In this document: positions 1-64,000 of the stretch, piece by piece
Layout of the letters: each line of letters begins with the position of its first letter
How positions within the stretch are numbered: position 1 is the stretch's first letter
DNA from: a virus
Length of the DNA stretch: 64,000 nt
Virus record (IMG/VR): IMGVR_UViG_3300030333_002570
Coordinates: 32,001 to 96,000 of that record
Strand: one strand, 5' to 3'
Notes under the pieces: model-generated
Databases searched by the model: none
What the model was told of the DNA's origin: nothing
Seen by the model: only the letters and a program-made list of their open reading frames with translations
Program-made: the position numbers and the translations under genes

Positions 1-902
1 GTATTAAAGAAGAAGCAGGAGTTGCTTTCTATTCAGGATTGAACTCTAATGGTGACCTATTCATTGGTAACCAGGTTATTAACCCAGTTACAGGTCAGGT
101 TACTTCAGAAGATATTGCACAGTTGAATGTTGTTGGTGAAGAAAATACCACTATTGAAACATTCTCTGAGGTTGTTCTTACTGATAAACTAACTGTTATT
201 GGTGGAGCATCTAACCAGTTAGAATCTATCTTTGCTGGTCCTGTTACATTCCAAGGTCTAACAACCTTTACAAGTAACCTACAGTCTAAGAAGATTTCAT
301 ACTTTAACCAAGATGGTACTGTTATTAAGCAGACATTACTTGCACCTAGACTTGCAAATGGTTTACCTGACTTCTCTAATATCACAGGGTATGATACTCC
401 TGCTGATGGTGACTTAGTTTATGATATTAATTGGCAACCAGGTTTATCTCTTGGATGGATCTATTATGGTCAAGCATGGAAAGAATTTGGTTTAACTGAT
501 ACTGGTAATATTAATATTGCTACAGATGGAACAGGTAATATTGGTTTAGGTGAAGCAGCACAATCAACAGAAAGAGTAAGAGTTAATGGTAATGTAAGAG
601 TTGACGGTGACTTGGTTGTTACTGGTCGAGGTGGTGTTTCTGCTGATAAGTATGTTACTAGAACATATACTGGTGATGGAACAACTCTTAACTTTGCTAT
701 TACTACTTACACAGGTGGTGTATCACATACAGCAAGTTCAGTATTAGTATTCTTAAATGGTGTTGCACAAATTGGTGGAACTACTGCTCAAGTTACTGGT
801 GGAACTGCTAACTACTCATGTAGTGGTACAAACGTAACATTTGGATCAGGTGATGCTCCTCTAGCAGCAGACACTGTTCACATTGTCGAATTACCTATCT
901 AA
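1..902 (+). CDS. C-terminal part of a long tail-fibre/virion structural protein (5' truncated by window edge)
   Basis: Frame is open upstream of the track's TTG at 39 (IKEEAGVAFYSGLNSNGDLFIGNQ). Gly/Thr-rich beta sequence; C-terminal YTGDGTTLNF...SVLVFLNGVAQ module typical of cyanomyophage fibres. Confidence 0.7.
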   Translation, partial: IKEEAGVAFYSGLNSNGDLFIGNQVINPVTGQVTSEDIAQLNVVGEENTTIETFSEVVLTDKLTVIGGASNQLESIFAGPVTFQGLTTFTSNLQSKKISYFNQDGTVIKQTLLAPRLANGLPDFSNITGYDTPADGDLVYDINWQPGLSLGWIYYGQAWKEFGLTDTGNINIATDGTGNIGLGEAAQSTERVRVNGNVRVDGDLVVTGRGGVSADKYVTRTYTGDGTTLNFAITTYTGGVSHTASSVLVFLNGVAQIGGTTAQVTGGTANYSCSGTNVTFGSGDAPLAADTVHIVELPI

Positions 903-929
903 ATATAAGCGAGGATCTTCTAATACGCT

Positions 930-1352
930 ATGGCAATATCTAGGATTAGTGGAAATCAGATCTCCACTTCAACAGCAGCAATTATAACAACTTTGAGTTT
1001 TCTAAACACTAATAGTGTTTTTAGGTTACCTGCAGGTACTACTGCTCAAAGACCAACAAGTGTTAGTGTAGGAACACTAAGATTTAATACTACATTAGAC
1101 GCTGCAGAAATTTATAAAGCAGATGATGGAACTGGAAGTGCAGGTTGGGCATCTGTATCTGGTGGTGGACCCGCTATAGGAACTGATAGTGTTGTTAGAA
1201 CAAATCCTAATACTATTGGAGAGAATCTTACTATTGGTCCTACAGCAAATAATGGTAGTGAATATGCTAACGGAATGACCGCAGGTCCGATAACGGTGAA
1301 CACAGGTTTCACGGTCACCGTAGAATCAGGAGCATCCTGGAGTATAGTATAA
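930..1352 (+). CDS. Small tail-fibre-associated protein with LPxGTTAQRP module
   Basis: FRLPAGTTAQRP...GTLRFNTTLDAAEIY motif; C-terminal AGPITVNTGFTVTVESGASWSIV. Confidence 0.6.
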   Translation: MAISRISGNQISTSTAAIITTLSFLNTNSVFRLPAGTTAQRPTSVSVGTLRFNTTLDAAEIYKADDGTGSAGWASVSGGGPAIGTDSVVRTNPNTIGENLTIGPTANNGSEYANGMTAGPITVNTGFTVTVESGASWSIV

Positions 1353-2398
1353 TGGAATTAAAAGTAAACACTATTCGTGGTCTGTCTCCTGATTTCAGAA
1401 CCGACGTAGTGGATACTCTTGAGATGGGTGCTGAAGTAAAGTTACTCAATCAACAGTATCTTCCCGTACCTGCAGGTAGTGGATCAACTAGACCACCAGC
1501 AGCACAAGATGGTGCTATACGTTTTAATACCGATAGTGGTAAGATGGAATATTATGTTGGTAATGGATGGCAAATAGTAACAGATATTTCTGAAGAAGGT
1601 GGTGGTGGAAGTGCTGGTCCATATGTTGATGTTGATGCTCCTGCAAATAGAATAGAATGTTTCTGGGATGGTGCTCCTGCAAATGTTTCTGGAAATACAT
1701 GGTCATCATCAGCAGCACACCCCAATGTATCTAATGCTAACTGCATAATGCAGAACAGTCCATCATGGAACTCAGCGATTAGTGGTGGTGATGGAACTAT
1801 GGGATATTGGAACTTTAATGGATCTAACCAGTATGGTTACATTAGAGAACTTAACTATAGTCAAGGTGGACAACACGGACCTAGTAATAATGGTAGGTTA
1901 TCAGAATTTACTATGGGAACTTGGTTTAGAACTTCTTACGGTTCACCAGGTGGTAATACTTGGGACTCTGGAAACTGGTCATGGTTAGACTGGGATAGAT
2001 CAGAAGTTATATCATGGAACATTGGAACAACTGGAAAGGTACAGTTCTCTGGTTATAGTAACGCTGGTGGTTATTATGATATAACTGGTAATACATCATG
2101 TAATGATGGTCAATGGCACTTTGGTGCTTGCACTGTATCATCTGCTGATAGTCGAATAAGATTTTATGTTGATGGACAACCTGATGGTTCTCATAGTCAT
2201 AGTTTCTCATACTTTGGGGCAAGAACTAGACGTTGGGGATTCATTGGAGATGGTTCAGAAGCAGGTGGAGAAAATGGTTCTAGAAACAATGTTTACTATG
2301 ATGGTGATATAGCACAGCAATTCTTATTATCAATTAAATGGACTGATGCACAAGTATTAGATCATTATACTAAAACTAGAACAAGGGTAGGTGTATAA
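1352..2398 (+). CDS. Tail-fibre/adhesin protein with C-terminal LamG/concanavalin A-like domain
   Basis: N-terminal VPAGSGSTRP..GAIRFNT module; LamG hallmarks YWNFNG, FTMGTWFRT, DGQWHF..CT, RFYVDG, YYDGDIAQ. Confidence 0.7.
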   Translation: MELKVNTIRGLSPDFRTDVVDTLEMGAEVKLLNQQYLPVPAGSGSTRPPAAQDGAIRFNTDSGKMEYYVGNGWQIVTDISEEGGGGSAGPYVDVDAPANRIECFWDGAPANVSGNTWSSSAAHPNVSNANCIMQNSPSWNSAISGGDGTMGYWNFNGSNQYGYIRELNYSQGGQHGPSNNGRLSEFTMGTWFRTSYGSPGGNTWDSGNWSWLDWDRSEVISWNIGTTGKVQFSGYSNAGGYYDITGNTSCNDGQWHFGACTVSSADSRIRFYVDGQPDGSHSHSFSYFGARTRRWGFIGDGSEAGGENGSRNNVYYDGDIAQQFLLSIKWTDAQVLDHYTKTRTRVGV

Positions 2399-2655
2399 TG
2401 AGTCAGATTAAACTTGGAAAATTACAGGGAACGGCAACAAATCTTAATCAGGTTACTATTGAACCTGGATATAAATTAAGAATAGCATCTGAAGGTACTA
2501 TAGATATGGTAGGGACTGGTGCATTCCAGTTACCTAGTGGTACTACTGCTCAACGTCCTGCTTCACCACAGGCAGGTTACATGCGTTGGAATACAACTAC
2601 TACTGAAGCAGAATTTTATAATGGAACTGAATGGAAGAATCTATCTGAAGAATGA
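2398..2655 (+). CDS. Short tail-fibre-associated protein (LPSGTTAQRP module only)
   Basis: FQLPSGTTAQRPASPQAGYMRWNTTTTEAEFYNGTEW; coupled to both neighbours. Confidence 0.6.
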   Translation: MSQIKLGKLQGTATNLNQVTIEPGYKLRIASEGTIDMVGTGAFQLPSGTTAQRPASPQAGYMRWNTTTTEAEFYNGTEWKNLSEE

Positions 2656-3737
2656 GCACTATTAACGTCAACGAACTAAGAGGACACGAGACCACTGATT
2701 TCAGGGTTCAGATGCCTAGTGATGCTTATATTAATGTTAATGGCACACTTGAAGTTGAGTCTGGGTCATCACAATTTTGTTTACCAAAAGGAACTACTGG
2801 TCAAAGACCAACTAGTCCTACTGCTGGTATGATAAGATATAATACCGATTCATCTCAATTAGAATGGTATAATGGAACTGAATGGAAAGTAAAGGGTGGA
2901 CCTGTTGCTGATCCTAGTGGGGATGAAGGTGAGGGAGAACCAGAACCAGAACCACCATATACTGATCTTGATTCTGGGTCTGCTACTGTTGAATGTTTCT
3001 GGGATGGTGCTTCCGATCAAGTTAGTGGTAGTACATGGTTATCTAAAGAACAGCATCCTAATCTAAGTAATGCTAATTGTGAAATGGTTAATAGTCCTAC
3101 CTATACTTCATCAGTACCTGGTGGAGATGGATCTATTGGATATTGGAACTTTAATGGATCTAACCAGTATGGTTGGATTAGAGATTTGAATTATAGTCAA
3201 GGTGGATCACATGGTCCTAATAATAATGGTAGGTTATATAATTTTACAATGGGTATCTGGTTTAGAACTACATATGGAACACCAAATACAGGTGGTGGTT
3301 GGGACTCTGGAAACTGGTCATGGTTAGATTGGGATAGATCTGAAGTTATTTCTTGGAACATTGGTACTGCTGGTAAACTTCAGTTCTCTGGTTACAGTAA
3401 CAATGGTGGTTATTATGATATTACAGGTAATGCAACTTATAATGATGGGAACTGGCACTTTGGTGTTTGTACTGTATCAGCAGATAATAATCAGATAAAA
3501 TTTTATGGTGATGGTATAGCAGATGGTTCTCATAGTCATAGTTTTTCATACTTTGGAGCAAGAACTAGACGTTGGGGATTTATAGGGGATGGTTCTGAAG
3601 CAGGTAGTAATAATAGTAGTAGAAACAACGTTTATTATGAAGGTGATATAGCACAACTATTTTTAATTAATGAAGTTTGGTCTGAGTCAAAACAATTAGA
3701 ACATTATAATAAAACTAAAACTCGTTTCGGGCTATAA
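2652..3737 (+). CDS. Tail-fibre/adhesin protein with LamG domain, paralog of 1352..2398
   Basis: LPKGTTGQRP module; LamG region shares long identical peptides with 1352..2398 (WDSGNWSWLDWDRSEVISWNIGT, DGSHSHSFSYFGARTRRWGFIGDGSEAG). Confidence 0.7.
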   Translation: MSTINVNELRGHETTDFRVQMPSDAYINVNGTLEVESGSSQFCLPKGTTGQRPTSPTAGMIRYNTDSSQLEWYNGTEWKVKGGPVADPSGDEGEGEPEPEPPYTDLDSGSATVECFWDGASDQVSGSTWLSKEQHPNLSNANCEMVNSPTYTSSVPGGDGSIGYWNFNGSNQYGWIRDLNYSQGGSHGPNNNGRLYNFTMGIWFRTTYGTPNTGGGWDSGNWSWLDWDRSEVISWNIGTAGKLQFSGYSNNGGYYDITGNATYNDGNWHFGVCTVSADNNQIKFYGDGIADGSHSHSFSYFGARTRRWGFIGDGSEAGSNNSSRNNVYYEGDIAQLFLINEVWSESKQLEHYNKTKTRFGL

Positions 3738-3740
3738 ATA
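3733..3740 (+). promoter_or_regulatory. T4-type late promoter TATAAATA
   Basis: Exact TATAAATA followed by AGGAG RBS and ATG at 3765. Confidence 0.8.
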
Positions 3741-3764
3741 TAAACATAGGAGTTATAGTATAAC

Positions 3765-4598
3765 ATGGCATCAGGTAAATTAACTATAGAAACCGCAAGT
3801 TCGAGTGTAGGTATTAATTTACCATTACATCCTGCTGAGAACTTACCTCAAGGAACAGTGGGTGATATTTGTTATGTTAAATCGTCTAACACTGCTGGTA
3901 GTTTGTATTTGTATACACCAAATGCTGATGGAAGTGCTAATAATTGGGTGAATACTGCACCTGGATCCTCTGAACCACCAGGTACTGCTTCTAACCCTGC
4001 TGCTTCTCCTAAAGCTATTAGAGATGCTGGTATAACTGCTGACGGGATATATTATATTGATACGGGTTCATTAGGAGTTCAACAAGTATATGTTAAGTTT
4101 GATTCGTTTGCTGGTGGTAGTATAGGTTCTACTAATGCTTGGGCATTAGTAAGTAGACATAACTCATATTCATATAGTAGTTACAATCAATATGGATACT
4201 TAGATTCTATTGAGACAACAACCTTTGGAACTAATAGTACAAGTGGTTGGTGGATAGATCAAAATGTATCTGGTAGAGGATGGTTGAATGATGTTAACTG
4301 GGTTTGTTATGAAGATACTAGTTTAGGACACTGGGCAACTGAAGCACAATCTGCTACACTATGGCAGACTTCGTTTATTCATACAACTTCATCTGGTTAT
4401 CCTTCAAATATAAGTTATACATTTAACTCATCATCTTGGGATGCTTCTGGTGGTGCTGTTGTATGTTGGTGTGAAGGTGTTGGATGCACAGAACACATAG
4501 AAGATAATAATGGTGGTGCATGTAGTGGAACGGATAGAATTAGAAATGATAATTATGGTGGAACTTCTCTTTTAAGGTATTGGGTAGCAGTAATATAA
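3765..4598 (+). CDS. Tail-fibre-associated protein with probable fibrinogen/intelectin-like head
   Basis: NPAASPKAIRDAGITADGIYYID...VYVKFD...WALVSR resembles the fibrinogen-C N-terminal motif; Cys-rich C-terminus. Confidence 0.5.
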   Translation: MASGKLTIETASSSVGINLPLHPAENLPQGTVGDICYVKSSNTAGSLYLYTPNADGSANNWVNTAPGSSEPPGTASNPAASPKAIRDAGITADGIYYIDTGSLGVQQVYVKFDSFAGGSIGSTNAWALVSRHNSYSYSSYNQYGYLDSIETTTFGTNSTSGWWIDQNVSGRGWLNDVNWVCYEDTSLGHWATEAQSATLWQTSFIHTTSSGYPSNISYTFNSSSWDASGGAVVCWCEGVGCTEHIEDNNGGACSGTDRIRNDNYGGTSLLRYWVAVI

Positions 4599-4602
4599 TG
4601 TA

Positions 4603-4986
4603 ATGGATTTTGCGAATTTATCTGAGGATATGCTACATTCTGGCATACCTATTGACTTAGTGGCAAAAGAAATCCGAATGCTTGCTTATAATCATATGAT
4701 AGATCAAGGTATTATGGAAATTAATGCTGAGGCATTTGCTGAGGATATGCGTCAGAGTGTTTATAAGTTACAGGAGAATAAACTCGAAAAAATTTCTCAA
4801 GGAAAAATTGACTCTTTAGAGTCTTCATATAAGGTTACTGATCTTGATATGAAGATGTCAATTTGTATGGATTGTGAGTTTCTTATGAAACCTGATAGCA
4901 TATATAAAAAATGTCAGAAATGCGGTTGTTTCATGGAACTCAAATGGAGAGTACCAGGAATGAAATGTCCTATAGGTCTATGGTAA
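4603..4986 (+). CDS. Small protein with C-terminal Cys cluster (putative Zn/Fe binding)
   Basis: ICMDCEFL...KKCQKCGCFMELKWRVPGMKCPIGLW. Confidence 0.6.
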   Translation: MDFANLSEDMLHSGIPIDLVAKEIRMLAYNHMIDQGIMEINAEAFAEDMRQSVYKLQENKLEKISQGKIDSLESSYKVTDLDMKMSICMDCEFLMKPDSIYKKCQKCGCFMELKWRVPGMKCPIGLW

Positions 4987-5013
4987 TAAATAACTTTATA
5001 TTGGTAGAATAAA

Positions 5014-5214
5014 ATGCCCTATTTCGCTTATAAAAAATCAGGTGCTGCTGCAAATACTGATTCATCTGCTCCCGATCACGATGTCTTCTGTTGTGGTAAC
5101 GGAATCTGGAGTGATGTCTATGCTGATAGAAAATTACATGCCTATGCACACTCTGCTGAATTTGATGGTGGGGAAGGATGTATAGTTGTAGAAGACTCAT
5201 CATACACCCCATAA
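5014..5214 (+). CDS. Hypothetical protein
   Basis: 66-aa ORF after a late-promoter-like TAATAAATA at about 4984. Confidence 0.5.
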   Translation: MPYFAYKKSGAAANTDSSAPDHDVFCCGNGIWSDVYADRKLHAYAHSAEFDGGEGCIVVEDSSYTP

Positions 5215-5218
5215 TCCT

Positions 5219-5226
5219 TATAAATA
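5219..5226 (+). promoter_or_regulatory. T4-type late promoter TATAAATA
   Basis: Exact consensus 35 bp upstream of ATG 5261. Confidence 0.8.
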
Positions 5227-5260
5227 CAACAGAACCAGAGAACCCATTTGATGCTTAACT

Positions 5261-6310
5261 ATGTCTACAGTAAATGCTGGAACGCTTAATGTCACAAGTA
5301 CGCTAAATCTCCCGTCTTATACAAAGACGCAAAGGGATGCACTATCGCCTACTGCTGGACAAATGATATACAATTCAACTGATGGATCAGTTGATGTTTG
5401 GGACGGAACTGACTGGAAATCTGCTGTTGGATCTTCAGAGTCATTTATTGTTGCAAGTGGTGGAACTGAATCTACAAGTGGAAATTATAAAATTCATACA
5501 TTTAATAATACCTCAACTTTTACGGTAACTGGTGCTGGTGATGAAACAAATGGTAAGGTTGATTACTTAGTCGTTGCTGGTGGAGGCGGTGGAGGTGGTT
5601 TTGCTTCTGGTGACTTCAACAACTTTGGATCTGGTGGAGGTGGTGGTGCTGGTGGTATGCTTGCTGCTGGTGGATATAATTATACTGTTAATGCTACATC
5701 ATATCCTGTAAGTGTTGGTGGTGGAGGAACTGGAGGAACTGGTAACTCTGCTGGACAACCTGGTGGAAATAGTACCTTTGGATCTTCTATCACTGCTACT
5801 GGCGGTGGAGGTGGAGGTCAACAGGATAAACCAGGACAACCTGGTGGATCTGGTGGTGGATCTGGAACTGATGGTGACGGATATAACCAACCTAGAGGAA
5901 CAGGAACTCCTGGACAAGGATATCCTGGTGGTAGAGGTGCATCTTCACAGAATGGAACTTCTGGAGGAGGTGGTGGAGCATCACAGGCAGGAGAAGATGG
6001 ATATAATAGACCAAACTCCAGACCTGCAAATGGAGGAAATGGAACTGCAAATTCAATTAGCGGTTCTTCGGTAACTTATGCAGGTGGTGGCGGTGGTGCT
6101 AATTATCCAGGTGGTCCTCATAACCCTAATGGTGGTTCAGGTGGTGGCGGTAATGGTGCTTTATCTCCTACTGAAAGTGGTTATGCAGGTACTGATGGAC
6201 TTGGAGGAGGTGGCGGAGGTGCTGCTGACCAAGATCCTCGTCAGTATCCAGAACCAAAAGGCGGTAATGGTGGTAAAGGTATCGTAATCATTAAGTATAA
6301 GTATCAGTAA
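5261..6310 (+). CDS. Glycine-rich tail-fibre/adhesin-like protein
   Basis: N-terminal LPSYTKTQRDAL..AGQMIYNST module; YKIHTF, VDYLVVAGGGGGG, poly-Gly loops, GGKGIVIIKY terminus. Confidence 0.7.
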   Translation: MSTVNAGTLNVTSTLNLPSYTKTQRDALSPTAGQMIYNSTDGSVDVWDGTDWKSAVGSSESFIVASGGTESTSGNYKIHTFNNTSTFTVTGAGDETNGKVDYLVVAGGGGGGGFASGDFNNFGSGGGGGAGGMLAAGGYNYTVNATSYPVSVGGGGTGGTGNSAGQPGGNSTFGSSITATGGGGGGQQDKPGQPGGSGGGSGTDGDGYNQPRGTGTPGQGYPGGRGASSQNGTSGGGGGASQAGEDGYNRPNSRPANGGNGTANSISGSSVTYAGGGGGANYPGGPHNPNGGSGGGGNGALSPTESGYAGTDGLGGGGGGAADQDPRQYPEPKGGNGGKGIVIIKYKYQ

Positions 6311-6315
6311 AAACT

Positions 6316-6882
6316 ATGGCACATTTTGCAAAAATCGAAAAAAGAACAGGCACAGTCGTAGATGTTGTTGCTGTTGCCGATAGTGACACACAAACTGCTG
6401 CAGGTGTAGAGAAGGAATACATTGGTATTGATTTCCTTAAGAAAGTATTTCCTGATACTGCTGCATTATATGATTGGAGACAAACATCATACAATGCTTA
6501 TAAAGGTAGGCATAGAAAAGAAGTTGATGGATCCCTTGTGTGGGATCAGAAACCATGTCTAAGAAAGAATTATGCTGCTATTGGTGGAAAATATGATTAT
6601 ATGAGAGATGCTTTTATTGCACCACCTAATAATCCTAACAATCAAGTCCTAAATGAGGATACTTGTCATTGGGATACCATAACACAAGCAAATCAAACTA
6701 CAACAAATGAGGGTGGACCTCTTGACTATACGGACACTTCCGACTATAGTGATAACTCTAAGATGACTCCTGCCACGTGGGAGTGGACTAATGAGACAAG
6801 AACTTATGTCTCTAAAACTGCTCAAGTTGTAAAACCAGCAGTATATCAGTACAATTCCTCTACTAATACTTGGGAAGCATGA
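6316..6882 (+). CDS. Hypothetical protein commonly adjacent to Gly-rich fibres (possible assembly chaperone)
   Basis: MAHFAKI...WRQTSYN...LRKNYAAIGGKYDYMRDAFIAP motif. Confidence 0.55.
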   Translation: MAHFAKIEKRTGTVVDVVAVADSDTQTAAGVEKEYIGIDFLKKVFPDTAALYDWRQTSYNAYKGRHRKEVDGSLVWDQKPCLRKNYAAIGGKYDYMRDAFIAPPNNPNNQVLNEDTCHWDTITQANQTTTNEGGPLDYTDTSDYSDNSKMTPATWEWTNETRTYVSKTAQVVKPAVYQYNSSTNTWEA

Positions 6883-6896
6883 CCCTTTAAATTATT

Positions 6897-7409
6897 ATGA
6901 TTACATCATGGTTTGCGAAAGCGATCTACTTTGAACCGAATATACTTTTAGATAAATTACCTACTTATGAAACTAATATCAAGCAATCACTTGATAAAGT
7001 AGGAACTATTCGTACAGAGTTAGTCAATGTAGATTCTACATCTAATACAAGAAAGAACCTATTTGAGGTTGTTGAATTAGATGGTTTAAGAGAACAGTTA
7101 TATAAACATGCAATAGCATTTGCAAAGGAGATTGGATATAAAGAAGATATTACTTTTAATAATGTTTGGACTGAAATAGGTAAGAAAGGTGATTATGCTT
7201 TTCCCCGTAATTTTCCTAGATCTGTAGTATCTGGGGTTTTTTATGTCAAATCATCAATGGATGATAGTATTAAATTTTTTGAAGGTAGTAATTATCAAGC
7301 AATAAAATGTGTTCCTGGATCTATAGTTTTATTTCCTAGTGAAGTTATGTATGGCATGACATCACAATTAGCAGAAGAAAGTATTTCTATATCATTTACT
7401 TTAGGATGA
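6897..7409 (+). CDS. Degenerate putative 2OG-Fe(II) oxygenase (TIGR02466-like fold, no metal-binding His)
   Basis: VW....KGDYAFPRNFPRSVVSGVFYV...PGSIVLFPSEVMYGM...ISISF aligns with the family, but the HxH and distal His are replaced. Confidence 0.55.
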   Translation: MITSWFAKAIYFEPNILLDKLPTYETNIKQSLDKVGTIRTELVNVDSTSNTRKNLFEVVELDGLREQLYKHAIAFAKEIGYKEDITFNNVWTEIGKKGDYAFPRNFPRSVVSGVFYVKSSMDDSIKFFEGSNYQAIKCVPGSIVLFPSEVMYGMTSQLAEESISISFTLG

Positions 7410-8017
7410 AGGAGTATATAATACCATCTACTAATTTTATTGGAGCATGGTTTATTGATGATAAAGTATGTGATGGATTGATTTCGTACTTTGATGAGAG
7501 TCCAGACCAAGGACCAGGAGAGATTGGGCAAGGAGTAAATGAAGAATATAAAGTATCAACTGATGTAGCAGTTATACCAAGGGTTAAAGATGAAAGAATA
7601 CAAATATATCTTGACACATTAGGAAGAGTATGCGATAATTACATCGAACGTTATCCTTGGTGTTCTACTAATCATAGTGGTTGGGGTATAAACACTAATT
7701 TTAATATACAAAAATATAATCCTGGTGAGGGATTTTATGGTTGGCATACTGAAAGATCAACTTATAAAGATCTAGTAGGAACTAGACACTTGACATTTAT
7801 GACATATTTAAATAATGTCACAGATGGTGGTGAAACTGAATGGTATCATCAAGGTCTAAAGATACAACCACAAAAAGGATTAACTGTCATTTGGCCCTGT
7901 GATTGGACACATACACATAGAGGTGTACCATCACCAACCCAAGTTAAGTATATAACTACAGGGTGGTATACTTATAAGGTAGAAGGTTTTGATTACTCAG
8001 AGTTTAATGGAGGTTAG
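7406..8017 (+). CDS. 2OG-Fe(II) oxygenase (prolyl 4-hydroxylase-like)
   Basis: YGWHTE...TFMTYLNNVTDGGET...VIWP..WTHTHRG...KYITTGW. Confidence 0.85.
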   Translation: MKEYIIPSTNFIGAWFIDDKVCDGLISYFDESPDQGPGEIGQGVNEEYKVSTDVAVIPRVKDERIQIYLDTLGRVCDNYIERYPWCSTNHSGWGINTNFNIQKYNPGEGFYGWHTERSTYKDLVGTRHLTFMTYLNNVTDGGETEWYHQGLKIQPQKGLTVIWPCDWTHTHRGVPSPTQVKYITTGWYTYKVEGFDYSEFNGG

Positions 8018-8635
8018 ATGAACTTAAATTATACTTACTGGTATTTTCAGGGTGTTATTAAACCTGAGATATGTGATCGTATTATTAATATAGGTAAAGA
8101 TCTTAATATTAAACGAGGTGAAGTCAATAGGGAAGAGACTAAACGAATAGAAGAATATAGTGAAGAAGAAATGAATGATCTCTTAAAGTTTAGAGATTCA
8201 CATATTTCATGGATAGATGAACCTTGGGTTCATAATTTAATTAAACCACTCATTCAAAAAGCAAATGAGATGGCAGGTTGGAATTTTCAGTGGGATTGTA
8301 CTGAGATTATGCAGTTTACCATTTATAATGAGGGTCAATATTATGAATGGCATCCAGATCAACATCATTATGTGTATGGTGATGACCAACATGAAAGTAT
8401 GAGAGGAAAATATAGAAAACTATCATCTACATTACTATTAAATGATCCTAGTGAGTTTGAAGGTGGTGATCTTGAATTTCATTATAATAGAAAAGATCAA
8501 TGTGTTGCTAAAGAATTGAATAAACAAGGATCATTAGTTGTATTTCCATCATTTGTATATCATAGAGTACTACCTGTTACTAAAGGAACTAGGTATTCTC
8601 TTGTCAGTTGGAATTTAGGAGATCCATTCAAATGA
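8018..8635 (+). CDS. 2OG-Fe(II) oxygenase (PKHD-type)
   Basis: YEWHPD...RKLSSTLLLNDPSEFEGGDL...VFPSFVYHRVLPVTKGTRYSLVSW. Confidence 0.88.
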   Translation: MNLNYTYWYFQGVIKPEICDRIINIGKDLNIKRGEVNREETKRIEEYSEEEMNDLLKFRDSHISWIDEPWVHNLIKPLIQKANEMAGWNFQWDCTEIMQFTIYNEGQYYEWHPDQHHYVYGDDQHESMRGKYRKLSSTLLLNDPSEFEGGDLEFHYNRKDQCVAKELNKQGSLVVFPSFVYHRVLPVTKGTRYSLVSWNLGDPFK

Positions 8636-9150
8636 TTTATATCTCACAAGTTCAAATACCATGCCAAGAAGAGATTATTCAGTTGTTTAAGGATAATTTT
8701 CTTAGCACCTATGTTTGGGATGAAACAAGAGTTCTCAGTATGGATAGAGGTGGTATTGGGGATAAAGTAAAATCTGATACTTATAAAAAAATATATGAAA
8801 TAGTAAAAGATGTTAAGAGGAGGGTATACCATGACAATAGATTTTCTGTATTACAGAATGTAGAGATAGTTAAGTATCCTTGTGGTGCATGTAAAGGATT
8901 TCATTATGATAGAGCAAGACCTACAACAACTGGTGCATCAATTACATATATTAATGATGATTATATTGGTGGACATACTATAGTTGAAGGTGTTGATGTA
9001 CAACCTTTATCTGGTAGAACAGTTTACTTTGATGGAATGGAATTTCGTCATGGTGTAAGTAATGTTGTAAAGAGGGATAGATATACTATATCAATGTGGT
9101 ATGGTAAAGATAAATCTATGCCACTTAATGATGAATTTCTGGAGATTTAA
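8608..9150 (+). CDS. 2OG-Fe(II) oxygenase
   Basis: KGFHYD...YINDDYIGGHT...FRHGV..V.KRDRYTISMW; true start probably ATG 8632. Confidence 0.75.
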   Translation: MEFRRSIQMIYISQVQIPCQEEIIQLFKDNFLSTYVWDETRVLSMDRGGIGDKVKSDTYKKIYEIVKDVKRRVYHDNRFSVLQNVEIVKYPCGACKGFHYDRARPTTTGASITYINDDYIGGHTIVEGVDVQPLSGRTVYFDGMEFRHGVSNVVKRDRYTISMWYGKDKSMPLNDEFLEI

Positions 9151-9152
9151 CT

Positions 9153-9629
9153 ATGAAATGTGTAAATGACTTCTTAGATGAGGGATTATTTAAGAAAATA
9201 CAAGATGATATATTTGATAAGGATTCAACTCCTTGGTTCTGTATACCAGATATATCTGGTGAAGGTAAAGAAAAGGATGCTTACTTCTGTCATATGCTTT
9301 ATGACCAAGAAAGACCATGCAGTAACAAATATTGGATTGCTGAAGCACTGAAGTTTGTTATAGATGCAAAAGCATTAATTAGAGTAAAGGTAAATCTATA
9401 CCCTAGAACAGATACTTTAGTTCATCATACACCACATACTGATTTTGATTTTGACCATAAAGCAGCAGTATTATCTTTGAATACATGTGATGGTCATACT
9501 AGTATTAAAGGTATGACAGTTCCTTCAAGAGCAAATAGAATAGTATTTTTTGACCCTCAAGAACCTCATAATAGTACTAATTGCACTGACCAACAATTTA
9601 GAGCAAATATTAATATCAATTATTTTTAA
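9153..9629 (+). CDS. 2OG-Fe(II) oxygenase-like protein
   Basis: HTPHTDF...ANRIVFFD..EPHNST...RANININY. Confidence 0.7.
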   Translation: MKCVNDFLDEGLFKKIQDDIFDKDSTPWFCIPDISGEGKEKDAYFCHMLYDQERPCSNKYWIAEALKFVIDAKALIRVKVNLYPRTDTLVHHTPHTDFDFDHKAAVLSLNTCDGHTSIKGMTVPSRANRIVFFDPQEPHNSTNCTDQQFRANININYF

Positions 9630-9991
9630 TGCAATTACTTAATCCTAGAGAATTATATACATTTGAAGAGTTCTTTGATACTGATATTGAAAAGGTATCA
9701 TTGACAGATATGGCAGCACGTATTCAAGATGTATTAAAGGATGAGTTTGGGATTACATGTAACTTGGATCATGCAAGTGAAATATTTGATTGTGAGATAG
9801 AGGCACACAATGATTTTGTATCATGTGTATGTCAAGAGACAGGTAATCTATATCATTACTGTCTTGAAGTTGTTAATCGTGAAGGTAAATTTAAATTTGA
9901 TTTAAAACCAAAGAAGATGAGGTTCTTTAGAGCATACGTCTTTAGATGGTCTAATACTATGGAAATAGATAATGTCAAATATATTTTTTGA
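9629..9991 (+). CDS. Hypothetical protein
   Basis: 120-aa ORF coupled to both neighbours; no recognisable motif. Confidence 0.6.
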   Translation: MQLLNPRELYTFEEFFDTDIEKVSLTDMAARIQDVLKDEFGITCNLDHASEIFDCEIEAHNDFVSCVCQETGNLYHYCLEVVNREGKFKFDLKPKKMRFFRAYVFRWSNTMEIDNVKYIF

Positions 9992-10580
9992 TACACCTTC
10001 TGGGTTACCAGTTATATTCATACGTGATTTCTATTCAAATATAGAATTGACTTCAATATTTAATGAGTTAAAATTTTTATCATCTATTGATAGGTTTAAA
10101 GATCCAACAGATCCAGATGGACCTGGTACTGCAATGTCAAATGGTGTAGTATTAAAATCTGGAAAAGGTATGCACTTAGATGTAGTATATAAGGATCGAT
10201 CTGAATCTGACATACTAAAAGTTAATCGTAAACTATTCAGTAAAGAGACTACTACTCTATTAGAGAGTTATCATTCTTTCTTTAGATATGTAAGAAGATC
10301 TAATGCAGACAATACTAAACTACATTATTATACTAACGGTGATTATTATAAATCACATGTTGATGATTGTGTAGTCACAGCAATTAGTTTCTTTAATATT
10401 GAACCAAAAGGATATAGAGGTGGTGATTTAGTATTAGAACATAGACTTAAAATACCTTGTCTAAATAATTCGCTAGTGGTCTTCCCTTCTATTATGTGGC
10501 ATGAAGTCACACCGATTGTAATGTATGACTTTAGTCCTAATATGGGTCGATATTCAATGACTCAGTTTTTGGAAATGTAA
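9972..10580 (+). CDS. 2OG-Fe(II) oxygenase
   Basis: YYKSHVD...YRGGDL...VVFPSIMWHEVTPI...GRYSMTQF. Confidence 0.82.
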   Translation: MSNIFFDTPSGLPVIFIRDFYSNIELTSIFNELKFLSSIDRFKDPTDPDGPGTAMSNGVVLKSGKGMHLDVVYKDRSESDILKVNRKLFSKETTTLLESYHSFFRYVRRSNADNTKLHYYTNGDYYKSHVDDCVVTAISFFNIEPKGYRGGDLVLEHRLKIPCLNNSLVVFPSIMWHEVTPIVMYDFSPNMGRYSMTQFLEM

Positions 10581-10582
10581 TT

Positions 10583-11224
10583 ATGCAAATTATTCACTTT
10601 GAAAATGAACCACCAAAGACAAGGTTCGCACCTATATTTAATTTTCACATCTATGAGAATGATGTAGATGTAAGAGATATAAAGAATATAATATTATCTA
10701 AAGAGCAAGATATTATTAAGAGTAATCCATACACAAGTGATTGGAATACTGGATTAGGATCTAATAGTATGACATCAAGATCTAATTGTTATAATGTACT
10801 TAAATGGGATGAAGCATATTTTTTAAGAGAAATAATAAGATCATCACATGATAATTTTATAACAACTCTTGGATATGATTGGGAGGATAAAATATATGTT
10901 CAATGTTGGGCAAATGTTCTTAGAAAAGGTGAAAGGATAAAACAACATCAACATTGGACAAGTGAATACACATATATTGGTGGACATATACACTTAGATG
11001 ATTTACATACTAGTACTCATTATGTAAATCCATATAATCAGAAGTTATATTCATCAGAGAATAAGAAAGGTAAGGTAACATTATTTCCTAATTGGTTAGA
11101 ACATTATACTGACACATATAATGATAATGAATTTAGAGTATCAATAGCATTTGACATTATTACTGAGATAGTATATAATGAGGACATTTATGAGGATAGG
11201 AAAGAACACTGGGTTCAATTATGA
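10583..11224 (+). CDS. Putative 2OG-Fe(II) oxygenase (TIGR02466-like)
   Basis: WANVLRKGERIKQHQH...TLFPNWLEHYT...RVSIAFDI. Confidence 0.8.
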   Translation: MQIIHFENEPPKTRFAPIFNFHIYENDVDVRDIKNIILSKEQDIIKSNPYTSDWNTGLGSNSMTSRSNCYNVLKWDEAYFLREIIRSSHDNFITTLGYDWEDKIYVQCWANVLRKGERIKQHQHWTSEYTYIGGHIHLDDLHTSTHYVNPYNQKLYSSENKKGKVTLFPNWLEHYTDTYNDNEFRVSIAFDIITEIVYNEDIYEDRKEHWVQL

Positions 11225-11931
11225 AACTCGAACAGATTCGAGAAGTAATTGATAATGTAATTGGTGATATACCTTTCATGTATGATCTGTCAGTAACTAC
11301 ACCACCATCTGAGTTAGTTACACAAAGAGCACAAGATCATTTTAATAGAGGTAAACCAGAATCATTAAATCAGACTTATCAGTTAGATAATACTTGTAAG
11401 TCTGTTATTGTATGGAATGTTTTTAGTCGTGTTGCATATGATTACCACTATAAGAATAACTTCTTACCAGAGATCATTAGACGATTAAATACATTATACA
11501 ATTATAATTTTGGGTATGATGATTACCTATTAAATAGAAAACAGTTTGCTATTAGATCAGGTGCAGCAACATTAGCAAAAACATCATTAGCATTTCATAA
11601 AAGATTTGGAATGAATTATAAGATTGATCTAATCTTTACTAATGCTGAATTTGATGAGACTATTGTTATTGATGGTGAACCTCATTATAGTAATTGTATT
11701 GGGTGTGATGCACCTTGCGAATATAAATGTCCTATGGGATGTACAATGAACTTTGATCTTGTTGATTGGGAGAAGTGTTCTAATTTTGTAGATGTTCCTG
11801 AAGCATTTAAAGATCTTGATAGTATTTGTAGGATATGTCAAGACAGTTGCCCTTATTCACAGGAGTTGACTAAAAGAATCCTCGAAATTAATCCTCGTTA
11901 CGGAGAACGTATTCATGCCACATTTACATAG
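11221..11931 (+). CDS. Epoxyqueuosine reductase (QueG)/reductive dehalogenase-like double [4Fe-4S] protein
   Basis: NRKQFAIRSGAATLAKTSL...FG..KIDLIFT, then CIGCDAPCEYKCP...DWEKC...CRICQDSCPY, matching the QueG/RdhA Cys spacing. Confidence 0.65.
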   Translation: MKLEQIREVIDNVIGDIPFMYDLSVTTPPSELVTQRAQDHFNRGKPESLNQTYQLDNTCKSVIVWNVFSRVAYDYHYKNNFLPEIIRRLNTLYNYNFGYDDYLLNRKQFAIRSGAATLAKTSLAFHKRFGMNYKIDLIFTNAEFDETIVIDGEPHYSNCIGCDAPCEYKCPMGCTMNFDLVDWEKCSNFVDVPEAFKDLDSICRICQDSCPYSQELTKRILEINPRYGERIHATFT

Positions 11932-12568
11932 ATGGAATCAACCTAAAGGTAATAATCCATTTGCACCTGAATTTGATATATCTTTATGGGTTGATGATTT
12001 ACCTGAAGTATTAATTGATGAATTAATGGTACAAGTATTGTTGCACGAGGATGAAGGGTTATATGATAATGATAGATGGGAACACTATAATATATTTCAA
12101 TGGGAAGGTTTTGCTGTAAAAGAATTACAAGAGATGATATTAACATCTTATGAAGCATTTTGTAATTCTCTACATGTAGAGAAAGAAGAAAGAATATGGA
12201 TTAGAGGATGGGTATATCCTCAGAAACCAGAGATAAAAGTTAAACGAAGAATGAATATAGGTAGACACCAACACGCAATGCACGAGAACGCATTTCTAAG
12301 TGGTGTGTTAAATATGCAAGATCATTTTATTGGTACTGATTATGATATACCTTATGTTGGATGGACAGGTATAGGTAGTAAGAAAGGTAGATTAACACTT
12401 TCACCATCATCATTACCTCATGCAGTTAAAGCATTAAGATATGAAGATACTGATAGATATACTATTGCATTTGATCTAATAACACAGAAAGGAATGGATC
12501 ATTTCTGGTTCTCTAAGTTAGACAAAGATACATCAAAAGATCCTTTAAATTTAGCGATTGAATTGTGA
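11915..12568 (+). CDS. Putative 2OG-Fe(II) oxygenase (TIGR02466-like)
   Basis: IGRHQHAMH...LSGV...KGRLTLSPSSLPHAV...RYTIAFDL. Confidence 0.75.
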   Translation: MPHLHRWNQPKGNNPFAPEFDISLWVDDLPEVLIDELMVQVLLHEDEGLYDNDRWEHYNIFQWEGFAVKELQEMILTSYEAFCNSLHVEKEERIWIRGWVYPQKPEIKVKRRMNIGRHQHAMHENAFLSGVLNMQDHFIGTDYDIPYVGWTGIGSKKGRLTLSPSSLPHAVKALRYEDTDRYTIAFDLITQKGMDHFWFSKLDKDTSKDPLNLAIEL

Positions 12569-13185
12569 ACACACAGTTATTAGATAATGGATTCTTATTA
12601 GTTAAGAATTTTGTTCATGTTGACTTAGCAAATAGTTTGTATCGTGAGTTAGTTGATAATGGTCAGACTAAATTGCATTTCTTAGATAATGAATTTCATG
12701 GACCTTGTTATAACTATCAGTCACCAACAGCATCACAAGAGTTATTATTTTATATGTTGCATGATATGGTGGATATAGTTGGAGAATCATTATTTCCAAC
12801 TTATTCATACATGAGATTATATAAACATAATGCTTTTTTAAATCCTCATACAGATAGACCTGCATGTGAAGTATCATTAACTGTACATTTAGGATCAGAT
12901 AAAGAGTGGGAGTTTGGTATAAGAAACTATCGTAATAATAATGAGTTTAATGTAGTATTAGATCAAGGAGATGCACTGATATATTTGGGATGTGTAGCAC
13001 CACATTGGAGAAATGGTAAGTATAGTGGTGAGAATTTTGCACAGTGCTTCTTACATTATGTCAGAAGCAGAGGTCCAATGTCATGGTGTTTGAACGATAC
13101 TAATAGGTCATTACCAGAGGGTAATTGGGAGGATGAATTGAAGAAAGAGTATGACAGTATAATAGGTGTCACACAATCACCCTAA
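12565..13185 (+). CDS. 2OG-Fe(II) oxygenase-like protein
   Basis: RLYKHNAFLNPHTDRPACEVSLT...GDALIYLGCVAPHWR...QCFLHYV. Confidence 0.75.
   Translation: MNTQLLDNGFLLVKNFVHVDLANSLYRELVDNGQTKLHFLDNEFHGPCYNYQSPTASQELLFYMLHDMVDIVGESLFPTYSYMRLYKHNAFLNPHTDRPACEVSLTVHLGSDKEWEFGIRNYRNNNEFNVVLDQGDALIYLGCVAPHWRNGKYSGENFAQCFLHYVRSRGPMSWCLNDTNRSLPEGNWEDELKKEYDSIIGVTQSP
13149..13174 (+). promoter_or_regulatory. Palindromic early-region element, copy 1
   Basis: GTATGACAGT-ATAATA-GGTGTCACAC; TGn-TAGACT -10 box at 13202. Confidence 0.7.
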
Positions 13186-13228
13186 TCCAGAAAATACGTG
13201 ATAGACTACATGGGTTGCAGTTATTATC

Positions 13229-13483
13229 ATGCCTACGTTTACACTCACATGCACAGATGAAGATTCTACAGTAACAACTAAAGAGTTTAAATCTGCCTAC
13301 CTACAAGATGTTGTAGAAAAAACAGGAGACTTTCTCAGGGGAGTCGGTTACTATTTTGATGATTTGACTATTGTTAAAGTAGAAGAAACCGAAGAAACTA
13401 TTGAGGATGACTCTTATGAAGAATATGATCCTATTACAGGTACAAATTCTATTATTGATCCTTCATACCTTAATAAAAACTAA
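13229..13483 (+). CDS. Hypothetical acidic protein
   Basis: 84 aa, first ORF after element copy 1. Confidence 0.65.
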   Translation: MPTFTLTCTDEDSTVTTKEFKSAYLQDVVEKTGDFLRGVGYYFDDLTIVKVEETEETIEDDSYEEYDPITGTNSIIDPSYLNKN

Positions 13484-13490
13484 AGACTAT

Positions 13491-13531
13491 TAGGCAACTC
13501 ATTGACAATAATGGGTTGCCTATGTTAATAT
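13491..13531 (+). promoter_or_regulatory. Sigma70-type promoter embedded in a stem-loop
   Basis: Hairpin TAGGCAACTCATT-GACAAT-AATGGGTTGCCTA (13491-13522) contains TTGACA (13502); TGn-TAATAT at 13526. Confidence 0.65.
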
Positions 13532-13567
13532 ATACAAATGTAGTTCAGAAAAACTGACAGATCACAG

Positions 13568-13759
13568 ATGGGTAAGACTTTTCGCCGAGGTGGTAACGAG
13601 CGAGGTTACTATTCTCCTGGAAAATCATTACGAGACAAACGCCAAAAAGGAACAAATCGAACATCTAAATGGGAGGAATCTTATGACCACAACCAACCCA
13701 AAGGACATAATCACCCTAAAAAAAGAGCAACCACCGAAGAGTTCGGAGGTGACCTATGA
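13568..13759 (+). CDS. Small basic hypothetical protein
   Basis: MGKTFRRGG...LRDKRQKG, directly downstream of the promoter. Confidence 0.6.
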   Translation: MGKTFRRGGNERGYYSPGKSLRDKRQKGTNRTSKWEESYDHNQPKGHNHPKKRATTEEFGGDL

Positions 13760-13844
13760 AGATGATGGTCTGGACTATGAAGACCTATATTATGATGATG
13801 CTTCATATGATGGAGTTGAAATAGATTACACAGTACAATACTAA
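13682..13844 (+). CDS. Small acidic hypothetical protein (start uncertain)
   Basis: Asp/Tyr-rich C-terminus; stop coupled to the next ATG. Confidence 0.4.
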
Positions 13845-14044
13845 TGCCAAGTAAAGATCAATTATCCGTAGATGATAACGAGACTAAAGACCAGAAATGG
13901 AATAGAGGTCTTGATATTTGTATAGAGTCATTTTATAAAGCAGACCACTCTTTGCGTGGATGTGCTCACAATCAACGGTGTTTCTATGAAATGATGGAAA
14001 TACGTGATAAAATAATAGAGTATGCAAAGACTCTAAGGAGATGA
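13844..14044 (+). CDS. Hypothetical protein
   Basis: WNRGLDICIESFYKAD..LRGCAHNQRC motif; coupled to neighbours. Confidence 0.65.
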   Translation: MPSKDQLSVDDNETKDQKWNRGLDICIESFYKADHSLRGCAHNQRCFYEMMEIRDKIIEYAKTLRR

Positions 14045-14244
14045 TCGGTCTTTACTCACAGTTACTCTCAAAGGATCAAAAAATGATCGTAAAAGATGCT
14101 CTAATCATGTATGTCTGTCAATTACAGAAACAATACTTTAGAGATAATGTTATTCCTATGGATGAATATCATCGTAGGATGGCAGATATTGATGAAATCA
14201 CTGAAAAATTACATTTAAAAGATTTGTATAAACATGACAGTTGA
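14041..14244 (+). CDS. Hypothetical protein
   Basis: 67 aa, ATGA overlap. Confidence 0.6.
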   Translation: MIGLYSQLLSKDQKMIVKDALIMYVCQLQKQYFRDNVIPMDEYHRRMADIDEITEKLHLKDLYKHDS

Positions 14245-14878
14245 AATGTTTACACCTCGTTGGTATTATAAGGGTAAAGTTCCCTTTGAAAACCAACAAG
14301 AGATTGAACGCACCTTTGAAGAGTTTATGGACTTGGAGAAGAACTTTATTAATCCTGATAATATTAATGGTGAACTATTAACATCTTATGGATTACCTAC
14401 TAATCAATCTGCACCTTGGGAAAGGTGGTTAGAGTTTATTAAACCTTGTCTATCTGAAATGGTAGATCAATTAAAACCTAAGAGGGATATAGAAGTAGTT
14501 CCTCAAGAGGCATGGGTTAATCGTTATCAGCAAGGACATTATCAAGAGTACCATTGTCATTCTGTTCAACATTGTAATCTTGCAGCAGTATATTTTTATA
14601 GATTAGAGGGTGGATGTACTAACTTTAAATTCTATAATAATCAACACGCAGCATATAAAGCATGTGGATTAGATGATATGTTTGAGATACCAACAGCAGC
14701 AACTATAACACCTAAAGTACAACAAGGTGATATAATTATATTTCCTGCACATTATCCTCATTTAGTATCACCTAATAAGAGTGACTTTGAACGTATAACA
14801 TTTAGTGCAAACTTTGATGTTGTGCCAGCAAGCAATCTGTCTACTACTAAGCATGGTAAGGACTTAGATCTGATATAA
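14234..14878 (+). CDS. Putative 2OG-Fe(II) oxygenase (TIGR02466-like)
   Basis: WVNRYQQGHYQEYHCH...GDIIIFPAHYPHLV...RITFSANF. Confidence 0.82.
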   Translation: MTVEMFTPRWYYKGKVPFENQQEIERTFEEFMDLEKNFINPDNINGELLTSYGLPTNQSAPWERWLEFIKPCLSEMVDQLKPKRDIEVVPQEAWVNRYQQGHYQEYHCHSVQHCNLAAVYFYRLEGGCTNFKFYNNQHAAYKACGLDDMFEIPTAATITPKVQQGDIIIFPAHYPHLVSPNKSDFERITFSANFDVVPASNLSTTKHGKDLDLI

Positions 14879-14883
14879 TAGGA

Positions 14884-15369
14884 TTGAGTTCAAAGATAGT
14901 TATGAAATTGCGACCAACCAAGCAAGATGTGATCTTGAATCATACTTACACTTTCAAGTGTGATGCTACATTCGGTACACTATCTAAGGAGAGAGTTTAT
15001 AAATTATTCACAGATGGTAGAAGGGCATCAGGATTCTTAGAACTACAGTTAGAAGATTGGTTTGAAGGTCTTGAATTTGTAGATGGTAAAGGATATGACC
15101 ACATCAATCATTTGGTGGAGGGTCAACTGTATGATGCTAAATGTTTTACTAGACATGGTGCTAAATTCTGTTCATCAAAATATTTGGGTGTGGGTAGATC
15201 ATTAGATGTTAAAGAGCATGAAGCACACGCAGAAAATATAATTTATATTTTTACAGATGTAGTATCATTTCCTGAAGTAAGAGTTAGATTTGTAAAAGGA
15301 TCAGATTTAATTCAAACTTATAAAAAAGGTTCGATTCCATTTTCTCATAGAGATGATTTATTTGAATGA
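14884..15369 (+). CDS. Putative PD-(D/E)xK endonuclease (type II restriction enzyme-like)
   Basis: GYD...LYDAKCFT resembles a PD-(D/E)xK core; overlaps the MTase by 17 bp; TGn-TATAAT at 14871-14879 upstream; start may be ATG 14902. Confidence 0.45.
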   Translation: MSSKIVMKLRPTKQDVILNHTYTFKCDATFGTLSKERVYKLFTDGRRASGFLELQLEDWFEGLEFVDGKGYDHINHLVEGQLYDAKCFTRHGAKFCSSKYLGVGRSLDVKEHEAHAENIIYIFTDVVSFPEVRVRFVKGSDLIQTYKKGSIPFSHRDDLFE

Positions 15370-16141
15370 TTGTATCGCAGGTATGCGACACTTAGATGAT
15401 GAATGTGTTGATGCTATTGTTACATCACCACCTTATAATCTAAACATTAAGTATAACAAATACAACGATAAAAAACCAAGAGATAAGTATATCTCATGGA
15501 TGAAAGATGTGTTTGTTGAATGTAAACGTGTACTGAAAGATGATGGTCATCTATTTGTTAATATGGGATACTCAAATGTAGATCCTACGATAGGGTTAGA
15601 GGTCATGTTTGCAATTAAAAATACATATAATTTGCAAAATAATATAGTTTGGGTTAAGTCTATTCATGTAAATAACAAGACAAGTGGACATTTTAAACCT
15701 ATTAATAGTAAACGCTATTTGTGTCCTACTTGGGAGAATTTGTTTCACTTTACCAAAGATGGTAATGTAGAAATAGATAGACTATCTGTTGGTGTTAAGT
15801 ATGAATATTATGAAGCAAATATTCGTGGTAATAATACGATTGAGAACAAACCTAATTTAAGAGATAAAGGTAATACTTGGTTCATACCATATGAGACTAT
15901 TAATAGTAAAGAATTGCGTGGTAAACATCCTGCTACTTTCCCAGTTAAATTAGCAGAGGATTGTATCAAATTAACAGGTATAGATCGTGGTGTAGTTCTT
16001 GATCCTTTTATGGGAACAGGTAGTACTGGAGTAGCAGCAAAGAATTTAGGTTGGAGATATATTGGATTTGAAATAGATGAAGATTATGTTAAATTTGCTG
16101 AAAATAGGATAAATGGGGGGTTGACTTCCATATTAAATTGA
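15353..16141 (+). CDS. DNA N4-cytosine/N6-adenine methyltransferase (beta class)
   Basis: VTSPPYN (motif IV) precedes HPATFP and VVLDPFMGTGSTG...YIGFEID (motif I). Confidence 0.92.
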   Translation: MIYLNDCIAGMRHLDDECVDAIVTSPPYNLNIKYNKYNDKKPRDKYISWMKDVFVECKRVLKDDGHLFVNMGYSNVDPTIGLEVMFAIKNTYNLQNNIVWVKSIHVNNKTSGHFKPINSKRYLCPTWENLFHFTKDGNVEIDRLSVGVKYEYYEANIRGNNTIENKPNLRDKGNTWFIPYETINSKELRGKHPATFPVKLAEDCIKLTGIDRGVVLDPFMGTGSTGVAAKNLGWRYIGFEIDEDYVKFAENRINGGLTSILN

Positions 16142-16149
16142 TATATAAT
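16121..16149 (+). promoter_or_regulatory. Sigma70-type early promoter
   Basis: TTGACT-17 bp-TATAAT. Confidence 0.75.
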
Positions 16150-16227
16150 ACTGACAAAGAAATTCGTGGAAGATACACCAATCGGAAGCAATTTCAAAAG
16201 TTAAACTAAACTTATCGAGGACATATT

Positions 16228-17361
16228 ATGTCGAAAGCACTAGAGGTGGGACAATGGTATACTTTACCTGGAATCCCAGATGTAGAAATAGCGGTATTAA
16301 TTACCAAAGCATTTTTAAAGTATCCTGAGTGGATAACTCAGAGAGATACAGAGAACAGACTTAAGAAGAAAGGTGTTATAGATCACCTAAGAAAACTATT
16401 TCCTACTCATCATATTGTAGCAGTTGGAGAATTAACTGAACAGGATGATTGGGAAGATAAAGATGGTAATAAGGAAGTATATGAAGCAGGTCATACTTGG
16501 AGACTTGATGCTAACACAAGAGCAAAAGTATGGGAAAGAGGTTTAGTTGATGAACTTCCTAAAGGTGTACTAGCAGTTAAGTTTAAGGGTAAAACTTTAA
16601 AAGATATAAGGAATATTTACTGGGCATTTGATAACCCAACAGCAGCAGAGTTAGCAGCAGAAGTTATTACTGGATGTCTTAAATCTCTTGGTATAGAGTT
16701 ACTAACTAAGAAGTTTAGGGATGGACAATTTGTAACTGCATTATCATATTGTTGTAAATTTGATGCACCAGATGTATATGGTACTAAAGGATTATGGTCT
16801 GAACCTGATGATAATTCAGTAACTATATCTGAATACAAAAGAACTCAAACTTTACATGCAGTTAGAGATTATGCTGATACAATTAAGGCAGTTGATGAAC
16901 TATTATCTAAGACTGGAATTGTACCATCTTTCGATCAAACATTTATAACAGCACTATTCTTATTCCATAGAAAGTACGGTTGCTTTGATGATAATGTAAC
17001 TAACCTATGTTTAAACCTTACAGGTAGACTTAAGGATGAAGATGGTGAACAGTTATTAATAGCAACTGCACCAAATCCAAGTGCTAAGTTAAATGCTACT
17101 GCATGGATTGATAGGGAAAATAACAGATCATTCTCTAATTTTCAAGAGCAATGTGTTATTAAAGACAGATCTAAAATGGAAGGTTTCTATCAAGGAGTTC
17201 CATTCTTTACCTACTGGTTATCAATAGCATCACAAAATGGTCTTAAGCATAGACAAAATAAAGGTGCAAAAGGTGGTTATACCAACTGGTTTGAAAATAC
17301 ATTCCTTAAGATTAATAAAAGAGAAGTGGTTGAAAAACTAGAGAAATCACTGTCAATCTAG
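16228..17361 (+). CDS. Hypothetical protein, possibly ParB/DGQHR-related N-terminal domain
   Basis: 377 aa; WITQRD...RLDANTRAKVW resembles the QR...DGxxR motif of ParB-like folds. Confidence 0.5.
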   Translation: MSKALEVGQWYTLPGIPDVEIAVLITKAFLKYPEWITQRDTENRLKKKGVIDHLRKLFPTHHIVAVGELTEQDDWEDKDGNKEVYEAGHTWRLDANTRAKVWERGLVDELPKGVLAVKFKGKTLKDIRNIYWAFDNPTAAELAAEVITGCLKSLGIELLTKKFRDGQFVTALSYCCKFDAPDVYGTKGLWSEPDDNSVTISEYKRTQTLHAVRDYADTIKAVDELLSKTGIVPSFDQTFITALFLFHRKYGCFDDNVTNLCLNLTGRLKDEDGEQLLIATAPNPSAKLNATAWIDRENNRSFSNFQEQCVIKDRSKMEGFYQGVPFFTYWLSIASQNGLKHRQNKGAKGGYTNWFENTFLKINKREVVEKLEKSLSI

Positions 17362-17373
17362 AAACTGTCCACT
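17348..17373 (+). promoter_or_regulatory. Palindromic early-region element, copy 2
   Basis: CACTGTCAAT-CTAGAA-ACTGTCCACT spanning the stop of 16228..17361; TATATT at 17402. Confidence 0.55.
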
Positions 17374-17427
17374 AAATGCCCCATTTCATCCTGATCTGGG
17401 GTATATTAATATTGTTGAGAAATTCAA

Positions 17428-17613
17428 ATGAAATTCTTTTCTGCCAAGACACAAATCTATGGCATCAAAAAAGCACTCAAAGCGAGTGAACGTGATCCAT
17501 TTCTTTATAATGAAGAAGAGATCATCAAACTAAAAACTTCTCTTCGCAAATTACGTGAAGAGCAAGAACAAACCCGACAAATTCAAAACGGAGGATTTGG
17601 TTACGATGTCTAA
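17428..17613 (+). CDS. Hypothetical protein
   Basis: 61 aa; ...DPFLYNEEEIIKLK...GGFG. Confidence 0.65.
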   Translation: MKFFSAKTQIYGIKKALKASERDPFLYNEEEIIKLKTSLRKLREEQEQTRQIQNGGFGYDV

Positions 17614-17746
17614 AAGACTATTTGTTCCAAAAGTTGAATACGATGAAAACTTTGACAACTGTCAAGAGGAAGAAGACAGTTGGGTATCCTCAGTTTTAGG
17701 AACTGAAGATGATGCAATCTATGACGTACTTTCGGAGATTCAGTAA
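17606..17746 (+). CDS. Small acidic hypothetical protein
   Basis: MSKRLFVPKVEYDENF..., internal ATG of the track ORF 17555..17746. Confidence 0.5.
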   Translation: MSKRLFVPKVEYDENFDNCQEEEDSWVSSVLGTEDDAIYDVLSEIQ

Positions 17747-17937
17747 TGACAATTCCAAAGAAATTGCAACTTCTACTTGATGCTTATGATGATGGAGTTC
17801 TTCCTGAAGATTTACAAGTAGAAATGTGTCAGTTTATGATAGATTGTGACCTACACAATGAGTTGACACAGTATCAACAACTCTGCGATTATTACATTGC
17901 AGAAGGTTTATGTTATGAAGTATGTTTTGATTCCTGA
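17746..17937 (+). CDS. Hypothetical protein
   Basis: 63 aa, coupled on both sides. Confidence 0.6.
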   Translation: MTIPKKLQLLLDAYDDGVLPEDLQVEMCQFMIDCDLHNELTQYQQLCDYYIAEGLCYEVCFDS

Positions 17938-18299
17938 TGAATACTTACGAAGTCTTATTACAACGTGACATTGGCATAAACAAGACAGTTTATGTACACG
18001 ATTGTTATTATGAAGATGAAGCAAGATTACTTGCTGAGTCTCAATATGGACTTCCAGTTTTAAGAGTATTATATAAGGGATCTTCTAATAATAATACTAT
18101 GAATGATGTTCCTGAACCCTATTATGGTGGCACTTGGTTATCAACAATAGGGTCAGGAAATAGTTCTATTACTAATATATTAGCATTGCCATTTGGTATC
18201 TTAATTATTATATTATTAATAGAATTTTGGTGGTGGTTTGTTGCTATAACTTGCATAGGAATTGGGTGGAGAACTTATCAGTATATCAAGGACGATTAG
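17937..18299 (+). CDS. Hypothetical membrane protein
   Basis: C-terminal hydrophobic ILALPFGILIIILLIEFWWWFVAITCIGIGW. Confidence 0.6.
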   Translation: MNTYEVLLQRDIGINKTVYVHDCYYEDEARLLAESQYGLPVLRVLYKGSSNNNTMNDVPEPYYGGTWLSTIGSGNSSITNILALPFGILIIILLIEFWWWFVAITCIGIGWRTYQYIKDD

Positions 18300-18426
18300 G
18301 CATTTATTTTTGTTAATTAGATGTCGAAATTCTAACATTATTATACTAAATAGTGGTAGAATTAAGGATAGCAAGATGAACTGAAAACTCTCTTGGTTAT
18401 GATTCAAAAGTTAAAAGGAGTTGGAT

Positions 18427-18594
18427 ATGTCACACAATTTAATATCTTCAAATCATTTAGCACAATGGAAACATGGTGTAAACGAAATTCCTGAATATCA
18501 GGATCAATTACTGGACGATTACTTTGAGTGCTTAATTGATTGTGAAGACGATCAATCTAGTTGTAGGAGGGTATGTAAGGAAATTCTTATGTGA
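18427..18594 (+). CDS. 55-aa protein with CxxxC-x6-CxxxC (not in ORF track)
   Basis: Hand translation MSHNLISSNHLAQWKHGVNEIPEYQDQLLDDYFECLIDCEDDQSSCRRVCKEILM; AGGAG RBS upstream; terminator downstream. Confidence 0.75.
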   Translation: MSHNLISSNHLAQWKHGVNEIPEYQDQLLDDYFECLIDCEDDQSSCRRVCKEILM

Positions 18595-18613
18595 CTATCT
18601 TACTAAATTCTAT

Positions 18614-18652
18614 AAAAAGAGGGTTTACAAACCCTCTTTTTTATTGTATAAT
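18614..18652 (+). terminator. Rho-independent (possibly bidirectional) terminator overlapping a sigma70 promoter
   Basis: AAAAAGAGGGTTT-ACA-AACCCTCTTTTTT; TTTACA(18624)-17 bp-TATAAT(18647). Confidence 0.75.
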
Positions 18653-18742
18653 ACTCTATGAATACATCATTAATATGTGGTACATTATTTTTTGGACAAG
18701 TCTTATTATGTTCATACTTGTTAAAGTAGGTGCATTTAAGAA

Positions 18743-19708
18743 ATGAAAGATACGATATTATATGGTGACTGTCGTCAAACATTACCAGCATTTATTGATA
18801 ACGCACAAATGTGTGTTACATCCCCACCTTATTATGGATTGAGAGATTACGGTGGTAAAAGTGAACAAATAGGACAAGAACAAACACCAGAAGAGTATAT
18901 TGAAGAAATGGTAAATGTCTTTAGGTTAGTGAGAGATAACCTTAAAGATGATGGTGTGTTATGGTTAAACATAGGTGACACATATTATAATTATCGAAGT
19001 GATGGTAATTATCCTAAGCAAACTGTTAGTAAGACTAATCAAGATTTACCCTCATTTTCTCCTGCTAGAGGTAACAAATTAGAGGGGTTAAAGAGTAAAG
19101 ATTTGATCGGTATTCCTTGGATGTTAGCATTTGCATTACGAGCAGATGGATGGTACTTAAGGCAAGATATTATATGGCATAAACCTAATCCAATGCCAGA
19201 AAGTGTAAAGGATAGATGCACTAAAGCACATGAATATATCTTCCTATTAAGTAAAAGTAAGAACTATTATTATGACAATGAAAGTATAAAAGAACCTGCT
19301 AAAGATTGGGGAACTAGAGATAGAACTAATGGCAAATATCATAATGAAGGAACAGGATTAACACCTCATTCTGGACTCACTAAATCATATCCAACAAAGA
19401 ATAAACGTAGTGTATGGAGTATAACAAACAAACCATATAAGGGATCACATTTTGCTACTTTCCCACCTGATCTAATTGAACCTTGTATATTAGCAGGTAG
19501 TAGAAAAGGTGATATAGTATTAGATCCATTTATGGGTAGTGGCACGACTGCTATGGTAGCAAAGCAACTAGGACGGTATTATATCGGATGTGAACTGAAC
19601 GAGGACTATCGAGAATTGATAGAAAAACGTGTGACAGTCAACAAAGTGGAGCAAAATGCTTCACATTCTGAAACAAATGGGTTGATTGACCTATTGGGTA
19701 CTGTATAA
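18743..19708 (+). CDS. DNA N4/N6 methyltransferase (beta class), second copy
   Basis: CVTSPPYYGLRDYG, IIWHKPNPMPES, HFATFP, IVLDPFMGSGTT, YIGCELN. Confidence 0.93.
   Translation: MKDTILYGDCRQTLPAFIDNAQMCVTSPPYYGLRDYGGKSEQIGQEQTPEEYIEEMVNVFRLVRDNLKDDGVLWLNIGDTYYNYRSDGNYPKQTVSKTNQDLPSFSPARGNKLEGLKSKDLIGIPWMLAFALRADGWYLRQDIIWHKPNPMPESVKDRCTKAHEYIFLLSKSKNYYYDNESIKEPAKDWGTRDRTNGKYHNEGTGLTPHSGLTKSYPTKNKRSVWSITNKPYKGSHFATFPPDLIEPCILAGSRKGDIVLDPFMGSGTTAMVAKQLGRYYIGCELNEDYRELIEKRVTVNKVEQNASHSETNGLIDLLGTV
19629..19654 (+). promoter_or_regulatory. Palindromic early-region element, copy 3 (right arm degenerate)
   Basis: GTGTGACAGT-CAACAA-AGTGGAGCAA inside the MTase 3' end; TTGATT-16 bp-TATAAT promoter at 19682-19709. 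Confidence 0.5.
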
Positions 19709-19735
19709 TATGGGGGTAGTCAACTTTCAGCACTT

Positions 19736-20107
19736 ATGCCAGTTAAGTCTCCAACAAGGAAAACCGCAGCAACAGCAGCAACTCCTCGTAAAAGACGCAC
19801 TCGTAAGACAACCGCTTCAACACCTAAAAAGGTTTCTATAAATAAGTCACAATCTGCAAAAGTTATTGTGACTGAAGAACCAAAAGTTGAAGTAAAAGTA
19901 GACACAAAACCTACTCAAATTGCACCACCAAAACCTAATCTTTCTCGTGAAGATTACATTGCTGATATAAAAGCAAGATGGGCAATTCATACCTATGAAG
20001 TTAATGCCCTCGGTGCAGATTTAGTTAAAGGTTATAATCTAGTAACACCATATCTTCAAAAAGGTGTTACTTATGTCAAAGACTCTTACAAGAGAGCATT
20101 TGCATAG
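19736..20107 (+). CDS. Hypothetical protein with basic, low-complexity N-terminus
   Basis: TPRKRRTRKTTASTPKK; 123 aa. Confidence 0.65.
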   Translation: MPVKSPTRKTAATAATPRKRRTRKTTASTPKKVSINKSQSAKVIVTEEPKVEVKVDTKPTQIAPPKPNLSREDYIADIKARWAIHTYEVNALGADLVKGYNLVTPYLQKGVTYVKDSYKRAFA

Positions 20108-20129
20108 ACCAGATTACAAAGTGTCTACT
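20104..20129 (+). promoter_or_regulatory. Palindromic early-region element, copy 4 (left arm degenerate)
   Basis: ATAGACCAGA-TTACAA-AGTGTCTACT overlapping the TAG stop; TATATT at 20158. Confidence 0.5.
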
Positions 20130-20153
20130 AAGACCCCACAAGGGGTCTTTTTT
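20130..20153 (+). terminator. Rho-independent terminator
   Basis: AAGACCCC-ACAA-GGGGTCTT followed by a T run. Confidence 0.8.
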
Positions 20154-20167
20154 ATTGTATATTAAAA

Positions 20168-20233
20168 GAGTGGAAGGCAAGGGTGAGCGACCCCAGTGGA
20201 AAATGCTCTTTAAGTCGAACCTCTTCCACACTC
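20168..20233 (+). ncRNA. Candidate structured leader RNA upstream of the helicase
   Basis: Closing stem GTGGAAG/CTTCCAC, inner hairpin GGGT-GAGCG-ACCC, possible loop pairing GAGC/GCTC. GC-rich island in AT-rich DNA; not assigned to a known family. Confidence 0.35.
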
Positions 20234-20255
20234 AACATTATTAAGGAGATCGTCT

Positions 20256-21506
20256 TTGACAGACACATTACGACCTCATCAACAACGTGCTTATGATAAA
20301 ATGATTGAGCATGATTGTGGACAAATTGTTATACCTACTGGTGGTGGTAAAACATATATTATGATTGAAGATTGCAAGAGGTTAGTAACAACAACACCAC
20401 GCAATCCTCAGACTATTGTTGTAGTTGCACCACGTATATTACTTGCTAATCAGTTATCAGAAGAGTTTGAATCTGAGATTGATAATGTTAAGATAGCACA
20501 CGTACATTCTGGTGAAACTCATCATTTTAGCACCACAGATTGTAGGGATTTAACACATTGGAATAGCACTAATCCTCAGTATGATAAGTTAATCTTTACC
20601 ACTTATCATTCACTACATAGAGTATTAGATAGTATGGTAAATATTGATAGGATATATTTTGATGAAGCACATAATGGCACTGGTAAAAACTTCTTTAAGC
20701 AGATAAAGAGAGTTGCTAAGTTAAACATAGCAAGATACTTCTTTACTGCTACACCACGCATTTCACGCTCTAAGAATAACATTAGTGCGGAACGTGGTAT
20801 GAACAATGCGGAAATATGGGGTGATATATTAGAACAAACAGCAGCACAAGAGTTAATAGATAGTGGCACTATTTTATTCCCTAAAGTTATACCATTTGAG
20901 ACAGATAGAGAGAGGACTAAGTTAAATGCACATGAAGTAGATAGTGATAACTTAAAGGACATATTGACTAGCATAACTGATACAAACCCTAAGGTACTTG
21001 TGTCTGCTCCAACAACAAGAATACTATGGAATATGCTCTCACAAACTGATATTAAAGATTGGTTAATTGAGCGAGAGTATAACATTATGCACATCACATC
21101 TAAGCATGGTGCTATCATTAATGGTAAGAAAGTTGGTAGAGAAGAGTTCTTCAAGACACTAACATTGTGGGGTAAGGATGATACTAAGAAGATGATAATC
21201 TTCCATTATAGTATACTATCAGAAGGGATAAATGTTCCAGGTTTGACTCATTCAGTTATGCTAAGAAATCTACCTAATATTGAAATGGCACAAACAATAG
21301 GTAGAGTAATTAGAATACATCAAAAGGATGTAGATGATATGAATTCAGGTAAAATACCTGCTGGTGCTTATAACTTATACCATAAAAGTTTTGGTCAAAT
21401 ATGTGTGCCAATATCAGGCAAATATGGTAAAAGAATAGCAGATAGACTACAATCAGTCGTATCGTATATCTTTATAGAGGGTATTCCACCACTTTCATAT
21501 GTTTAG
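20256..21506 (+). CDS. Superfamily 2 (DEAD/DEAH-like, type III Res-like) helicase
   Basis: PTGGGKT (I), FDEAH (II), FTAT (III), LSEGINVP (V), QTIGRVIR (VI); TTG start with AAGGAG RBS. Confidence 0.88.
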   Translation: MTDTLRPHQQRAYDKMIEHDCGQIVIPTGGGKTYIMIEDCKRLVTTTPRNPQTIVVVAPRILLANQLSEEFESEIDNVKIAHVHSGETHHFSTTDCRDLTHWNSTNPQYDKLIFTTYHSLHRVLDSMVNIDRIYFDEAHNGTGKNFFKQIKRVAKLNIARYFFTATPRISRSKNNISAERGMNNAEIWGDILEQTAAQELIDSGTILFPKVIPFETDRERTKLNAHEVDSDNLKDILTSITDTNPKVLVSAPTTRILWNMLSQTDIKDWLIEREYNIMHITSKHGAIINGKKVGREEFFKTLTLWGKDDTKKMIIFHYSILSEGINVPGLTHSVMLRNLPNIEMAQTIGRVIRIHQKDVDDMNSGKIPAGAYNLYHKSFGQICVPISGKYGKRIADRLQSVVSYIFIEGIPPLSYV

Positions 21507-21531
21507 TGTGACAGTACAAGTAGTGTCTACT
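21506..21531 (+). promoter_or_regulatory. Palindromic early-region element, copy 5
   Basis: GTGTGACAGT-ACAAGT-AGTGTCTACT begins on the last base of the helicase TAG; TATTAT at 21559. Confidence 0.75.
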
Positions 21532-21593
21532 ATTTTCCCCATTGTCCCTAAAATCGGTTATTATATAAGAGTAAACAAATCACAAGGAGTTTA

Positions 21594-21713
21594 ATGAGCA
21601 CTCTATCACAGCAAATTTACGATCAGTTGGTTAATCCAACACCAGTGATAAAGTATTATTTCCTTACACCTTTTTACAAGCAAACTAACAACAAAAGGAG
21701 GAATTCTAAGTGA
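21594..21713 (+). CDS. 39-aa hypothetical protein
   Basis: AAGGAG RBS; MSTLSQQIYDQLVNP... (hand-translated). Confidence 0.5.
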   Translation: MSTLSQQIYDQLVNPTPVIKYYFLTPFYKQTNNKRRNSK

Positions 21714-21838
21714 GTACATTACATCATGAGAGCATACTTGAAACATTATTTGAAGAAGTATGCGAAGAGTATCCTCAATTTAGCGAGGAACAATGCGAGG
21801 TTATCGCACAACAACGTTTCGAGGATTTATGCCAATGA
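21710..21838 (+). CDS. 42-aa acidic hypothetical protein
   Basis: GTG start with AGGAGG RBS; STLHHESILETLFEEV...RFEDLCQ. Confidence 0.55.
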   Translation: MSTLHHESILETLFEEVCEEYPQFSEEQCEVIAQQRFEDLCQ

Positions 21839-22011
21839 ATAATCTTGATTGTCTATCTGAAGTATTAGAAGACTTCTGCACTAAGTATAACTTAGAGTTT
21901 ATGAGTGCAGATGATCTTTTATACGGTGATTCTGAAGGTAAATTAACAAATTACCAGAGAGATTGGTTAAGAAACTATATCTCTATCTGGGACATTATTG
22001 TAAACTACTAA
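21835..22011 (+). CDS. Hypothetical protein
   Basis: MNNLDCLSEVLEDFC...SADDLLY; ATGA-coupled start within track ORF 21793..22011. Confidence 0.55.
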   Translation: MNNLDCLSEVLEDFCTKYNLEFMSADDLLYGDSEGKLTNYQRDWLRNYISIWDIIVNY

Positions 22012-22021
22012 GGAGGATTTC

Positions 22022-22240
22022 ATGGCAAAAGTTAAAGAATTTACATACTCATTTCGCATCCTATGTGAACATGACGATGCACCAAATCCTGTTCATTTAT
22101 GTGAAGAAATACAGGCATATTTGAACTCTAATTTAGATTATTATAATGAAGAATTAGGTGAGCATGTTAATGCTGAAGTTACAGGATATAGGGTAGAGAT
22201 AGATAAAATGACACCCTATATTGCTCAAGATGAGTATTAA
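22022..22240 (+). CDS. Hypothetical protein
   Basis: 72 aa, AAGGAGG RBS. Confidence 0.65.
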   Translation: MAKVKEFTYSFRILCEHDDAPNPVHLCEEIQAYLNSNLDYYNEELGEHVNAEVTGYRVEIDKMTPYIAQDEY

Positions 22241-22244
22241 TTAA

Positions 22245-22463
22245 ATGATAACATTACGCATACATGAGAATAACACAGGCACGATAGATTTCGAGTCCGA
22301 AGAACAATTAGAGGCATGGATTGATGCTCCTAATTATAAACAAGTACAGTGGGAATATACAGAGAAAGATGTATTTCATAGGACATATTTTGTAGAACGT
22401 AACACTAACTCTATTAACCCAACTTGCGAGGACATTAGTAATGCCATCTGGAACAAATCGTGA
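22245..22463 (+). CDS. Hypothetical protein
   Basis: 72 aa, co-directional early-region ORF. Confidence 0.55.
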   Translation: MITLRIHENNTGTIDFESEEQLEAWIDAPNYKQVQWEYTEKDVFHRTYFVERNTNSINPTCEDISNAIWNKS

Positions 22464-22692
22464 TGCTAATCTAATCATCACACCAAAGACTTCAGCATCT
22501 ATTGAATTAAGTTTTGATCAAATTAGCACTCTATTGTATATAATAGAGGGATATTGTCAAGGTGATGATTACAATCAAGACGATCAATTTGCTAGTGATT
22601 GTGATAACTTAATTGAGATATTAGAGCAAGCAAGTGAAACAATACCATTGGATGATGATCCTCTAATTGATGAATTGAATTACTACAAGTAA
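22441..22692 (+). CDS. Hypothetical acidic protein
   Basis: 83 aa; ends immediately before element copy 6. Confidence 0.55.
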   Translation: MPSGTNRDANLIITPKTSASIELSFDQISTLLYIIEGYCQGDDYNQDDQFASDCDNLIEILEQASETIPLDDDPLIDELNYYK

Positions 22693-22694
22693 TA

Positions 22695-22720
22695 GTGTGA
22701 CAGTACGATTAGTGTCACAC
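22695..22720 (+). promoter_or_regulatory. Palindromic early-region element, copy 6 (best palindrome)
   Basis: GTGTGACAGT-ACGATT-AGTGTCACAC (arms 9/10 complementary); TATTATAAT at 22749. Confidence 0.8.
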
Positions 22721-22782
22721 AATTTTCCTATAATGCCTATAAATCGGGTATTATAATAGTATAAACAAATTTAAAGGATTTT

Positions 22783-23262
22783 ATGACTGTTGCAACTGCT
22801 GAATTTAGACAAGAACTTCAAGAGAAGTTAGCAGACAATGTATTACTTTGGACTGAGCAGTTATGTGACAATCTTGAGAAGAATTACTTCAATTATCACA
22901 AGAGAATGATAACAAATAACTCTCAAAGATATACAGAGGGTGAGTTATCAGAGTATGCACAATCTCAGTTAGAAAGTATCAACAATGGCACTGCTAATCT
23001 AATGAAGTTTCGTATACAATCAGGTAAAAAGTACTATAAAATTATACAACAAGATTATGACACTTTCCAAGATAGAAATGAATATAGGGATGGAAGTGTT
23101 CACGCATTTGTTGATAAGAAAACAGGTGAAGTTTATAAACCTGCATCATGGAAATCTCCTGCAAAGCATGTAAGATATGATATGAGAATTATCAAACATC
23201 GTGAGTTTTTACATAACTCAGACAACGTAGATTGGGCAGGTGGTTATCTCTATATGAGATAA
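22783..23262 (+). CDS. Conserved T4-like phage hypothetical protein
   Basis: GKKYYKI...SVHAFVDKKTGEVYKPASWKSPAKHVRY...WAGGYLY motif. Confidence 0.7.
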   Translation: MTVATAEFRQELQEKLADNVLLWTEQLCDNLEKNYFNYHKRMITNNSQRYTEGELSEYAQSQLESINNGTANLMKFRIQSGKKYYKIIQQDYDTFQDRNEYRDGSVHAFVDKKTGEVYKPASWKSPAKHVRYDMRIIKHREFLHNSDNVDWAGGYLYMR

Positions 23263-23302
23263 TCTTCTCTCACTAATTATTACTTTTCATTCCCTTATTA
23301 CA

Positions 23303-23680
23303 ATGGCAATTTATTCACAAAAAGCAAATCCTAACGCAACTAATAGTGAATTAGATGCTAAGGTTATTGTTAAACATCCCAACCTAACTTCACTTCAATT
23401 AGATGAAGTTAGAGACCAATATGCAGAGATAGTTCTTGATAGAATGGACTATAAAGATCTAGAGCAATATGTATATGATTCTCTATCAGATTACTACGGT
23501 AAAATGTCACAAACTGAACTAAGAGAACATATCATCGAAATGGAAAATAGTGGTGATCCCACTGATAACTTATTTGATGAATTAGCAGAGAATGTAACAA
23601 TTAGGGATTTGATGAAAGAGAAAGATAGTGACGAAGATAACACTTGTATGCAAACATTTATTCCAGGATTTCATGACTAA
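23303..23680 (+). CDS. Hypothetical protein
   Basis: 125 aa; N-terminus NPNATNSELDAK. Confidence 0.6.
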   Translation: MAIYSQKANPNATNSELDAKVIVKHPNLTSLQLDEVRDQYAEIVLDRMDYKDLEQYVYDSLSDYYGKMSQTELREHIIEMENSGDPTDNLFDELAENVTIRDLMKEKDSDEDNTCMQTFIPGFHD

Positions 23681-23852
23681 TTTAATTCAACAATGGTCAC
23701 AAACTTACTTCACTGATTTAACACCAGAGAAGCATCAAACTAATAATAATTGGTTTGAACTTATGCTCTCTATGTTAACACCAGAGGGTGAATTGTATGT
23801 CCCTTGTTTAAACAAATCATTCAACAAATTAGGGGAAGAAATTAATGACTAA
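23673..23852 (+). CDS. Hypothetical protein
   Basis: MTNLIQQWSQ...WFELMLSML...GELYVPCLNKSFNKLGEE; ATGA-coupled start. Confidence 0.55.
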   Translation: MTNLIQQWSQTYFTDLTPEKHQTNNNWFELMLSMLTPEGELYVPCLNKSFNKLGEEIND

Positions 23853-24006
23853 CGTCACAAAGTACACTCGTTCAGGTGTTAATGGGAAGTATATTACATG
23901 CCCTAAATGTCAACAATCAAACAAGGTATTTCACTTTAGTTGGAGTGCATTAACCTGTTTATGTTGCAGAGAAAGTATTAACAAACTCGATTGGATTATT
24001 ACCTAA
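23845..24006 (+). CDS. 53-aa zinc-ribbon-like protein (not in ORF track)
   Basis: Hand translation MTNVTKYTRSGVNGKYITCPKCQQSNKVFHFSWSALTCLCCRESINKLDWIIT. Confidence 0.65.
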   Translation: MTNVTKYTRSGVNGKYITCPKCQQSNKVFHFSWSALTCLCCRESINKLDWIIT

Positions 24007-24007
24007 A

Positions 24008-24157
24008 ATGACATACTACACAGTCGAAACTGATCTCTTTACTGTTGACTTTAAGGATCAAATTACCTACCTTGAATGTTTACGAACAGCAGCAGATTTA
24101 GGGGTTAATTTAGATCATTATCTTCTTGAATTTCAAATAGAAGATGAAGAGAATTAG
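24008..24157 (+). CDS. 49-aa hypothetical protein
   Basis: MTYYTVETD...; its TAG overlaps element copy 7. Confidence 0.5.
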   Translation: MTYYTVETDLFTVDFKDQITYLECLRTAADLGVNLDHYLLEFQIEDEEN

Positions 24158-24182
24158 TGTGACAGTGGACAAAGAGGTACAA
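24157..24182 (+). promoter_or_regulatory. Palindromic early-region element, copy 7 (right arm degenerate)
   Basis: GTGTGACAGT-GGACAA-AGAGGTACAA; TTGATT(24189)-17 bp-GATACT with TGn. Confidence 0.55.
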
Positions 24183-24250
24183 GGTCGCTTGATTTTTGCC
24201 CCATTTCATGCGATACTATGTATATAATCAAGTTTTACGAATTTTTCAAT

Positions 24251-24553
24251 ATGTCAAAATCTCTTTTTTCACAGTCCATCAACCTTTGCGATGACTATCT
24301 AGGTTTCGAGTGGTCAAGAGGTGTAGTCACCTCAATGTTTGACACTTACCGCCGTCAAAACGATTTAGATCCAAATCTTTCAATCTACCACTATGGTAAT
24401 GATCGTTTTGAAGTCAAAACTATGGTTTACGATGATTCAAAAGGTTGCATCATCGGTGACGAGATACATATCGGCACTTTTGATAACATCTTCGATGCTG
24501 AAGATTGTGCTGAAACTTATCTCAAAGATCTACTATTAGACCTCGGTGTTTAA
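24251..24553 (+). CDS. Hypothetical protein
   Basis: MSKSLFSQSINLCDDYLGFEW...; internal ATG of track ORF 24218..24553. Confidence 0.6.
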   Translation: MSKSLFSQSINLCDDYLGFEWSRGVVTSMFDTYRRQNDLDPNLSIYHYGNDRFEVKTMVYDDSKGCIIGDEIHIGTFDNIFDAEDCAETYLKDLLLDLGV

Positions 24554-24595
24554 TATTAGATCTTTTTTCTTGCTCACTATTTTACATTATTTGTT

Positions 24596-24796
24596 ATGCC
24601 ATCTTTCACAGTTAACAACAAAGATTACTCTCACAAAGAGTTAAATAAGATTTACGATTTCTTCACTCAAGATCAATGGGATGTGATAGATCAGGCACTT
24701 GATTGTTATGCTCAATCTGAAAAATATGTTGGAGTTGTAAACGATACAGGCGAAATTAGAGATGCTATGTATCAACTATTAAGGACAGCATACTAA
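24596..24796 (+). CDS. Hypothetical protein
   Basis: YSHKELNKIYDFFTQDQWDVIDQALDCY motif; TAA abuts element copy 8. Confidence 0.65.
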   Translation: MPSFTVNNKDYSHKELNKIYDFFTQDQWDVIDQALDCYAQSEKYVGVVNDTGEIRDAMYQLLRTAY

Positions 24797-24822
24797 GTGT
24801 GACAGTACATTTAGTGTCCATA
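24797..24822 (+). promoter_or_regulatory. Palindromic early-region element, copy 8
   Basis: GTGTGACAGT-ACATTT-AGTGTCCATA directly after TAA; TATAAT at 24850. Confidence 0.75.
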
Positions 24823-24881
24823 TTTTTCCCCTAAGTATCAATTTTCCCTTATAATAAATGTATACCAAACAAAGAGGATTT

Positions 24882-25163
24882 ATGAACAAAACTTCTAAGA
24901 TCATGCAAAGAATCTTACAGGTTGAGAATTTCCAGAATGTAGCATGTGTATGTGCTAATTGGAAAGAATTCACAGAAGAATTAAGCGAGTGGGGTGTATA
25001 TGGGTGTGCTAAGATAGATTTTGATGATGAAGATCTTGACGTTTCATTATTAGATAGATTCATCAAATCTGAAAATGGATATGAAAGAACTGGTGACGAT
25101 TGGAACCTAATTTATAACAATGGTAAAAACCTAGTTAATAACTTTGGGGGTGTATTCGCATGA
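24882..25163 (+). CDS. Hypothetical protein
   Basis: MNKTSKIMQRILQVENFQNVACVCANW...; AGAGG RBS. Confidence 0.6.
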   Translation: MNKTSKIMQRILQVENFQNVACVCANWKEFTEELSEWGVYGCAKIDFDDEDLDVSLLDRFIKSENGYERTGDDWNLIYNNGKNLVNNFGGVFA

Positions 25164-25396
25164 ATAGTTTAAAAGAATTTGTTGACTATGTTTGGTCATT
25201 TTATAATACTGAAGATGGGTTATATCCTATCGATGGTATAACTAGGCAAGACATTTATGATGCCTTTTATGTGTACAAACACAGATTATTACATGCACAA
25301 AATGATAATTACACTTGGGGATATGGTGATAGTTTAGATAGAGAAAGGGTAAGAGATATAATGCTAGAAAATAACAATTTATCCTGGAGGATTTAA
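25160..25396 (+). CDS. Hypothetical protein
   Basis: FVDYVWSFY...GLYPI...WGYGDSLDRERVRDIM motif. Confidence 0.65.
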   Translation: MNSLKEFVDYVWSFYNTEDGLYPIDGITRQDIYDAFYVYKHRLLHAQNDNYTWGYGDSLDRERVRDIMLENNNLSWRI

Positions 25397-25397
25397 C

Positions 25398-25652
25398 ATG
25401 TTTAAAAGTGAAGAATTCGGACGTATTTTCTGGGTTGATGATAACTATGATCTGCAATCATGCCCACAAAATGTTGATGGAACAGGTGATTTTGACTGTT
25501 CTGATTATGTCGAAGACTGGACAGATTGGGAGGGGGTTAGTATAAAGAAATTGCTAGGAATTCACAAGGCATGTATACTTAATAAGAAAGATTACGCTGG
25601 TTCATTAACACTTACAGATGCCCATTTTTCAGGACTAAGTAACAATGAATAG
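25398..25652 (+). CDS. Hypothetical protein
   Basis: 84 aa, GGAGG RBS. Confidence 0.6.
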   Translation: MFKSEEFGRIFWVDDNYDLQSCPQNVDGTGDFDCSDYVEDWTDWEGVSIKKLLGIHKACILNKKDYAGSLTLTDAHFSGLSNNE

Positions 25653-25789
25653 ATATAATATGTCTCGCATTATTGTGGATCGCCGCCGATATTTTTCTTA
25701 CAATGAGTATACATTTCCAATTAATTCAATGGAACTTATTAACAACTACTTTCGATAGTTTACGTTATGAAGAGATAAACAAACCAACT

Positions 25790-25942
25790 ATGACTTACCT
25801 CGATTTGTTACAACAATTAAATGAACTTCCAAAAGAAAAGTTACAACAAACCGTCACAATTTACGACAAAGATTGTGAAGAATACATCCCCACAGATAGC
25901 ACACTATTTGTCAAGAATGACAAGGTACATTTACAAATCTAA
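25790..25942 (+). CDS. Hypothetical protein
   Basis: MTYLDLLQQLNELPKEKLQQTVTIYD...; internal ATG of track ORF 25673..25942. Confidence 0.55.
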   Translation: MTYLDLLQQLNELPKEKLQQTVTIYDKDCEEYIPTDSTLFVKNDKVHLQI

Positions 25943-25963
25943 TTGTTACTCAGGGGCGATAAT

Positions 25964-26221
25964 ATGAGCAAGAAATATGATTTTAAAAAAGGTGAACTTA
26001 TCAGCATAAAAGATGATAAAGGACGGATAAATTTCATAGGAAAAGAATATTTTACGCTTACAACTCATGAGTGGAAAGATGATAACAAACTACATGGAAT
26101 TGCACAGGTTAATGTATTAGTTTTTAGATCAGATTGGGATGATATTGTTTATCATGAACGAGAGAAATTAGAGGGCAATTTGTATAAGTCACAAGAGCAT
26201 AGATACGAGGATGTACAATGA
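25964..26221 (+). CDS. Hypothetical protein
   Basis: MSKKYDFKKGELISIKDDKGRINFIGKEYFTL... Confidence 0.55.
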   Translation: MSKKYDFKKGELISIKDDKGRINFIGKEYFTLTTHEWKDDNKLHGIAQVNVLVFRSDWDDIVYHEREKLEGNLYKSQEHRYEDVQ

Positions 26222-26364
26222 AACAATTACCAGACGATTACATGCACAAAAATGTTACTCACGGAGAACAGATTAACTACGTCTGGATAACATTAAAGGA
26301 ACTCGTAATTATGCAATGGGAATATATACGAAAAAACAGATTATGGAGGAGTTATTAACAACTA

Positions 26365-26454
26365 TGTGGAAAACTTCCGTTTAATTGTTGATAACTTTAA
26401 ATGGTTAATTAAATCTAGTTGTGTTTACTTTAGTGTGGAAAAACATGTGGAGAA
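26365..26454. repeat. Cluster of DnaA-box-like 9-mers in a non-coding AT-rich stretch
   Basis: TGTGGAAAA (26365, 26434), TGTTGATAA (26386), TGTGGAGAA (26446), all in the same orientation; reverse complement TTTTCCACA-like. Confidence 0.45.
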
Positions 26455-26572
26455 AGTGTTGCCTTAGCACGTTAATTACCGACTTGTCAATAACATTTAA
26501 CAACATGCAATATTCGCCGAGTTACTAACAAGAATTGCCCAGAAATCAGTCAGGGGTTAGTATAAACAATTC

Positions 26573-26598
26573 ATGTGCCAGTGAGGAAAGTGTCCACT
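26573..26598 (+). promoter_or_regulatory. Palindromic early-region element, copy 9
   Basis: ATGTGCCAGT-GAGGAA-AGTGTCCACT; TGTATTATAAT at 26625-26635. Confidence 0.7.
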
Positions 26599-26660
26599 AG
26601 TTACTGACAACTACCTGGAAATCATGTATTATAATAGTATAAACAAATTCAGGTTAATTT

Positions 26661-26978
26661 ATGAGAGTTATTGAAAAGAACATGTGCAGAGCGATTTCTA
26701 ACAAGAAACCCTTCTCATCTTCCAACACTTCAGTAACATTTTCCGCAGACAATTCTCAAGCATTTGTTTATCTTCACGGCAACCACATTGCAACGGTAAG
26801 TGATAACAATCTTCAAATATTTGATGGAGGTTGGCAATCAAATACCACGAAAAGTAGGTTGAACTCGTTATTAGAAACCTTCACAGGATTAGGCAGAGGT
26901 TTGTATCAACGAAACTGGCAATGGTTCGTACAAAGTAACAACAACCCCTTCTATTCTGGAATGATTTTTAATACTTGA
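26661..26978 (+). CDS. Conserved cyanophage hypothetical protein
   Basis: MRVIEKNMCRAI...VYLHGNHIA...DGGWQSNTTKSRLN...YQRNWQWFV motif. Confidence 0.7.
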   Translation: MRVIEKNMCRAISNKKPFSSSNTSVTFSADNSQAFVYLHGNHIATVSDNNLQIFDGGWQSNTTKSRLNSLLETFTGLGRGLYQRNWQWFVQSNNNPFYSGMIFNT

Positions 26979-27029
26979 CAAGATAAACAGTTTCTGTTAT
27001 ACTAGAGGGGTAAATAACCCCTCTTTTTT
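26975..27029 (+). promoter_or_regulatory. Consensus sigma70 promoter immediately followed by a terminator hairpin
   Basis: TTGACA(26975)-17 bp-TATACT(26998) with TGn; then AGAGGGGT-AAATA-ACCCCTCT-TTTTT. Confidence 0.7.
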
Positions 27030-27230
27030 ATGCCTAATTAACAAATAGTATGCCACTATCTATAAACATATACAGGGCAAATCGCAGTCCTGGTGGGGGT
27101 TCTTGGTCTTTTTTCCGGCCCTTATATTAAAAAAGCAAACTACCCTAACCTACAAAGGTTCCCCAGAGAGAGATATATTATGAAACATTTCTTGTCTCCT
27201 CTATATAAAAAAATCCTCCAGAAAAAAATT

Positions 27231-27443
27231 ATGTCCTTAGAGTTTTCACAAGCATTTCAAGATGAACGCACAAGAGTCTTAGAACATCTTGTACGTAGGG
27301 AAGGTCATTTAGATACTAGGATGTATGAATTCTCGCAAGATATCGCCGAGAAAGGAATATTTGAAGATGTCGAAGCACTATATACCTTGTGGGAGCAATG
27401 GAAGTCTAAGTTCCCAACCCCACAGATAATAAATCGCCTATAA
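27231..27443 (+). CDS. Hypothetical protein (start uncertain)
   Basis: MSLEFSQAFQDERTRVLEHL...RMYEF...WK; C-terminal part of track ORF 27093..27443. Confidence 0.5.
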   Translation: MSLEFSQAFQDERTRVLEHLVRREGHLDTRMYEFSQDIAEKGIFEDVEALYTLWEQWKSKFPTPQIINRL

Positions 27444-27447
27444 GAGT

Positions 27448-27609
27448 ATGAGCAAACGATTCACAACTAAATTGGATGAAGACGATTACGGCGATCTTGT
27501 TCTTACGATTCCATACGATATTTGTGAAGAGTTAGGTTGGAATACAGAAACACCTCTTCAATATGATGTCAATGAAGATGGATTTCACTTGAAGAAACAA
27601 GAAGAGTAA
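27448..27609 (+). CDS. AbrB/MazE-like small DNA-binding protein (not in ORF track)
   Basis: Hand translation MSKRFTTKLDEDDYGDLVLTIPYDICEELGWNTETPLQYDVNEDGFHLKKQEE fits the swapped-hairpin pattern (lxIPxxixxxLgw). Confidence 0.65.
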   Translation: MSKRFTTKLDEDDYGDLVLTIPYDICEELGWNTETPLQYDVNEDGFHLKKQEE

Positions 27610-27611
27610 TC

Positions 27612-27797
27612 ATGATTTACATACTATACAATGATGAGCATAAGATTGAAGGAGAGTTTTCCACAGTCGAGAAATTGGAGTCATATATGGATTCCATTCG
27701 AGAACATCGTAATGAGCGTTGGCCTAAGACACCAAGGATGACTTGTTTTGATTACATTAAGTCTATTGGATGGTTCTTTGATATAAAGGATGTATGA
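27612..27797 (+). CDS. Hypothetical protein
   Basis: 61 aa, coupled to the next gene. Confidence 0.55.
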   Translation: MIYILYNDEHKIEGEFSTVEKLESYMDSIREHRNERWPKTPRMTCFDYIKSIGWFFDIKDV

Positions 27798-28390
27798 ACC
27801 TTTTCCCTTCTATAGTACATTGTATCGATATTCCCGATTACAGTGAAATAAAAGGCAGCCTCATAGGTCAATTGCTCAAGGAGCGTGCCTTGGATCCACA
27901 AGGATTAAAGAAATCTAATTGTGGCGGGTGGCATTCGAGGACTAATCTACATCAAGACGATAATAGTATAGTAAAGGATACGATATTTGATAATGTCGCA
28001 TGGTATTTCTCTAGTAATAAGATTCTTAAGGAGAATTCTAGACTAGAGTTTACTGCTATGTGGACTATGATTAATGGTTTAAACAATTATAATGAGTACC
28101 ATATGCACTCTGGATCTGATATAGCAGGTGTATTTTGGATTAAGACACCAGAAGGTTGTGGAAATCTATATTTTAATTCTCCACATGCATATAATACTTT
28201 TGCTGAAGAGATGCATTATAGTGAAGAATATAAGAAAGAGAATAATTTTTATTCATCCTATTGGTTTCCTGCTACTGAAGGACGTATTATAATGTTTCCA
28301 TCATCTCTTTATCATTCGGTTAAACCTAATCAGTCTGGTTTAGAACGAATATCTGTATCTTTTAATATTACATTGTCAACTGATACATAA
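27794..28390 (+). CDS. Putative 2OG-Fe(II) oxygenase (TIGR02466-like)
   Basis: [18 protein letters not shown]...[13 protein letters not shown]...RISVSFNI. Confidence 0.85.
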
Positions 28391-28412
28391 TATGGTTACC
28401 TTATATACAACT

Positions 28413-28709
28413 ATGGCTACCTATAATGTTACATTGATCGACACCGAAGGCAACGAAACGACATTTGAATGTCCTGAAGATGCCTATATACTGGACCAAG
28501 CAGATGAGGAGGGTGTAGATGCACCTTATTCATGCCGAGCAGGTGCTTGTAGTACTTGTGCTGGTAAAATTCTAGAAGGTACAGTTAACCAAGAGGAGCA
28601 ATCATTCTTGGATGATGATCAAGTAGAAGAAGGTTTTGTGTTAACTTGCGTTGCATATCCTACTTCTGATGTTAAAATACGTTTAGGCGAGGAGGAAAAC
28701 ATTTACTAA
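28413..28709 (+). CDS. petF: Plant-type [2Fe-2S] ferredoxin (auxiliary metabolic gene)
   Basis: MATYNVTL...[28 protein letters not shown]...[12 protein letters not shown]. Confidence 0.96.
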
Positions 28710-28936
28710 TGGCTTTACACATGAGAGAACAACTATTGAGAGCAGTTTTAGCACATGCTCAAGGTGAAATTGAAAAACATAAGGTGAACGTTAACGTTTA
28801 TCTAGAAAATCCTGCAGGTATTGGAGAACATTCCGATATTACAGAGGCAATTCAGGTCGAATTAGATAAGATTGCTCGATATCATGATCAGATAGAGGTA
28901 ATCAACAAATATTTTAGGTCGCCTACAGAGAGATGA
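28709..28936 (+). CDS. Conserved cyanophage hypothetical protein
   Basis: LAHAQGEIEKHKVNVNVYLENPAGIGEHSDITEAI motif. Confidence 0.75.
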   Translation: MALHMREQLLRAVLAHAQGEIEKHKVNVNVYLENPAGIGEHSDITEAIQVELDKIARYHDQIEVINKYFRSPTER

Positions 28937-29029
28937 TCGTAGTTAATGGCGAGAATATTAGATTATTACTCGTCATGATACTAGGTGTTGTTTGGTTTTA
29001 CCTTTTAAATGAACAATTGAGGAAAAATA

Positions 29030-29197
29030 ATGAAGATTGATGGTATTTCCGACTGGGAAAAGGAATATCTTACTATGGATGTGACTATTTCTAAGAGAGA
29101 AAAGGAAATTCTTGAAGGTGCTGACATAAAATCCCATGAAGGGATGGTATATGGTAGAATGTATGCCGATTGGAAACGCAGAAAGGGGTATCCATGA
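29030..29197 (+). CDS. 55-aa hypothetical protein
   Basis: MKIDGISDWEKEYL...IKSHEGMVYGRMYADWK (hand-translated); GAGG RBS. Confidence 0.6.
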   Translation: MKIDGISDWEKEYLTMDVTISKREKEILEGADIKSHEGMVYGRMYADWKRRKGYP

Positions 29198-29320
29198 GGT
29201 TTCCTTACTGTAAATCCCATATGCTCGTTGTAGGTGGCAAGGCAACTCGTTGGTTTCCACCTATAGACCTTAGTACTATTGAGGATAAGATCACAAATTT
29301 GAAACTTAGAGGTTATTGGA

Positions 29321-29497
29321 ATGACTTATGATGAAGACAAGTTCATGAAAATGGACAAAGGTGAGTTAATTAGTGAATTATTACAGATTAGTTCTTTACT
29401 AGGTGGTACAATGCAAAGAGTAGAGACACTTAACTCTATGGGTAGATCATCTAAGAAAATTATTATTGAATACGATGTCAAGCAAAGAAAAGATTGA
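29321..29497 (+). CDS. 58-aa hypothetical protein
   Basis: MTYDEDKFMK...GGTMQRVETLNSMGRSSKKIIIEY (hand-translated). Confidence 0.55.
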   Translation: MTYDEDKFMKMDKGELISELLQISSLLGGTMQRVETLNSMGRSSKKIIIEYDVKQRKD

Positions 29498-29714
29498 TAA
29501 GTGGCAAGATAATCAAGAAGCACATGAAGCAATCAACATGTGTCTTGAAGCAATTGCTGGTAGATTAGTAGAGATAGAAAAACGTCTCCAAGAGCTCCCT
29601 ACACCTGATAAAACCTACTATCAACCACCAGATGAGGACAAAGATCTCGATTTATTCCAAAATTTTACTAAAATTTACGAAAAACTGGACAAAATCGAGA
29701 AAAAAGTGCTATAA
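29466..29714 (+). CDS. Hypothetical coiled-coil protein
   Basis: LEAIAGRLVEIEKRLQELPTP; start possibly internal (about 29475). Confidence 0.5.
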   Translation: MNTMSSKEKIDKWQDNQEAHEAINMCLEAIAGRLVEIEKRLQELPTPDKTYYQPPDEDKDLDLFQNFTKIYEKLDKIEKKVL

Positions 29715-29766
29715 TTAGTGTATTCGCCGCGAGCGATCCACATTTTAACGCAAATTAAGGTATTTT

Positions 29767-29913
29767 ATGGCAAAATCCGTTGCTTGGGGCTCAAATACGA
29801 ACTATATTGAGCCTAAACCCAAGAAAACCCGTCAAGGACGTTCTGCAAGAACAAAACTTTCAGCGACCTCACGGAACCATGCAAAAAAGAAGTATAGAGG
29901 ACAAGGAACATGA
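29767..29913 (+). CDS. 48-aa basic hypothetical protein
   Basis: MAKSVAWG...PKKTRQGRS...KKKYRGQGT; promoter TGGACA-18 bp-TATAAT at 29686-29715. Confidence 0.65.
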   Translation: MAKSVAWGSNTNYIEPKPKKTRQGRSARTKLSATSRNHAKKKYRGQGT

Positions 29914-30119
29914 TTCATTTTGCATCTGCTTCACTAAATCTTAACGAGGCATGGAACTTGTCTTGGTCAGAAGGCATCCAATTCATACTAGTACTTGCTT
30001 TTGTCTATTGGTTGAAGGTAAAAATTGATACACGAGCTGGTTTAGGTAAGAAAAAACTAAGACAGTTGAAGGGTGTTATAGTAGAGGCAATTAAAGAAGC
30101 CAACAATGAGGGCAAATAA
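29910..30119 (+). CDS. Small membrane protein
   Basis: Hydrophobic GIQFILVLAFVYWLKV segment. Confidence 0.6.
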   Translation: MIHFASASLNLNEAWNLSWSEGIQFILVLAFVYWLKVKIDTRAGLGKKKLRQLKGVIVEAIKEANNEGK

Positions 30120-30732
30120 AACTGATTTTAACCTGTTTCCTACTCCAGTAACCCACTGGAGAGGATTATTGAAGACTATAGAGGTTCAACCTATAGTCGA
30201 TTTTTGTAAGAACTATAAATCAGGTCAACATAATATGTTAGAAGGGGACGCAGTATGCTCTAGTGGCAGTACTCGTCCTCTTTCTCATACAGACAGTATT
30301 TTAAGAGAGATAGATAAAACCCTTGGTTTAGACCTTTCTGAGGCGTTAGAGGACGTTTTAAACAGGTATGCGAAGCAATATGGCATACAACCAGTAACTT
30401 TGACTAATAGTTGGTTTAACCTCCAATCTGAAGGGAGTGTCTTGAGACAACATAATCACCCCTTTAGTGTAATATCTGCTGCATTATTTGTTAATGCACC
30501 TAAGAATTGTAGTAAATTATATTTTGAAAATCCAAATCCTCATATAGAGTTTAATTATAGGTTGGATGAAAAAGGAAGAAATGAGAGTTTATATGAATAT
30601 TGGCATTTTGAACCAGAATCAGGAGATTTAGTGATATTTCCATCATGGTTAAAGCATGGATCGATGTATGAAAAGAATAATAGTACTGATAGACTAGTCA
30701 TAAGCGTAAATGCAGTTAGGAAAACCGACTAA
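30106..30732 (+). CDS. Putative 2OG-Fe(II) oxygenase (TIGR02466-like)
   Basis: SWFN...VLRQHNHPFSVISAALFV...GDLVIFPSWLKHG...RLVISVN. Confidence 0.85.
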   Translation: MRANKTDFNLFPTPVTHWRGLLKTIEVQPIVDFCKNYKSGQHNMLEGDAVCSSGSTRPLSHTDSILREIDKTLGLDLSEALEDVLNRYAKQYGIQPVTLTNSWFNLQSEGSVLRQHNHPFSVISAALFVNAPKNCSKLYFENPNPHIEFNYRLDEKGRNESLYEYWHFEPESGDLVIFPSWLKHGSMYEKNNSTDRLVISVNAVRKTD

Positions 30733-30756
30733 ATATAATTAGTTGTTATGTATTAA

Positions 30757-31041
30757 GTGACATATCAGGCTTTACCAGATGGATTATTCATTAATTCTAG
30801 TCAAGTTGCTGGCCAAGGTATATTTACCAATAAAGCACTAGAGATAGGTACTGATCTAGGCATGTCACACCTTATAATTGGTGATGAGATCATTAGGACA
30901 CCGTTAGGAGGGTTTATAAACCACTCTGACACTCCAAATTGTGAAAAATATATGATAGATAACCGTTATTATGTTCGAGTGATTAGATCGATTGTTCCTA
31001 TGGAAGAATTGTTTCTTAAGTACACCTTTTATACTGTATAA
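30757..31041 (+). CDS. Minimal SET-domain protein (putative lysine methyltransferase)
   Basis: GQGIFT...GGFINHSDTPNC...RSIVPMEELFLKY matches SET NHS/ELxxxY motifs. Confidence 0.75.
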   Translation: MTYQALPDGLFINSSQVAGQGIFTNKALEIGTDLGMSHLIIGDEIIRTPLGGFINHSDTPNCEKYMIDNRYYVRVIRSIVPMEELFLKYTFYTV

Positions 31042-31460
31042 TGGCATTAAAAGAAGTTTCAGGAACTAATACTAATTTATCCCGTGCATTTAAAGATATT
31101 GCTATGGGATTTCGTCGTAATACAGTTACTAAGGATACTGGTATTGTTAAGAACGAAAATTCTATTAAGCAATCAATAAGGAATTTAATACTTACACAAA
31201 AAGGCGAGAGATTAATGCAACCTGATGTTGGGTGCGAAGTCTTTACCCTTTTATTTGAACCCTTAGACCCTATGACAGCTGACGCAGTTAGGGATGAGAT
31301 CATAAATACTATTAATCAATATGAGCCTAGAGTTAGTCTTATAGATGTTACTGTCAATACAGTTGAAATCTATAACAAATTCGATGTTACTGTAGAATAT
31401 CGCATTGTCGGACAACCTATTGTTGAAGAAGTCGATTTCGTATTAAAGAGACCTGAGTAA
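31041..31460 (+). CDS. gp25: Baseplate wedge subunit gp25
   Basis: SIKQSIRNLILTQKGERLMQPDVG...INQYEPRV, the GPW/gp25 family signature. Confidence 0.92.
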   Translation: MALKEVSGTNTNLSRAFKDIAMGFRRNTVTKDTGIVKNENSIKQSIRNLILTQKGERLMQPDVGCEVFTLLFEPLDPMTADAVRDEIINTINQYEPRVSLIDVTVNTVEIYNKFDVTVEYRIVGQPIVEEVDFVLKRPE

Positions 31461-33460
31461 TGCAACCAAATAATCTTACAGCATTAGATTTTACTGATGT
31501 AAAAGCTTCTATTAAGTCCTATTTACGGACCAGGGAGGAATTTACTGATTATGATTTTGATGGTGCAGCTTTATCATACTTAATAGATGTTTTAGCTTAT
31601 AATACGTACTATACCGCATTTAATGCCAATATGTCATTGAATGAGGCGTTTTTACCTTCCGCTACTGTTCGTGATAACGTAGTAAATATTGCAAAACTAC
31701 TAAATTATGTTCCACGTTCTATTATTGCATCACAAGCAACGGTAAATTTAACGATTCAAACTAAGCAAACGAGTAATTCTTATCCAAGTACTATTACTCT
31801 TGCGAAAGGACCAGTTCTTTCAGGTGGAAAATACTTCTTTAACGTTACTGCACCTACTACAGCATCTGTTGATTCTGTTACAGGAATAGCGAATTTAAAC
31901 AATCTTGTATGTAAGCAGGGATCTATTGTATCTTTCTCTTATATTGTCAATACTTTCCAACAACAAACTTATGTAATTCCTTCTCCTAACTGCGATATAA
32001 GCACTTTAACTGTTAGGGTAAAGGCAAACGAATCTTCCACAACATCAGATTTATATAATAGAGTAGATACTGTAACCAATCTTACCGCTACATCTAGGGT
32101 ATTCTTCCTTTCTGAAGGAGAGGATATGCGTTATGAGATTAAATTTGGTGATGATAGTATAGGGCGTGCGTTAAAAGATGGTGAAGTTGTAACTTTAGAG
32201 TACTTAGTAACGGATGGTTCTGAAGCAAATGATATTAATAGGCTCTCATTTATTGGTCAACTTAGCGATTCTTTAGAGGCATCATACACTTCTTCAGATG
32301 CTACGCTAACCGTAGTTAGTAAATCTCAACTTGGTGCGGATGCTGAGTCAGTTGAATCTATTAAATACAATGCTCCACGGTATTATTCTTCTCAATATAG
32401 AGCAGTTACCGCACAAGATTACGCATTAATTACTAAAAAAGTATATGATAATGCAGATTCTGTAGTTGCATATGGAGGAGATTCATTAACACCACCTATT
32501 TACGGAAAAGTATACATTGCTATTAGAACAAAAACGGGATCGTTACTTAATGATCAGACGAAAAAGACTATTGCTGCGTCACTTAGAAACTATGCAATGG
32601 CATCTATTGACCCTGTAGTCATTGATCCAGATAATATCTACATATATCCGAAAGTTTTTGTTACTTATGATACTGGATGCGGATCTGATACATCAACAAT
32701 TAAGACTAATGTATCAACAGCTATCACTAGTTGGGCTGGACAAACGCAGATAAACAATTTTAATTCAACCTTTAGATCACAAGAGTTTGAAAAGGCGGTT
32801 ACATTAGCAGATAGATGCGTAACTGATGTGTCACTTCAGACTACAATTTTAAGGTACATCAATCCAATTACCAATTCAACCAACACATATACTATTTCTA
32901 CGGGATCAGCACTTTATAATAGTGCTCCTAGTTCAACTGATTCTACAACAACTACGACAACTAAGGAACCTATTCTATTGTCTGGAACTTTTAGAACTTC
33001 AGATAGACCAGGTATTGATCAACAATTTGAGGATGATGGTTTTGGTAAATTAAAAACCTTCTATAATACTGGAACTAGAAAGGTTTACACTAATACTAGT
33101 GCGGGTACAGTAAATTATGACACTGGAACAATTGCTTTTGGACCAGTTAATATAATTGGATCTGGATCTAACGTATCTACAACTGCTGTTACAGTTACTG
33201 ATTCTACTACAGGTGTTGGTAGTGTCACGGATGCGTCACTTCTTCCTACTGGATTGCAAATTCCTGTTCAGTTTATCCCAGCAAACTCTAGCAGTATTCC
33301 TGCTTCTACACCAGGAACTATTATTAATATTGTTCTTCCAGAGATAACAGTTGCTGCAATTGGAACTACACCACCTCCCACTATACCACTAAATAGTTTG
33401 ACACCAACAATCTTTGATCAAACACCATCAACGGTTGCAGTCACATCCAGTTCATCATAA
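31460..33460 (+). CDS. gp6: Baseplate wedge subunit gp6
   Basis: LDFTDVKASIKSYLR...YNTYY..FNANM...SAT.RDNVVNIAKLLNY; ESIKYNAP...RAVTAQDY; follows gp25. Confidence 0.92.
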   Translation: MQPNNLTALDFTDVKASIKSYLRTREEFTDYDFDGAALSYLIDVLAYNTYYTAFNANMSLNEAFLPSATVRDNVVNIAKLLNYVPRSIIASQATVNLTIQTKQTSNSYPSTITLAKGPVLSGGKYFFNVTAPTTASVDSVTGIANLNNLVCKQGSIVSFSYIVNTFQQQTYVIPSPNCDISTLTVRVKANESSTTSDLYNRVDTVTNLTATSRVFFLSEGEDMRYEIKFGDDSIGRALKDGEVVTLEYLVTDGSEANDINRLSFIGQLSDSLEASYTSSDATLTVVSKSQLGADAESVESIKYNAPRYYSSQYRAVTAQDYALITKKVYDNADSVVAYGGDSLTPPIYGKVYIAIRTKTGSLLNDQTKKTIAASLRNYAMASIDPVVIDPDNIYIYPKVFVTYDTGCGSDTSTIKTNVSTAITSWAGQTQINNFNSTFRSQEFEKAVTLADRCVTDVSLQTTILRYINPITNSTNTYTISTGSALYNSAPSSTDSTTTTTTKEPILLSGTFRTSDRPGIDQQFEDDGFGKLKTFYNTGTRKVYTNTSAGTVNYDTGTIAFGPVNIIGSGSNVSTTAVTVTDSTTGVGSVTDASLLPTGLQIPVQFIPANSSSIPASTPGTIINIVLPEITVAAIGTTPPPTIPLNSLTPTIFDQTPSTVAVTSSSS

Positions 33461-33472
33461 TTAGAGCATTAG

Positions 33473-36400
33473 ATGACAAGTATCAATAAGGTATCACAGG
33501 CAGTCGCTAGGCAGACTCCCGAATTTGTAGAGAACGATTATCCTCTCTTTACCAAATTTCTTGAATATTACTATCAATCTCAAGAAAAGACAGGTTTAGG
33601 TCAAAATATTCTTAATAACTTTCTTGGTTATTTGGATATTGATAAATTGGATATCAGTATATTAGATGGTGCAACAAAGGTAGTAGAAGCGATAAGTGCA
33701 ACGGATGATTCGATAGTTGTTGAAAGTATTGACCAGTTCCTTGATAATGATGGATCTGTTCTTATAGGTGATGAAGTAGTTTATTATGAAAAAGCGGTTC
33801 CTGGTCCTAATATTGCTCTAAGTCCAGGTGTTTCTTATGATCAAGTTAAATTAAAGTGGATTAACCTAGCAAGTCCTCTTTTAAGTTTTGATGATACTAC
33901 TAAGATATTCCCTTTAACATCTCAAGATAATCCTATTGCTCCACCTTCTGTACAACACTTGATTGTTAGTGTTTATGGTAAAGTTTTAATTCCTGGTACA
34001 GATTATAGTATTGAAGGAACAAATATTATATTTACGACTGCTCCTAGAACAAGAATTCCTGCTGATGATGCTTCTTCCACATATATTACCTATTTGAATG
34101 GTTTTAATGAGAATACAATCGTTCCTTTAGATAATATTTCTGGTAGTTTTGGTGAGAGTAAGAGACAATTTACTATTACTAGAAGTGGTGCAAGATATGA
34201 ACCTGTTGCTGATGAATATGTTCTTGCAGTTTATGATAATCGCCTATTAACTCCAAAAGTAGACTTTTTCCTTGATGGTGATCAGTTTATATTCTTAACT
34301 GCTCCATTAAACGGTAGATTCCTTTCATTGTATTCTATTGAAGCACCTATTCCTTCTTTTGGTGCTGGTGCAGTAGGTTATGCACGTATTAGTGACTCTG
34401 GAGAACTAACTGATATTTCTATCAGTAAAAATGGTTCTGGATATAAGTCTGAATATCCTCCACAAATTTCTATTAATACTGAAAATGGTAGTGGTGGTTC
34501 TGCAACTGCTCTTGTTAACGGTATTAAGTCAATATCTCTATTAGAAGGTGGTCAAGGTTATAGTAGTACCAACCCACCTGTAGTTCAAGTTCAAGCACCA
34601 ACTGCTCCTGGATCTACTGCTGCAACTGTAACTGCAACTGTAACTAATGGTGCTGTAAGTGACCTTAAAATCACTAATTCTGGTTCTGGATATACATTCA
34701 CACCTAGAATCACTTTCAAGCAACCTGGAGGTGCTGTATTAGGCGTTCCAACCATTACTAATGGACAAGTTACTGCTGTAAGTATTACTAATGCTGGTTT
34801 TGGATATACAACTGTTCCAACAATCTATATTGATGAACCAACTGGTACAAACCCAATTAAAGCAGCATTTCAGGCAGTTTTAAGTAGTCAAGGTGAAATT
34901 ACATCTATTAATATACTAAATGCTGGTCAAGGGTATACAACTACTCCTAGAATGGCAGTTATTGACCCAGTAGGTGCTCAAGTTCTTGAAACTACTGTTG
35001 ATAATCAAGGTAGAGTAATTAATATTGAATTATTAAGTGGTGGTGTAGGATATACTGATGTTCCTTCTGTTTATATTGTAGATAATAGAGTTGATGCTAC
35101 TGGTGGATATGCTGGTGGAACTGGTGCTGTAGCAACTGCATCAATCTTTAATGGACAAATTACAGATATTAATATTAGTGCTTTTGGTGGTGGATATAGT
35201 CAAACTTCTCCTCCTGTAGTTGTTATTCAAGCACCTCCTGCTGCTGAAGCATCTGCGGAGATTGGTTTGAATGAAGTTACTGGTTTTACAGTAAATCAAT
35301 CTGGTAGTGGGTATCAAAAGTCCCAATTAACTGGATGTGCTCGTGCTGCTTCGTCTATAACTTCATATACTGAAAGTGGTAACGCAGTATTTACAAATAA
35401 TACTAGTGCTGTTGCACATCCTGTAAATGAACCAATTAAGTGCTTAGATGCACTATTTGTTAAAAGATTACTCGATAAGTACACAGAACAGTATTTACCA
35501 GATGTTCCTACGTTAGATTATGCTAAAATTGACGTTAGAACAGCAATTAAGACAATTAAGGACTTTTATAGTTCTAAAGGAACATCATATAGTATTGGAT
35601 ACCTTTTTAAACTACTTTATGGTGAGACAGTAAGTATATCTTATCCTAAAGATCAAATTATCAAACCATCTGCTGCAACTTGGTCTATTGATACTATTTT
35701 GCGTGCTACTTTGGTTAGTGGTGATCCTACAAATATTCAAGATGGTCTTTTAACACAAGAAGCAGATATTGCTGACCTTAATGTTAAAGAAGCAAGTGCT
35801 CTTGTAGAAAATTATATTTCAATTAGAACTTCTGAAGTTACCATTTATGAATTGGTTCTTTCTGAAGAAACTATTGCTGGAACCTTTATTGTTCCATATA
35901 AGACAAAACTTGCAGAACCTTTAGGTAAAGAAGATAGTATTATTACAGTTGACTCTACTATTGGTTGGCCAGAAAGAAACGGTGAATTTATTATTGGAAG
36001 TTCAACTGATACTAGAGAAATTATTCAATATAAGGAAAAATCATTAAACCAGTTTATTGAGTGTACTAGATCAGTAAATGGTGTAGTTGAAGATTGGGAT
36101 TCTGCTACAGAGGTAAAATCAAACTTTAATGTTTATATTAATAAGGGAACTCCTCAAGAAGTAGTGATGAATATTGTTGGTATCGTTGATGCTCAACAAA
36201 CAACTCTTACTGATACTGGATCTTACTACTTACCAGGAGATAAATTAACAGTTTCTAAATTAGGTGGAACTGGAACTACTCCTGAACTTACAACTTGGTT
36301 GTATAATGTTAAAAAATTAATTAGTGTTACTAATGTAGCGTTTGGTGGTATTAATAACCAATCTGCAACTATTACTTGTGCTAATGATCACGGTCTTTTG

Positions 36401-39400
36401 GTAGGAGATCAGGTAACCATTTATGGTGCTAACCCAATTCTTTATAATGGAACATTCCTTGTAACATCTAGAGATAGTGATACTGTTTTCCAATATGCAC
36501 TACCTCAACCTGCAACAGTTATCCCACAGGGTAATATTCTTGTATCTATTGACCTTAATAAGGGTAAATCTACTAGTACTGCAATAAGCAATGCTATTAG
36601 TCCTTATACAACTAACGTTCAAAACTCATTCTTTAATGATAATTACGTTTATGTTGCTTCTACTGGTATTCCAAACTATAATATTGGTCCTTTCCCAGGA
36701 TCTGCTCTTCTTCCTGGTAACCAAAGAAAATTAACAAGATTCCCTAAAGTTCCGACTACTATATCAACTAAAGACCTTATTAGTTCTGGTCCTATTGGTA
36801 CATGGGTAAATGGTGTTTCTGTATGGTCATATAAGTCAAATTTAACTAAGACATTCGGTGCTGTAACAAGTATTGGTATTACAAATGCTGGTTCTGGATA
36901 TGATGCTGCATCTCCTCCTGCTATTACAATTGCTGGTGGAGGAGGTAGTGGTGCTACTGCTTCTGTAGTTGTTGATGGTTCTATTAGTGAAGTTACTGTA
37001 ACTGACGGTGGATCTGAATATACATCCTCACCATTGGTCTCTATAGTCGGTGGAGGAGGGTCTGGTGCTGCTGCAACCGCTATTATCACTAAAGGTGTTG
37101 TTTCACGTATTCTAATTAATTCTGGAGGATCTGGATACACCTCACAACCTCAAATTACTATTGTAGGTGGAGGTGGTTCTGGTGCTTCTGCTACTGCATC
37201 TGTTAGAGGTCCAATTAAGACTATTAATGTTACTTCTGGTGGTTCATCATATACATCTAATCCTACTGTTACTTTAAGTTCTGGTTCTGGTGCTGTTGCT
37301 CAAGCAATTGTACAGAATGGTCGTATTATATCGATTGCTATTATTTCAGCTGGATCTGGATATACTACTGCTCCTGAAATTACTATTCAAGGTGATGGTT
37401 TTGGTGCTGTTGCTAGAGCAACTATTGATGTTGATGGAGAAAATGCAGGTAGGGTTACTAATATTGAAATTATTAATAGAGGTATTGGATATCTTCAAGG
37501 AACCACTATTATTAATTTAAATTCAGTTGGATCTAGTGCATTATTCACTCCAAATGTATTTAAGTGGACTTATAACTTACAATCAACTGCAACTTTAGAT
37601 AGTGCAAAAGGTGGAGTATTTGAAGGATATAATAACCAGTATGGTGGTGAATATGCTCACCTTTCAAACCCACAAACATTAAGATATATTTTAGGTGACA
37701 ACCTTTTTGAATCAACTGGTGGTACAATATTAGAGAAAGAAGATTCTATTGTACACTCACCTATTATTGGTTGGGCGTTTGATGGTAACCCAATCTATGG
37801 TCCTTATGGATACTCTGATCCAACCGATCAAGGTTCTGTAATTACTAGATTGAGCACTTCATATAGAGTTAAAACTGCCCTTGTTTATGACGCTGCTACT
37901 AACCCATACCCAGTTAGGGCTGATGGTCCTTTACTCACAGATACGGATACTAATGGTACTCTATTATATCCAGCTGGTGCTTTCGTTGAAGATTATGAAT
38001 ATGTCTTTGGTTTAGGTGCATTAGATCAATATAATGGTCGTTTCTGTAAAACACCTGATTATCCAACTGGTAGATATTGCTATTTTGTCACTATTGACAA
38101 TACTACTGCTGGTAATCCTGAATTCCCTTATGTTTTAGGACCAAGTTTCAACTCTGTTGTAGATAAGTGGAATTTGAGTACATCTGCTGTTCAACAGAAT
38201 ATTCCTACTGGTGTTGTTCGTTATAGAGACCCATATGAAAATGTTGATATTGATGTAGATAGAGCACCTAACGTTTCTACTAATGCTTTAACAACTGAAG
38301 ATGGTGAAATACTATTATTTGAAGTAGAAGATGAAGATAGAAGTGGTGTTATAGATCAGGTAGAAATAGATGATCCAGATCAAATCTTTGAAGAATCACC
38401 TTTACAGTTATTTGATTACTTCCCTAAAGTAACATTTGATTCTAAAGTTGATATTGAAGTTGAAACTATTACTAAATTTGAAGATGCTTCTGTAACTGGA
38501 TTTACTATTGAAAACCCAGGTATTAACTATCAGGTTAATGACCGTTTAAACTTTGATAATGAAGGAACTGACGGTACTGGTGTTTCTGCTCGTGTTTCTA
38601 GAATTAAGGGTGAAGCAGTCGAAAGTTATACTTTTGAAAACATTAGTGGACAAAATTTCGGTGTTTTAAAGACTACAGAACCACATAATTTAGTAGTTGG
38701 AGATAGTGTTTTTGTAACTTATAATCCAATAATGAACAACACAAATAAAACTTTTGTTGTTCGTCAATTTAAAGGTATTGAAGAAATTGTTGTTAATCAA
38801 ACTGGTTCTGGTTATAATTCTGATATTCCTCCAACAATTACTATTGATAGTGCTACTGGAAGTGGTGGGGAATTACAAGCAGTTGTAACTTCTGTTGGAT
38901 CTATTGAAAATGTTAATATCTTAAATTCTGGTTCTGGATATACAACAAACCCTCGTGTTATACTTTCACATCCACAGGTCTTTAAGAAAGCAGATTACTA
39001 TGTTTCTAAGATTGATAATAATAATTACGTTAAAGTAAATGATGTTGTTGTTAATACAAACAAAGAAGTCTTTATTTGTGGTAAAACAAAAGATGCAAAT
39101 GGTAATAATGTTGGATTTGTTTCTAAATTATCTGCAACTGGTGTTAAAGAGTGGGAGAAAACTCTAGAACTTACTAGTGGACAACAGTACTGTGAATTTG
39201 AAAAACTTTATGTTGATGGAAATGATGTTTGGGTTGTTGGTAATAATAGACCAGAAAGCAATCTTTTAGATGCATATAACCCAGATGTTATTCTGGCAAA
39301 GTATACTCAAGCAGCAAATGGTCTTGCTGCTACATTGGCATTCCAGAAAGGATATGCTGGTATTTCAGGTTCTACTCGTGCTGATTCTGTAACTGCTATT

Positions 39401-42400
39401 ACTAAACTTTCTGATACCAGATTTGTTATTGGTGGTTATACAAATACAAACTCAACTGCTCCTTTTGATGGATATATTGCTCTAATTGATACAACTGGTA
39501 ACTTTGCAATTAAGAGAAAGGTTGCAGGTTCTAATACTTCAGAAAAAGTTACTGGTTTAGCAATTAATGCTGGTAATATTTACTTCTCATTAGAAAGTGC
39601 TGCAAGTCCTAATGCTACTGCTATTGATATTGGATTAGGTAAAGCAACAGTTGGTACTAGTACAATTACTATTGATTATGTTAAAACATATTCAAATACA
39701 GCATATTCATTCTTAGATTCTAGTCTTTGTATTGATGAATTTAATGAAGTTTATTTAACTGCAACTTGTAGACTTAAGGCAAATAATACAACTAAGAATA
39801 GTTTCTGGGTCGGTAAGACAGATATTTCTGGTAATTTAATTTGGAATTATCGTTATCAAATACCTAATGAAAGTGGAACTGAATATGATGTTCAAACAGT
39901 AAACAAAACTGTAATTGATGTTTTTGGTGATCTTAATGTTGGTGTTACCTTAACAAGTGGAATTAATAGTCTGAAGAGTGCAAGATCCTTTAAGATTGGT
40001 TATAGTGGTAATTTAAAAGAACATTCAGCAAATGTCTTTAATATTAATAATATTGAAGGTCTTACTATTCATTCATTAGATGCTGATAATTCTGGTGATG
40101 TCCATTTATTCGGTCAATCTGCTTGGAATAGAAATGAATTTATATTACCATTTACAGGTGGAGCAACAACAGATACAACTGGTCACTATACTCCAACTAT
40201 AGTAACTACAGGAGGTTCATTAAGTTATGAAAATACTGTCCAAGATGGATATGCCAAAATACTCGGATCTCAAACTGCAAGTCCAACTGTCTGGGAAAAC
40301 GCTTACATTAAGTTCGCAGCTGCGGACCTTGGGACTAAACTTGCTGAAGATTGGACTATAGAATTCTTTCTCTATAGAGATAGCACAAATACTAACGTAT
40401 TCAGTCAGAATGAAGAGACTTTATTCTCTATTGGTGATGCAACAGTTACTACTGGTGGTCTTTGGTGTTATATTAATCAAAGTGATGGAAAATTAGGATT
40501 TAGAGCAACTAATAGTACTACTGCATTAAATGCAGGATCTGCTTCATTATCTACACAATCTTCTTTATTCCCACTTAATACTTGGATAACAGTTGGTGTT
40601 AAGAAAGAAGGGGATGTCTTTAGCACATATGTTAATGGTATTGCTACAGGTAGCTGGACTATTGCTAGTACTTCATTAGGAAATAAGGATTTAATTATTG
40701 GTAATATCTCTGGTAGAAACGGAACTCTTAATAACTGGCGTTCAAATGAACAGGGACAATATCATATTGATAATTTACGTTTAAGAAATAGAGCAGTTAC
40801 ACCATCTGTTCCTTCTGATATTACTGTTGTTCCTGCTACTGGTCAATTCCCAATTGGATATAATTGGCAAGATGATGCTTGGTTTACTACTAACCTAAAC
40901 AAATTTGATTATATTGATTACACTGGTATTGGTATTAAAGTTGACAAAAATGCTGATGCATCAAGAATTGGCACTTATACAGAAAGAACTAACACTAAAT
41001 TAGGATTTGTTAGAACAGATGTAATAGGAACTACTATTACTCCTACTACAATGACTGTTGTAACAACAGGATTTGCATTAGCAGATGCTGGATTCCAAGG
41101 TTTAGACTTTGACGATGCTACTACAACAATGTCTCAAGATACTGAGACTATGACTTATACTCAGGATGTATGGAGTTCTAGAACTGCTACTGTTCCATCT
41201 CCAGGTTCTCAGAAATTATCTGTATCTGCTGTAGTTAAAGACAAGTATTACTTTAAAGTAACGAATACTGTTAAGATTGATAATGTTCAAGAACTTACTT
41301 TAAATCAGGCATTTAATTTTACCACAGGAACAAAATTAGTACTTAATAATGATGCAGGTACTTTTGTTAACAGTGGATATATTATTAGACAGGATGTTCC
41401 TAATAAGAAAATATATCTTGCTATTAATAATAATGCTTGGTCAAATGATTTAAATACAGGTAATTTAATTACAGAACAATTCAGTGAGCAGAGCACTTTT
41501 GGAATTGTCGGACCTATTCCTGCTGATATTAATGAAATATCAGGATATACGTTTGCTCAGGTTAATAATACAACTCCTGGTACATTTGATATTGACCTAG
41601 ACGACTATAACCTAGATGGCACTTATAATGCTGGTGGTAGTCAAGACCTCGATAGTTATGCTAAATTTAAACCTTATTCTGATGATGATTATTCAATAAG
41701 AATTGATGAAGTTACTACTGGATCACCATATATTGTTGGATCTGTTATTAATATCAATAGTGGTAATATTTCATATAATGCTGCTTATTCTACTGCTCAA
41801 ATAACTGGATTAACTGCTGTTACAAAGATAACTTTAATTGCTAATCTAACTAAGATTATGCAAGTTAGTGCAGTGTCTAATAGTGACGAAGTTTATGTAA
41901 TTACTGGAACAAGTCATTACCTAGATGCAGGTGATATGATCTATGTTGATGGTAACCCAACGGAAAATAGTCTTGATGAATATGATGGTGCATTTGCTGT
42001 TAATAGTGTTGTAAGTCCATTAGAATTTACATATAAACTAAAACAGGTTGCTACAACTTCTCCTGCTACAACTGCAGGTAATGTAAGTATATTTGTTAAA
42101 TCTCCTGTATTGAAGATGTATTATGGTCACCAGTACATCTTTGACATGAGTCATAGTTCATTACTTGGTGGAAACTTATCATTCTCTAAAGATAACTTAT
42201 TTAAACTAGAGTATTCATTTAACTCAATTGAAAGGACTGGAACTCCTGGTGTTAGTGGAGAAGGTGTTCCTACACCTATAGTTAAGTTAAAAGTTGATGA
42301 AAATATTTTAACTAATATATCATACTACTTTGATCCTTCAAGAATTGGAGATGATTCTCCAATTGATCCTAGCAGTTACTTAGATGTTACTGATTCTCCA

Positions 42401-45400
42401 TATAAAGGTACTTTCTCTATTAGTTCTGTTGCTGGTGCAACAATTACTCGTGGTGCTGATGTATTTAAATTCCCTCTATTAAATGAACCAGAGGGTAATG
42501 CTGAAGTATCTCAAACAACTTATAGCACAAGTTCTGTTAAAGCAGTTGGATCTATTTCTGATGTTCGTATTGTTAACTCTGGTGGATTCTATACTAGACT
42601 ACCAATTGTAAGCAGTATTACTTCAACAAGACAAATTGAAAGAGTTGCTATTGAGGATCCAGGAACTGAATATGCTGTAGGTGTGTATACTGGTGTTCCT
42701 ATTGCTGGAAATGGTGAAGGTGGATTTGTAGAAATTACTGTTGCTGATGGATTAGATAGTGAAGGTGTAACTATTCCTGGTCAAATTAACTCTGTTGTAG
42801 TTACATCACCTGGTAAAAATTATACTACAGCAACTATTGATATTGAATCAATACCTGGTATTCTCGGTGCAGGATTAACTGGATCTGGTGCTATATTAAA
42901 TGTTGTTATTCCTAATGCAGGTACTCAAGCATCTATATTTACCAAAGCAGATAAAGTTGGTAAGATTAAGAAACTTAAGAATAATAACTTTGGTTATGAT
43001 TATCCTCATGACTATACTTTACGTCCTGAGATTTCATTCCCAATTAACGCACAGTTAACATCTACAAGTATACTTTCTAGTATTACCGTTACTAATCCAG
43101 GTTCAGGATATTCACAAGCACCTGCTGTTGTAATTACAGGTGGTGGTGGATCTGGAGCAACTGCTGAAGCAACAATTAAGAATGGTAGATTAGATCAAAT
43201 TATAGTTAAGGATCCAGGTGCTGGTTATTCATCAACACCAACTGTTTCACTTAAATCTTCATTTAACTATGTTGTTAACCTTGACTTAGGTCTACTACAA
43301 TTTGCTTTCCCACACGGTATTACAAATGGTGCTGCTATAACTTTAAATGTAGTTGATACTGGAGATGGTGCTGATTTCCCACTTGCTGCTGGTGCTGTTG
43401 GTCGTTTAAATGGATCTACAACTTATTATGCTATTTCTGGTGCAGCAAATTCATTAGAAAATGATCAATTAAAAATTGCACTTACTGCTGCTAACGCTGA
43501 ATTGGGTGATGCTCTTTCCTTTGTTAACGCTGGTGAAGGTCGTCAACAGGTATTAACTGAATCATTTGGTGGTAGTGCTACTGCTAATGTTATTACTTCT
43601 ACCTTCTTAGAAGGAGAACTTGTTTATCAAGGTGAATCATTAGATACTGCAACTGCTACTGGATATGTTTCTACTAACCAAGGTTGGCAGATCGGACCTA
43701 GAATTCTTAAGATTGTTGATTATACGGGAACATTCTCAGAGACCCAAAAAGTTACGGGTGTAATTTCTAAGTCTTCAGGTACTATTAGTGATTTGAATAT
43801 TGCTCGTGGTGTTCTTGAGATTGGTTCTATTACCAAAACTACTGGTCAGTTTATCGATGATGTTGGTAAACCATCCGAAATTATTCAGAAGATTCAAGAC
43901 TCTTACTATTATCAAGACTTCTCCTATGCTATTAAGTCTGCTGTTTCTATTAGTGAGTGGAAGGAAATTCTTATTAAGAACGTTCATCCTGCATCATTTA
44001 AGGTATTTGGTGAGTTAAATCTATCTGATTATGGATTTATTCCAAATAAAGAGACTGATTTCCAACTTACTAAGTCTGTTGAACTTGCAAGAGAAGCAAT
44101 AGTTCCAAATATTCAAAGTTTTGCTCTTGTAGAACCAATTTATTCAGAATTTAATAACACTGAAGTTCTATTCCGTCAAAAGAGATTAACTTCTTCTGAG
44201 AACATTCTAACTTCTGTTGTACAAAGAATTGATGATATTTCTGATCAATTTGATGGTGAAAAGATTGCATTCCCTCTAACAGTTGATGGTAACACTGTTG
44301 TTGCTAACGCTAATCAGTTAATGATTGTTTTGAATGGTATTGTTCAGAACCCTGGAACTGCATTTGAGATTCAAGGTGATTCTATCGTCTTTAGTGAACC
44401 ACCACAACCACCTGCAAGTGTTAAGTATGTTAATATTGAAATATCACAAATTTCAATTGTAAGTAATACATTTACTAACCAAAGTGGTATTTTCCCAAAT
44501 CCAGGTAATATTTTAACTGGAACAAACTCTGGTGCTAAATTAACTGTTACTTCTGTTGTTGGTGATACTATATTTGGTTTTATTACAGAAGGAACATTTA
44601 TTGCTGCAGAAAACGTAACTGTTAGTGCAACTGGATTTAGTGCTAACCTTGATGTTCAAAGTAGTGTAAGTAATATTGGATTATTCCAGTACGGTGAACA
44701 AGTTAAGAACTTAACTAATGATACTGCTAAGGTTGAGCAAATCAACCTTCAGAGAGGTTTGGAGAATGCATTAGCAAAATTACGTTATACAGTTGGTCCT
44801 TCTACTCTTCAAATAGAAGTAGTTCCTCCAAATAGCACTACAGACGGTCCTGTTGCTACTGATACATTTACGGTTGATCAAAATTATCAACTTGGATCTG
44901 AAGTTGTTAAAGTTACTAATATTGTTGACGGTAATGATTCTACAACATTAACAGTTTCCAGAGCACAAAATGGAACTATTGCATCACAACATCAAGAAGA
45001 TTTCCCAATTTACGGAACTCTATTAACGGTGACAACTTCTCTTACTTTAAGTAAGACAGCTGGAACTTATAAGTCTACTCCTGGTCTATTTGATATTCAG
45101 TTAAATGATATCATTATTGGTGCTAAGTCTGGTGTTGTTGCTCGTGTTACACAAACAAGTGCATATCAAGATCCTACAACTCAAGAGTTTATAAGTCAGG
45201 TTAATATTTCTGAAGGTTCTTCCTTCTTTGGATTGTTGATGAACAGAATTACTTCTCAGACATATCCAAACGTTGTTCTTGATGATATTTCTAAATCTCA
45301 AGTTAGTGTTGTTCAGTACACTGATAATTCTACTGCTTTCAACTCACAGTTCCCTGCTAATGAACAGATTAATAACATCGTAGTTCCTTACGATAATCTA

Positions 45401-48400
45401 GTTGGTGGTCCTATTCAAGAGAATGAAACTATCAGAAATTACAAACTTAAGTATGGTGGAAATACTGGTGAATTTATTGCTGGAGAAAGTGCTAGAGCAA
45501 GAAAACTTTCTTATGTTAATCCTAAAGGTGATGGATTCTTTGCTACTGGTCAGGTAATTAGAACTCAAGATACAAAAGCAGAAGTTCTTGGATTTAATCA
45601 GGCAGATCAAGTGATTTACCTTGGTAAAGTTGGTAGAACTAAAGCGAATGGTCAAGATTATCATATCCCATCATTCTCTAATAGTGCTCAACTCGATACT
45701 ACAGTTAAGTACTATGGAACTGCTTCACTACAATTAGTAGCAGCAACTAATGATTATGTTACTATTCCTTCTTCAAGTGAATTTGCTTTTGGAACAGGTG
45801 CATTTACTATAGATCTAATGTTACGTCCTGCAGCAAGTTCTTTAAGTGGAACTGCTACTATACTTGACATGAGAGCATCTGCTGCAAATGAAGTTGCTGG
45901 TAGACTTTACTTAGAAGCTGGTCAAGTTCGTTGGAATGTTAGTAATGCTGATGTAGTTACTTCTGGTGCAACAACTCTTAGTGCAGATACTTGGGTTTTA
46001 ATATCCATTATGAAGTCTTCTACTACAACTAAGATTTTATTAAATGGAGTTGAAGCAGGTACTGCAACAGATAATACAACTTATATTGCAAAACCAATTA
46101 GATTAGGTTCTGATTATGCTGGTACTAATAGTTTTACTGGATTCATTGATGAGTTAAGAGTATCTAATACTAACCGTCATCAAACAATTCCATTTACTCC
46201 TCAGAATGGTATTTGGCAAGGTGATGCTCAAGCTAAGTTATTATTACACTTTGATGGTGCTGATGCTCAAACATGGGTTGATGATTGGTCTGGTGCAGAA
46301 GGATTTACTGCTGGTGAAGACTTTAATAATGATGCTATAATATCTTCAACTCGTTCTTCTAATGCTACTCCTGGTGGATTTACTGGTAACACACAAAGAT
46401 ATTATGATGCTGCTGATTTAATTCTTCTTAATAAGGAATTCCTTGCTCAAGAAGTTGTTTATATTCTAAAAGAAAGACATCCTCATCATACTGTTAAGGG
46501 TAGTGAAGTTGATTGTGAAGATGATGTTCGTGATGTATTAGATGCTGTTATTGATGACCTTCGTAATGGAACAAATAATAAGATTTGGGATGCATCTTCT
46601 TACTATGTTGATAGAACATCATCACCTATTGTATTGAAGTTTGTTTCTAATGAAGTTGATGAAGTAGTTTACACTTATGATAAACTTGAGGAAATGCTCA
46701 AGTATATTGTTAATAATACTCTTTGGGATGTTCAAGGTGATCATGGATTAGTACAAAAGACAGATTCTACTATTACAGAATCTAGTGGATTAACTACACA
46801 AACTTTCCAACCTACTGGAGCATCATATGATGCAGCAAGTGGTTATATGGTTTTAACTGCTTCTGGACACGGTATGAGATCAGAGAGAGCAATTACTGCA
46901 ACAGATGCTGCTTATACTGCAACAACAGGTATTTTACAATTAACAGTTGCTACCTCTACATTTAGTGTTTCTACTGCAACTTATGACCATACAACTGGTG
47001 TTATGGTAATAACAATTGGTTCTCATAGTTTGACAACCAATGATAATATTAGAATTGCTACTGGTGGAATCACATTTAGTTGTGACAATGGTGGAGTTAG
47101 TACTGGTGCATATCCTCGTTCATCTGGTGCTAATACAGAAAGTGGTGCTGACTATGCATACGATAGATGGCTTCCAATTCTTGCTGTAGGTGCAACAACT
47201 ATTACTGTTAATGTTAACGGTGGTAAGGGTGCTATTAGTCATGCCTTTGCACACACATATTCAACTTCTTCTGCAGGATGTATTACTGCTGGTCATGGTC
47301 TTAATGATGGAGATAGAATCAAGTTTGATCCTAATTCTCTTGTAATGAATTGCACCTCTGATGGTAATACAGTTAATCAGAGTTATCCAAGACCTGATGA
47401 TCCTGCTGCTCAAGGTTGGTTAGAAGTTACAGCAAATACTGGTACTACATTTGATGTAAATGTTGGTAAATCACCTACTGTGAATTATACAGCAACTGCT
47501 GGAACTTATAATGCTGATACTGGTTTCTTAACCATGAATATTGGTCAACATAATCTAAGAACTGGTAGAAAATATACTGCAACTAATGCTGAATATACTG
47601 CAGCTTCAGGTGTAATGAAGATTACTATTGGTGATAGTATTGATGTTTATGATGCAAGTTATACTGCTAAAAATGGTCTATTAAAATTAAATATTGGTCA
47701 TCATAACTTTAAAAAAGGTAGTTTAGTTAAGATTGCTCCTAACTCACTATTCTTTACTTGTAGTATGGATGATTATCAGTCAGTTCATGCATATCCAAGA
47801 TCAAGTGATCCTGTTTATAATGATGATATTGAAATTATTGATATAACTGATGAAACTATTACTGTTGATGTAGGAACTTCTCCAGAAGTTTCATATACAC
47901 CTACTGGTGCAACTTATGACATCAATACAGGTGATATGGTACTTACTATTGGTTCTCATAGTTTAGCAGTTGGAACTAGCATAAGACTTTTAGATGAATC
48001 TATATCATTTAGTTGTAGTTTTGGTAGTGGTGGTACTAGTGCATATCCTCGTCCTTTAGTTGATACTGCAAATATAAGCACAGCATCTTACAATCCTCAG
48101 ACTGGAATCTTCTCAGTAACAACTACTGCTGCACATAACTTAACTGGTCCTACTGCTAAAAATGTTACTGATGCTACTTACAATCCATCTACAGGTATTT
48201 TACAGTTAGAATCTGGAGGTCATAACTTTGCTGTTGGTGATAAGATAAGAATTAAGGATGATTCTTTAGTATTTACTTGCACTAAAGATGGAAATGCAAC
48301 AAACCATACATATCCAAGATCAACTGATCCTGTAAGTGGACAATGGTTAACTATTGTTGCTAGAGCAACTAATACTTTTGATGTTCAGGTTGGTGCTTCT

Positions 48401-51400
48401 AAGATTGGTTTAAATGAATTTGCTCATACATGGGCTGGTGGTACTGCAACTAATGCAGTTGAGAAAGCAAATGATGTAATTAAATTTGCTGATAATTCAA
48501 TGACATTTACTTGTGCATTGGATGGTGGTGCAACACAACATCAATATCCAAGGACAACTGATCCTGTAAGTGATAAGTGGTTGATTGTTGAAAATGTTGG
48601 ATCAACTACTTTTGATGTTCAAGTTTTAGATAACGCTCCTTCTACTAATACATCTGCACATACATTTGTTAGTGCAACAACTGGTGCTGTTAAGATTAAG
48701 AGAGATCCTGCTCAAGGAACTGCTCTTCCAATCACTGCTGTAGGTGCTACAACTATTACGGTTAATGTTACACCTATTACTTCTTATAGTTCATCATCTC
48801 ATACATTCCAATCTGCATCTCAAGGTGCTGTTAAGGTTGGTGGTGATTACACTCATAAATTTGTAGATGCTGCTTCTGGTGCTGTTATTCCTCATCACGG
48901 ATTCTATATTGGTGATAGAATAATGTTTGAGGAAGGATCATTAGTCTTTACTTGTGGTATGGATAGTGATGCTACTAGACATGCATATCCAAGAGAAAGT
49001 GATCCATTCTACAATAAATGGTTACCAATTAGTAGTGTAACTACAAATACCTTTAATGTTGATGTTGGATCAACTACTAATACAACATTTACTCCAACTG
49101 GAGGATCCTACGATGGAACCACAGGTAAGTTAAGTATTACTATTGGTGCTAATACACTTGAAGTTGGTCAGCATGTTAAGATTGCTCCTAACGGAATTTC
49201 ATTCACATGTGCAATGGATGGTGGTCAATCTGTTAAGTCCTATCCAAGAACAACTGACCCAACATATAATCAAACTCTTCCAATTCTTGAAAGAAGTGAT
49301 ACTGCTATTACTGTTGATGTTGGTAAATCACCTTATGTTTACTTTGATGTTTCTGCTGCTACCTACAACCCAACATCGGGTGTCATGGTACTTACAATCG
49401 GAGATCATGGATTAGCTGCTAATACAAGTATCAGACTTAAAGATAATTCATTAACCTTTAGTTGTGATCAAGGTGGAACTGTTGGAACTGGAACTTATCC
49501 TAGATCTGGTGGTGCAGACTACGTTTATCAGAAAGCAATTAATATTGATTCTGTAACTGATACTACAATCACAATTAATGTTAACGGTGGTCAAGGTGCT
49601 ATTACTAATACCAATGCTCATACATTCGTAAGTGCTATACCTGGTGCAGTTATTGCTGGTGGTGCTTGGGCTCATACTTATTCTACTGCTGCAGCAAATG
49701 CAGTTTCAGTTGGTGGTAACTATACTCATACGTTTAAGTCTGCTTCTCCTAATGGTATAACAAGAGCTGGTGAAACACTTAGAATTATTAAAGATGGTAT
49801 ATCATTTAAGTGTTCACAAGATGGATATCAAACAATTCATTCATATCCTAGAACAGATGATCCTGGATATAATACTTCTCTACCAATCTATAATGATGGT
49901 ACTGCTTATACTGCATCTAATGCAGCATATAATGCATCAACTGGAGAAATGGTCATTACTATTAATGGACATGGATTTACAACCAGTGATCAAATTAGAA
50001 TTGAAAATAATTCATTAACATTCACTTGTGTTAAAGATAGTAATACATCTACCCATAGTTATCCTAGAGATAATGATCCATTCGTTCGTAGATGGTTAAG
50101 AATTACTGCTGTTACTGAAAATACATTTACTGTAAATGTAGGTAAAGCATCTTCCTCAACTCAACAGTTCTCACATACATTTGCTTCTGCTACTAAAAAT
50201 GGTATTGTTAAACGTGATAATACTGTTACTGTTAACGTTGGTGCTATTCCAACTAAGAGTTTCACACCGACTGCATCAACATATAATCCTTCAACTGGTG
50301 CTTTAGCATTAACTATTGGATCACATAGTCTACCAGCTCCAACCACACATACACCAACTGATGTTGCGTACAATCCAACAACAGGTATTATGACTTTGAC
50401 TATTAATGGTCATAACTTCTCTAATGGTGAAAAGATCAAGATTGCTGATGGTGGATTGAAGTTAAGTTGTGCATTTGGTGGTGCTTCTGGTGCTGCTGCA
50501 CAGAAAGATTATCCACGTTCAACTGACCCAATTAGCGGTAAGTGGATTCCTATTAAGAATGTAACTACAAATACTTTTGATGTCCAAGTTCTAGATGTAA
50601 TACCTTCTACAAACACTGATGCTCATTCATTTGTATCTGCTGTTACTGGATGTATTAGTAAAGCAAATGCAACAGTTAAAATTGCTGAAAATTCATTAGT
50701 TTATAAGTGTGCTGAAGATAGTAATGCTACAGAACATGCTTATCCAAGAAGCAATGTTGCTACTCATACAGCTGGACCAGGGACAACTTATAATCCTGTT
50801 ACAGGTGTTCTGAAGCTTAGTGTTCCTACAGAAAGTCATACACCTTCTACAGCAACATATAATCCTTCAACGGGTGAGATGGTTCTAACTCTTGATTCAA
50901 CTTCTGGAGCATTTAACGTTTCTAATGCAACTTATAACACCTCTACAGGTGATATGGTACTTACCATTGGATCTCATAGTTTAACTACAGCAAATAGAAT
51001 TAAAATTAAAGAAGGATCTTTGAAGTTTGCATGTAACTTTGGTAATGATAATTATCAAACTCCAAAAGCATATCCAAGAGCTTCAGGTGCTAATACTACT
51101 AATGGTGCTGACTATGCATTTAATACATTCCTACCAATTACCGCAGCTGATGCTACAACTATTACTGTCAATGTTAATGGTGGTCAAGGTTCTATCAGTA
51201 ACAATAATCAGCATAATTTCTTAAGTGCTGATGCTGGTGCAGTTATTGTTGGTCATGGATTATCTGTTGGTGATAGAATTAAGATTGCTGATGAATCATT
51301 AACCTTCAGTTGTGATCAAGGTGGAACTGTTGGAAATGGTTCATATCCTAGATCATCTAATGACTATGTTTATCGTAAGTGGATTAGAATTAGAGCAGTA

Positions 51401-54400
51401 ACTGGAAATACTATTACTGTTAATGTTAACGGTGGACAAGGTGCTATTACTAATACCAATGCTCATACATTCGTAAGTGCTACTGCTAATTGTATAACCT
51501 CTGGTCATGGAATGACTAATGGTACTCCAATTAAGATAACTGATAGTTCACTATCATTCAGTTGTACTGAAGGTGAAGGTGGTACATATGCATATCCAAG
51601 AGCAACTGACCCAGTTTCTAAGAGATGGTTATTCATCAATAATGTAACTGATTCTTCATTCGATGTTCAAGTTTTAGATACAATTCCTTCAACTAATGTA
51701 ACTTCACATACATGGATTAGTGCTGTTGCTGATGGTATTGTTGAAGGTGATCCTATTGTTGGACAAGCAGTTCCTGTTGAATCTGTAACTTCTACATCTA
51801 TTACAATTAATCCTCTTGATGGTGATGTTCCAACTAACACATCTGCACATACATTTGAGAAGTTAAACACATATCAATTCCAACCATCTGCTATTACCTA
51901 CACTCCAACAACAGGTGTAATGTCAATAACATCTACATCTCATAAGATTGAAGAAGGTGATAAGATATTCATTAAAGATAATTCATTATCATTTAAGTGT
52001 AATATGGGTGATGATGCTGGTCTTCATACTTATCCTCGTGAGACAGATCCAGTATCTAATAAGTGGATTACTGCTACTAACGTAACAGCTAATACATTTG
52101 ATGTTAATGTTGGTTCAACACCTAATGTCTTCTATACTCCTTCGGATGCAACATATAATCCAACTACGGGTATAATGAGACTTACTATTGGTAACCATGA
52201 TCTTAGACCTGGTACTAGTGTTAAGTTAGGACAAGAATCATTAACATTTAAGTGTGCTCACGATTCTTATGCAACTAATCATTCATATCCAAGAAATACA
52301 ATATTAAGTCATACTCCAACTGATGCTGATTATCATCCTGATACAGGTATCATGACATTGACTGTCAATAATCATAAGATGGGTGATGGTGATTGGGTTA
52401 AGATTGCTGATGGTGCTGTAACATTTAAATGCACATATGGTGCTGGTATTCATACTTGGACTGGTGGAACTGCAACTGGTGCTGTTCAAGTTCAAGAAGC
52501 AGGTTTAGGAAACTTTGATGTTACTGCTGCTGACTATAATCCATTGACAGGTGATATGGAATTAACAGTCGGATCTCATTCTATTACAACTGGTAATACC
52601 GTTAAAATTGTTGCTAACTCATTAACCTTCAGTTGTGATCTTGATAATAATGCAACGAACCACACTTATCCTCGTGCAACTGACCCTGCATATGATACTG
52701 CTCTTGCAATATCTGCTGTAACTGGTACAACTATAACAGTTAATGTTGGTGTAAGTTCACCTGGAACTGCATATCCTCGTGCTTCTGATCCAGTTAGCGG
52801 TAAGTGGATTAAGGTCTTTAACGTAACTACAAATACATTTGACGTTCAACTTTTAGATATTGTTCCATCAACTAATACAAGTATTCATACATTTGTTTCT
52901 GCTGTTACTAATGGAATTAGTCAGAAGAAAGATAGTGCTTATGATTCTCCAGTTGAAATTGTTGATACTACTGCTACAACTATAGATCTTAAAGTTGTTA
53001 GAAAATTACCTTCTACAAATACAACAAATCACATCTTTGTGTCTGCTGCATCTAACGCAGTTATCTCAGGTGGTGCATATACACATACCTTTGTTACAGC
53101 AGACGCAGATGCTATTACTAGATCTATAGTACAAACTGGTGGTAATTATAATCATGTATTTGCATCAGCATTAACAGATGGTGTAGTTACTGGTGGTAAC
53201 TATGTTCATACTTTTGTATCTGCTGCAACTAATGGTATTAAGTGTGCTGGTGATGCAGTTTATCTTGCTCCTGGATCTCTTACATTTACATGTTCACAGG
53301 ATGGAAATGATAGACCTACTGCATATCCTAGAACTACAGATCCTTCTTATAATCAATTATTAGAGATTAAAGATGTAACTTCTGATACATTTACTATTGA
53401 TGTAGGTGCAGCTGCAGAGAAAGATCAATATACTCATTCATGGGTAAGTTCTTCTCAAGGAGCTGTTAAGAAATCTGATTACAATCTCAAAGATTGTACT
53501 GATGTTCATACTACAGTCGGTAACTTAATTGATATACTTACAGATACATTAACAAATGCTAATGTATCACCTACACCTGTTGATCATTTAGCAAGTGTTA
53601 CTAAGGTTCTACCACCATATAAGTTCTACGGTGCAACCGTTGACGCATATAATGATACTCCATTCCCTGTATCATATCATAGTGCTGCCAATGATCTTAT
53701 AGTTACTAATCAAATTGATGAAGATACTCAGTATAGATTCCGTGATGCTGCATACTTAATTCGTGCAAATAGTGGTGTTATCGTTGATAAAGCAGCATAT
53801 GACATGCTACAACGTTATCCAGATCTTGCTATTAGTATGCCAAGAAATGCTAATGGAACATCTACAGATGGTACTGTTCGTTGTAAGCAAGATTTACTTG
53901 AGTTTGTTAGTGCAATTGCTACTGACCTTGAAAATGGTGGTAATTTAAATACCATGAAAGCTGCTAAGTTCTATATTAGTCTTTCTGGTGGATTACAACA
54001 TATTCGTTTACAGGTATTCCAATCTGTTTATGCACATGATCGTTTAGGTGTATATCTTAAGCAAGCAGTTACTGGTGATTTAACATATGATAATACCGAT
54101 AATATCGTTGTTCGTGACTGGGGTATTACTGATAATAGTTCTAGTGGTAATTGTGCTAATGTTCAAACTGCTATTGACACATTAATTACATCAATTAATG
54201 ATTTGATCGCACCTACAGATAGTGACCATGCACTTGCTGCAGATAGATTATACTTCAATAAAGATTTCCTTGCTGAAGAAATTACTGGTCTTACAACTGC
54301 ATATTTCACTTATACATTAAACGGTGTTAATTACTCAGCACTTACATATCCTGGATCTACTGGAGAGGCTACATGTCAGAGAGATATTAAGTTAATTTTA

Positions 54401-57400
54401 GATGGTATTATTTCTGATCTACAAACTGGTGGTAATGAAAGTACTGTTATTGCAATGGAGAAATATCTAAGTGCTACACTTCAGATTGAACAAGTGGATG
54501 ATGAATTAGCAGCAACTATCTACGCTATTGATAGACTTAGACATCTTGGTCAATTTGGTATTAAGGATAAATTATTCTCACAAAATGAAGGATCAGGTGC
54601 TGCTGATGAATATGAAGCAGTTCATACTAATAGAGCAGAGTATAGAGATGGTTTAAGTGATGCTGGTGGTATGAATGCGGTTGTATATCGTTATCGTGAT
54701 CTATGTGATATTGCAATTAATATACTTGCTCCTGGTGGTAAGGCAGCAAGAAGTGCTGTTAAGCAACTTAAGTACAACCAAAATTACTATAAGGAAGAGA
54801 TAACCACACTTGTTAATACACAATTTGGAACTGGAACTTGGACTTATAATACATTCATTGATGAAATGGTTGGTAATACTGTTCATGATATTCTTACAAC
54901 TGACTTTAATAAAACAAGGACTGCTTATACAATAGAATTAACTAGTACATTCAATGATTATGTTGTTGGTGAAACTGTTGTTTCTAGTAATGGTGGTAAA
55001 GCAACTGTATTAGAATGGGATGATGATGAAGAAATTTTATATACTTCATCATGGACTGGTAATAAGTTTGAACCAACTCAAACATTAGTTGGTGGAAGTT
55101 CTGGTGCATATGGAACTATTGCTGCTAATGGTGTTAGTGCTCCTTATACTTGGTATACAGAACCTGCTAATATTAAATCACTTAACACTGCCAGATTAAT
55201 TACTTCTAATATTTCTGGTCAAGTTGCTGGAACTAATATAGCATCTAATCCAGAAAACTTTACAACTGGTTGGACAAACACTGGTATAACTACATCTGCA
55301 GATCAACTTGAATCACCAGATAGTACAACAACTTCAGATAAGTTAATTGCTGCTGCTGTTGCTGGTGAACATTATATTTCACAAAACTTTGCTATTAGTG
55401 CTTATGAAACATTTGATAGTGATACAGTTAAGTTTGATAGTGCTACTGAAACATTTGACACTGGTGCTCTTGGAACTCAAACAACTCAGCAATACACATT
55501 CTCAGTATTCTTGAAGAAAGGTGAATTTAATAGAGTTCGTGTTCAAATGGGTCTTGATACTGGAACTGTTGGAGAGCAATTAGCATTCTTCGATCTTAAT
55601 TTGAATGATGGTGTTATTGGTTCTATATTCACTCCTGGTAATGGTATTGTTATTGATGCATATGGTGTTGTTCCTTATGGTAATGGTTGGTATAGAGCAT
55701 ATATTACTGGAACATTCTCCTTCGGATTCTCTCAGATACGTCCAATAATCTTTGTTAGAGATGCTTCTGGTGCATCAACCTATACTGGAGATGCAAGTTC
55801 TGGTATTTACATCTGGGGTATGAAACTCTTTAAGGGTGTTCTCGATCCTTATCAATCTGTTGCTGGTCAAGTATTCTATGCTGATACAGAGTATAACATT
55901 AAGACTTATGCATTAGATCTGTTACAAGATTATATGATTAAGGCACTTACTGGATCTTTAATATCTCCTTCAACTAATGCAGGATTCTATGCATACTATG
56001 ACAATACAATTAATACTGATTATAAGTATCGTTCTATTGAAAGATTAGTAAGATATAATTTAAATATTATCCGTGAGCAATTAGCAGTAGATAGTTACTA
56101 CACTGGTATTATCTCATTAAATGGTGTTTCTGTTCCTACTAAGACTTATGGTACTAGAAGCATTCCTGCAGGTATACAAGGTGGTTTACAAAATTCAATT
56201 TATGTTTATGGTCTTCAAAGTAATGCTAATGCTGAAATTGAAACAATAACTGAAAATTCAGGTAAAGTTGTTCAAGTTTATCAGAGATTTAGAATTGATG
56301 GTGATATAACAGACGGACCATTTACTATGAATGAGACTGTTTCTAAACAGGGTGCTCCTTCTGTTACTGGTGTTGTTTATGGTTACTGGTCTGATGAAAA
56401 CTACAAGTACCTAGATGTTAAGATTACTGCTGGTCCTTGGGCGGTTACAGATACCATTGTTGGTGCTCTAAACTCAACAACTGCTCAAATTAGTTTAATA
56501 GAAGATAGACTTCATATTATTGATGTTAAGGGTGAATTTGAGAATGATATTCCATTTAAGGGATATACAAGTAGTGCTACAGCATCACCTACTGGATATA
56601 TTAAGGCAGAGGCATCTGTTATTGACAATACTGGTGGAACCTTAACAGTTGATACTGAAAGTCTAACAGGATCATTTGAATCAACTGCTGTTGTTTATCC
56701 ATCATCTTCTAGGAAATATATCGATGTTTCTAAGTATGCTGGTCTTGATATTACTGTTGGTGATAGAATTGCTTCTGGTGGATATAAGAGATTTGGTGTT
56801 TCTGTTCTAAGTGGACTTAATCAATTTACTCAAGGTAATAGACTTTATAAGGTTGTCTCTGGTATTCAAGATACTAACACATACGGTATTATCACCGAAG
56901 TTGATATTGATAATGGTTACATATATGTTGCGGAATATCAAGGATCATTTACTCAGGGTGATATTGTAGGTGACTATGGCACAAATGCTTCCTTCCCAGT
57001 TGGTTACGCATCAATTTTAACGATTGTTACTACTCAGGGTGCTGCAGCTGCATTAGTACAAGATGTTCGTGATATCGCATTGAATAAGAGATTATATCTA
57101 ACAGATATTGCAGGAACATTTGATGATAAAGATTATATCATCGGTCCTGATAATTATAGATCTGTAGTTGTTGGTATTACTGATCTTAAGGCACGTGTTA
57201 AACGTTCCTTCAAGGGATTTGATGGAACAACAACTACGTTCCCATTAACAATTAATAACGGAACCACATACTTACCTGACTCTGCAGGTCATATGTTAAT
57301 ATTCCTTAATGGTATATTACAACCTCCAGGTGCAACTAACGCATATACAGCGTTCTCTAACCAGATTCAGTTTACTGAAGCACCAGATTTAGGTGCATCC

Positions 57401-58126
57401 TTCACAGGATTCTATGTTGGTAAGTTGAGACAGTTAGATGATATATCCTTTGAGTTTGACTCCTTACGTCAGTCATTCAACCTTAAGCGTAATGAAGTAT
57501 TCTACTCACTAACTCTAACTGAAGGTGTTCAGTCCAGTACAATTCTCCCAGAAAATAACATTATTGTTTCACTAAATGGTGTTGTTCAGGAACCAGGCGT
57601 AGGTTTCGAGATCGTTGGTTCTAGAATTATCTTCTCTGAAATTCCTCGTGTGGGATCAACATTCGTTGCCTTCTCCTACGTTGGTTCTGAGGCAGACGTT
57701 GATGCTGCTGAAGTTGTACCACCAGTTGAACCAGGTGACTTTATTGACATCCAAGGTGAGACTTCAGATAGAGAAGTTGCTGTTATTGAATCTTCTAACT
57801 CCTTAATTACATTTGACTATCTTGGATCAGTCTTTGGTAAGGACGCACAAGGACAAGCAAATATTACTTCAGGAACTATTGAAACCGTTCAGGTAACTTC
57901 AGGTGGATCTGGTTATACAACTAGACCAACTGTTAGACTTGATTCTATATCTGGTTTTGATGGTAATGTTAAAGCACTAGTTGGTGTTGCTGGTGTTGAA
58001 ATTAATAATCCTGGAAGCGGTTATCAAAACCCTGCTGTTGCAGTAGAAACAGTTGTAGATGATAACTGGACTGCTCCTGACTTAAGTCTATACGGAGAGG
58101 AACCAGTTGACCCCGAAACACCATAA
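33473..58126 (+). CDS. Giant 8217-aa baseplate/virion structural protein (gp7-like position)
   Basis: Follows gp6; N-terminus QTPEFVENDYPLFTKFLEYYY; many I.I.NxGSGY repeats; YHYH-like domain (about 37750-38170); LamG-like domains (about 40330-40800 and 45690-46200); about 21 YPR repeat domains (46800-53470); helical repeats. Confidence 0.8.
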   Translation: MTSINKVSQAVARQTPEFVENDYPLFTKFLEYYYQSQEKTGLGQNILNNFLGYLDIDKLDISILDGATKVVEAISATDDSIVVESIDQFLDNDGSVLIGDEVVYYEKAVPGPNIALSPGVSYDQVKLKWINLASPLLSFDDTTKIFPLTSQDNPIAPPSVQHLIVSVYGKVLIPGTDYSIEGTNIIFTTAPRTRIPADDASSTYITYLNGFNENTIVPLDNISGSFGESKRQFTITRSGARYEPVADEYVLAVYDNRLLTPKVDFFLDGDQFIFLTAPLNGRFLSLYSIEAPIPSFGAGAVGYARISDSGELTDISISKNGSGYKSEYPPQISINTENGSGGSATALVNGIKSISLLEGGQGYSSTNPPVVQVQAPTAPGSTAATVTATVTNGAVSDLKITNSGSGYTFTPRITFKQPGGAVLGVPTITNGQVTAVSITNAGFGYTTVPTIYIDEPTGTNPIKAAFQAVLSSQGEITSINILNAGQGYTTTPRMAVIDPVGAQVLETTVDNQGRVINIELLSGGVGYTDVPSVYIVDNRVDATGGYAGGTGAVATASIFNGQITDINISAFGGGYSQTSPPVVVIQAPPAAEASAEIGLNEVTGFTVNQSGSGYQKSQLTGCARAASSITSYTESGNAVFTNNTSAVAHPVNEPIKCLDALFVKRLLDKYTEQYLPDVPTLDYAKIDVRTAIKTIKDFYSSKGTSYSIGYLFKLLYGETVSISYPKDQIIKPSAATWSIDTILRATLVSGDPTNIQDGLLTQEADIADLNVKEASALVENYISIRTSEVTIYELVLSEETIAGTFIVPYKTKLAEPLGKEDSIITVDSTIGWPERNGEFIIGSSTDTREIIQYKEKSLNQFIECTRSVNGVVEDWDSATEVKSNFNVYINKGTPQEVVMNIVGIVDAQQTTLTDTGSYYLPGDKLTVSKLGGTGTTPELTTWLYNVKKLISVTNVAFGGINNQSATITCANDHGLLVGDQVTIYGANPILYNGTFLVTSRDSDTVFQYALPQPATVIPQGNILVSIDLNKGKSTSTAISNAISPYTTNVQNSFFNDNYVYVASTGIPNYNIGPFPGSALLPGNQRKLTRFPKVPTTISTKDLISSGPIGTWVNGVSVWSYKSNLTKTFGAVTSIGITNAGSGYDAASPPAITIAGGGGSGATASVVVDGSISEVTVTDGGSEYTSSPLVSIVGGGGSGAAATAIITKGVVSRILINSGGSGYTSQPQITIVGGGGSGASATASVRGPIKTINVTSGGSSYTSNPTVTLSSGSGAVAQAIVQNGRIISIAIISAGSGYTTAPEITIQGDGFGAVARATIDVDGENAGRVTNIEIINRGIGYLQGTTIINLNSVGSSALFTPNVFKWTYNLQSTATLDSAKGGVFEGYNNQYGGEYAHLSNPQTLRYILGDNLFESTGGTILEKEDSIVHSPIIGWAFDGNPIYGPYGYSDPTDQGSVITRLSTSYRVKTALVYDAATNPYPVRADGPLLTDTDTNGTLLYPAGAFVEDYEYVFGLGALDQYNGRFCKTPDYPTGRYCYFVTIDNTTAGNPEFPYVLGPSFNSVVDKWNLSTSAVQQNIPTGVVRYRDPYENVDIDVDRAPNVSTNALTTEDGEILLFEVEDEDRSGVIDQVEIDDPDQIFEESPLQLFDYFPKVTFDSKVDIEVETITKFEDASVTGFTIENPGINYQVNDRLNFDNEGTDGTGVSARVSRIKGEAVESYTFENISGQNFGVLKTTEPHNLVVGDSVFVTYNPIMNNTNKTFVVRQFKGIEEIVVNQTGSGYNSDIPPTITIDSATGSGGELQAVVTSVGSIENVNILNSGSGYTTNPRVILSHPQVFKKADYYVSKIDNNNYVKVNDVVVNTNKEVFICGKTKDANGNNVGFVSKLSATGVKEWEKTLELTSGQQYCEFEKLYVDGNDVWVVGNNRPESNLLDAYNPDVILAKYTQAANGLAATLAFQKGYAGISGSTRADSVTAITKLSDTRFVIGGYTNTNSTAPFDGYIALIDTTGNFAIKRKVAGSNTSEKVTGLAINAGNIYFSLESAASPNATAIDIGLGKATVGTSTITIDYVKTYSNTAYSFLDSSLCIDEFNEVYLTATCRLKANNTTKNSFWVGKTDISGNLIWNYRYQIPNESGTEYDVQTVNKTVIDVFGDLNVGVTLTSGINSLKSARSFKIGYSGNLKEHSANVFNINNIEGLTIHSLDADNSGDVHLFGQSAWNRNEFILPFTGGATTDTTGHYTPTIVTTGGSLSYENTVQDGYAKILGSQTASPTVWENAYIKFAAADLGTKLAEDWTIEFFLYRDSTNTNVFSQNEETLFSIGDATVTTGGLWCYINQSDGKLGFRATNSTTALNAGSASLSTQSSLFPLNTWITVGVKKEGDVFSTYVNGIATGSWTIASTSLGNKDLIIGNISGRNGTLNNWRSNEQGQYHIDNLRLRNRAVTPSVPSDITVVPATGQFPIGYNWQDDAWFTTNLNKFDYIDYTGIGIKVDKNADASRIGTYTERTNTKLGFVRTDVIGTTITPTTMTVVTTGFALADAGFQGLDFDDATTTMSQDTETMTYTQDVWSSRTATVPSPGSQKLSVSAVVKDKYYFKVTNTVKIDNVQELTLNQAFNFTTGTKLVLNNDAGTFVNSGYIIRQDVPNKKIYLAINNNAWSNDLNTGNLITEQFSEQSTFGIVGPIPADINEISGYTFAQVNNTTPGTFDIDLDDYNLDGTYNAGGSQDLDSYAKFKPYSDDDYSIRIDEVTTGSPYIVGSVININSGNISYNAAYSTAQITGLTAVTKITLIANLTKIMQVSAVSNSDEVYVITGTSHYLDAGDMIYVDGNPTENSLDEYDGAFAVNSVVSPLEFTYKLKQVATTSPATTAGNVSIFVKSPVLKMYYGHQYIFDMSHSSLLGGNLSFSKDNLFKLEYSFNSIERTGTPGVSGEGVPTPIVKLKVDENILTNISYYFDPSRIGDDSPIDPSSYLDVTDSPYKGTFSISSVAGATITRGADVFKFPLLNEPEGNAEVSQTTYSTSSVKAVGSISDVRIVNSGGFYTRLPIVSSITSTRQIERVAIEDPGTEYAVGVYTGVPIAGNGEGGFVEITVADGLDSEGVTIPGQINSVVVTSPGKNYTTATIDIESIPGILGAGLTGSGAILNVVIPNAGTQASIFTKADKVGKIKKLKNNNFGYDYPHDYTLRPEISFPINAQLTSTSILSSITVTNPGSGYSQAPAVVITGGGGSGATAEATIKNGRLDQIIVKDPGAGYSSTPTVSLKSSFNYVVNLDLGLLQFAFPHGITNGAAITLNVVDTGDGADFPLAAGAVGRLNGSTTYYAISGAANSLENDQLKIALTAANAELGDALSFVNAGEGRQQVLTESFGGSATANVITSTFLEGELVYQGESLDTATATGYVSTNQGWQIGPRILKIVDYTGTFSETQKVTGVISKSSGTISDLNIARGVLEIGSITKTTGQFIDDVGKPSEIIQKIQDSYYYQDFSYAIKSAVSISEWKEILIKNVHPASFKVFGELNLSDYGFIPNKETDFQLTKSVELAREAIVPNIQSFALVEPIYSEFNNTEVLFRQKRLTSSENILTSVVQRIDDISDQFDGEKIAFPLTVDGNTVVANANQLMIVLNGIVQNPGTAFEIQGDSIVFSEPPQPPASVKYVNIEISQISIVSNTFTNQSGIFPNPGNILTGTNSGAKLTVTSVVGDTIFGFITEGTFIAAENVTVSATGFSANLDVQSSVSNIGLFQYGEQVKNLTNDTAKVEQINLQRGLENALAKLRYTVGPSTLQIEVVPPNSTTDGPVATDTFTVDQNYQLGSEVVKVTNIVDGNDSTTLTVSRAQNGTIASQHQEDFPIYGTLLTVTTSLTLSKTAGTYKSTPGLFDIQLNDIIIGAKSGVVARVTQTSAYQDPTTQEFISQVNISEGSSFFGLLMNRITSQTYPNVVLDDISKSQVSVVQYTDNSTAFNSQFPANEQINNIVVPYDNLVGGPIQENETIRNYKLKYGGNTGEFIAGESARARKLSYVNPKGDGFFATGQVIRTQDTKAEVLGFNQADQVIYLGKVGRTKANGQDYHIPSFSNSAQLDTTVKYYGTASLQLVAATNDYVTIPSSSEFAFGTGAFTIDLMLRPAASSLSGTATILDMRASAANEVAGRLYLEAGQVRWNVSNADVVTSGATTLSADTWVLISIMKSSTTTKILLNGVEAGTATDNTTYIAKPIRLGSDYAGTNSFTGFIDELRVSNTNRHQTIPFTPQNGIWQGDAQAKLLLHFDGADAQTWVDDWSGAEGFTAGEDFNNDAIISSTRSSNATPGGFTGNTQRYYDAADLILLNKEFLAQEVVYILKERHPHHTVKGSEVDCEDDVRDVLDAVIDDLRNGTNNKIWDASSYYVDRTSSPIVLKFVSNEVDEVVYTYDKLEEMLKYIVNNTLWDVQGDHGLVQKTDSTITESSGLTTQTFQPTGASYDAASGYMVLTASGHGMRSERAITATDAAYTATTGILQLTVATSTFSVSTATYDHTTGVMVITIGSHSLTTNDNIRIATGGITFSCDNGGVSTGAYPRSSGANTESGADYAYDRWLPILAVGATTITVNVNGGKGAISHAFAHTYSTSSAGCITAGHGLNDGDRIKFDPNSLVMNCTSDGNTVNQSYPRPDDPAAQGWLEVTANTGTTFDVNVGKSPTVNYTATAGTYNADTGFLTMNIGQHNLRTGRKYTATNAEYTAASGVMKITIGDSIDVYDASYTAKNGLLKLNIGHHNFKKGSLVKIAPNSLFFTCSMDDYQSVHAYPRSSDPVYNDDIEIIDITDETITVDVGTSPEVSYTPTGATYDINTGDMVLTIGSHSLAVGTSIRLLDESISFSCSFGSGGTSAYPRPLVDTANISTASYNPQTGIFSVTTTAAHNLTGPTAKNVTDATYNPSTGILQLESGGHNFAVGDKIRIKDDSLVFTCTKDGNATNHTYPRSTDPVSGQWLTIVARATNTFDVQVGASKIGLNEFAHTWAGGTATNAVEKANDVIKFADNSMTFTCALDGGATQHQYPRTTDPVSDKWLIVENVGSTTFDVQVLDNAPSTNTSAHTFVSATTGAVKIKRDPAQGTALPITAVGATTITVNVTPITSYSSSSHTFQSASQGAVKVGGDYTHKFVDAASGAVIPHHGFYIGDRIMFEEGSLVFTCGMDSDATRHAYPRESDPFYNKWLPISSVTTNTFNVDVGSTTNTTFTPTGGSYDGTTGKLSITIGANTLEVGQHVKIAPNGISFTCAMDGGQSVKSYPRTTDPTYNQTLPILERSDTAITVDVGKSPYVYFDVSAATYNPTSGVMVLTIGDHGLAANTSIRLKDNSLTFSCDQGGTVGTGTYPRSGGADYVYQKAINIDSVTDTTITINVNGGQGAITNTNAHTFVSAIPGAVIAGGAWAHTYSTAAANAVSVGGNYTHTFKSASPNGITRAGETLRIIKDGISFKCSQDGYQTIHSYPRTDDPGYNTSLPIYNDGTAYTASNAAYNASTGEMVITINGHGFTTSDQIRIENNSLTFTCVKDSNTSTHSYPRDNDPFVRRWLRITAVTENTFTVNVGKASSSTQQFSHTFASATKNGIVKRDNTVTVNVGAIPTKSFTPTASTYNPSTGALALTIGSHSLPAPTTHTPTDVAYNPTTGIMTLTINGHNFSNGEKIKIADGGLKLSCAFGGASGAAAQKDYPRSTDPISGKWIPIKNVTTNTFDVQVLDVIPSTNTDAHSFVSAVTGCISKANATVKIAENSLVYKCAEDSNATEHAYPRSNVATHTAGPGTTYNPVTGVLKLSVPTESHTPSTATYNPSTGEMVLTLDSTSGAFNVSNATYNTSTGDMVLTIGSHSLTTANRIKIKEGSLKFACNFGNDNYQTPKAYPRASGANTTNGADYAFNTFLPITAADATTITVNVNGGQGSISNNNQHNFLSADAGAVIVGHGLSVGDRIKIADESLTFSCDQGGTVGNGSYPRSSNDYVYRKWIRIRAVTGNTITVNVNGGQGAITNTNAHTFVSATANCITSGHGMTNGTPIKITDSSLSFSCTEGEGGTYAYPRATDPVSKRWLFINNVTDSSFDVQVLDTIPSTNVTSHTWISAVADGIVEGDPIVGQAVPVESVTSTSITINPLDGDVPTNTSAHTFEKLNTYQFQPSAITYTPTTGVMSITSTSHKIEEGDKIFIKDNSLSFKCNMGDDAGLHTYPRETDPVSNKWITATNVTANTFDVNVGSTPNVFYTPSDATYNPTTGIMRLTIGNHDLRPGTSVKLGQESLTFKCAHDSYATNHSYPRNTILSHTPTDADYHPDTGIMTLTVNNHKMGDGDWVKIADGAVTFKCTYGAGIHTWTGGTATGAVQVQEAGLGNFDVTAADYNPLTGDMELTVGSHSITTGNTVKIVANSLTFSCDLDNNATNHTYPRATDPAYDTALAISAVTGTTITVNVGVSSPGTAYPRASDPVSGKWIKVFNVTTNTFDVQLLDIVPSTNTSIHTFVSAVTNGISQKKDSAYDSPVEIVDTTATTIDLKVVRKLPSTNTTNHIFVSAASNAVISGGAYTHTFVTADADAITRSIVQTGGNYNHVFASALTDGVVTGGNYVHTFVSAATNGIKCAGDAVYLAPGSLTFTCSQDGNDRPTAYPRTTDPSYNQLLEIKDVTSDTFTIDVGAAAEKDQYTHSWVSSSQGAVKKSDYNLKDCTDVHTTVGNLIDILTDTLTNANVSPTPVDHLASVTKVLPPYKFYGATVDAYNDTPFPVSYHSAANDLIVTNQIDEDTQYRFRDAAYLIRANSGVIVDKAAYDMLQRYPDLAISMPRNANGTSTDGTVRCKQDLLEFVSAIATDLENGGNLNTMKAAKFYISLSGGLQHIRLQVFQSVYAHDRLGVYLKQAVTGDLTYDNTDNIVVRDWGITDNSSSGNCANVQTAIDTLITSINDLIAPTDSDHALAADRLYFNKDFLAEEITGLTTAYFTYTLNGVNYSALTYPGSTGEATCQRDIKLILDGIISDLQTGGNESTVIAMEKYLSATLQIEQVDDELAATIYAIDRLRHLGQFGIKDKLFSQNEGSGAADEYEAVHTNRAEYRDGLSDAGGMNAVVYRYRDLCDIAINILAPGGKAARSAVKQLKYNQNYYKEEITTLVNTQFGTGTWTYNTFIDEMVGNTVHDILTTDFNKTRTAYTIELTSTFNDYVVGETVVSSNGGKATVLEWDDDEEILYTSSWTGNKFEPTQTLVGGSSGAYGTIAANGVSAPYTWYTEPANIKSLNTARLITSNISGQVAGTNIASNPENFTTGWTNTGITTSADQLESPDSTTTSDKLIAAAVAGEHYISQNFAISAYETFDSDTVKFDSATETFDTGALGTQTTQQYTFSVFLKKGEFNRVRVQMGLDTGTVGEQLAFFDLNLNDGVIGSIFTPGNGIVIDAYGVVPYGNGWYRAYITGTFSFGFSQIRPIIFVRDASGASTYTGDASSGIYIWGMKLFKGVLDPYQSVAGQVFYADTEYNIKTYALDLLQDYMIKALTGSLISPSTNAGFYAYYDNTINTDYKYRSIERLVRYNLNIIREQLAVDSYYTGIISLNGVSVPTKTYGTRSIPAGIQGGLQNSIYVYGLQSNANAEIETITENSGKVVQVYQRFRIDGDITDGPFTMNETVSKQGAPSVTGVVYGYWSDENYKYLDVKITAGPWAVTDTIVGALNSTTAQISLIEDRLHIIDVKGEFENDIPFKGYTSSATASPTGYIKAEASVIDNTGGTLTVDTESLTGSFESTAVVYPSSSRKYIDVSKYAGLDITVGDRIASGGYKRFGVSVLSGLNQFTQGNRLYKVVSGIQDTNTYGIITEVDIDNGYIYVAEYQGSFTQGDIVGDYGTNASFPVGYASILTIVTTQGAAAALVQDVRDIALNKRLYLTDIAGTFDDKDYIIGPDNYRSVVVGITDLKARVKRSFKGFDGTTTTFPLTINNGTTYLPDSAGHMLIFLNGILQPPGATNAYTAFSNQIQFTEAPDLGASFTGFYVGKLRQLDDISFEFDSLRQSFNLKRNEVFYSLTLTEGVQSSTILPENNIIVSLNGVVQEPGVGFEIVGSRIIFSEIPRVGSTFVAFSYVGSEADVDAAEVVPPVEPGDFIDIQGETSDREVAVIESSNSLITFDYLGSVFGKDAQGQANITSGTIETVQVTSGGSGYTTRPTVRLDSISGFDGNVKALVGVAGVEINNPGSGYQNPAVAVETVVDDNWTAPDLSLYGEEPVDPETP
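46800..53470 (+). repeat. Nested intragenic repeat array (about 21 copies of a roughly 100-aa YPR domain)
   Basis: Recurrent ATYNPxTG.M.LTIG.H / IKI..SLTF.C / YPR.TDP / TFDV.V / HTFVSA segments; 21 YPR motifs counted by eye. Confidence 0.85.
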
Positions 58127-58130
58127 ATAA
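58123..58130 (+). promoter_or_regulatory. Late-promoter variant CATAAATA
   Basis: One mismatch to TATAAATA, overlapping the giant gene stop, about 20 bp before the next ATG. Confidence 0.55.
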
Positions 58131-58150
58131 CTAAAAAATTGTAGCGAGTA

Positions 58151-59377
58151 ATGGCTAAACAACTATTAAGTCTTGGTACTAATGCTAACGACAACACTGG
58201 AGATACTCTCCGTGCTGGCGGTGATAAAGTTAATGACAATTTTAATGAATTATATACTGCTCTAGGTAATGGTACAGATTTAACCATTAGTCTCGCTTCT
58301 GCAGGTAGTGGTCAGGTATTGCGATATAATGGAACAAACTTTGTTGCGTCAGATTATTTAAATTTAACTTCTGCTTTAGATGTTAATAGTAATTCAATTA
58401 TATCATCATCTAATGGGAATATTAATATTGCTCCCAATGGAACTGGCAATGTAACTATTGGTAATGGAAGTATTACTAATACTTTCAATGGAACTGATGG
58501 AACAATAGATTTTCCAACGAAAGTAAAATATAAAAATGAATTTAGCACACTTGCTAGTGCTCCTGCTGCTGCGACATACACAGGATATTTCTTTACAGTT
58601 GATGGTGATGACAACCCATATGTAAATATTAATATTACTGCTGGTGGTGCAGGTGATGTGCAAGCAAAAGTTTTAACACAGTATTCTAGTGTTGATCTTT
58701 TAAAAGATATTGATATTACTACTGCAGCACCTACTGAAGGACAAGTCCTAAAGTGGAGTGTTAGTGGGGGTAAATTTGTTCCTGGTGATGATGCTGCTGG
58801 TGCTAGTCAACAAAACCTATGGGCAACTGTTGGTGGTGATACTGGTACAACAAGTGCTAATACTACAACAGATACATTAACTATTGCTGGTGGAACTAAT
58901 ATTACAACAGCAGTATCTGGTGATACACTCACAGTAAACTTTGATGGAACTCTTGTTACAACTTTAGCATCCTTAACAGATGTTGATGTTTCTAGTGTTG
59001 TTCAAGGTGATTCATTATTCTGGAATGGAACAAATTGGACTAAAACAAGAAGTCCTATTACATGGTGGGAATTAGGTTCTAACGGAAGCACAGACTATAC
59101 TATTGATGGACCTGGGTTTGCTTCTGCAACTAATGATCCAACTCTTTATGTAAGTAGAGGTTTTACCTATGCTTTTGACAATACTACAATGGGTGGTGCT
59201 CATCCTTTTAGAATACAGAGCACACAGGGTTTAACTGGAACTCCATATACTGCTGGTCAATCTGGTAGTGGAACTAGTGTTCTCTATTGGACTGTCCCTA
59301 TGGATGCTCCATCAACACTGTATTATCAGTGTACTCTCCATGCTGCGATGCAAGGACAAATTAACGTTGTAAGTTGA
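58151..59377 (+). CDS. gp9-like baseplate/tail-fibre connector with C-terminal cupredoxin-like domain
   Basis: MAKQLLSLGTNANDNTGDTLRAGGDKVNDNFNELY (gp9/gp10-type N-terminus); HPFRIQ...YWTVPMDAPSTLYYQCTLHAAMQGQINV. Confidence 0.65.
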   Translation: MAKQLLSLGTNANDNTGDTLRAGGDKVNDNFNELYTALGNGTDLTISLASAGSGQVLRYNGTNFVASDYLNLTSALDVNSNSIISSSNGNINIAPNGTGNVTIGNGSITNTFNGTDGTIDFPTKVKYKNEFSTLASAPAAATYTGYFFTVDGDDNPYVNINITAGGAGDVQAKVLTQYSSVDLLKDIDITTAAPTEGQVLKWSVSGGKFVPGDDAAGASQQNLWATVGGDTGTTSANTTTDTLTIAGGTNITTAVSGDTLTVNFDGTLVTTLASLTDVDVSSVVQGDSLFWNGTNWTKTRSPITWWELGSNGSTDYTIDGPGFASATNDPTLYVSRGFTYAFDNTTMGGAHPFRIQSTQGLTGTPYTAGQSGSGTSVLYWTVPMDAPSTLYYQCTLHAAMQGQINVVS

Positions 59378-59382
59378 TATAA

Positions 59383-62300
59383 ATGGCAAGAACTGTTCCT
59401 GGATCTGGTGCTGTAATTAACCCAATTTTCGATGAAACTTTTGGCGTTAAAGCAGTAGAAGTACTAAACGGTGGGTCTGGTTACTCGGTATCAGATCCTC
59501 CTAAACTTTCTGTAACTGGATGTGGAACTCCAGATACAGAAGCACTTCTTTATCCTATCATTGATGAAGATTCAGGAAAGATTATACATGTTAGGGTTCT
59601 GAATAGAGGTAGTGGATATGATCCTTTACGATTACAAATTATTCCACAGGATGAAACTCCTAATGTCGTAACTTCTTTTGATATCAATAGAATATGGCAA
59701 TCACATCCCAACTCTACAACTACTGGTGCATTTGTTAATTCTACTGATAGATTAGCTATTGCATCAGACAATCATCCAAAACCTACTTGGACACAAGCAG
59801 AGGCAGCTCCAGGTGGCGGACCTTTAGTAGATAGATCATTTAGTCAAACTTTTGTTTATAGAGGTGGTAAAGACGTTCCTAATCCTGGTACTAGAGAAAA
59901 TCAACCAGATAAGGTTCTTGGTATTTTAGCGAATGGTGGATTATTACATACTCCAGAATGGGGTCCAGATGGTAATGCTCCTCCAGGACATTCTATTGAT
60001 GCGGTTAAAAATAATTACGTTAAAAGTAACGATGCTTATGATGTTGTTACTGAAAATAATATCAAATATTATCATTCAAATAAACTTATTAATGAATTTG
60101 AATTAGATAATGGTGTATTTGATTGGGGTCTTTTAAGACCATTTACTTGGAATATTAAAGTAGAATATGATAATATTATGCTAACAGTTACTAATGTTGA
60201 TGAGACATTAGGATCTATTGAAGTTGGTAGATTAGTTGATGAAATTGCTGGAAATGCTAGAGGTGAAATATCTAAAGTTGTTAGAAATAATCAGGGTGTT
60301 GTAACAAGAGTATATCTTAGAGATCTTGCTGATTCTGCAACATTTTCTCAGGGTGATGGATGTTTAGGATCTAATGGATTTAACTTTACTATTAGTGAAC
60401 TTCCTAGAACATTTACAGATGGTGTTTTCTATATTGATTTTGGAACAGAAGCAAGTGAGTTTGGTGCATTTACTCCAGGAAAATATTATATGTCTCCTGA
60501 GAACATTAAAGTTCAAAGGAATTATTTGATTATTTGGAATCAATCTGATAGTTCTAATAGTCATGGTGCTGATGGTCATCCAATGAGATTCAGTACTACT
60601 CCAGATGGTCCTTTAAATTCAAGTCCTGGTACACTTTATTATAAGAGCACTGGAGTAACACAAGCACCAGCTGCTGATTATGAAAACATATATCAACCGT
60701 TATTCATAATGAATGCGGATGAGTCGGCAAAGATTTATTATCATTGTGCATATCACAGATATATGTCTGGATATGAAGGTGATGAAGGATATATGATTTT
60801 TGATTCTACAGTTGATAATACTGCTAGACCAAATACTTATTATACTGATAATTTTTATCAAAGTGATTCAAACGATCCTGCGACTATTGATCGTGCAAGA
60901 CATACAGATGGACATTCTAAGATCTTGGGTATGTCTTATGATGGATATCCCATTTATGGTCCTTATGGATATGGTTCAGGAACTGGTGTTCTTACTATAA
61001 CAGGGTATGGAGGAAATAATGGAATTGGATATGGTCAAAATAATTCTGCATTATCTACGGTAAATATATCGGCAGGTGGATCCACCCTTGGAACAGGATC
61101 AGGTCTTAAAGTAAAATGTACCTCAGTAGGTAGCAATGGAACAGGACTTGCATTTGAAGTTGTTGAACTAGGTTCAGGATATGCTGTTGGTGATAGATTT
61201 AAAATTATCCATGAAAATCCCAATGGAATTTTTAGTTATGGATATACAAGTGGTCAGAATGATGCAGCAAGAACTCCTGGAACATATAATGTAGATATTA
61301 CCACTGCTATGACTAGTGGAAATGGTAATTCTGCAAGAGCGTTAGTTGTAGTTGCTGTTGGTGGTAATACAGATGTTACATTCCCTAAAACTACTGAGGA
61401 TTGGACTGGTAGAGGAAGGGATTTTGCTGAAAATGAAACTATTACAATTCCTAATTCATTAATAGGTGGTGGTGCAGATATCGTCATTAATGTACAAGAT
61501 CTTATTGATGATGGTTGGCAGGCTATTAATGAAGTTACTGCTGTAGGTCAGGGTGCTTCAAGAGAAACTTCAGGATATCGTTTAAAAACATCTTTAGAAT
61601 TAGCTGGTAATAGACCTGTAGTTACAACAGCAAGCACAGTAAATTATACTGTCACTTCTTCTAATGGAAAATATCTCTTTAACGGATCTTCTCCATCGTT
61701 CTTAGGTTTAGAACGTGGTAAAACTTATGTCTTTAATTTAGATAGTGCTACTAATGATAGTCAGCAATTATTGATAGGAATAAATGAAGATGGTTGGCAT
61801 AGTCAAAACCCTGTTGTAATTGGAGATACTACACAGTTATTTGGTGGACCAGGTATTACCTATACTATAGATGGTTCTACAGTATCATATACTGGTTATC
61901 TAACTGGATTTAACGGAGCAACGACAAGATCAGTTACATTCCAAGTTCCTGCAACTGCACCAGCTGCATTGTACGTATTTGCATATACTACTGCTGGTTA
62001 TGGAGTTAGAACTGTTCAAGATGGTTATCTCTTAGGAGATTTGATTGATGATAATATATTTGATGAATCTGTTCTTTGGGATAGTGGAACTGCTTATGTT
62101 ATAGGTGAGACTGTTAAAAACTCATCTAATGTAATTTACGAAGCAACTGCTGCTATTAGTAGTGGAGGATCACAACCTGTTCATACTACTGGAACTACTA
62201 GTAATTGGAAGTTCCTTGGAACAAAAGGAACTTTAGATGCTTATAATGGTAAATTTGCAGTAACCCCAGAATATCCTAATGGAACATATGCTTATTATAT

Positions 62301-64000
62301 GATTGAGGATAGTAGTGGTAATCCTGTTTATCCATATGCTATCGGTCCTAGATTTTACGGGACACCTTTATTTGAGAATGATGCTGTTCCTCCAGCACCT
62401 TCAATATTCCCAACTATTGCAGAGGGTGATGTTGTTTTAAGTACTGATAATCCTGGACAAGTATCTTATATTAAGATGACTAAGAAAGGTGATAATTTCT
62501 TTGGTGCTGCTAATGCAAGAATACTTGGTGGAGAAGGAACGGGTGCTACAGGAACACCTACTGTTCAAACAGTTACTGGTCTTTCATTAATTAATCAAGG
62601 TAGAAACTATGCAACTCCTCCAACACTTATCTTTGAAGGTGGTGGTGGACAAGGTGCTCAAGGTGCTGCTGAAATTGATACATTAGGTAAAGTTACATCT
62701 ATTAGTATCGTAAATCAAGGTGAATATTATGATGAACCTCCTTATATTTTAATCACTGGTGGTGGAGGTATAGGTGCTAAAGCGGAAGCAACTGTATCTC
62801 AAGGTAAAATTATTGATATTACTGTTACTGAACCAGGTGAAAGTTATACTGGTTCTCCTAATGTTATCTTTACAAAACTTGTTAATCTTAAACGTAAGAC
62901 AAGAGCAAGACAGGCATTTAACTCATCTAATATATTCTTAACTGGTCTTACTAAAACAGTTTCACCATCAGATACAACGATATATGTTAATTCTACAGAT
63001 GCTTATCCAGGATCTGGTACTATTATTATTAATAGAGAAACTATTACTTACACTTCTAAATCAAGAGAAAAATTTACTGGTGTAACTAGAGGTGTTAACT
63101 TTAATTATGATCAGAGAATTATACTTGATGCTGGTCAGAATAATAACGAAGGTATTTCAACATACCAATTCCAAGTTGGTGATAGAGTTATTAGAAAGGT
63201 TGAAAATGCTGCAAACAAGGTTGCTAAAGTATATGACTGGAACCCTTCAACTAGAGAACTATTAGTTGTATTTGAAATTGATGAATTAGCATTTATTGAT
63301 GGTGGATTACCTTCTACAGAAGATGCAATAGTTCAGTTTGATGCTGGTGTTGCTGCTTCTGCTCCAAGTGGATTCCAACCTCATGTTGTTTTACAAACAG
63401 CAAATGAAGTAGGTCAAGTGATACCACTTTTAACTGCACCAACACTTACAACATTACAGGATGCAGCATTTGAAGATAATGATGAACAAGATGGTGCAGG
63501 TGATGGTATCGCTGATTTGGTAAATACTGGAACAGACTTTGAGAACCAAATCAATCTTGATGGTGGTATATACAGTTCTCTATATGGTATTGAAGCAACT
63601 CAGGGTGGTCAAAACACTACTCTATTCCAAGTTGGTGATAATATTAAGGATGGTTCAATACCATTTAAATATGCTACTGTAGGGACTGCAGGTGCTCTTG
63701 CAGATGGTGTAGACCATACAGCACTAGTAAAACTATACTTAGATGCTAATAATGCAAATGGTCAAAGTTTCAGTGTTAATGAAGTTGTAACAGGTAATAT
63801 TTCTGGAGTTATTGGAACTGTTGTTACTTGGGATCCTGTAGAGGTAAGTCTTACTGTTAAAGATATTGTTCCTTATAACACAGGTGATGTTAATGTTGGT
63901 GTAAATGGTTATTTACATAAATTCTCTGAGAAGGGTACTATAGTTGATTTCTATGTTCAAACAGCAGGTACTAACTATACAGCAGTTCCAACATTAGCAG
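59383..64000 (+). CDS. Large virion/baseplate structural protein (3' truncated; absent from ORF track)
   Basis: ATG 59383 (MARTVPGSGAVINPIFDETFGV...); frame spot-checked at 60901 (HSKILGMSYDGYPIYGPYGY) and 63961 (TAGTNYTAVPTLA); contains GSGY repeats and YHYH-like segments. Confidence 0.8.
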   Translation, partial: MARTVPGSGAVINPIFDETFGVKAVEVLNGGSGYSVSDPPKLSVTGCGTPDTEALLYPIIDEDSGKIIHVRVLNRGSGYDPLRLQIIPQDETPNVVTSFDINRIWQSHPNSTTTGAFVNSTDRLAIASDNHPKPTWTQAEAAPGGGPLVDRSFSQTFVYRGGKDVPNPGTRENQPDKVLGILANGGLLHTPEWGPDGNAPPGHSIDAVKNNYVKSNDAYDVVTENNIKYYHSNKLINEFELDNGVFDWGLLRPFTWNIKVEYDNIMLTVTNVDETLGSIEVGRLVDEIAGNARGEISKVVRNNQGVVTRVYLRDLADSATFSQGDGCLGSNGFNFTISELPRTFTDGVFYIDFGTEASEFGAFTPGKYYMSPENIKVQRNYLIIWNQSDSSNSHGADGHPMRFSTTPDGPLNSSPGTLYYKSTGVTQAPAADYENIYQPLFIMNADESAKIYYHCAYHRYMSGYEGDEGYMIFDSTVDNTARPNTYYTDNFYQSDSNDPATIDRARHTDGHSKILGMSYDGYPIYGPYGYGSGTGVLTITGYGGNNGIGYGQNNSALSTVNISAGGSTLGTGSGLKVKCTSVGSNGTGLAFEVVELGSGYAVGDRFKIIHENPNGIFSYGYTSGQNDAARTPGTYNVDITTAMTSGNGNSARALVVVAVGGNTDVTFPKTTEDWTGRGRDFAENETITIPNSLIGGGADIVINVQDLIDDGWQAINEVTAVGQGASRETSGYRLKTSLELAGNRPVVTTASTVNYTVTSSNGKYLFNGSSPSFLGLERGKTYVFNLDSATNDSQQLLIGINEDGWHSQNPVVIGDTTQLFGGPGITYTIDGSTVSYTGYLTGFNGATTRSVTFQVPATAPAALYVFAYTTAGYGVRTVQDGYLLGDLIDDNIFDESVLWDSGTAYVIGETVKNSSNVIYEATAAISSGGSQPVHTTGTTSNWKFLGTKGTLDAYNGKFAVTPEYPNGTYAYYMIEDSSGNPVYPYAIGPRFYGTPLFENDAVPPAPSIFPTIAEGDVVLSTDNPGQVSYIKMTKKGDNFFGAANARILGGEGTGATGTPTVQTVTGLSLINQGRNYATPPTLIFEGGGGQGAQGAAEIDTLGKVTSISIVNQGEYYDEPPYILITGGGGIGAKAEATVSQGKIIDITVTEPGESYTGSPNVIFTKLVNLKRKTRARQAFNSSNIFLTGLTKTVSPSDTTIYVNSTDAYPGSGTIIINRETITYTSKSREKFTGVTRGVNFNYDQRIILDAGQNNNEGISTYQFQVGDRVIRKVENAANKVAKVYDWNPSTRELLVVFEIDELAFIDGGLPSTEDAIVQFDAGVAASAPSGFQPHVVLQTANEVGQVIPLLTAPTLTTLQDAAFEDNDEQDGAGDGIADLVNTGTDFENQINLDGGIYSSLYGIEATQGGQNTTLFQVGDNIKDGSIPFKYATVGTAGALADGVDHTALVKLYLDANNANGQSFSVNEVVTGNISGVIGTVVTWDPVEVSLTVKDIVPYNTGDVNVGVNGYLHKFSEKGTIVDFYVQTAGTNYTAVPTLA

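What the first reader, a model, noticed from the sequence alone, without database searches (positions are those of the whole stretch)
46800..53470. Recursive 'Matryoshka' domain insertion: about 21 copies of one domain nested inside each other in the giant structural protein
Seen in sequence: the repeat has the ordered parts A (ATYNPxTG.M.LT), H.L..G, B (IKI..SLTF.C..YPR), DP..WL.I..TFDV.V and C (HTFVSA..AV), but they are not tandem. Copies open, are interrupted by whole copies, and resume later like brackets. Three-level example: a copy stops at YPR (about 48052); a second opens (48060) and stops after AHNLTG (48148); a third runs complete (48149-48472); the second resumes DVIKF...GAVKIK (48473-48700); the first resumes RDPAQG...GAVKV (48701-48837); stacked closers and a resumed PHHGFYIGDRI follow. 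Near 53020-53250 four C segments are stacked. The final DAVYLAPGSLTF..YPR..DP (53252-53470) appears to complete the copy opened at 46801, so one domain would wrap about 6.4 kb. Inference: insertion into surface loops would give a branched, tree-like virion appendage rather than a linear fibre.
Basis: partly seen in the sequence, partly recalled or inferred. Interest (0 to 1): 0.82.

Follow-up and report, generated by a model that had tools for sequence, protein, structure and literature searches.

The report
Domain nested inside itself 21 times
A giant baseplate protein of a T4-like cyanobacterial virus holds 21 copies of one small beta-barrel domain inserted into each other's loops up to eight levels deep, deeper than the six-level record named in a 2026 survey of domain insertions.

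Summary
The finding lies in one 8217-aa ORF (window 33473-58126, +), a gp7-like baseplate wedge protein of a T4-like cyanomyophage.

- **The nest.** Residues 4450-6667 hold exactly 21 copies of a ~98-aa domain, cut into 41 pieces. A stack parse on profile coordinates closes every bracket with no errors, at depth 8, if one copy is read as a circular permutant. None of 200,000 shuffles in each of two kinds parsed.
- **The domain.** With a 126-row alignment, AlphaFold2 folds the uninterrupted domain as a small closed beta-barrel (pLDDT 96.6). All six insertion sites fall in its loops.
- **A two-level nest** folds confidently (pLDDT 90.4, pTM 0.81).
- **Intact, not debris.** All 21 spliced copies match the family profile end to end. 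Split copies are under the same purifying selection as whole ones (dN/dS 0.22 and 0.25).
- **The outermost copy.** Its two ends lie 6.3 kb apart. A complex prediction gives only weak support that they bind (0.38, best control 0.01).
- **Spread.** The architecture is widespread in cyanomyophage virion proteins, and the nesting tree differs between phages.

The principle is known from the Si3 insert of cyanobacterial RNA polymerase (8 domains, 6 levels). This case has a different domain, sits in a virion, and is deeper. A branched shape and a function are still inferred. Other first readers of this scan noted the same stretch of this genome.

The parts
33473..58126 (+). Giant ORF, 8217 aa. It is a gp7-like baseplate wedge protein and carries the nest.
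   Evidence: Pfam PF23786 Baseplate_wedge (39.5 bits, cut-off 27) and PF14240 YHYH in the N-terminal half. PHROG 701, 2885 and 708 hits. Gene order is gp25-like, gp6-like, this ORF, then a wedge/fibre connector.
46397..53731 (+). Alpha-helical repeat unit that hosts the whole nest in one loop. Flanks: 46397-46801 and 53474-53731.
   Evidence: With the nest removed, the flanks align across the junction with the next helical unit. Score 155, Z 21.8 against shuffles.
46820..53473 (+). Copy a, the root. Pieces: A 46820-46885; B-D-C 53246-53473. Its guest b sits at the A/B loop.
   Evidence: spliced 96.6 bits. The pieces are predicted to associate with ipSAE 0.38 against 0.01 for the best control, which is weak support.
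46907..53239 (+). Copy b. Pieces: 46907-46951; 47288-47479; 53192-53239. Guests: c at the A1/A2 loop, d at the D/C loop.
   Evidence: 107.7 bits.
46976..47287 (+). Copy c, uninterrupted.
47501..53185 (+). Copy d, in four pieces: 47501-47566; 49763-49900; 50213-50251; 53135-53185. Guests: e (A/B loop), l (mid-D), m and r (D/C loop).
   Evidence: 79.5 bits, the lowest of the 21.
47588..49759 (+). Copy e. Pieces: 47588-47635; 48887-49084; 49712-49759. Guests: f and j.
   Evidence: A contiguous copy in L020 matches the spliced form at 61% over 94 aa.
47654..48886 (+). Copy f. Pieces: 47654-47881; 48839-48886. Guest g at the D/C loop.
47909..48835 (+). Copy g. Pieces: 47909-48055; 48701-48835. Guest h at the B/D loop.
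48083..48694 (+). Copy h. Pieces: 48083-48148; 48467-48694. Guest i at the A/B loop.
   Evidence: AlphaFold2 model of h(i): pLDDT 90.4, pTM 0.81. A contiguous copy in L048 matches spliced h at 62% over 97 aa.
48173..48463 (+). Copy i, uninterrupted. It is the deepest copy, at level 8.
   Evidence: In the nest model, residues 27-137 match small barrels at Z 7.8-8.0.
49103..49705 (+). Copy j. Pieces: 49103-49330; 49658-49705. Guest k at the D/C loop.
49358..49654 (+). Copy k, uninterrupted. It is 68% identical to split copy p.
49922..50212 (+). Copy l, uninterrupted. It sits inside the D segment of copy d.
50276..51865 (+). Copy m. Pieces: 50276-50338; 50663-50755; 51746-51865. Guests: n (A/B loop), o (B/D loop).
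   Evidence: The same sub-tree is present in L001-L004 at 60-94% identity.
50363..50662 (+). Copy n, uninterrupted. This is the copy that was modelled.
   Evidence: AlphaFold2 pLDDT 96.6, pTM 0.85.
50783..51742 (+). Copy o. Pieces: 50783-50824; 51500-51742. Guest p at the A1/A2 loop.
50852..51499 (+). Copy p. Pieces: 50852-50893; 51245-51499. Guest q at the A1/A2 loop.
50927..51244 (+). Copy q, uninterrupted.
51893..53116 (+). Copy r. Pieces: 51893-52120; 53066-53116. Guest s at the D/C loop.
52148..53062 (+). Copy s. Pieces: 52148-52300; 52925-53062. Guest t at the B/D loop.
52325..52921 (+). Copy t. Pieces: 52325-52444; 52766-52921. Guest u sits inside the B loop.
   Evidence: 118.6 bits spliced.
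52442..52765 (+). Copy u, a circular permutant. Its C piece (52442-52492) comes before its A-B-D piece (52529-52765).
   Evidence: The same C-then-A-B-D order is collinear in L001 (53% over 111 aa) and L005 (63% over 105 aa).

Best explanation
This is a real case of recursive domain insertion of one domain family into itself.

A ~98-residue all-beta barrel domain, specific to cyanomyophage virion proteins, has been copied in frame again and again into surface loops of other copies of itself. Residues 4450-6667 of the gp7-like baseplate protein now encode 21 barrels. Their chain order is a(b(c,d(e(f(g(h(i))),j(k)),l,m(n,o(p(q))),r(s(t(u)))))). The root copy sits in turn in a loop of an alpha-helical repeat.

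Each split copy most likely still folds as a complete barrel from pieces that lie up to 2,100 residues apart. This works because a guest's two ends lie side by side, so the guest can leave and re-enter the host loop. In the model, short strands flank the guest on both sides, as a two-stranded stalk would need.

Only six loops accept guests: A1/A2, A/B, mid-B, B/D, mid-D and D/C.

Inferred, not shown:
- The nest forms a multiply connected, branched or bundled array of barrels projecting from each of the six baseplate wedges.
- That array serves as a robust structural or adhesive extension.
- Its size and shape evolve by adding or losing whole barrels.
For: - **Grammar.** 41 pieces, 21 copies, 0 errors, depth 8; 0 of 200,000 shuffles of either kind are valid.
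- **Fold.** The uninterrupted copy is a closed barrel: pLDDT 96.6, pTM 0.85, strands at 2-4, 9-13, 24-27, 32-35, 47-50, 71-75 and 89-93. Every insertion point (13/14, 21/22, ~40, 52/53, ~66, 76-85) is between strands.
- **Two-level nest h(i).** With 39 natural nests of the same architecture as its alignment, the model reaches pLDDT 90.4 and pTM 0.81. The outer A piece scores 90-95. The outer pieces repeat the unit's strand pattern. The guest, residues 27-137, matches small barrels at Z 7.8-8.0.
- **Root copy.** Its pieces score ipSAE 0.38 against 0.01 for the best of 3 controls. That mark was reached by 58 of 80 solved complexes and 2 of 110 mismatched pairs, but a pass at 0.60 or under is weak. 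The runs share at least 92% of contacts, and the partner's pLDDT is at least 60.
- **Spliced copies.** All 21 align end to end to a profile built from uninterrupted copies in loci fetched from other metagenomes. They score 79.5-131 bits; the six uninterrupted ones score 92-131.
- **Natural whole counterparts.** Contiguous copies in other phages match spliced h, t, e, s and o at 56-62% over their full length.
- **Selection.** dN/dS against the L002 ortholog is 0.22 for split pieces, 0.25 for whole copies and 0.33 for linkers.
- **Spread.** 90 distinct two-level nests occur in 79 viral contigs and use the same six sites. Five other giant homologs parse with no error, for example P0005 with 16 copies, 10 of them split, at depth 8.
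- **Context.** The protein is gp7-like and sits in a T4-type baseplate gene order.
Against: - No coordinates or error maps were available. Contact between an outer A piece and its own B-D-C piece was never seen directly.
- The complex prediction passed only weakly.
- A test of whether short pieces match their bracket-assigned partner better than other pieces was barely above chance: mean rank 8.6 against 11, P 0.04, and none ranked first.
- The parse needs one circular permutant, and its C piece was added by hand.
- My automatic parser built on the broader profile fails on most homologs, including this protein, because weak short pieces are missed. The spread across the family therefore rests on a subset.
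- The function and the shape of the assembly are inferred.
Confidence: 0.85

Rival explanations
1. Linear modular beta structure. The A, B, D and C segments are interchangeable beta modules that pack with their immediate sequence neighbours into a long sheet, solenoid or fibre. The bracket order would then be a by-product of how repeats were shuffled.
For: Stacks of three or four C pieces (GGxYxHxF...) and runs of A pieces look like simple short repeats. Homologous domains occur in proteins annotated as tail fibres. No direct contact map was obtained.
Against: - The order obeys a strict stack grammar at profile-coordinate level; 0 of 200,000 shuffles of either kind do.
- The unit is predicted as a closed barrel at pLDDT 96.6.
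- In the nest model the guest is a complete barrel (Z 7.8-8.0), and the outer pieces are confident and keep the unit's strands.
- The counts of A, B, D and C are equal, 21 each.
Confidence: 0.05
2. Fossil debris. The nest records old insertion events, but the interrupted hosts no longer fold. Only the six uninterrupted copies would be real domains, and the other pieces would act as linkers.
For: Some outer pieces are weak matches: the A pieces of copies a and h score 3-7 bits. Spliced copy d scores lowest. The partner-matching test was weak.
Against: - Split pieces have the same dN/dS as whole copies, 0.22 and 0.25.
- In the aligned rows, Cys36, Tyr-Pro-Arg and His88 stand in all 21 spliced copies. 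His17 is missing only in copy j.
- The outer pieces reach pLDDT 90 or more in the nest model.
- The same six sites recur in 90 nests.
Confidence: 0.05
3. Swapping between chains. The protein forms an oligomer, and open pieces of one chain are completed by pieces of another chain, so the brackets close between chains rather than within one.
For: Many phage fibres are intertwined trimers. The complex prediction shows only that an A piece can dock on a B-D-C piece, not that both come from the same chain.
Against: - From established knowledge of T4, the gp7 wedge protein is present as one copy per wedge. This ORF carries the gp7-type wedge domain in a T4-type gene order.
- A single chain of h(i) folds confidently on its own.
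- Perfect balance within one chain is not needed for swapping.
Confidence: 0.05

Closest known systems
Si3 insertion of cyanobacterial RNA polymerase beta' (RpoC2): nested sandwich-barrel hybrid motifs
   Same: - One small beta domain is inserted recursively into copies of itself, so some copies are built from distant chain segments.
- Si3 has eight SBHMs, four of them discontinuous. This was solved by crystallography and cryo-EM (PMC10895346).
- A 2026 survey describes it as a six-level nest and cites it as its example of complex, multi-level nesting (PMC13114784).
- Like this nest, it sits in a loop of a host element.
   Different: - The domain family differs. No sequence match was found, and no RNA polymerase chain was among the 50 rows shown.
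- Si3 belongs to a cellular enzyme, not a virion.
- Si3 has 8 domains and 6 levels. This nest has 21 domains and 8 levels, or 9 counting the helical host.
- This nest includes a circular permutant, and its tree varies strongly between related phages.
T4 gp7 baseplate wedge protein and its cyanophage homologs (PHROG 701/2885, Pfam PF23786)
   Same: The N-terminal part carries the wedge domain. The gene sits between gp6-like and wedge-connector genes. Database homologs are annotated gp7 baseplate wedge initiator.
   Different: T4 gp7 has about 1000 residues (own knowledge); this protein has 8217. I found no description of the nested region in the papers searched.
Inserted small beta-barrels: endosialidase barrel domain (4hiz, 1v0e) and the UBA1 FCCH domain (4p22, 2v31)
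   Same: These are among the top structural matches: Z 6.3-7.8, rmsd 1.9-2.8 A, 67-83 residues aligned. From my own knowledge, both are themselves guests inserted into a larger host domain, so their chain ends are adjacent. The endosialidase barrel binds sugar.
   Different: Z is below the level at which the tool warns of mere common arrangements. Identity is 12-16%. There is no evidence of shared ancestry or of sugar binding here.

Membership tests
Recursive domain insertion of one family into itself (the kind known from RNA polymerase Si3) | Discontinuous copies whose pieces, once joined, are collinear with a contiguous member of the same family | tested here: met
   All 21 spliced copies align over profile positions 1-2 to 87-95, at 79.5-131 bits. 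Contiguous natural copies match the spliced ones at 56-62% over their full length.
Recursive domain insertion of one family into itself (the kind known from RNA polymerase Si3) | Pieces are properly nested (balanced brackets) over more than one level | tested here: met
   0 errors at depth 8; 0 of 200,000 shuffles of either kind are valid. One circular permutant must be allowed.
Recursive domain insertion of one family into itself (the kind known from RNA polymerase Si3) | Guests enter at loops of the host fold, and the guest's two ends are adjacent | tested here: met
   All six sites lie between strands of the pLDDT 96.6 model. In the nest model, strands flank the guest on both sides at residues 29-39 and 127-133. 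No distance between the chain ends could be measured, because no coordinates were available.
Recursive domain insertion of one family into itself (the kind known from RNA polymerase Si3) | Three-dimensional evidence that distant pieces form one domain | tested here: inconclusive
   High pLDDT and pTM for h(i), and a weak pass for the pieces of copy a (0.38 against 0.01). No contacts or coordinates were seen.
Sandwich-barrel hybrid motif (the Si3 domain family itself) | Sequence or fold match to SBHM | tested here: inconclusive
   A profile search of PDB sequences found only chance-level hits. The fold searches list other small barrels. A family that is not listed is not excluded.
T4 gp7-type baseplate wedge protein | Wedge domain, and a position in the baseplate gene cluster | tested here: met
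   PF23786 at 39.5 bits against a cut-off of 27. PHROG baseplate wedge families, flanked by gp25-like, gp6-like and wedge-connector genes.
Linear phage fibre repeat (beta-helix or solenoid) | Repeat units stack with their sequence neighbours in a continuous structure | tested here: not met
   The unit and the guest in the nest are predicted as closed barrels. The units are not tandem.
Any curated Pfam family for the repeated unit | Match above the gathering score | tested here: not met
   In the half that holds the nest, the only hit is a Fibronectin type I match below cut-off, 19.4 bits against 27.

The most novel reading that the evidence does not exclude
The nest builds a self-similar, dendritic array of 21 rigidly stalked barrels on each baseplate wedge. 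This would be a branched protein architecture that cyanomyophages remodel by copying whole barrels into six permissive loops. Remodelling would tune the reach, stiffness and number of binding surfaces for attachment to picocyanobacteria. The near-invariant Cys and two His would form a metal site that clamps each split barrel shut.
Probability: 0.3. Interest if true: 0.88.

Novelty: new variant of a known kind. Interest (0 to 1): 0.78.

Why it matters
- **It is deeper than the published example.** A 2026 survey of 2.7 million classified domains names a six-level nest in RNA polymerase as its example of complex nesting. This virion protein reaches eight levels with 21 copies of one family. As far as I know, AlphaFold-based surveys leave out viral proteins and very long ones, so they would probably miss it.
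- **It is a natural experiment in folding and design.** It shows which loops of a small barrel tolerate a guest. Circular permutation is tolerated. A domain appears to stay under selection when its halves are 2,100 residues apart.
- **It bears on phage biology.** Part of the huge, unexplained size of cyanomyophage baseplate proteins would be explained. Because the tree changes between related phages, it may be a fast-evolving host-contact structure.

Tried and rejected
1. **Broader-profile parser.** A greedy parser using the profile built from other phages missed weak A and C pieces. It then failed in cascades on most homologs, and on this protein too. Only the parser built on this protein's own copies gave a clean parse.
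2. **Peeling.** I tried excising complete copies and searching again. HMMER merged neighbouring pieces into false full-length hits, and the run stalled after 10 copies.
3. **BLAST rows for a three-level model.** Of 80 collinear BLAST candidates checked, only two (L002, L016) share the piece order of g(h(i)). I therefore modelled the two-level nest, for which 38 true same-architecture rows existed.
4. **Fold search with the nest model.** It returned only alignments to the guest, residues 27-137, so it did not test the discontinuous host.
5. **Partner matching through third-party homologs.** The result was barely above chance: mean rank 8.6 against 11, P 0.04.
6. **Solved structures.** A profile search of PDB sequences found no relative of the unit. 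Foldseek against the PDB gave no match at E 0.001 or better.
7. **Literature.** Four searches found no description of this nest.
8. **Filled against empty sites.** BLAST against L001 and L003 merged everything into one long low-identity alignment, so no strictly orthologous filled and empty site pair was shown.
9. **Assembly artefact.** Rejected, because L002 and P0002 carry the same region independently.


Full report
**Where it is.** The finding lies wholly inside one open reading frame, window 33473-58126 on the + strand, 8217 codons. The N-terminal half matches the Pfam baseplate-wedge domain PF23786 (39.5 bits, cut-off 27) and the YHYH domain. It also matches PHROG families of cyanophage virion and baseplate wedge proteins. 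The genes before it are gp25-like and gp6-like wedge subunits. The gene after it is a wedge/fibre connector. The best matches in phage records are cyanomyophage proteins annotated gp7 baseplate wedge initiator, virion structural protein or tail fibre, in 326 records, all below 60% identity. The protein is therefore the gp7-like wedge protein of a T4-like cyanomyophage.

**Checking the observation.** I aligned six uninterrupted copies of the repeat and built a 98-99 position profile with parts:
- A1, positions 1-13
- A2, positions 14-21
- B, positions 22-51, ending in YPR
- D, positions 52-78
- C, positions about 84-97

Local profile hits over the giant protein are fragments. Their profile coordinates stop and resume in a telling way. 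One example is 2-51, then 2-15, then 2-94, then 21-96, then 51-96. Block profiles find 21 A, 21 B, 21 D and 21 C pieces, all within aa 4451-6667. Only a few sub-zero-bit D hits lie elsewhere in the 8217 residues.

A stack parser opens a copy when a piece starts at profile position 6 or lower. Otherwise it demands that the piece resume where the top of the stack stopped. It gives 21 copies from 41 pieces, with no error, nothing left open and a maximum depth of 8. One condition applies. The C-like piece at aa 6327-6339, which I added by hand, must belong to the A-B-D piece that follows it. That makes copy u a circular permutant. Without this reading, the five errors all cascade from that one copy.

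None of 200,000 shuffles of all pieces gives a valid parse. None of 200,000 shuffles that keep the pattern of opening and resuming pieces does either.

The resulting tree is a(b(c,d(e(f(g(h(i))),j(k)),l,m(n,o(p(q))),r(s(t(u)))))).

**Not an artefact, not debris.**
- An independently assembled viral contig (L002, 85-94% identical) has the same 21-copy order, including the permutant.
- Joined according to the brackets, all 21 copies align end to end to a profile built from uninterrupted copies in loci fetched from other metagenomes. They score 79.5-131 bits, the same range as the six uninterrupted copies at 92-131.
- Cys36, Tyr-Pro-Arg and His88 are present in all 21 aligned rows.
- Contiguous copies in other phages match spliced h, t, e, s and o at 56-62% over their whole length, better than any other copy of the window does.
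- Against L002, dN/dS is 0.22 for pieces of split copies, 0.25 for whole copies and 0.33 for linkers.

**Structure.** I gave AlphaFold2 copy n with a 126-row alignment of uninterrupted copies. The model is very confident: pLDDT 96.6, pTM 0.85. It is all-beta, with strands at 2-4, 9-13, 24-27, 32-35, 47-50, 71-75 and 89-93. All six places where copies are interrupted fall between strands: 13/14, 21/22, about 40, 52/53, about 66 and 76-85.

Fold searches give only modest matches to small closed barrels. These include the inserted barrel of phage endosialidases, the FCCH domain of UBA1, and FAD-binding and EF-Tu-domain-2-like barrels. Z is 6.3 for the unit alone and 7.8-8.0 when the linker strands are included. 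No solved relative exists by sequence. Predicted viral structures hold the same domain in many cyanophage tail, fibre and wedge proteins, with TM 0.83-0.90.

For a nest I could not use BLAST-collinear rows. Piece labelling showed that nearly all of them were out of register. Instead I collected natural two-level nests with the same architecture. Among 79 viral contigs there are 90 distinct simple nests, and they use the same six sites:

| Site | Nests |
|---|---|
| A/B | 38 |
| D/C | 24 |
| B/D | 12 |
| A1/A2 | 10 |
| mid-B | 4 |
| mid-D | 2 |

With the 38 A/B-type nests as alignment, copy h with its guest i (window 48068-48700) is predicted at pLDDT 90.4 and pTM 0.81. The outer A piece scores 90-95. 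The outer pieces repeat the strand pattern of the unit. Strands also flank the guest at residues 29-39 and 127-133, as a two-stranded stalk would need. The tools returned no coordinates, so I did not see the contact between an outer A piece and its own B-D-C piece.

As a substitute I asked whether the two pieces of the root copy bind as separate chains. These are aa 4444-4478 and 6590-6668, 6.3 kb apart in the gene.
- The score was 0.38, against 0.01 for the best of three controls.
- The mark was reached by 58 of 80 solved complexes and 2 of 110 mismatched pairs.
- The tool rates a pass at 0.60 or under as weak.
- The runs share at least 92% of contacts, and the partner's pLDDT is at least 60.

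A test of whether short pieces match their assigned partners specifically, through bridging homologs, was barely above chance.

**Surroundings.** With the nest cut out, the flanking sequence (aa 4309-4443 plus 6668-6753) aligns across the junction with the next alpha-helical repeat unit, at Z 21.8. The whole nest therefore sits in a loop of a helical module, which adds one more level.

**Evolution.**
- The copies are old: 35-68% identical to each other, with k and p the closest pair at 68%.
- The trees differ between phages. L001-L004 share the m sub-tree but differ before and after it.
- With the strict parser, five other giant homologs parse without error, with 10-16 copies and depths 3-8. 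Many show further permutants.
- The permuted C-then-A-B-D unit recurs collinearly in L001 and L005.
- Hosts split at one site resemble each other. For example, in all six D/C hosts the C piece is preceded by Gly-Gly and reads GGxYxHxF or close to it. Part of the nest may therefore have grown by duplicating sub-trees that were already nested, not only by fresh insertions. This is my reading of the alignment and is not tested.

**What is known.** Recursive insertion of a domain into itself is established for the Si3 insert of cyanobacterial RNA polymerase. Si3 has eight sandwich-barrel hybrid motifs, four of them discontinuous, forming one elongated body (PMC10895346). A 2026 survey of 2.7 million domains names that six-level nest as its example of complex nesting (PMC13114784). 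I found no paper describing the phage nest. The present case is a new variant of that kind. It has another domain family, sits in a virion protein, has 21 copies and 8 levels, includes a circular permutant, and has a fast-changing tree.

**Verdict.**
- The nested-insertion reading is well supported at sequence level. At structure level it is supported by predictions that lack direct contact evidence.
- The branched shape of the appendage and any role in adhesion remain inferences.
- Other first readers of this scan noted the same stretch of this genome. Their points on the permutant and the helical host held up here.

Noticed in passing
window 46397-46801 and 53474-53731: The whole nest sits in a loop of an alpha-helical repeat unit. 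Three or four such units follow one another at aa 4309-7100. Spliced flanks align across the junction with the next unit at Z 21.8.
   Followed up: yes
all 21 copies; for example copy n, window 50363-50662: Cys36 and Pro51 are invariant across 126 uninterrupted copies from many phages. Tyr3, Gly8, His17, Tyr50, Arg52, Asp55 and His88 are at least 90% conserved. One Cys plus two His from three different segments could form a metal site that clamps the barrel. Their closeness in space was not tested.
   Followed up: partly
window 52442-52765; L001 aa 2193-2302; L005 aa 815-917: The circularly permuted order, C then A-B-D, is not a one-off. It is collinear at 53-63% identity in other phages. The strict parser flags 1-4 such copies in many homologs.
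   Followed up: partly
copies k (49358-49654) and p (50852-50893 plus 51245-51499): This is the closest pair in the nest, at 68% identity, and they share a run reading NVNGGQGAITNTNAHTFVSA. One is an uninterrupted guest and the other is a split host. A copy of the same subfamily can therefore play either role.
   Followed up: no
window 33473-46000 (aa 1-4176 of the giant ORF): The N-terminal half has many short repeats around GSGY or GxGY, a YHYH domain at aa 1365-1544, and the wedge domain near aa 685-729. Homologs also carry LamG-type domains. These were not analysed.
   Followed up: no
window 59383-63999: The next large ORF (more than 1539 aa, running off the window) is another baseplate wedge subunit (PHROG 708). 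It shares domains with the giant ORF.
   Followed up: no
window 30106-30732: A 2OG-Fe(II) oxygenase gene (PHROG 81, E 1.5e-32) lies just upstream of the baseplate wedge genes.
   Followed up: no
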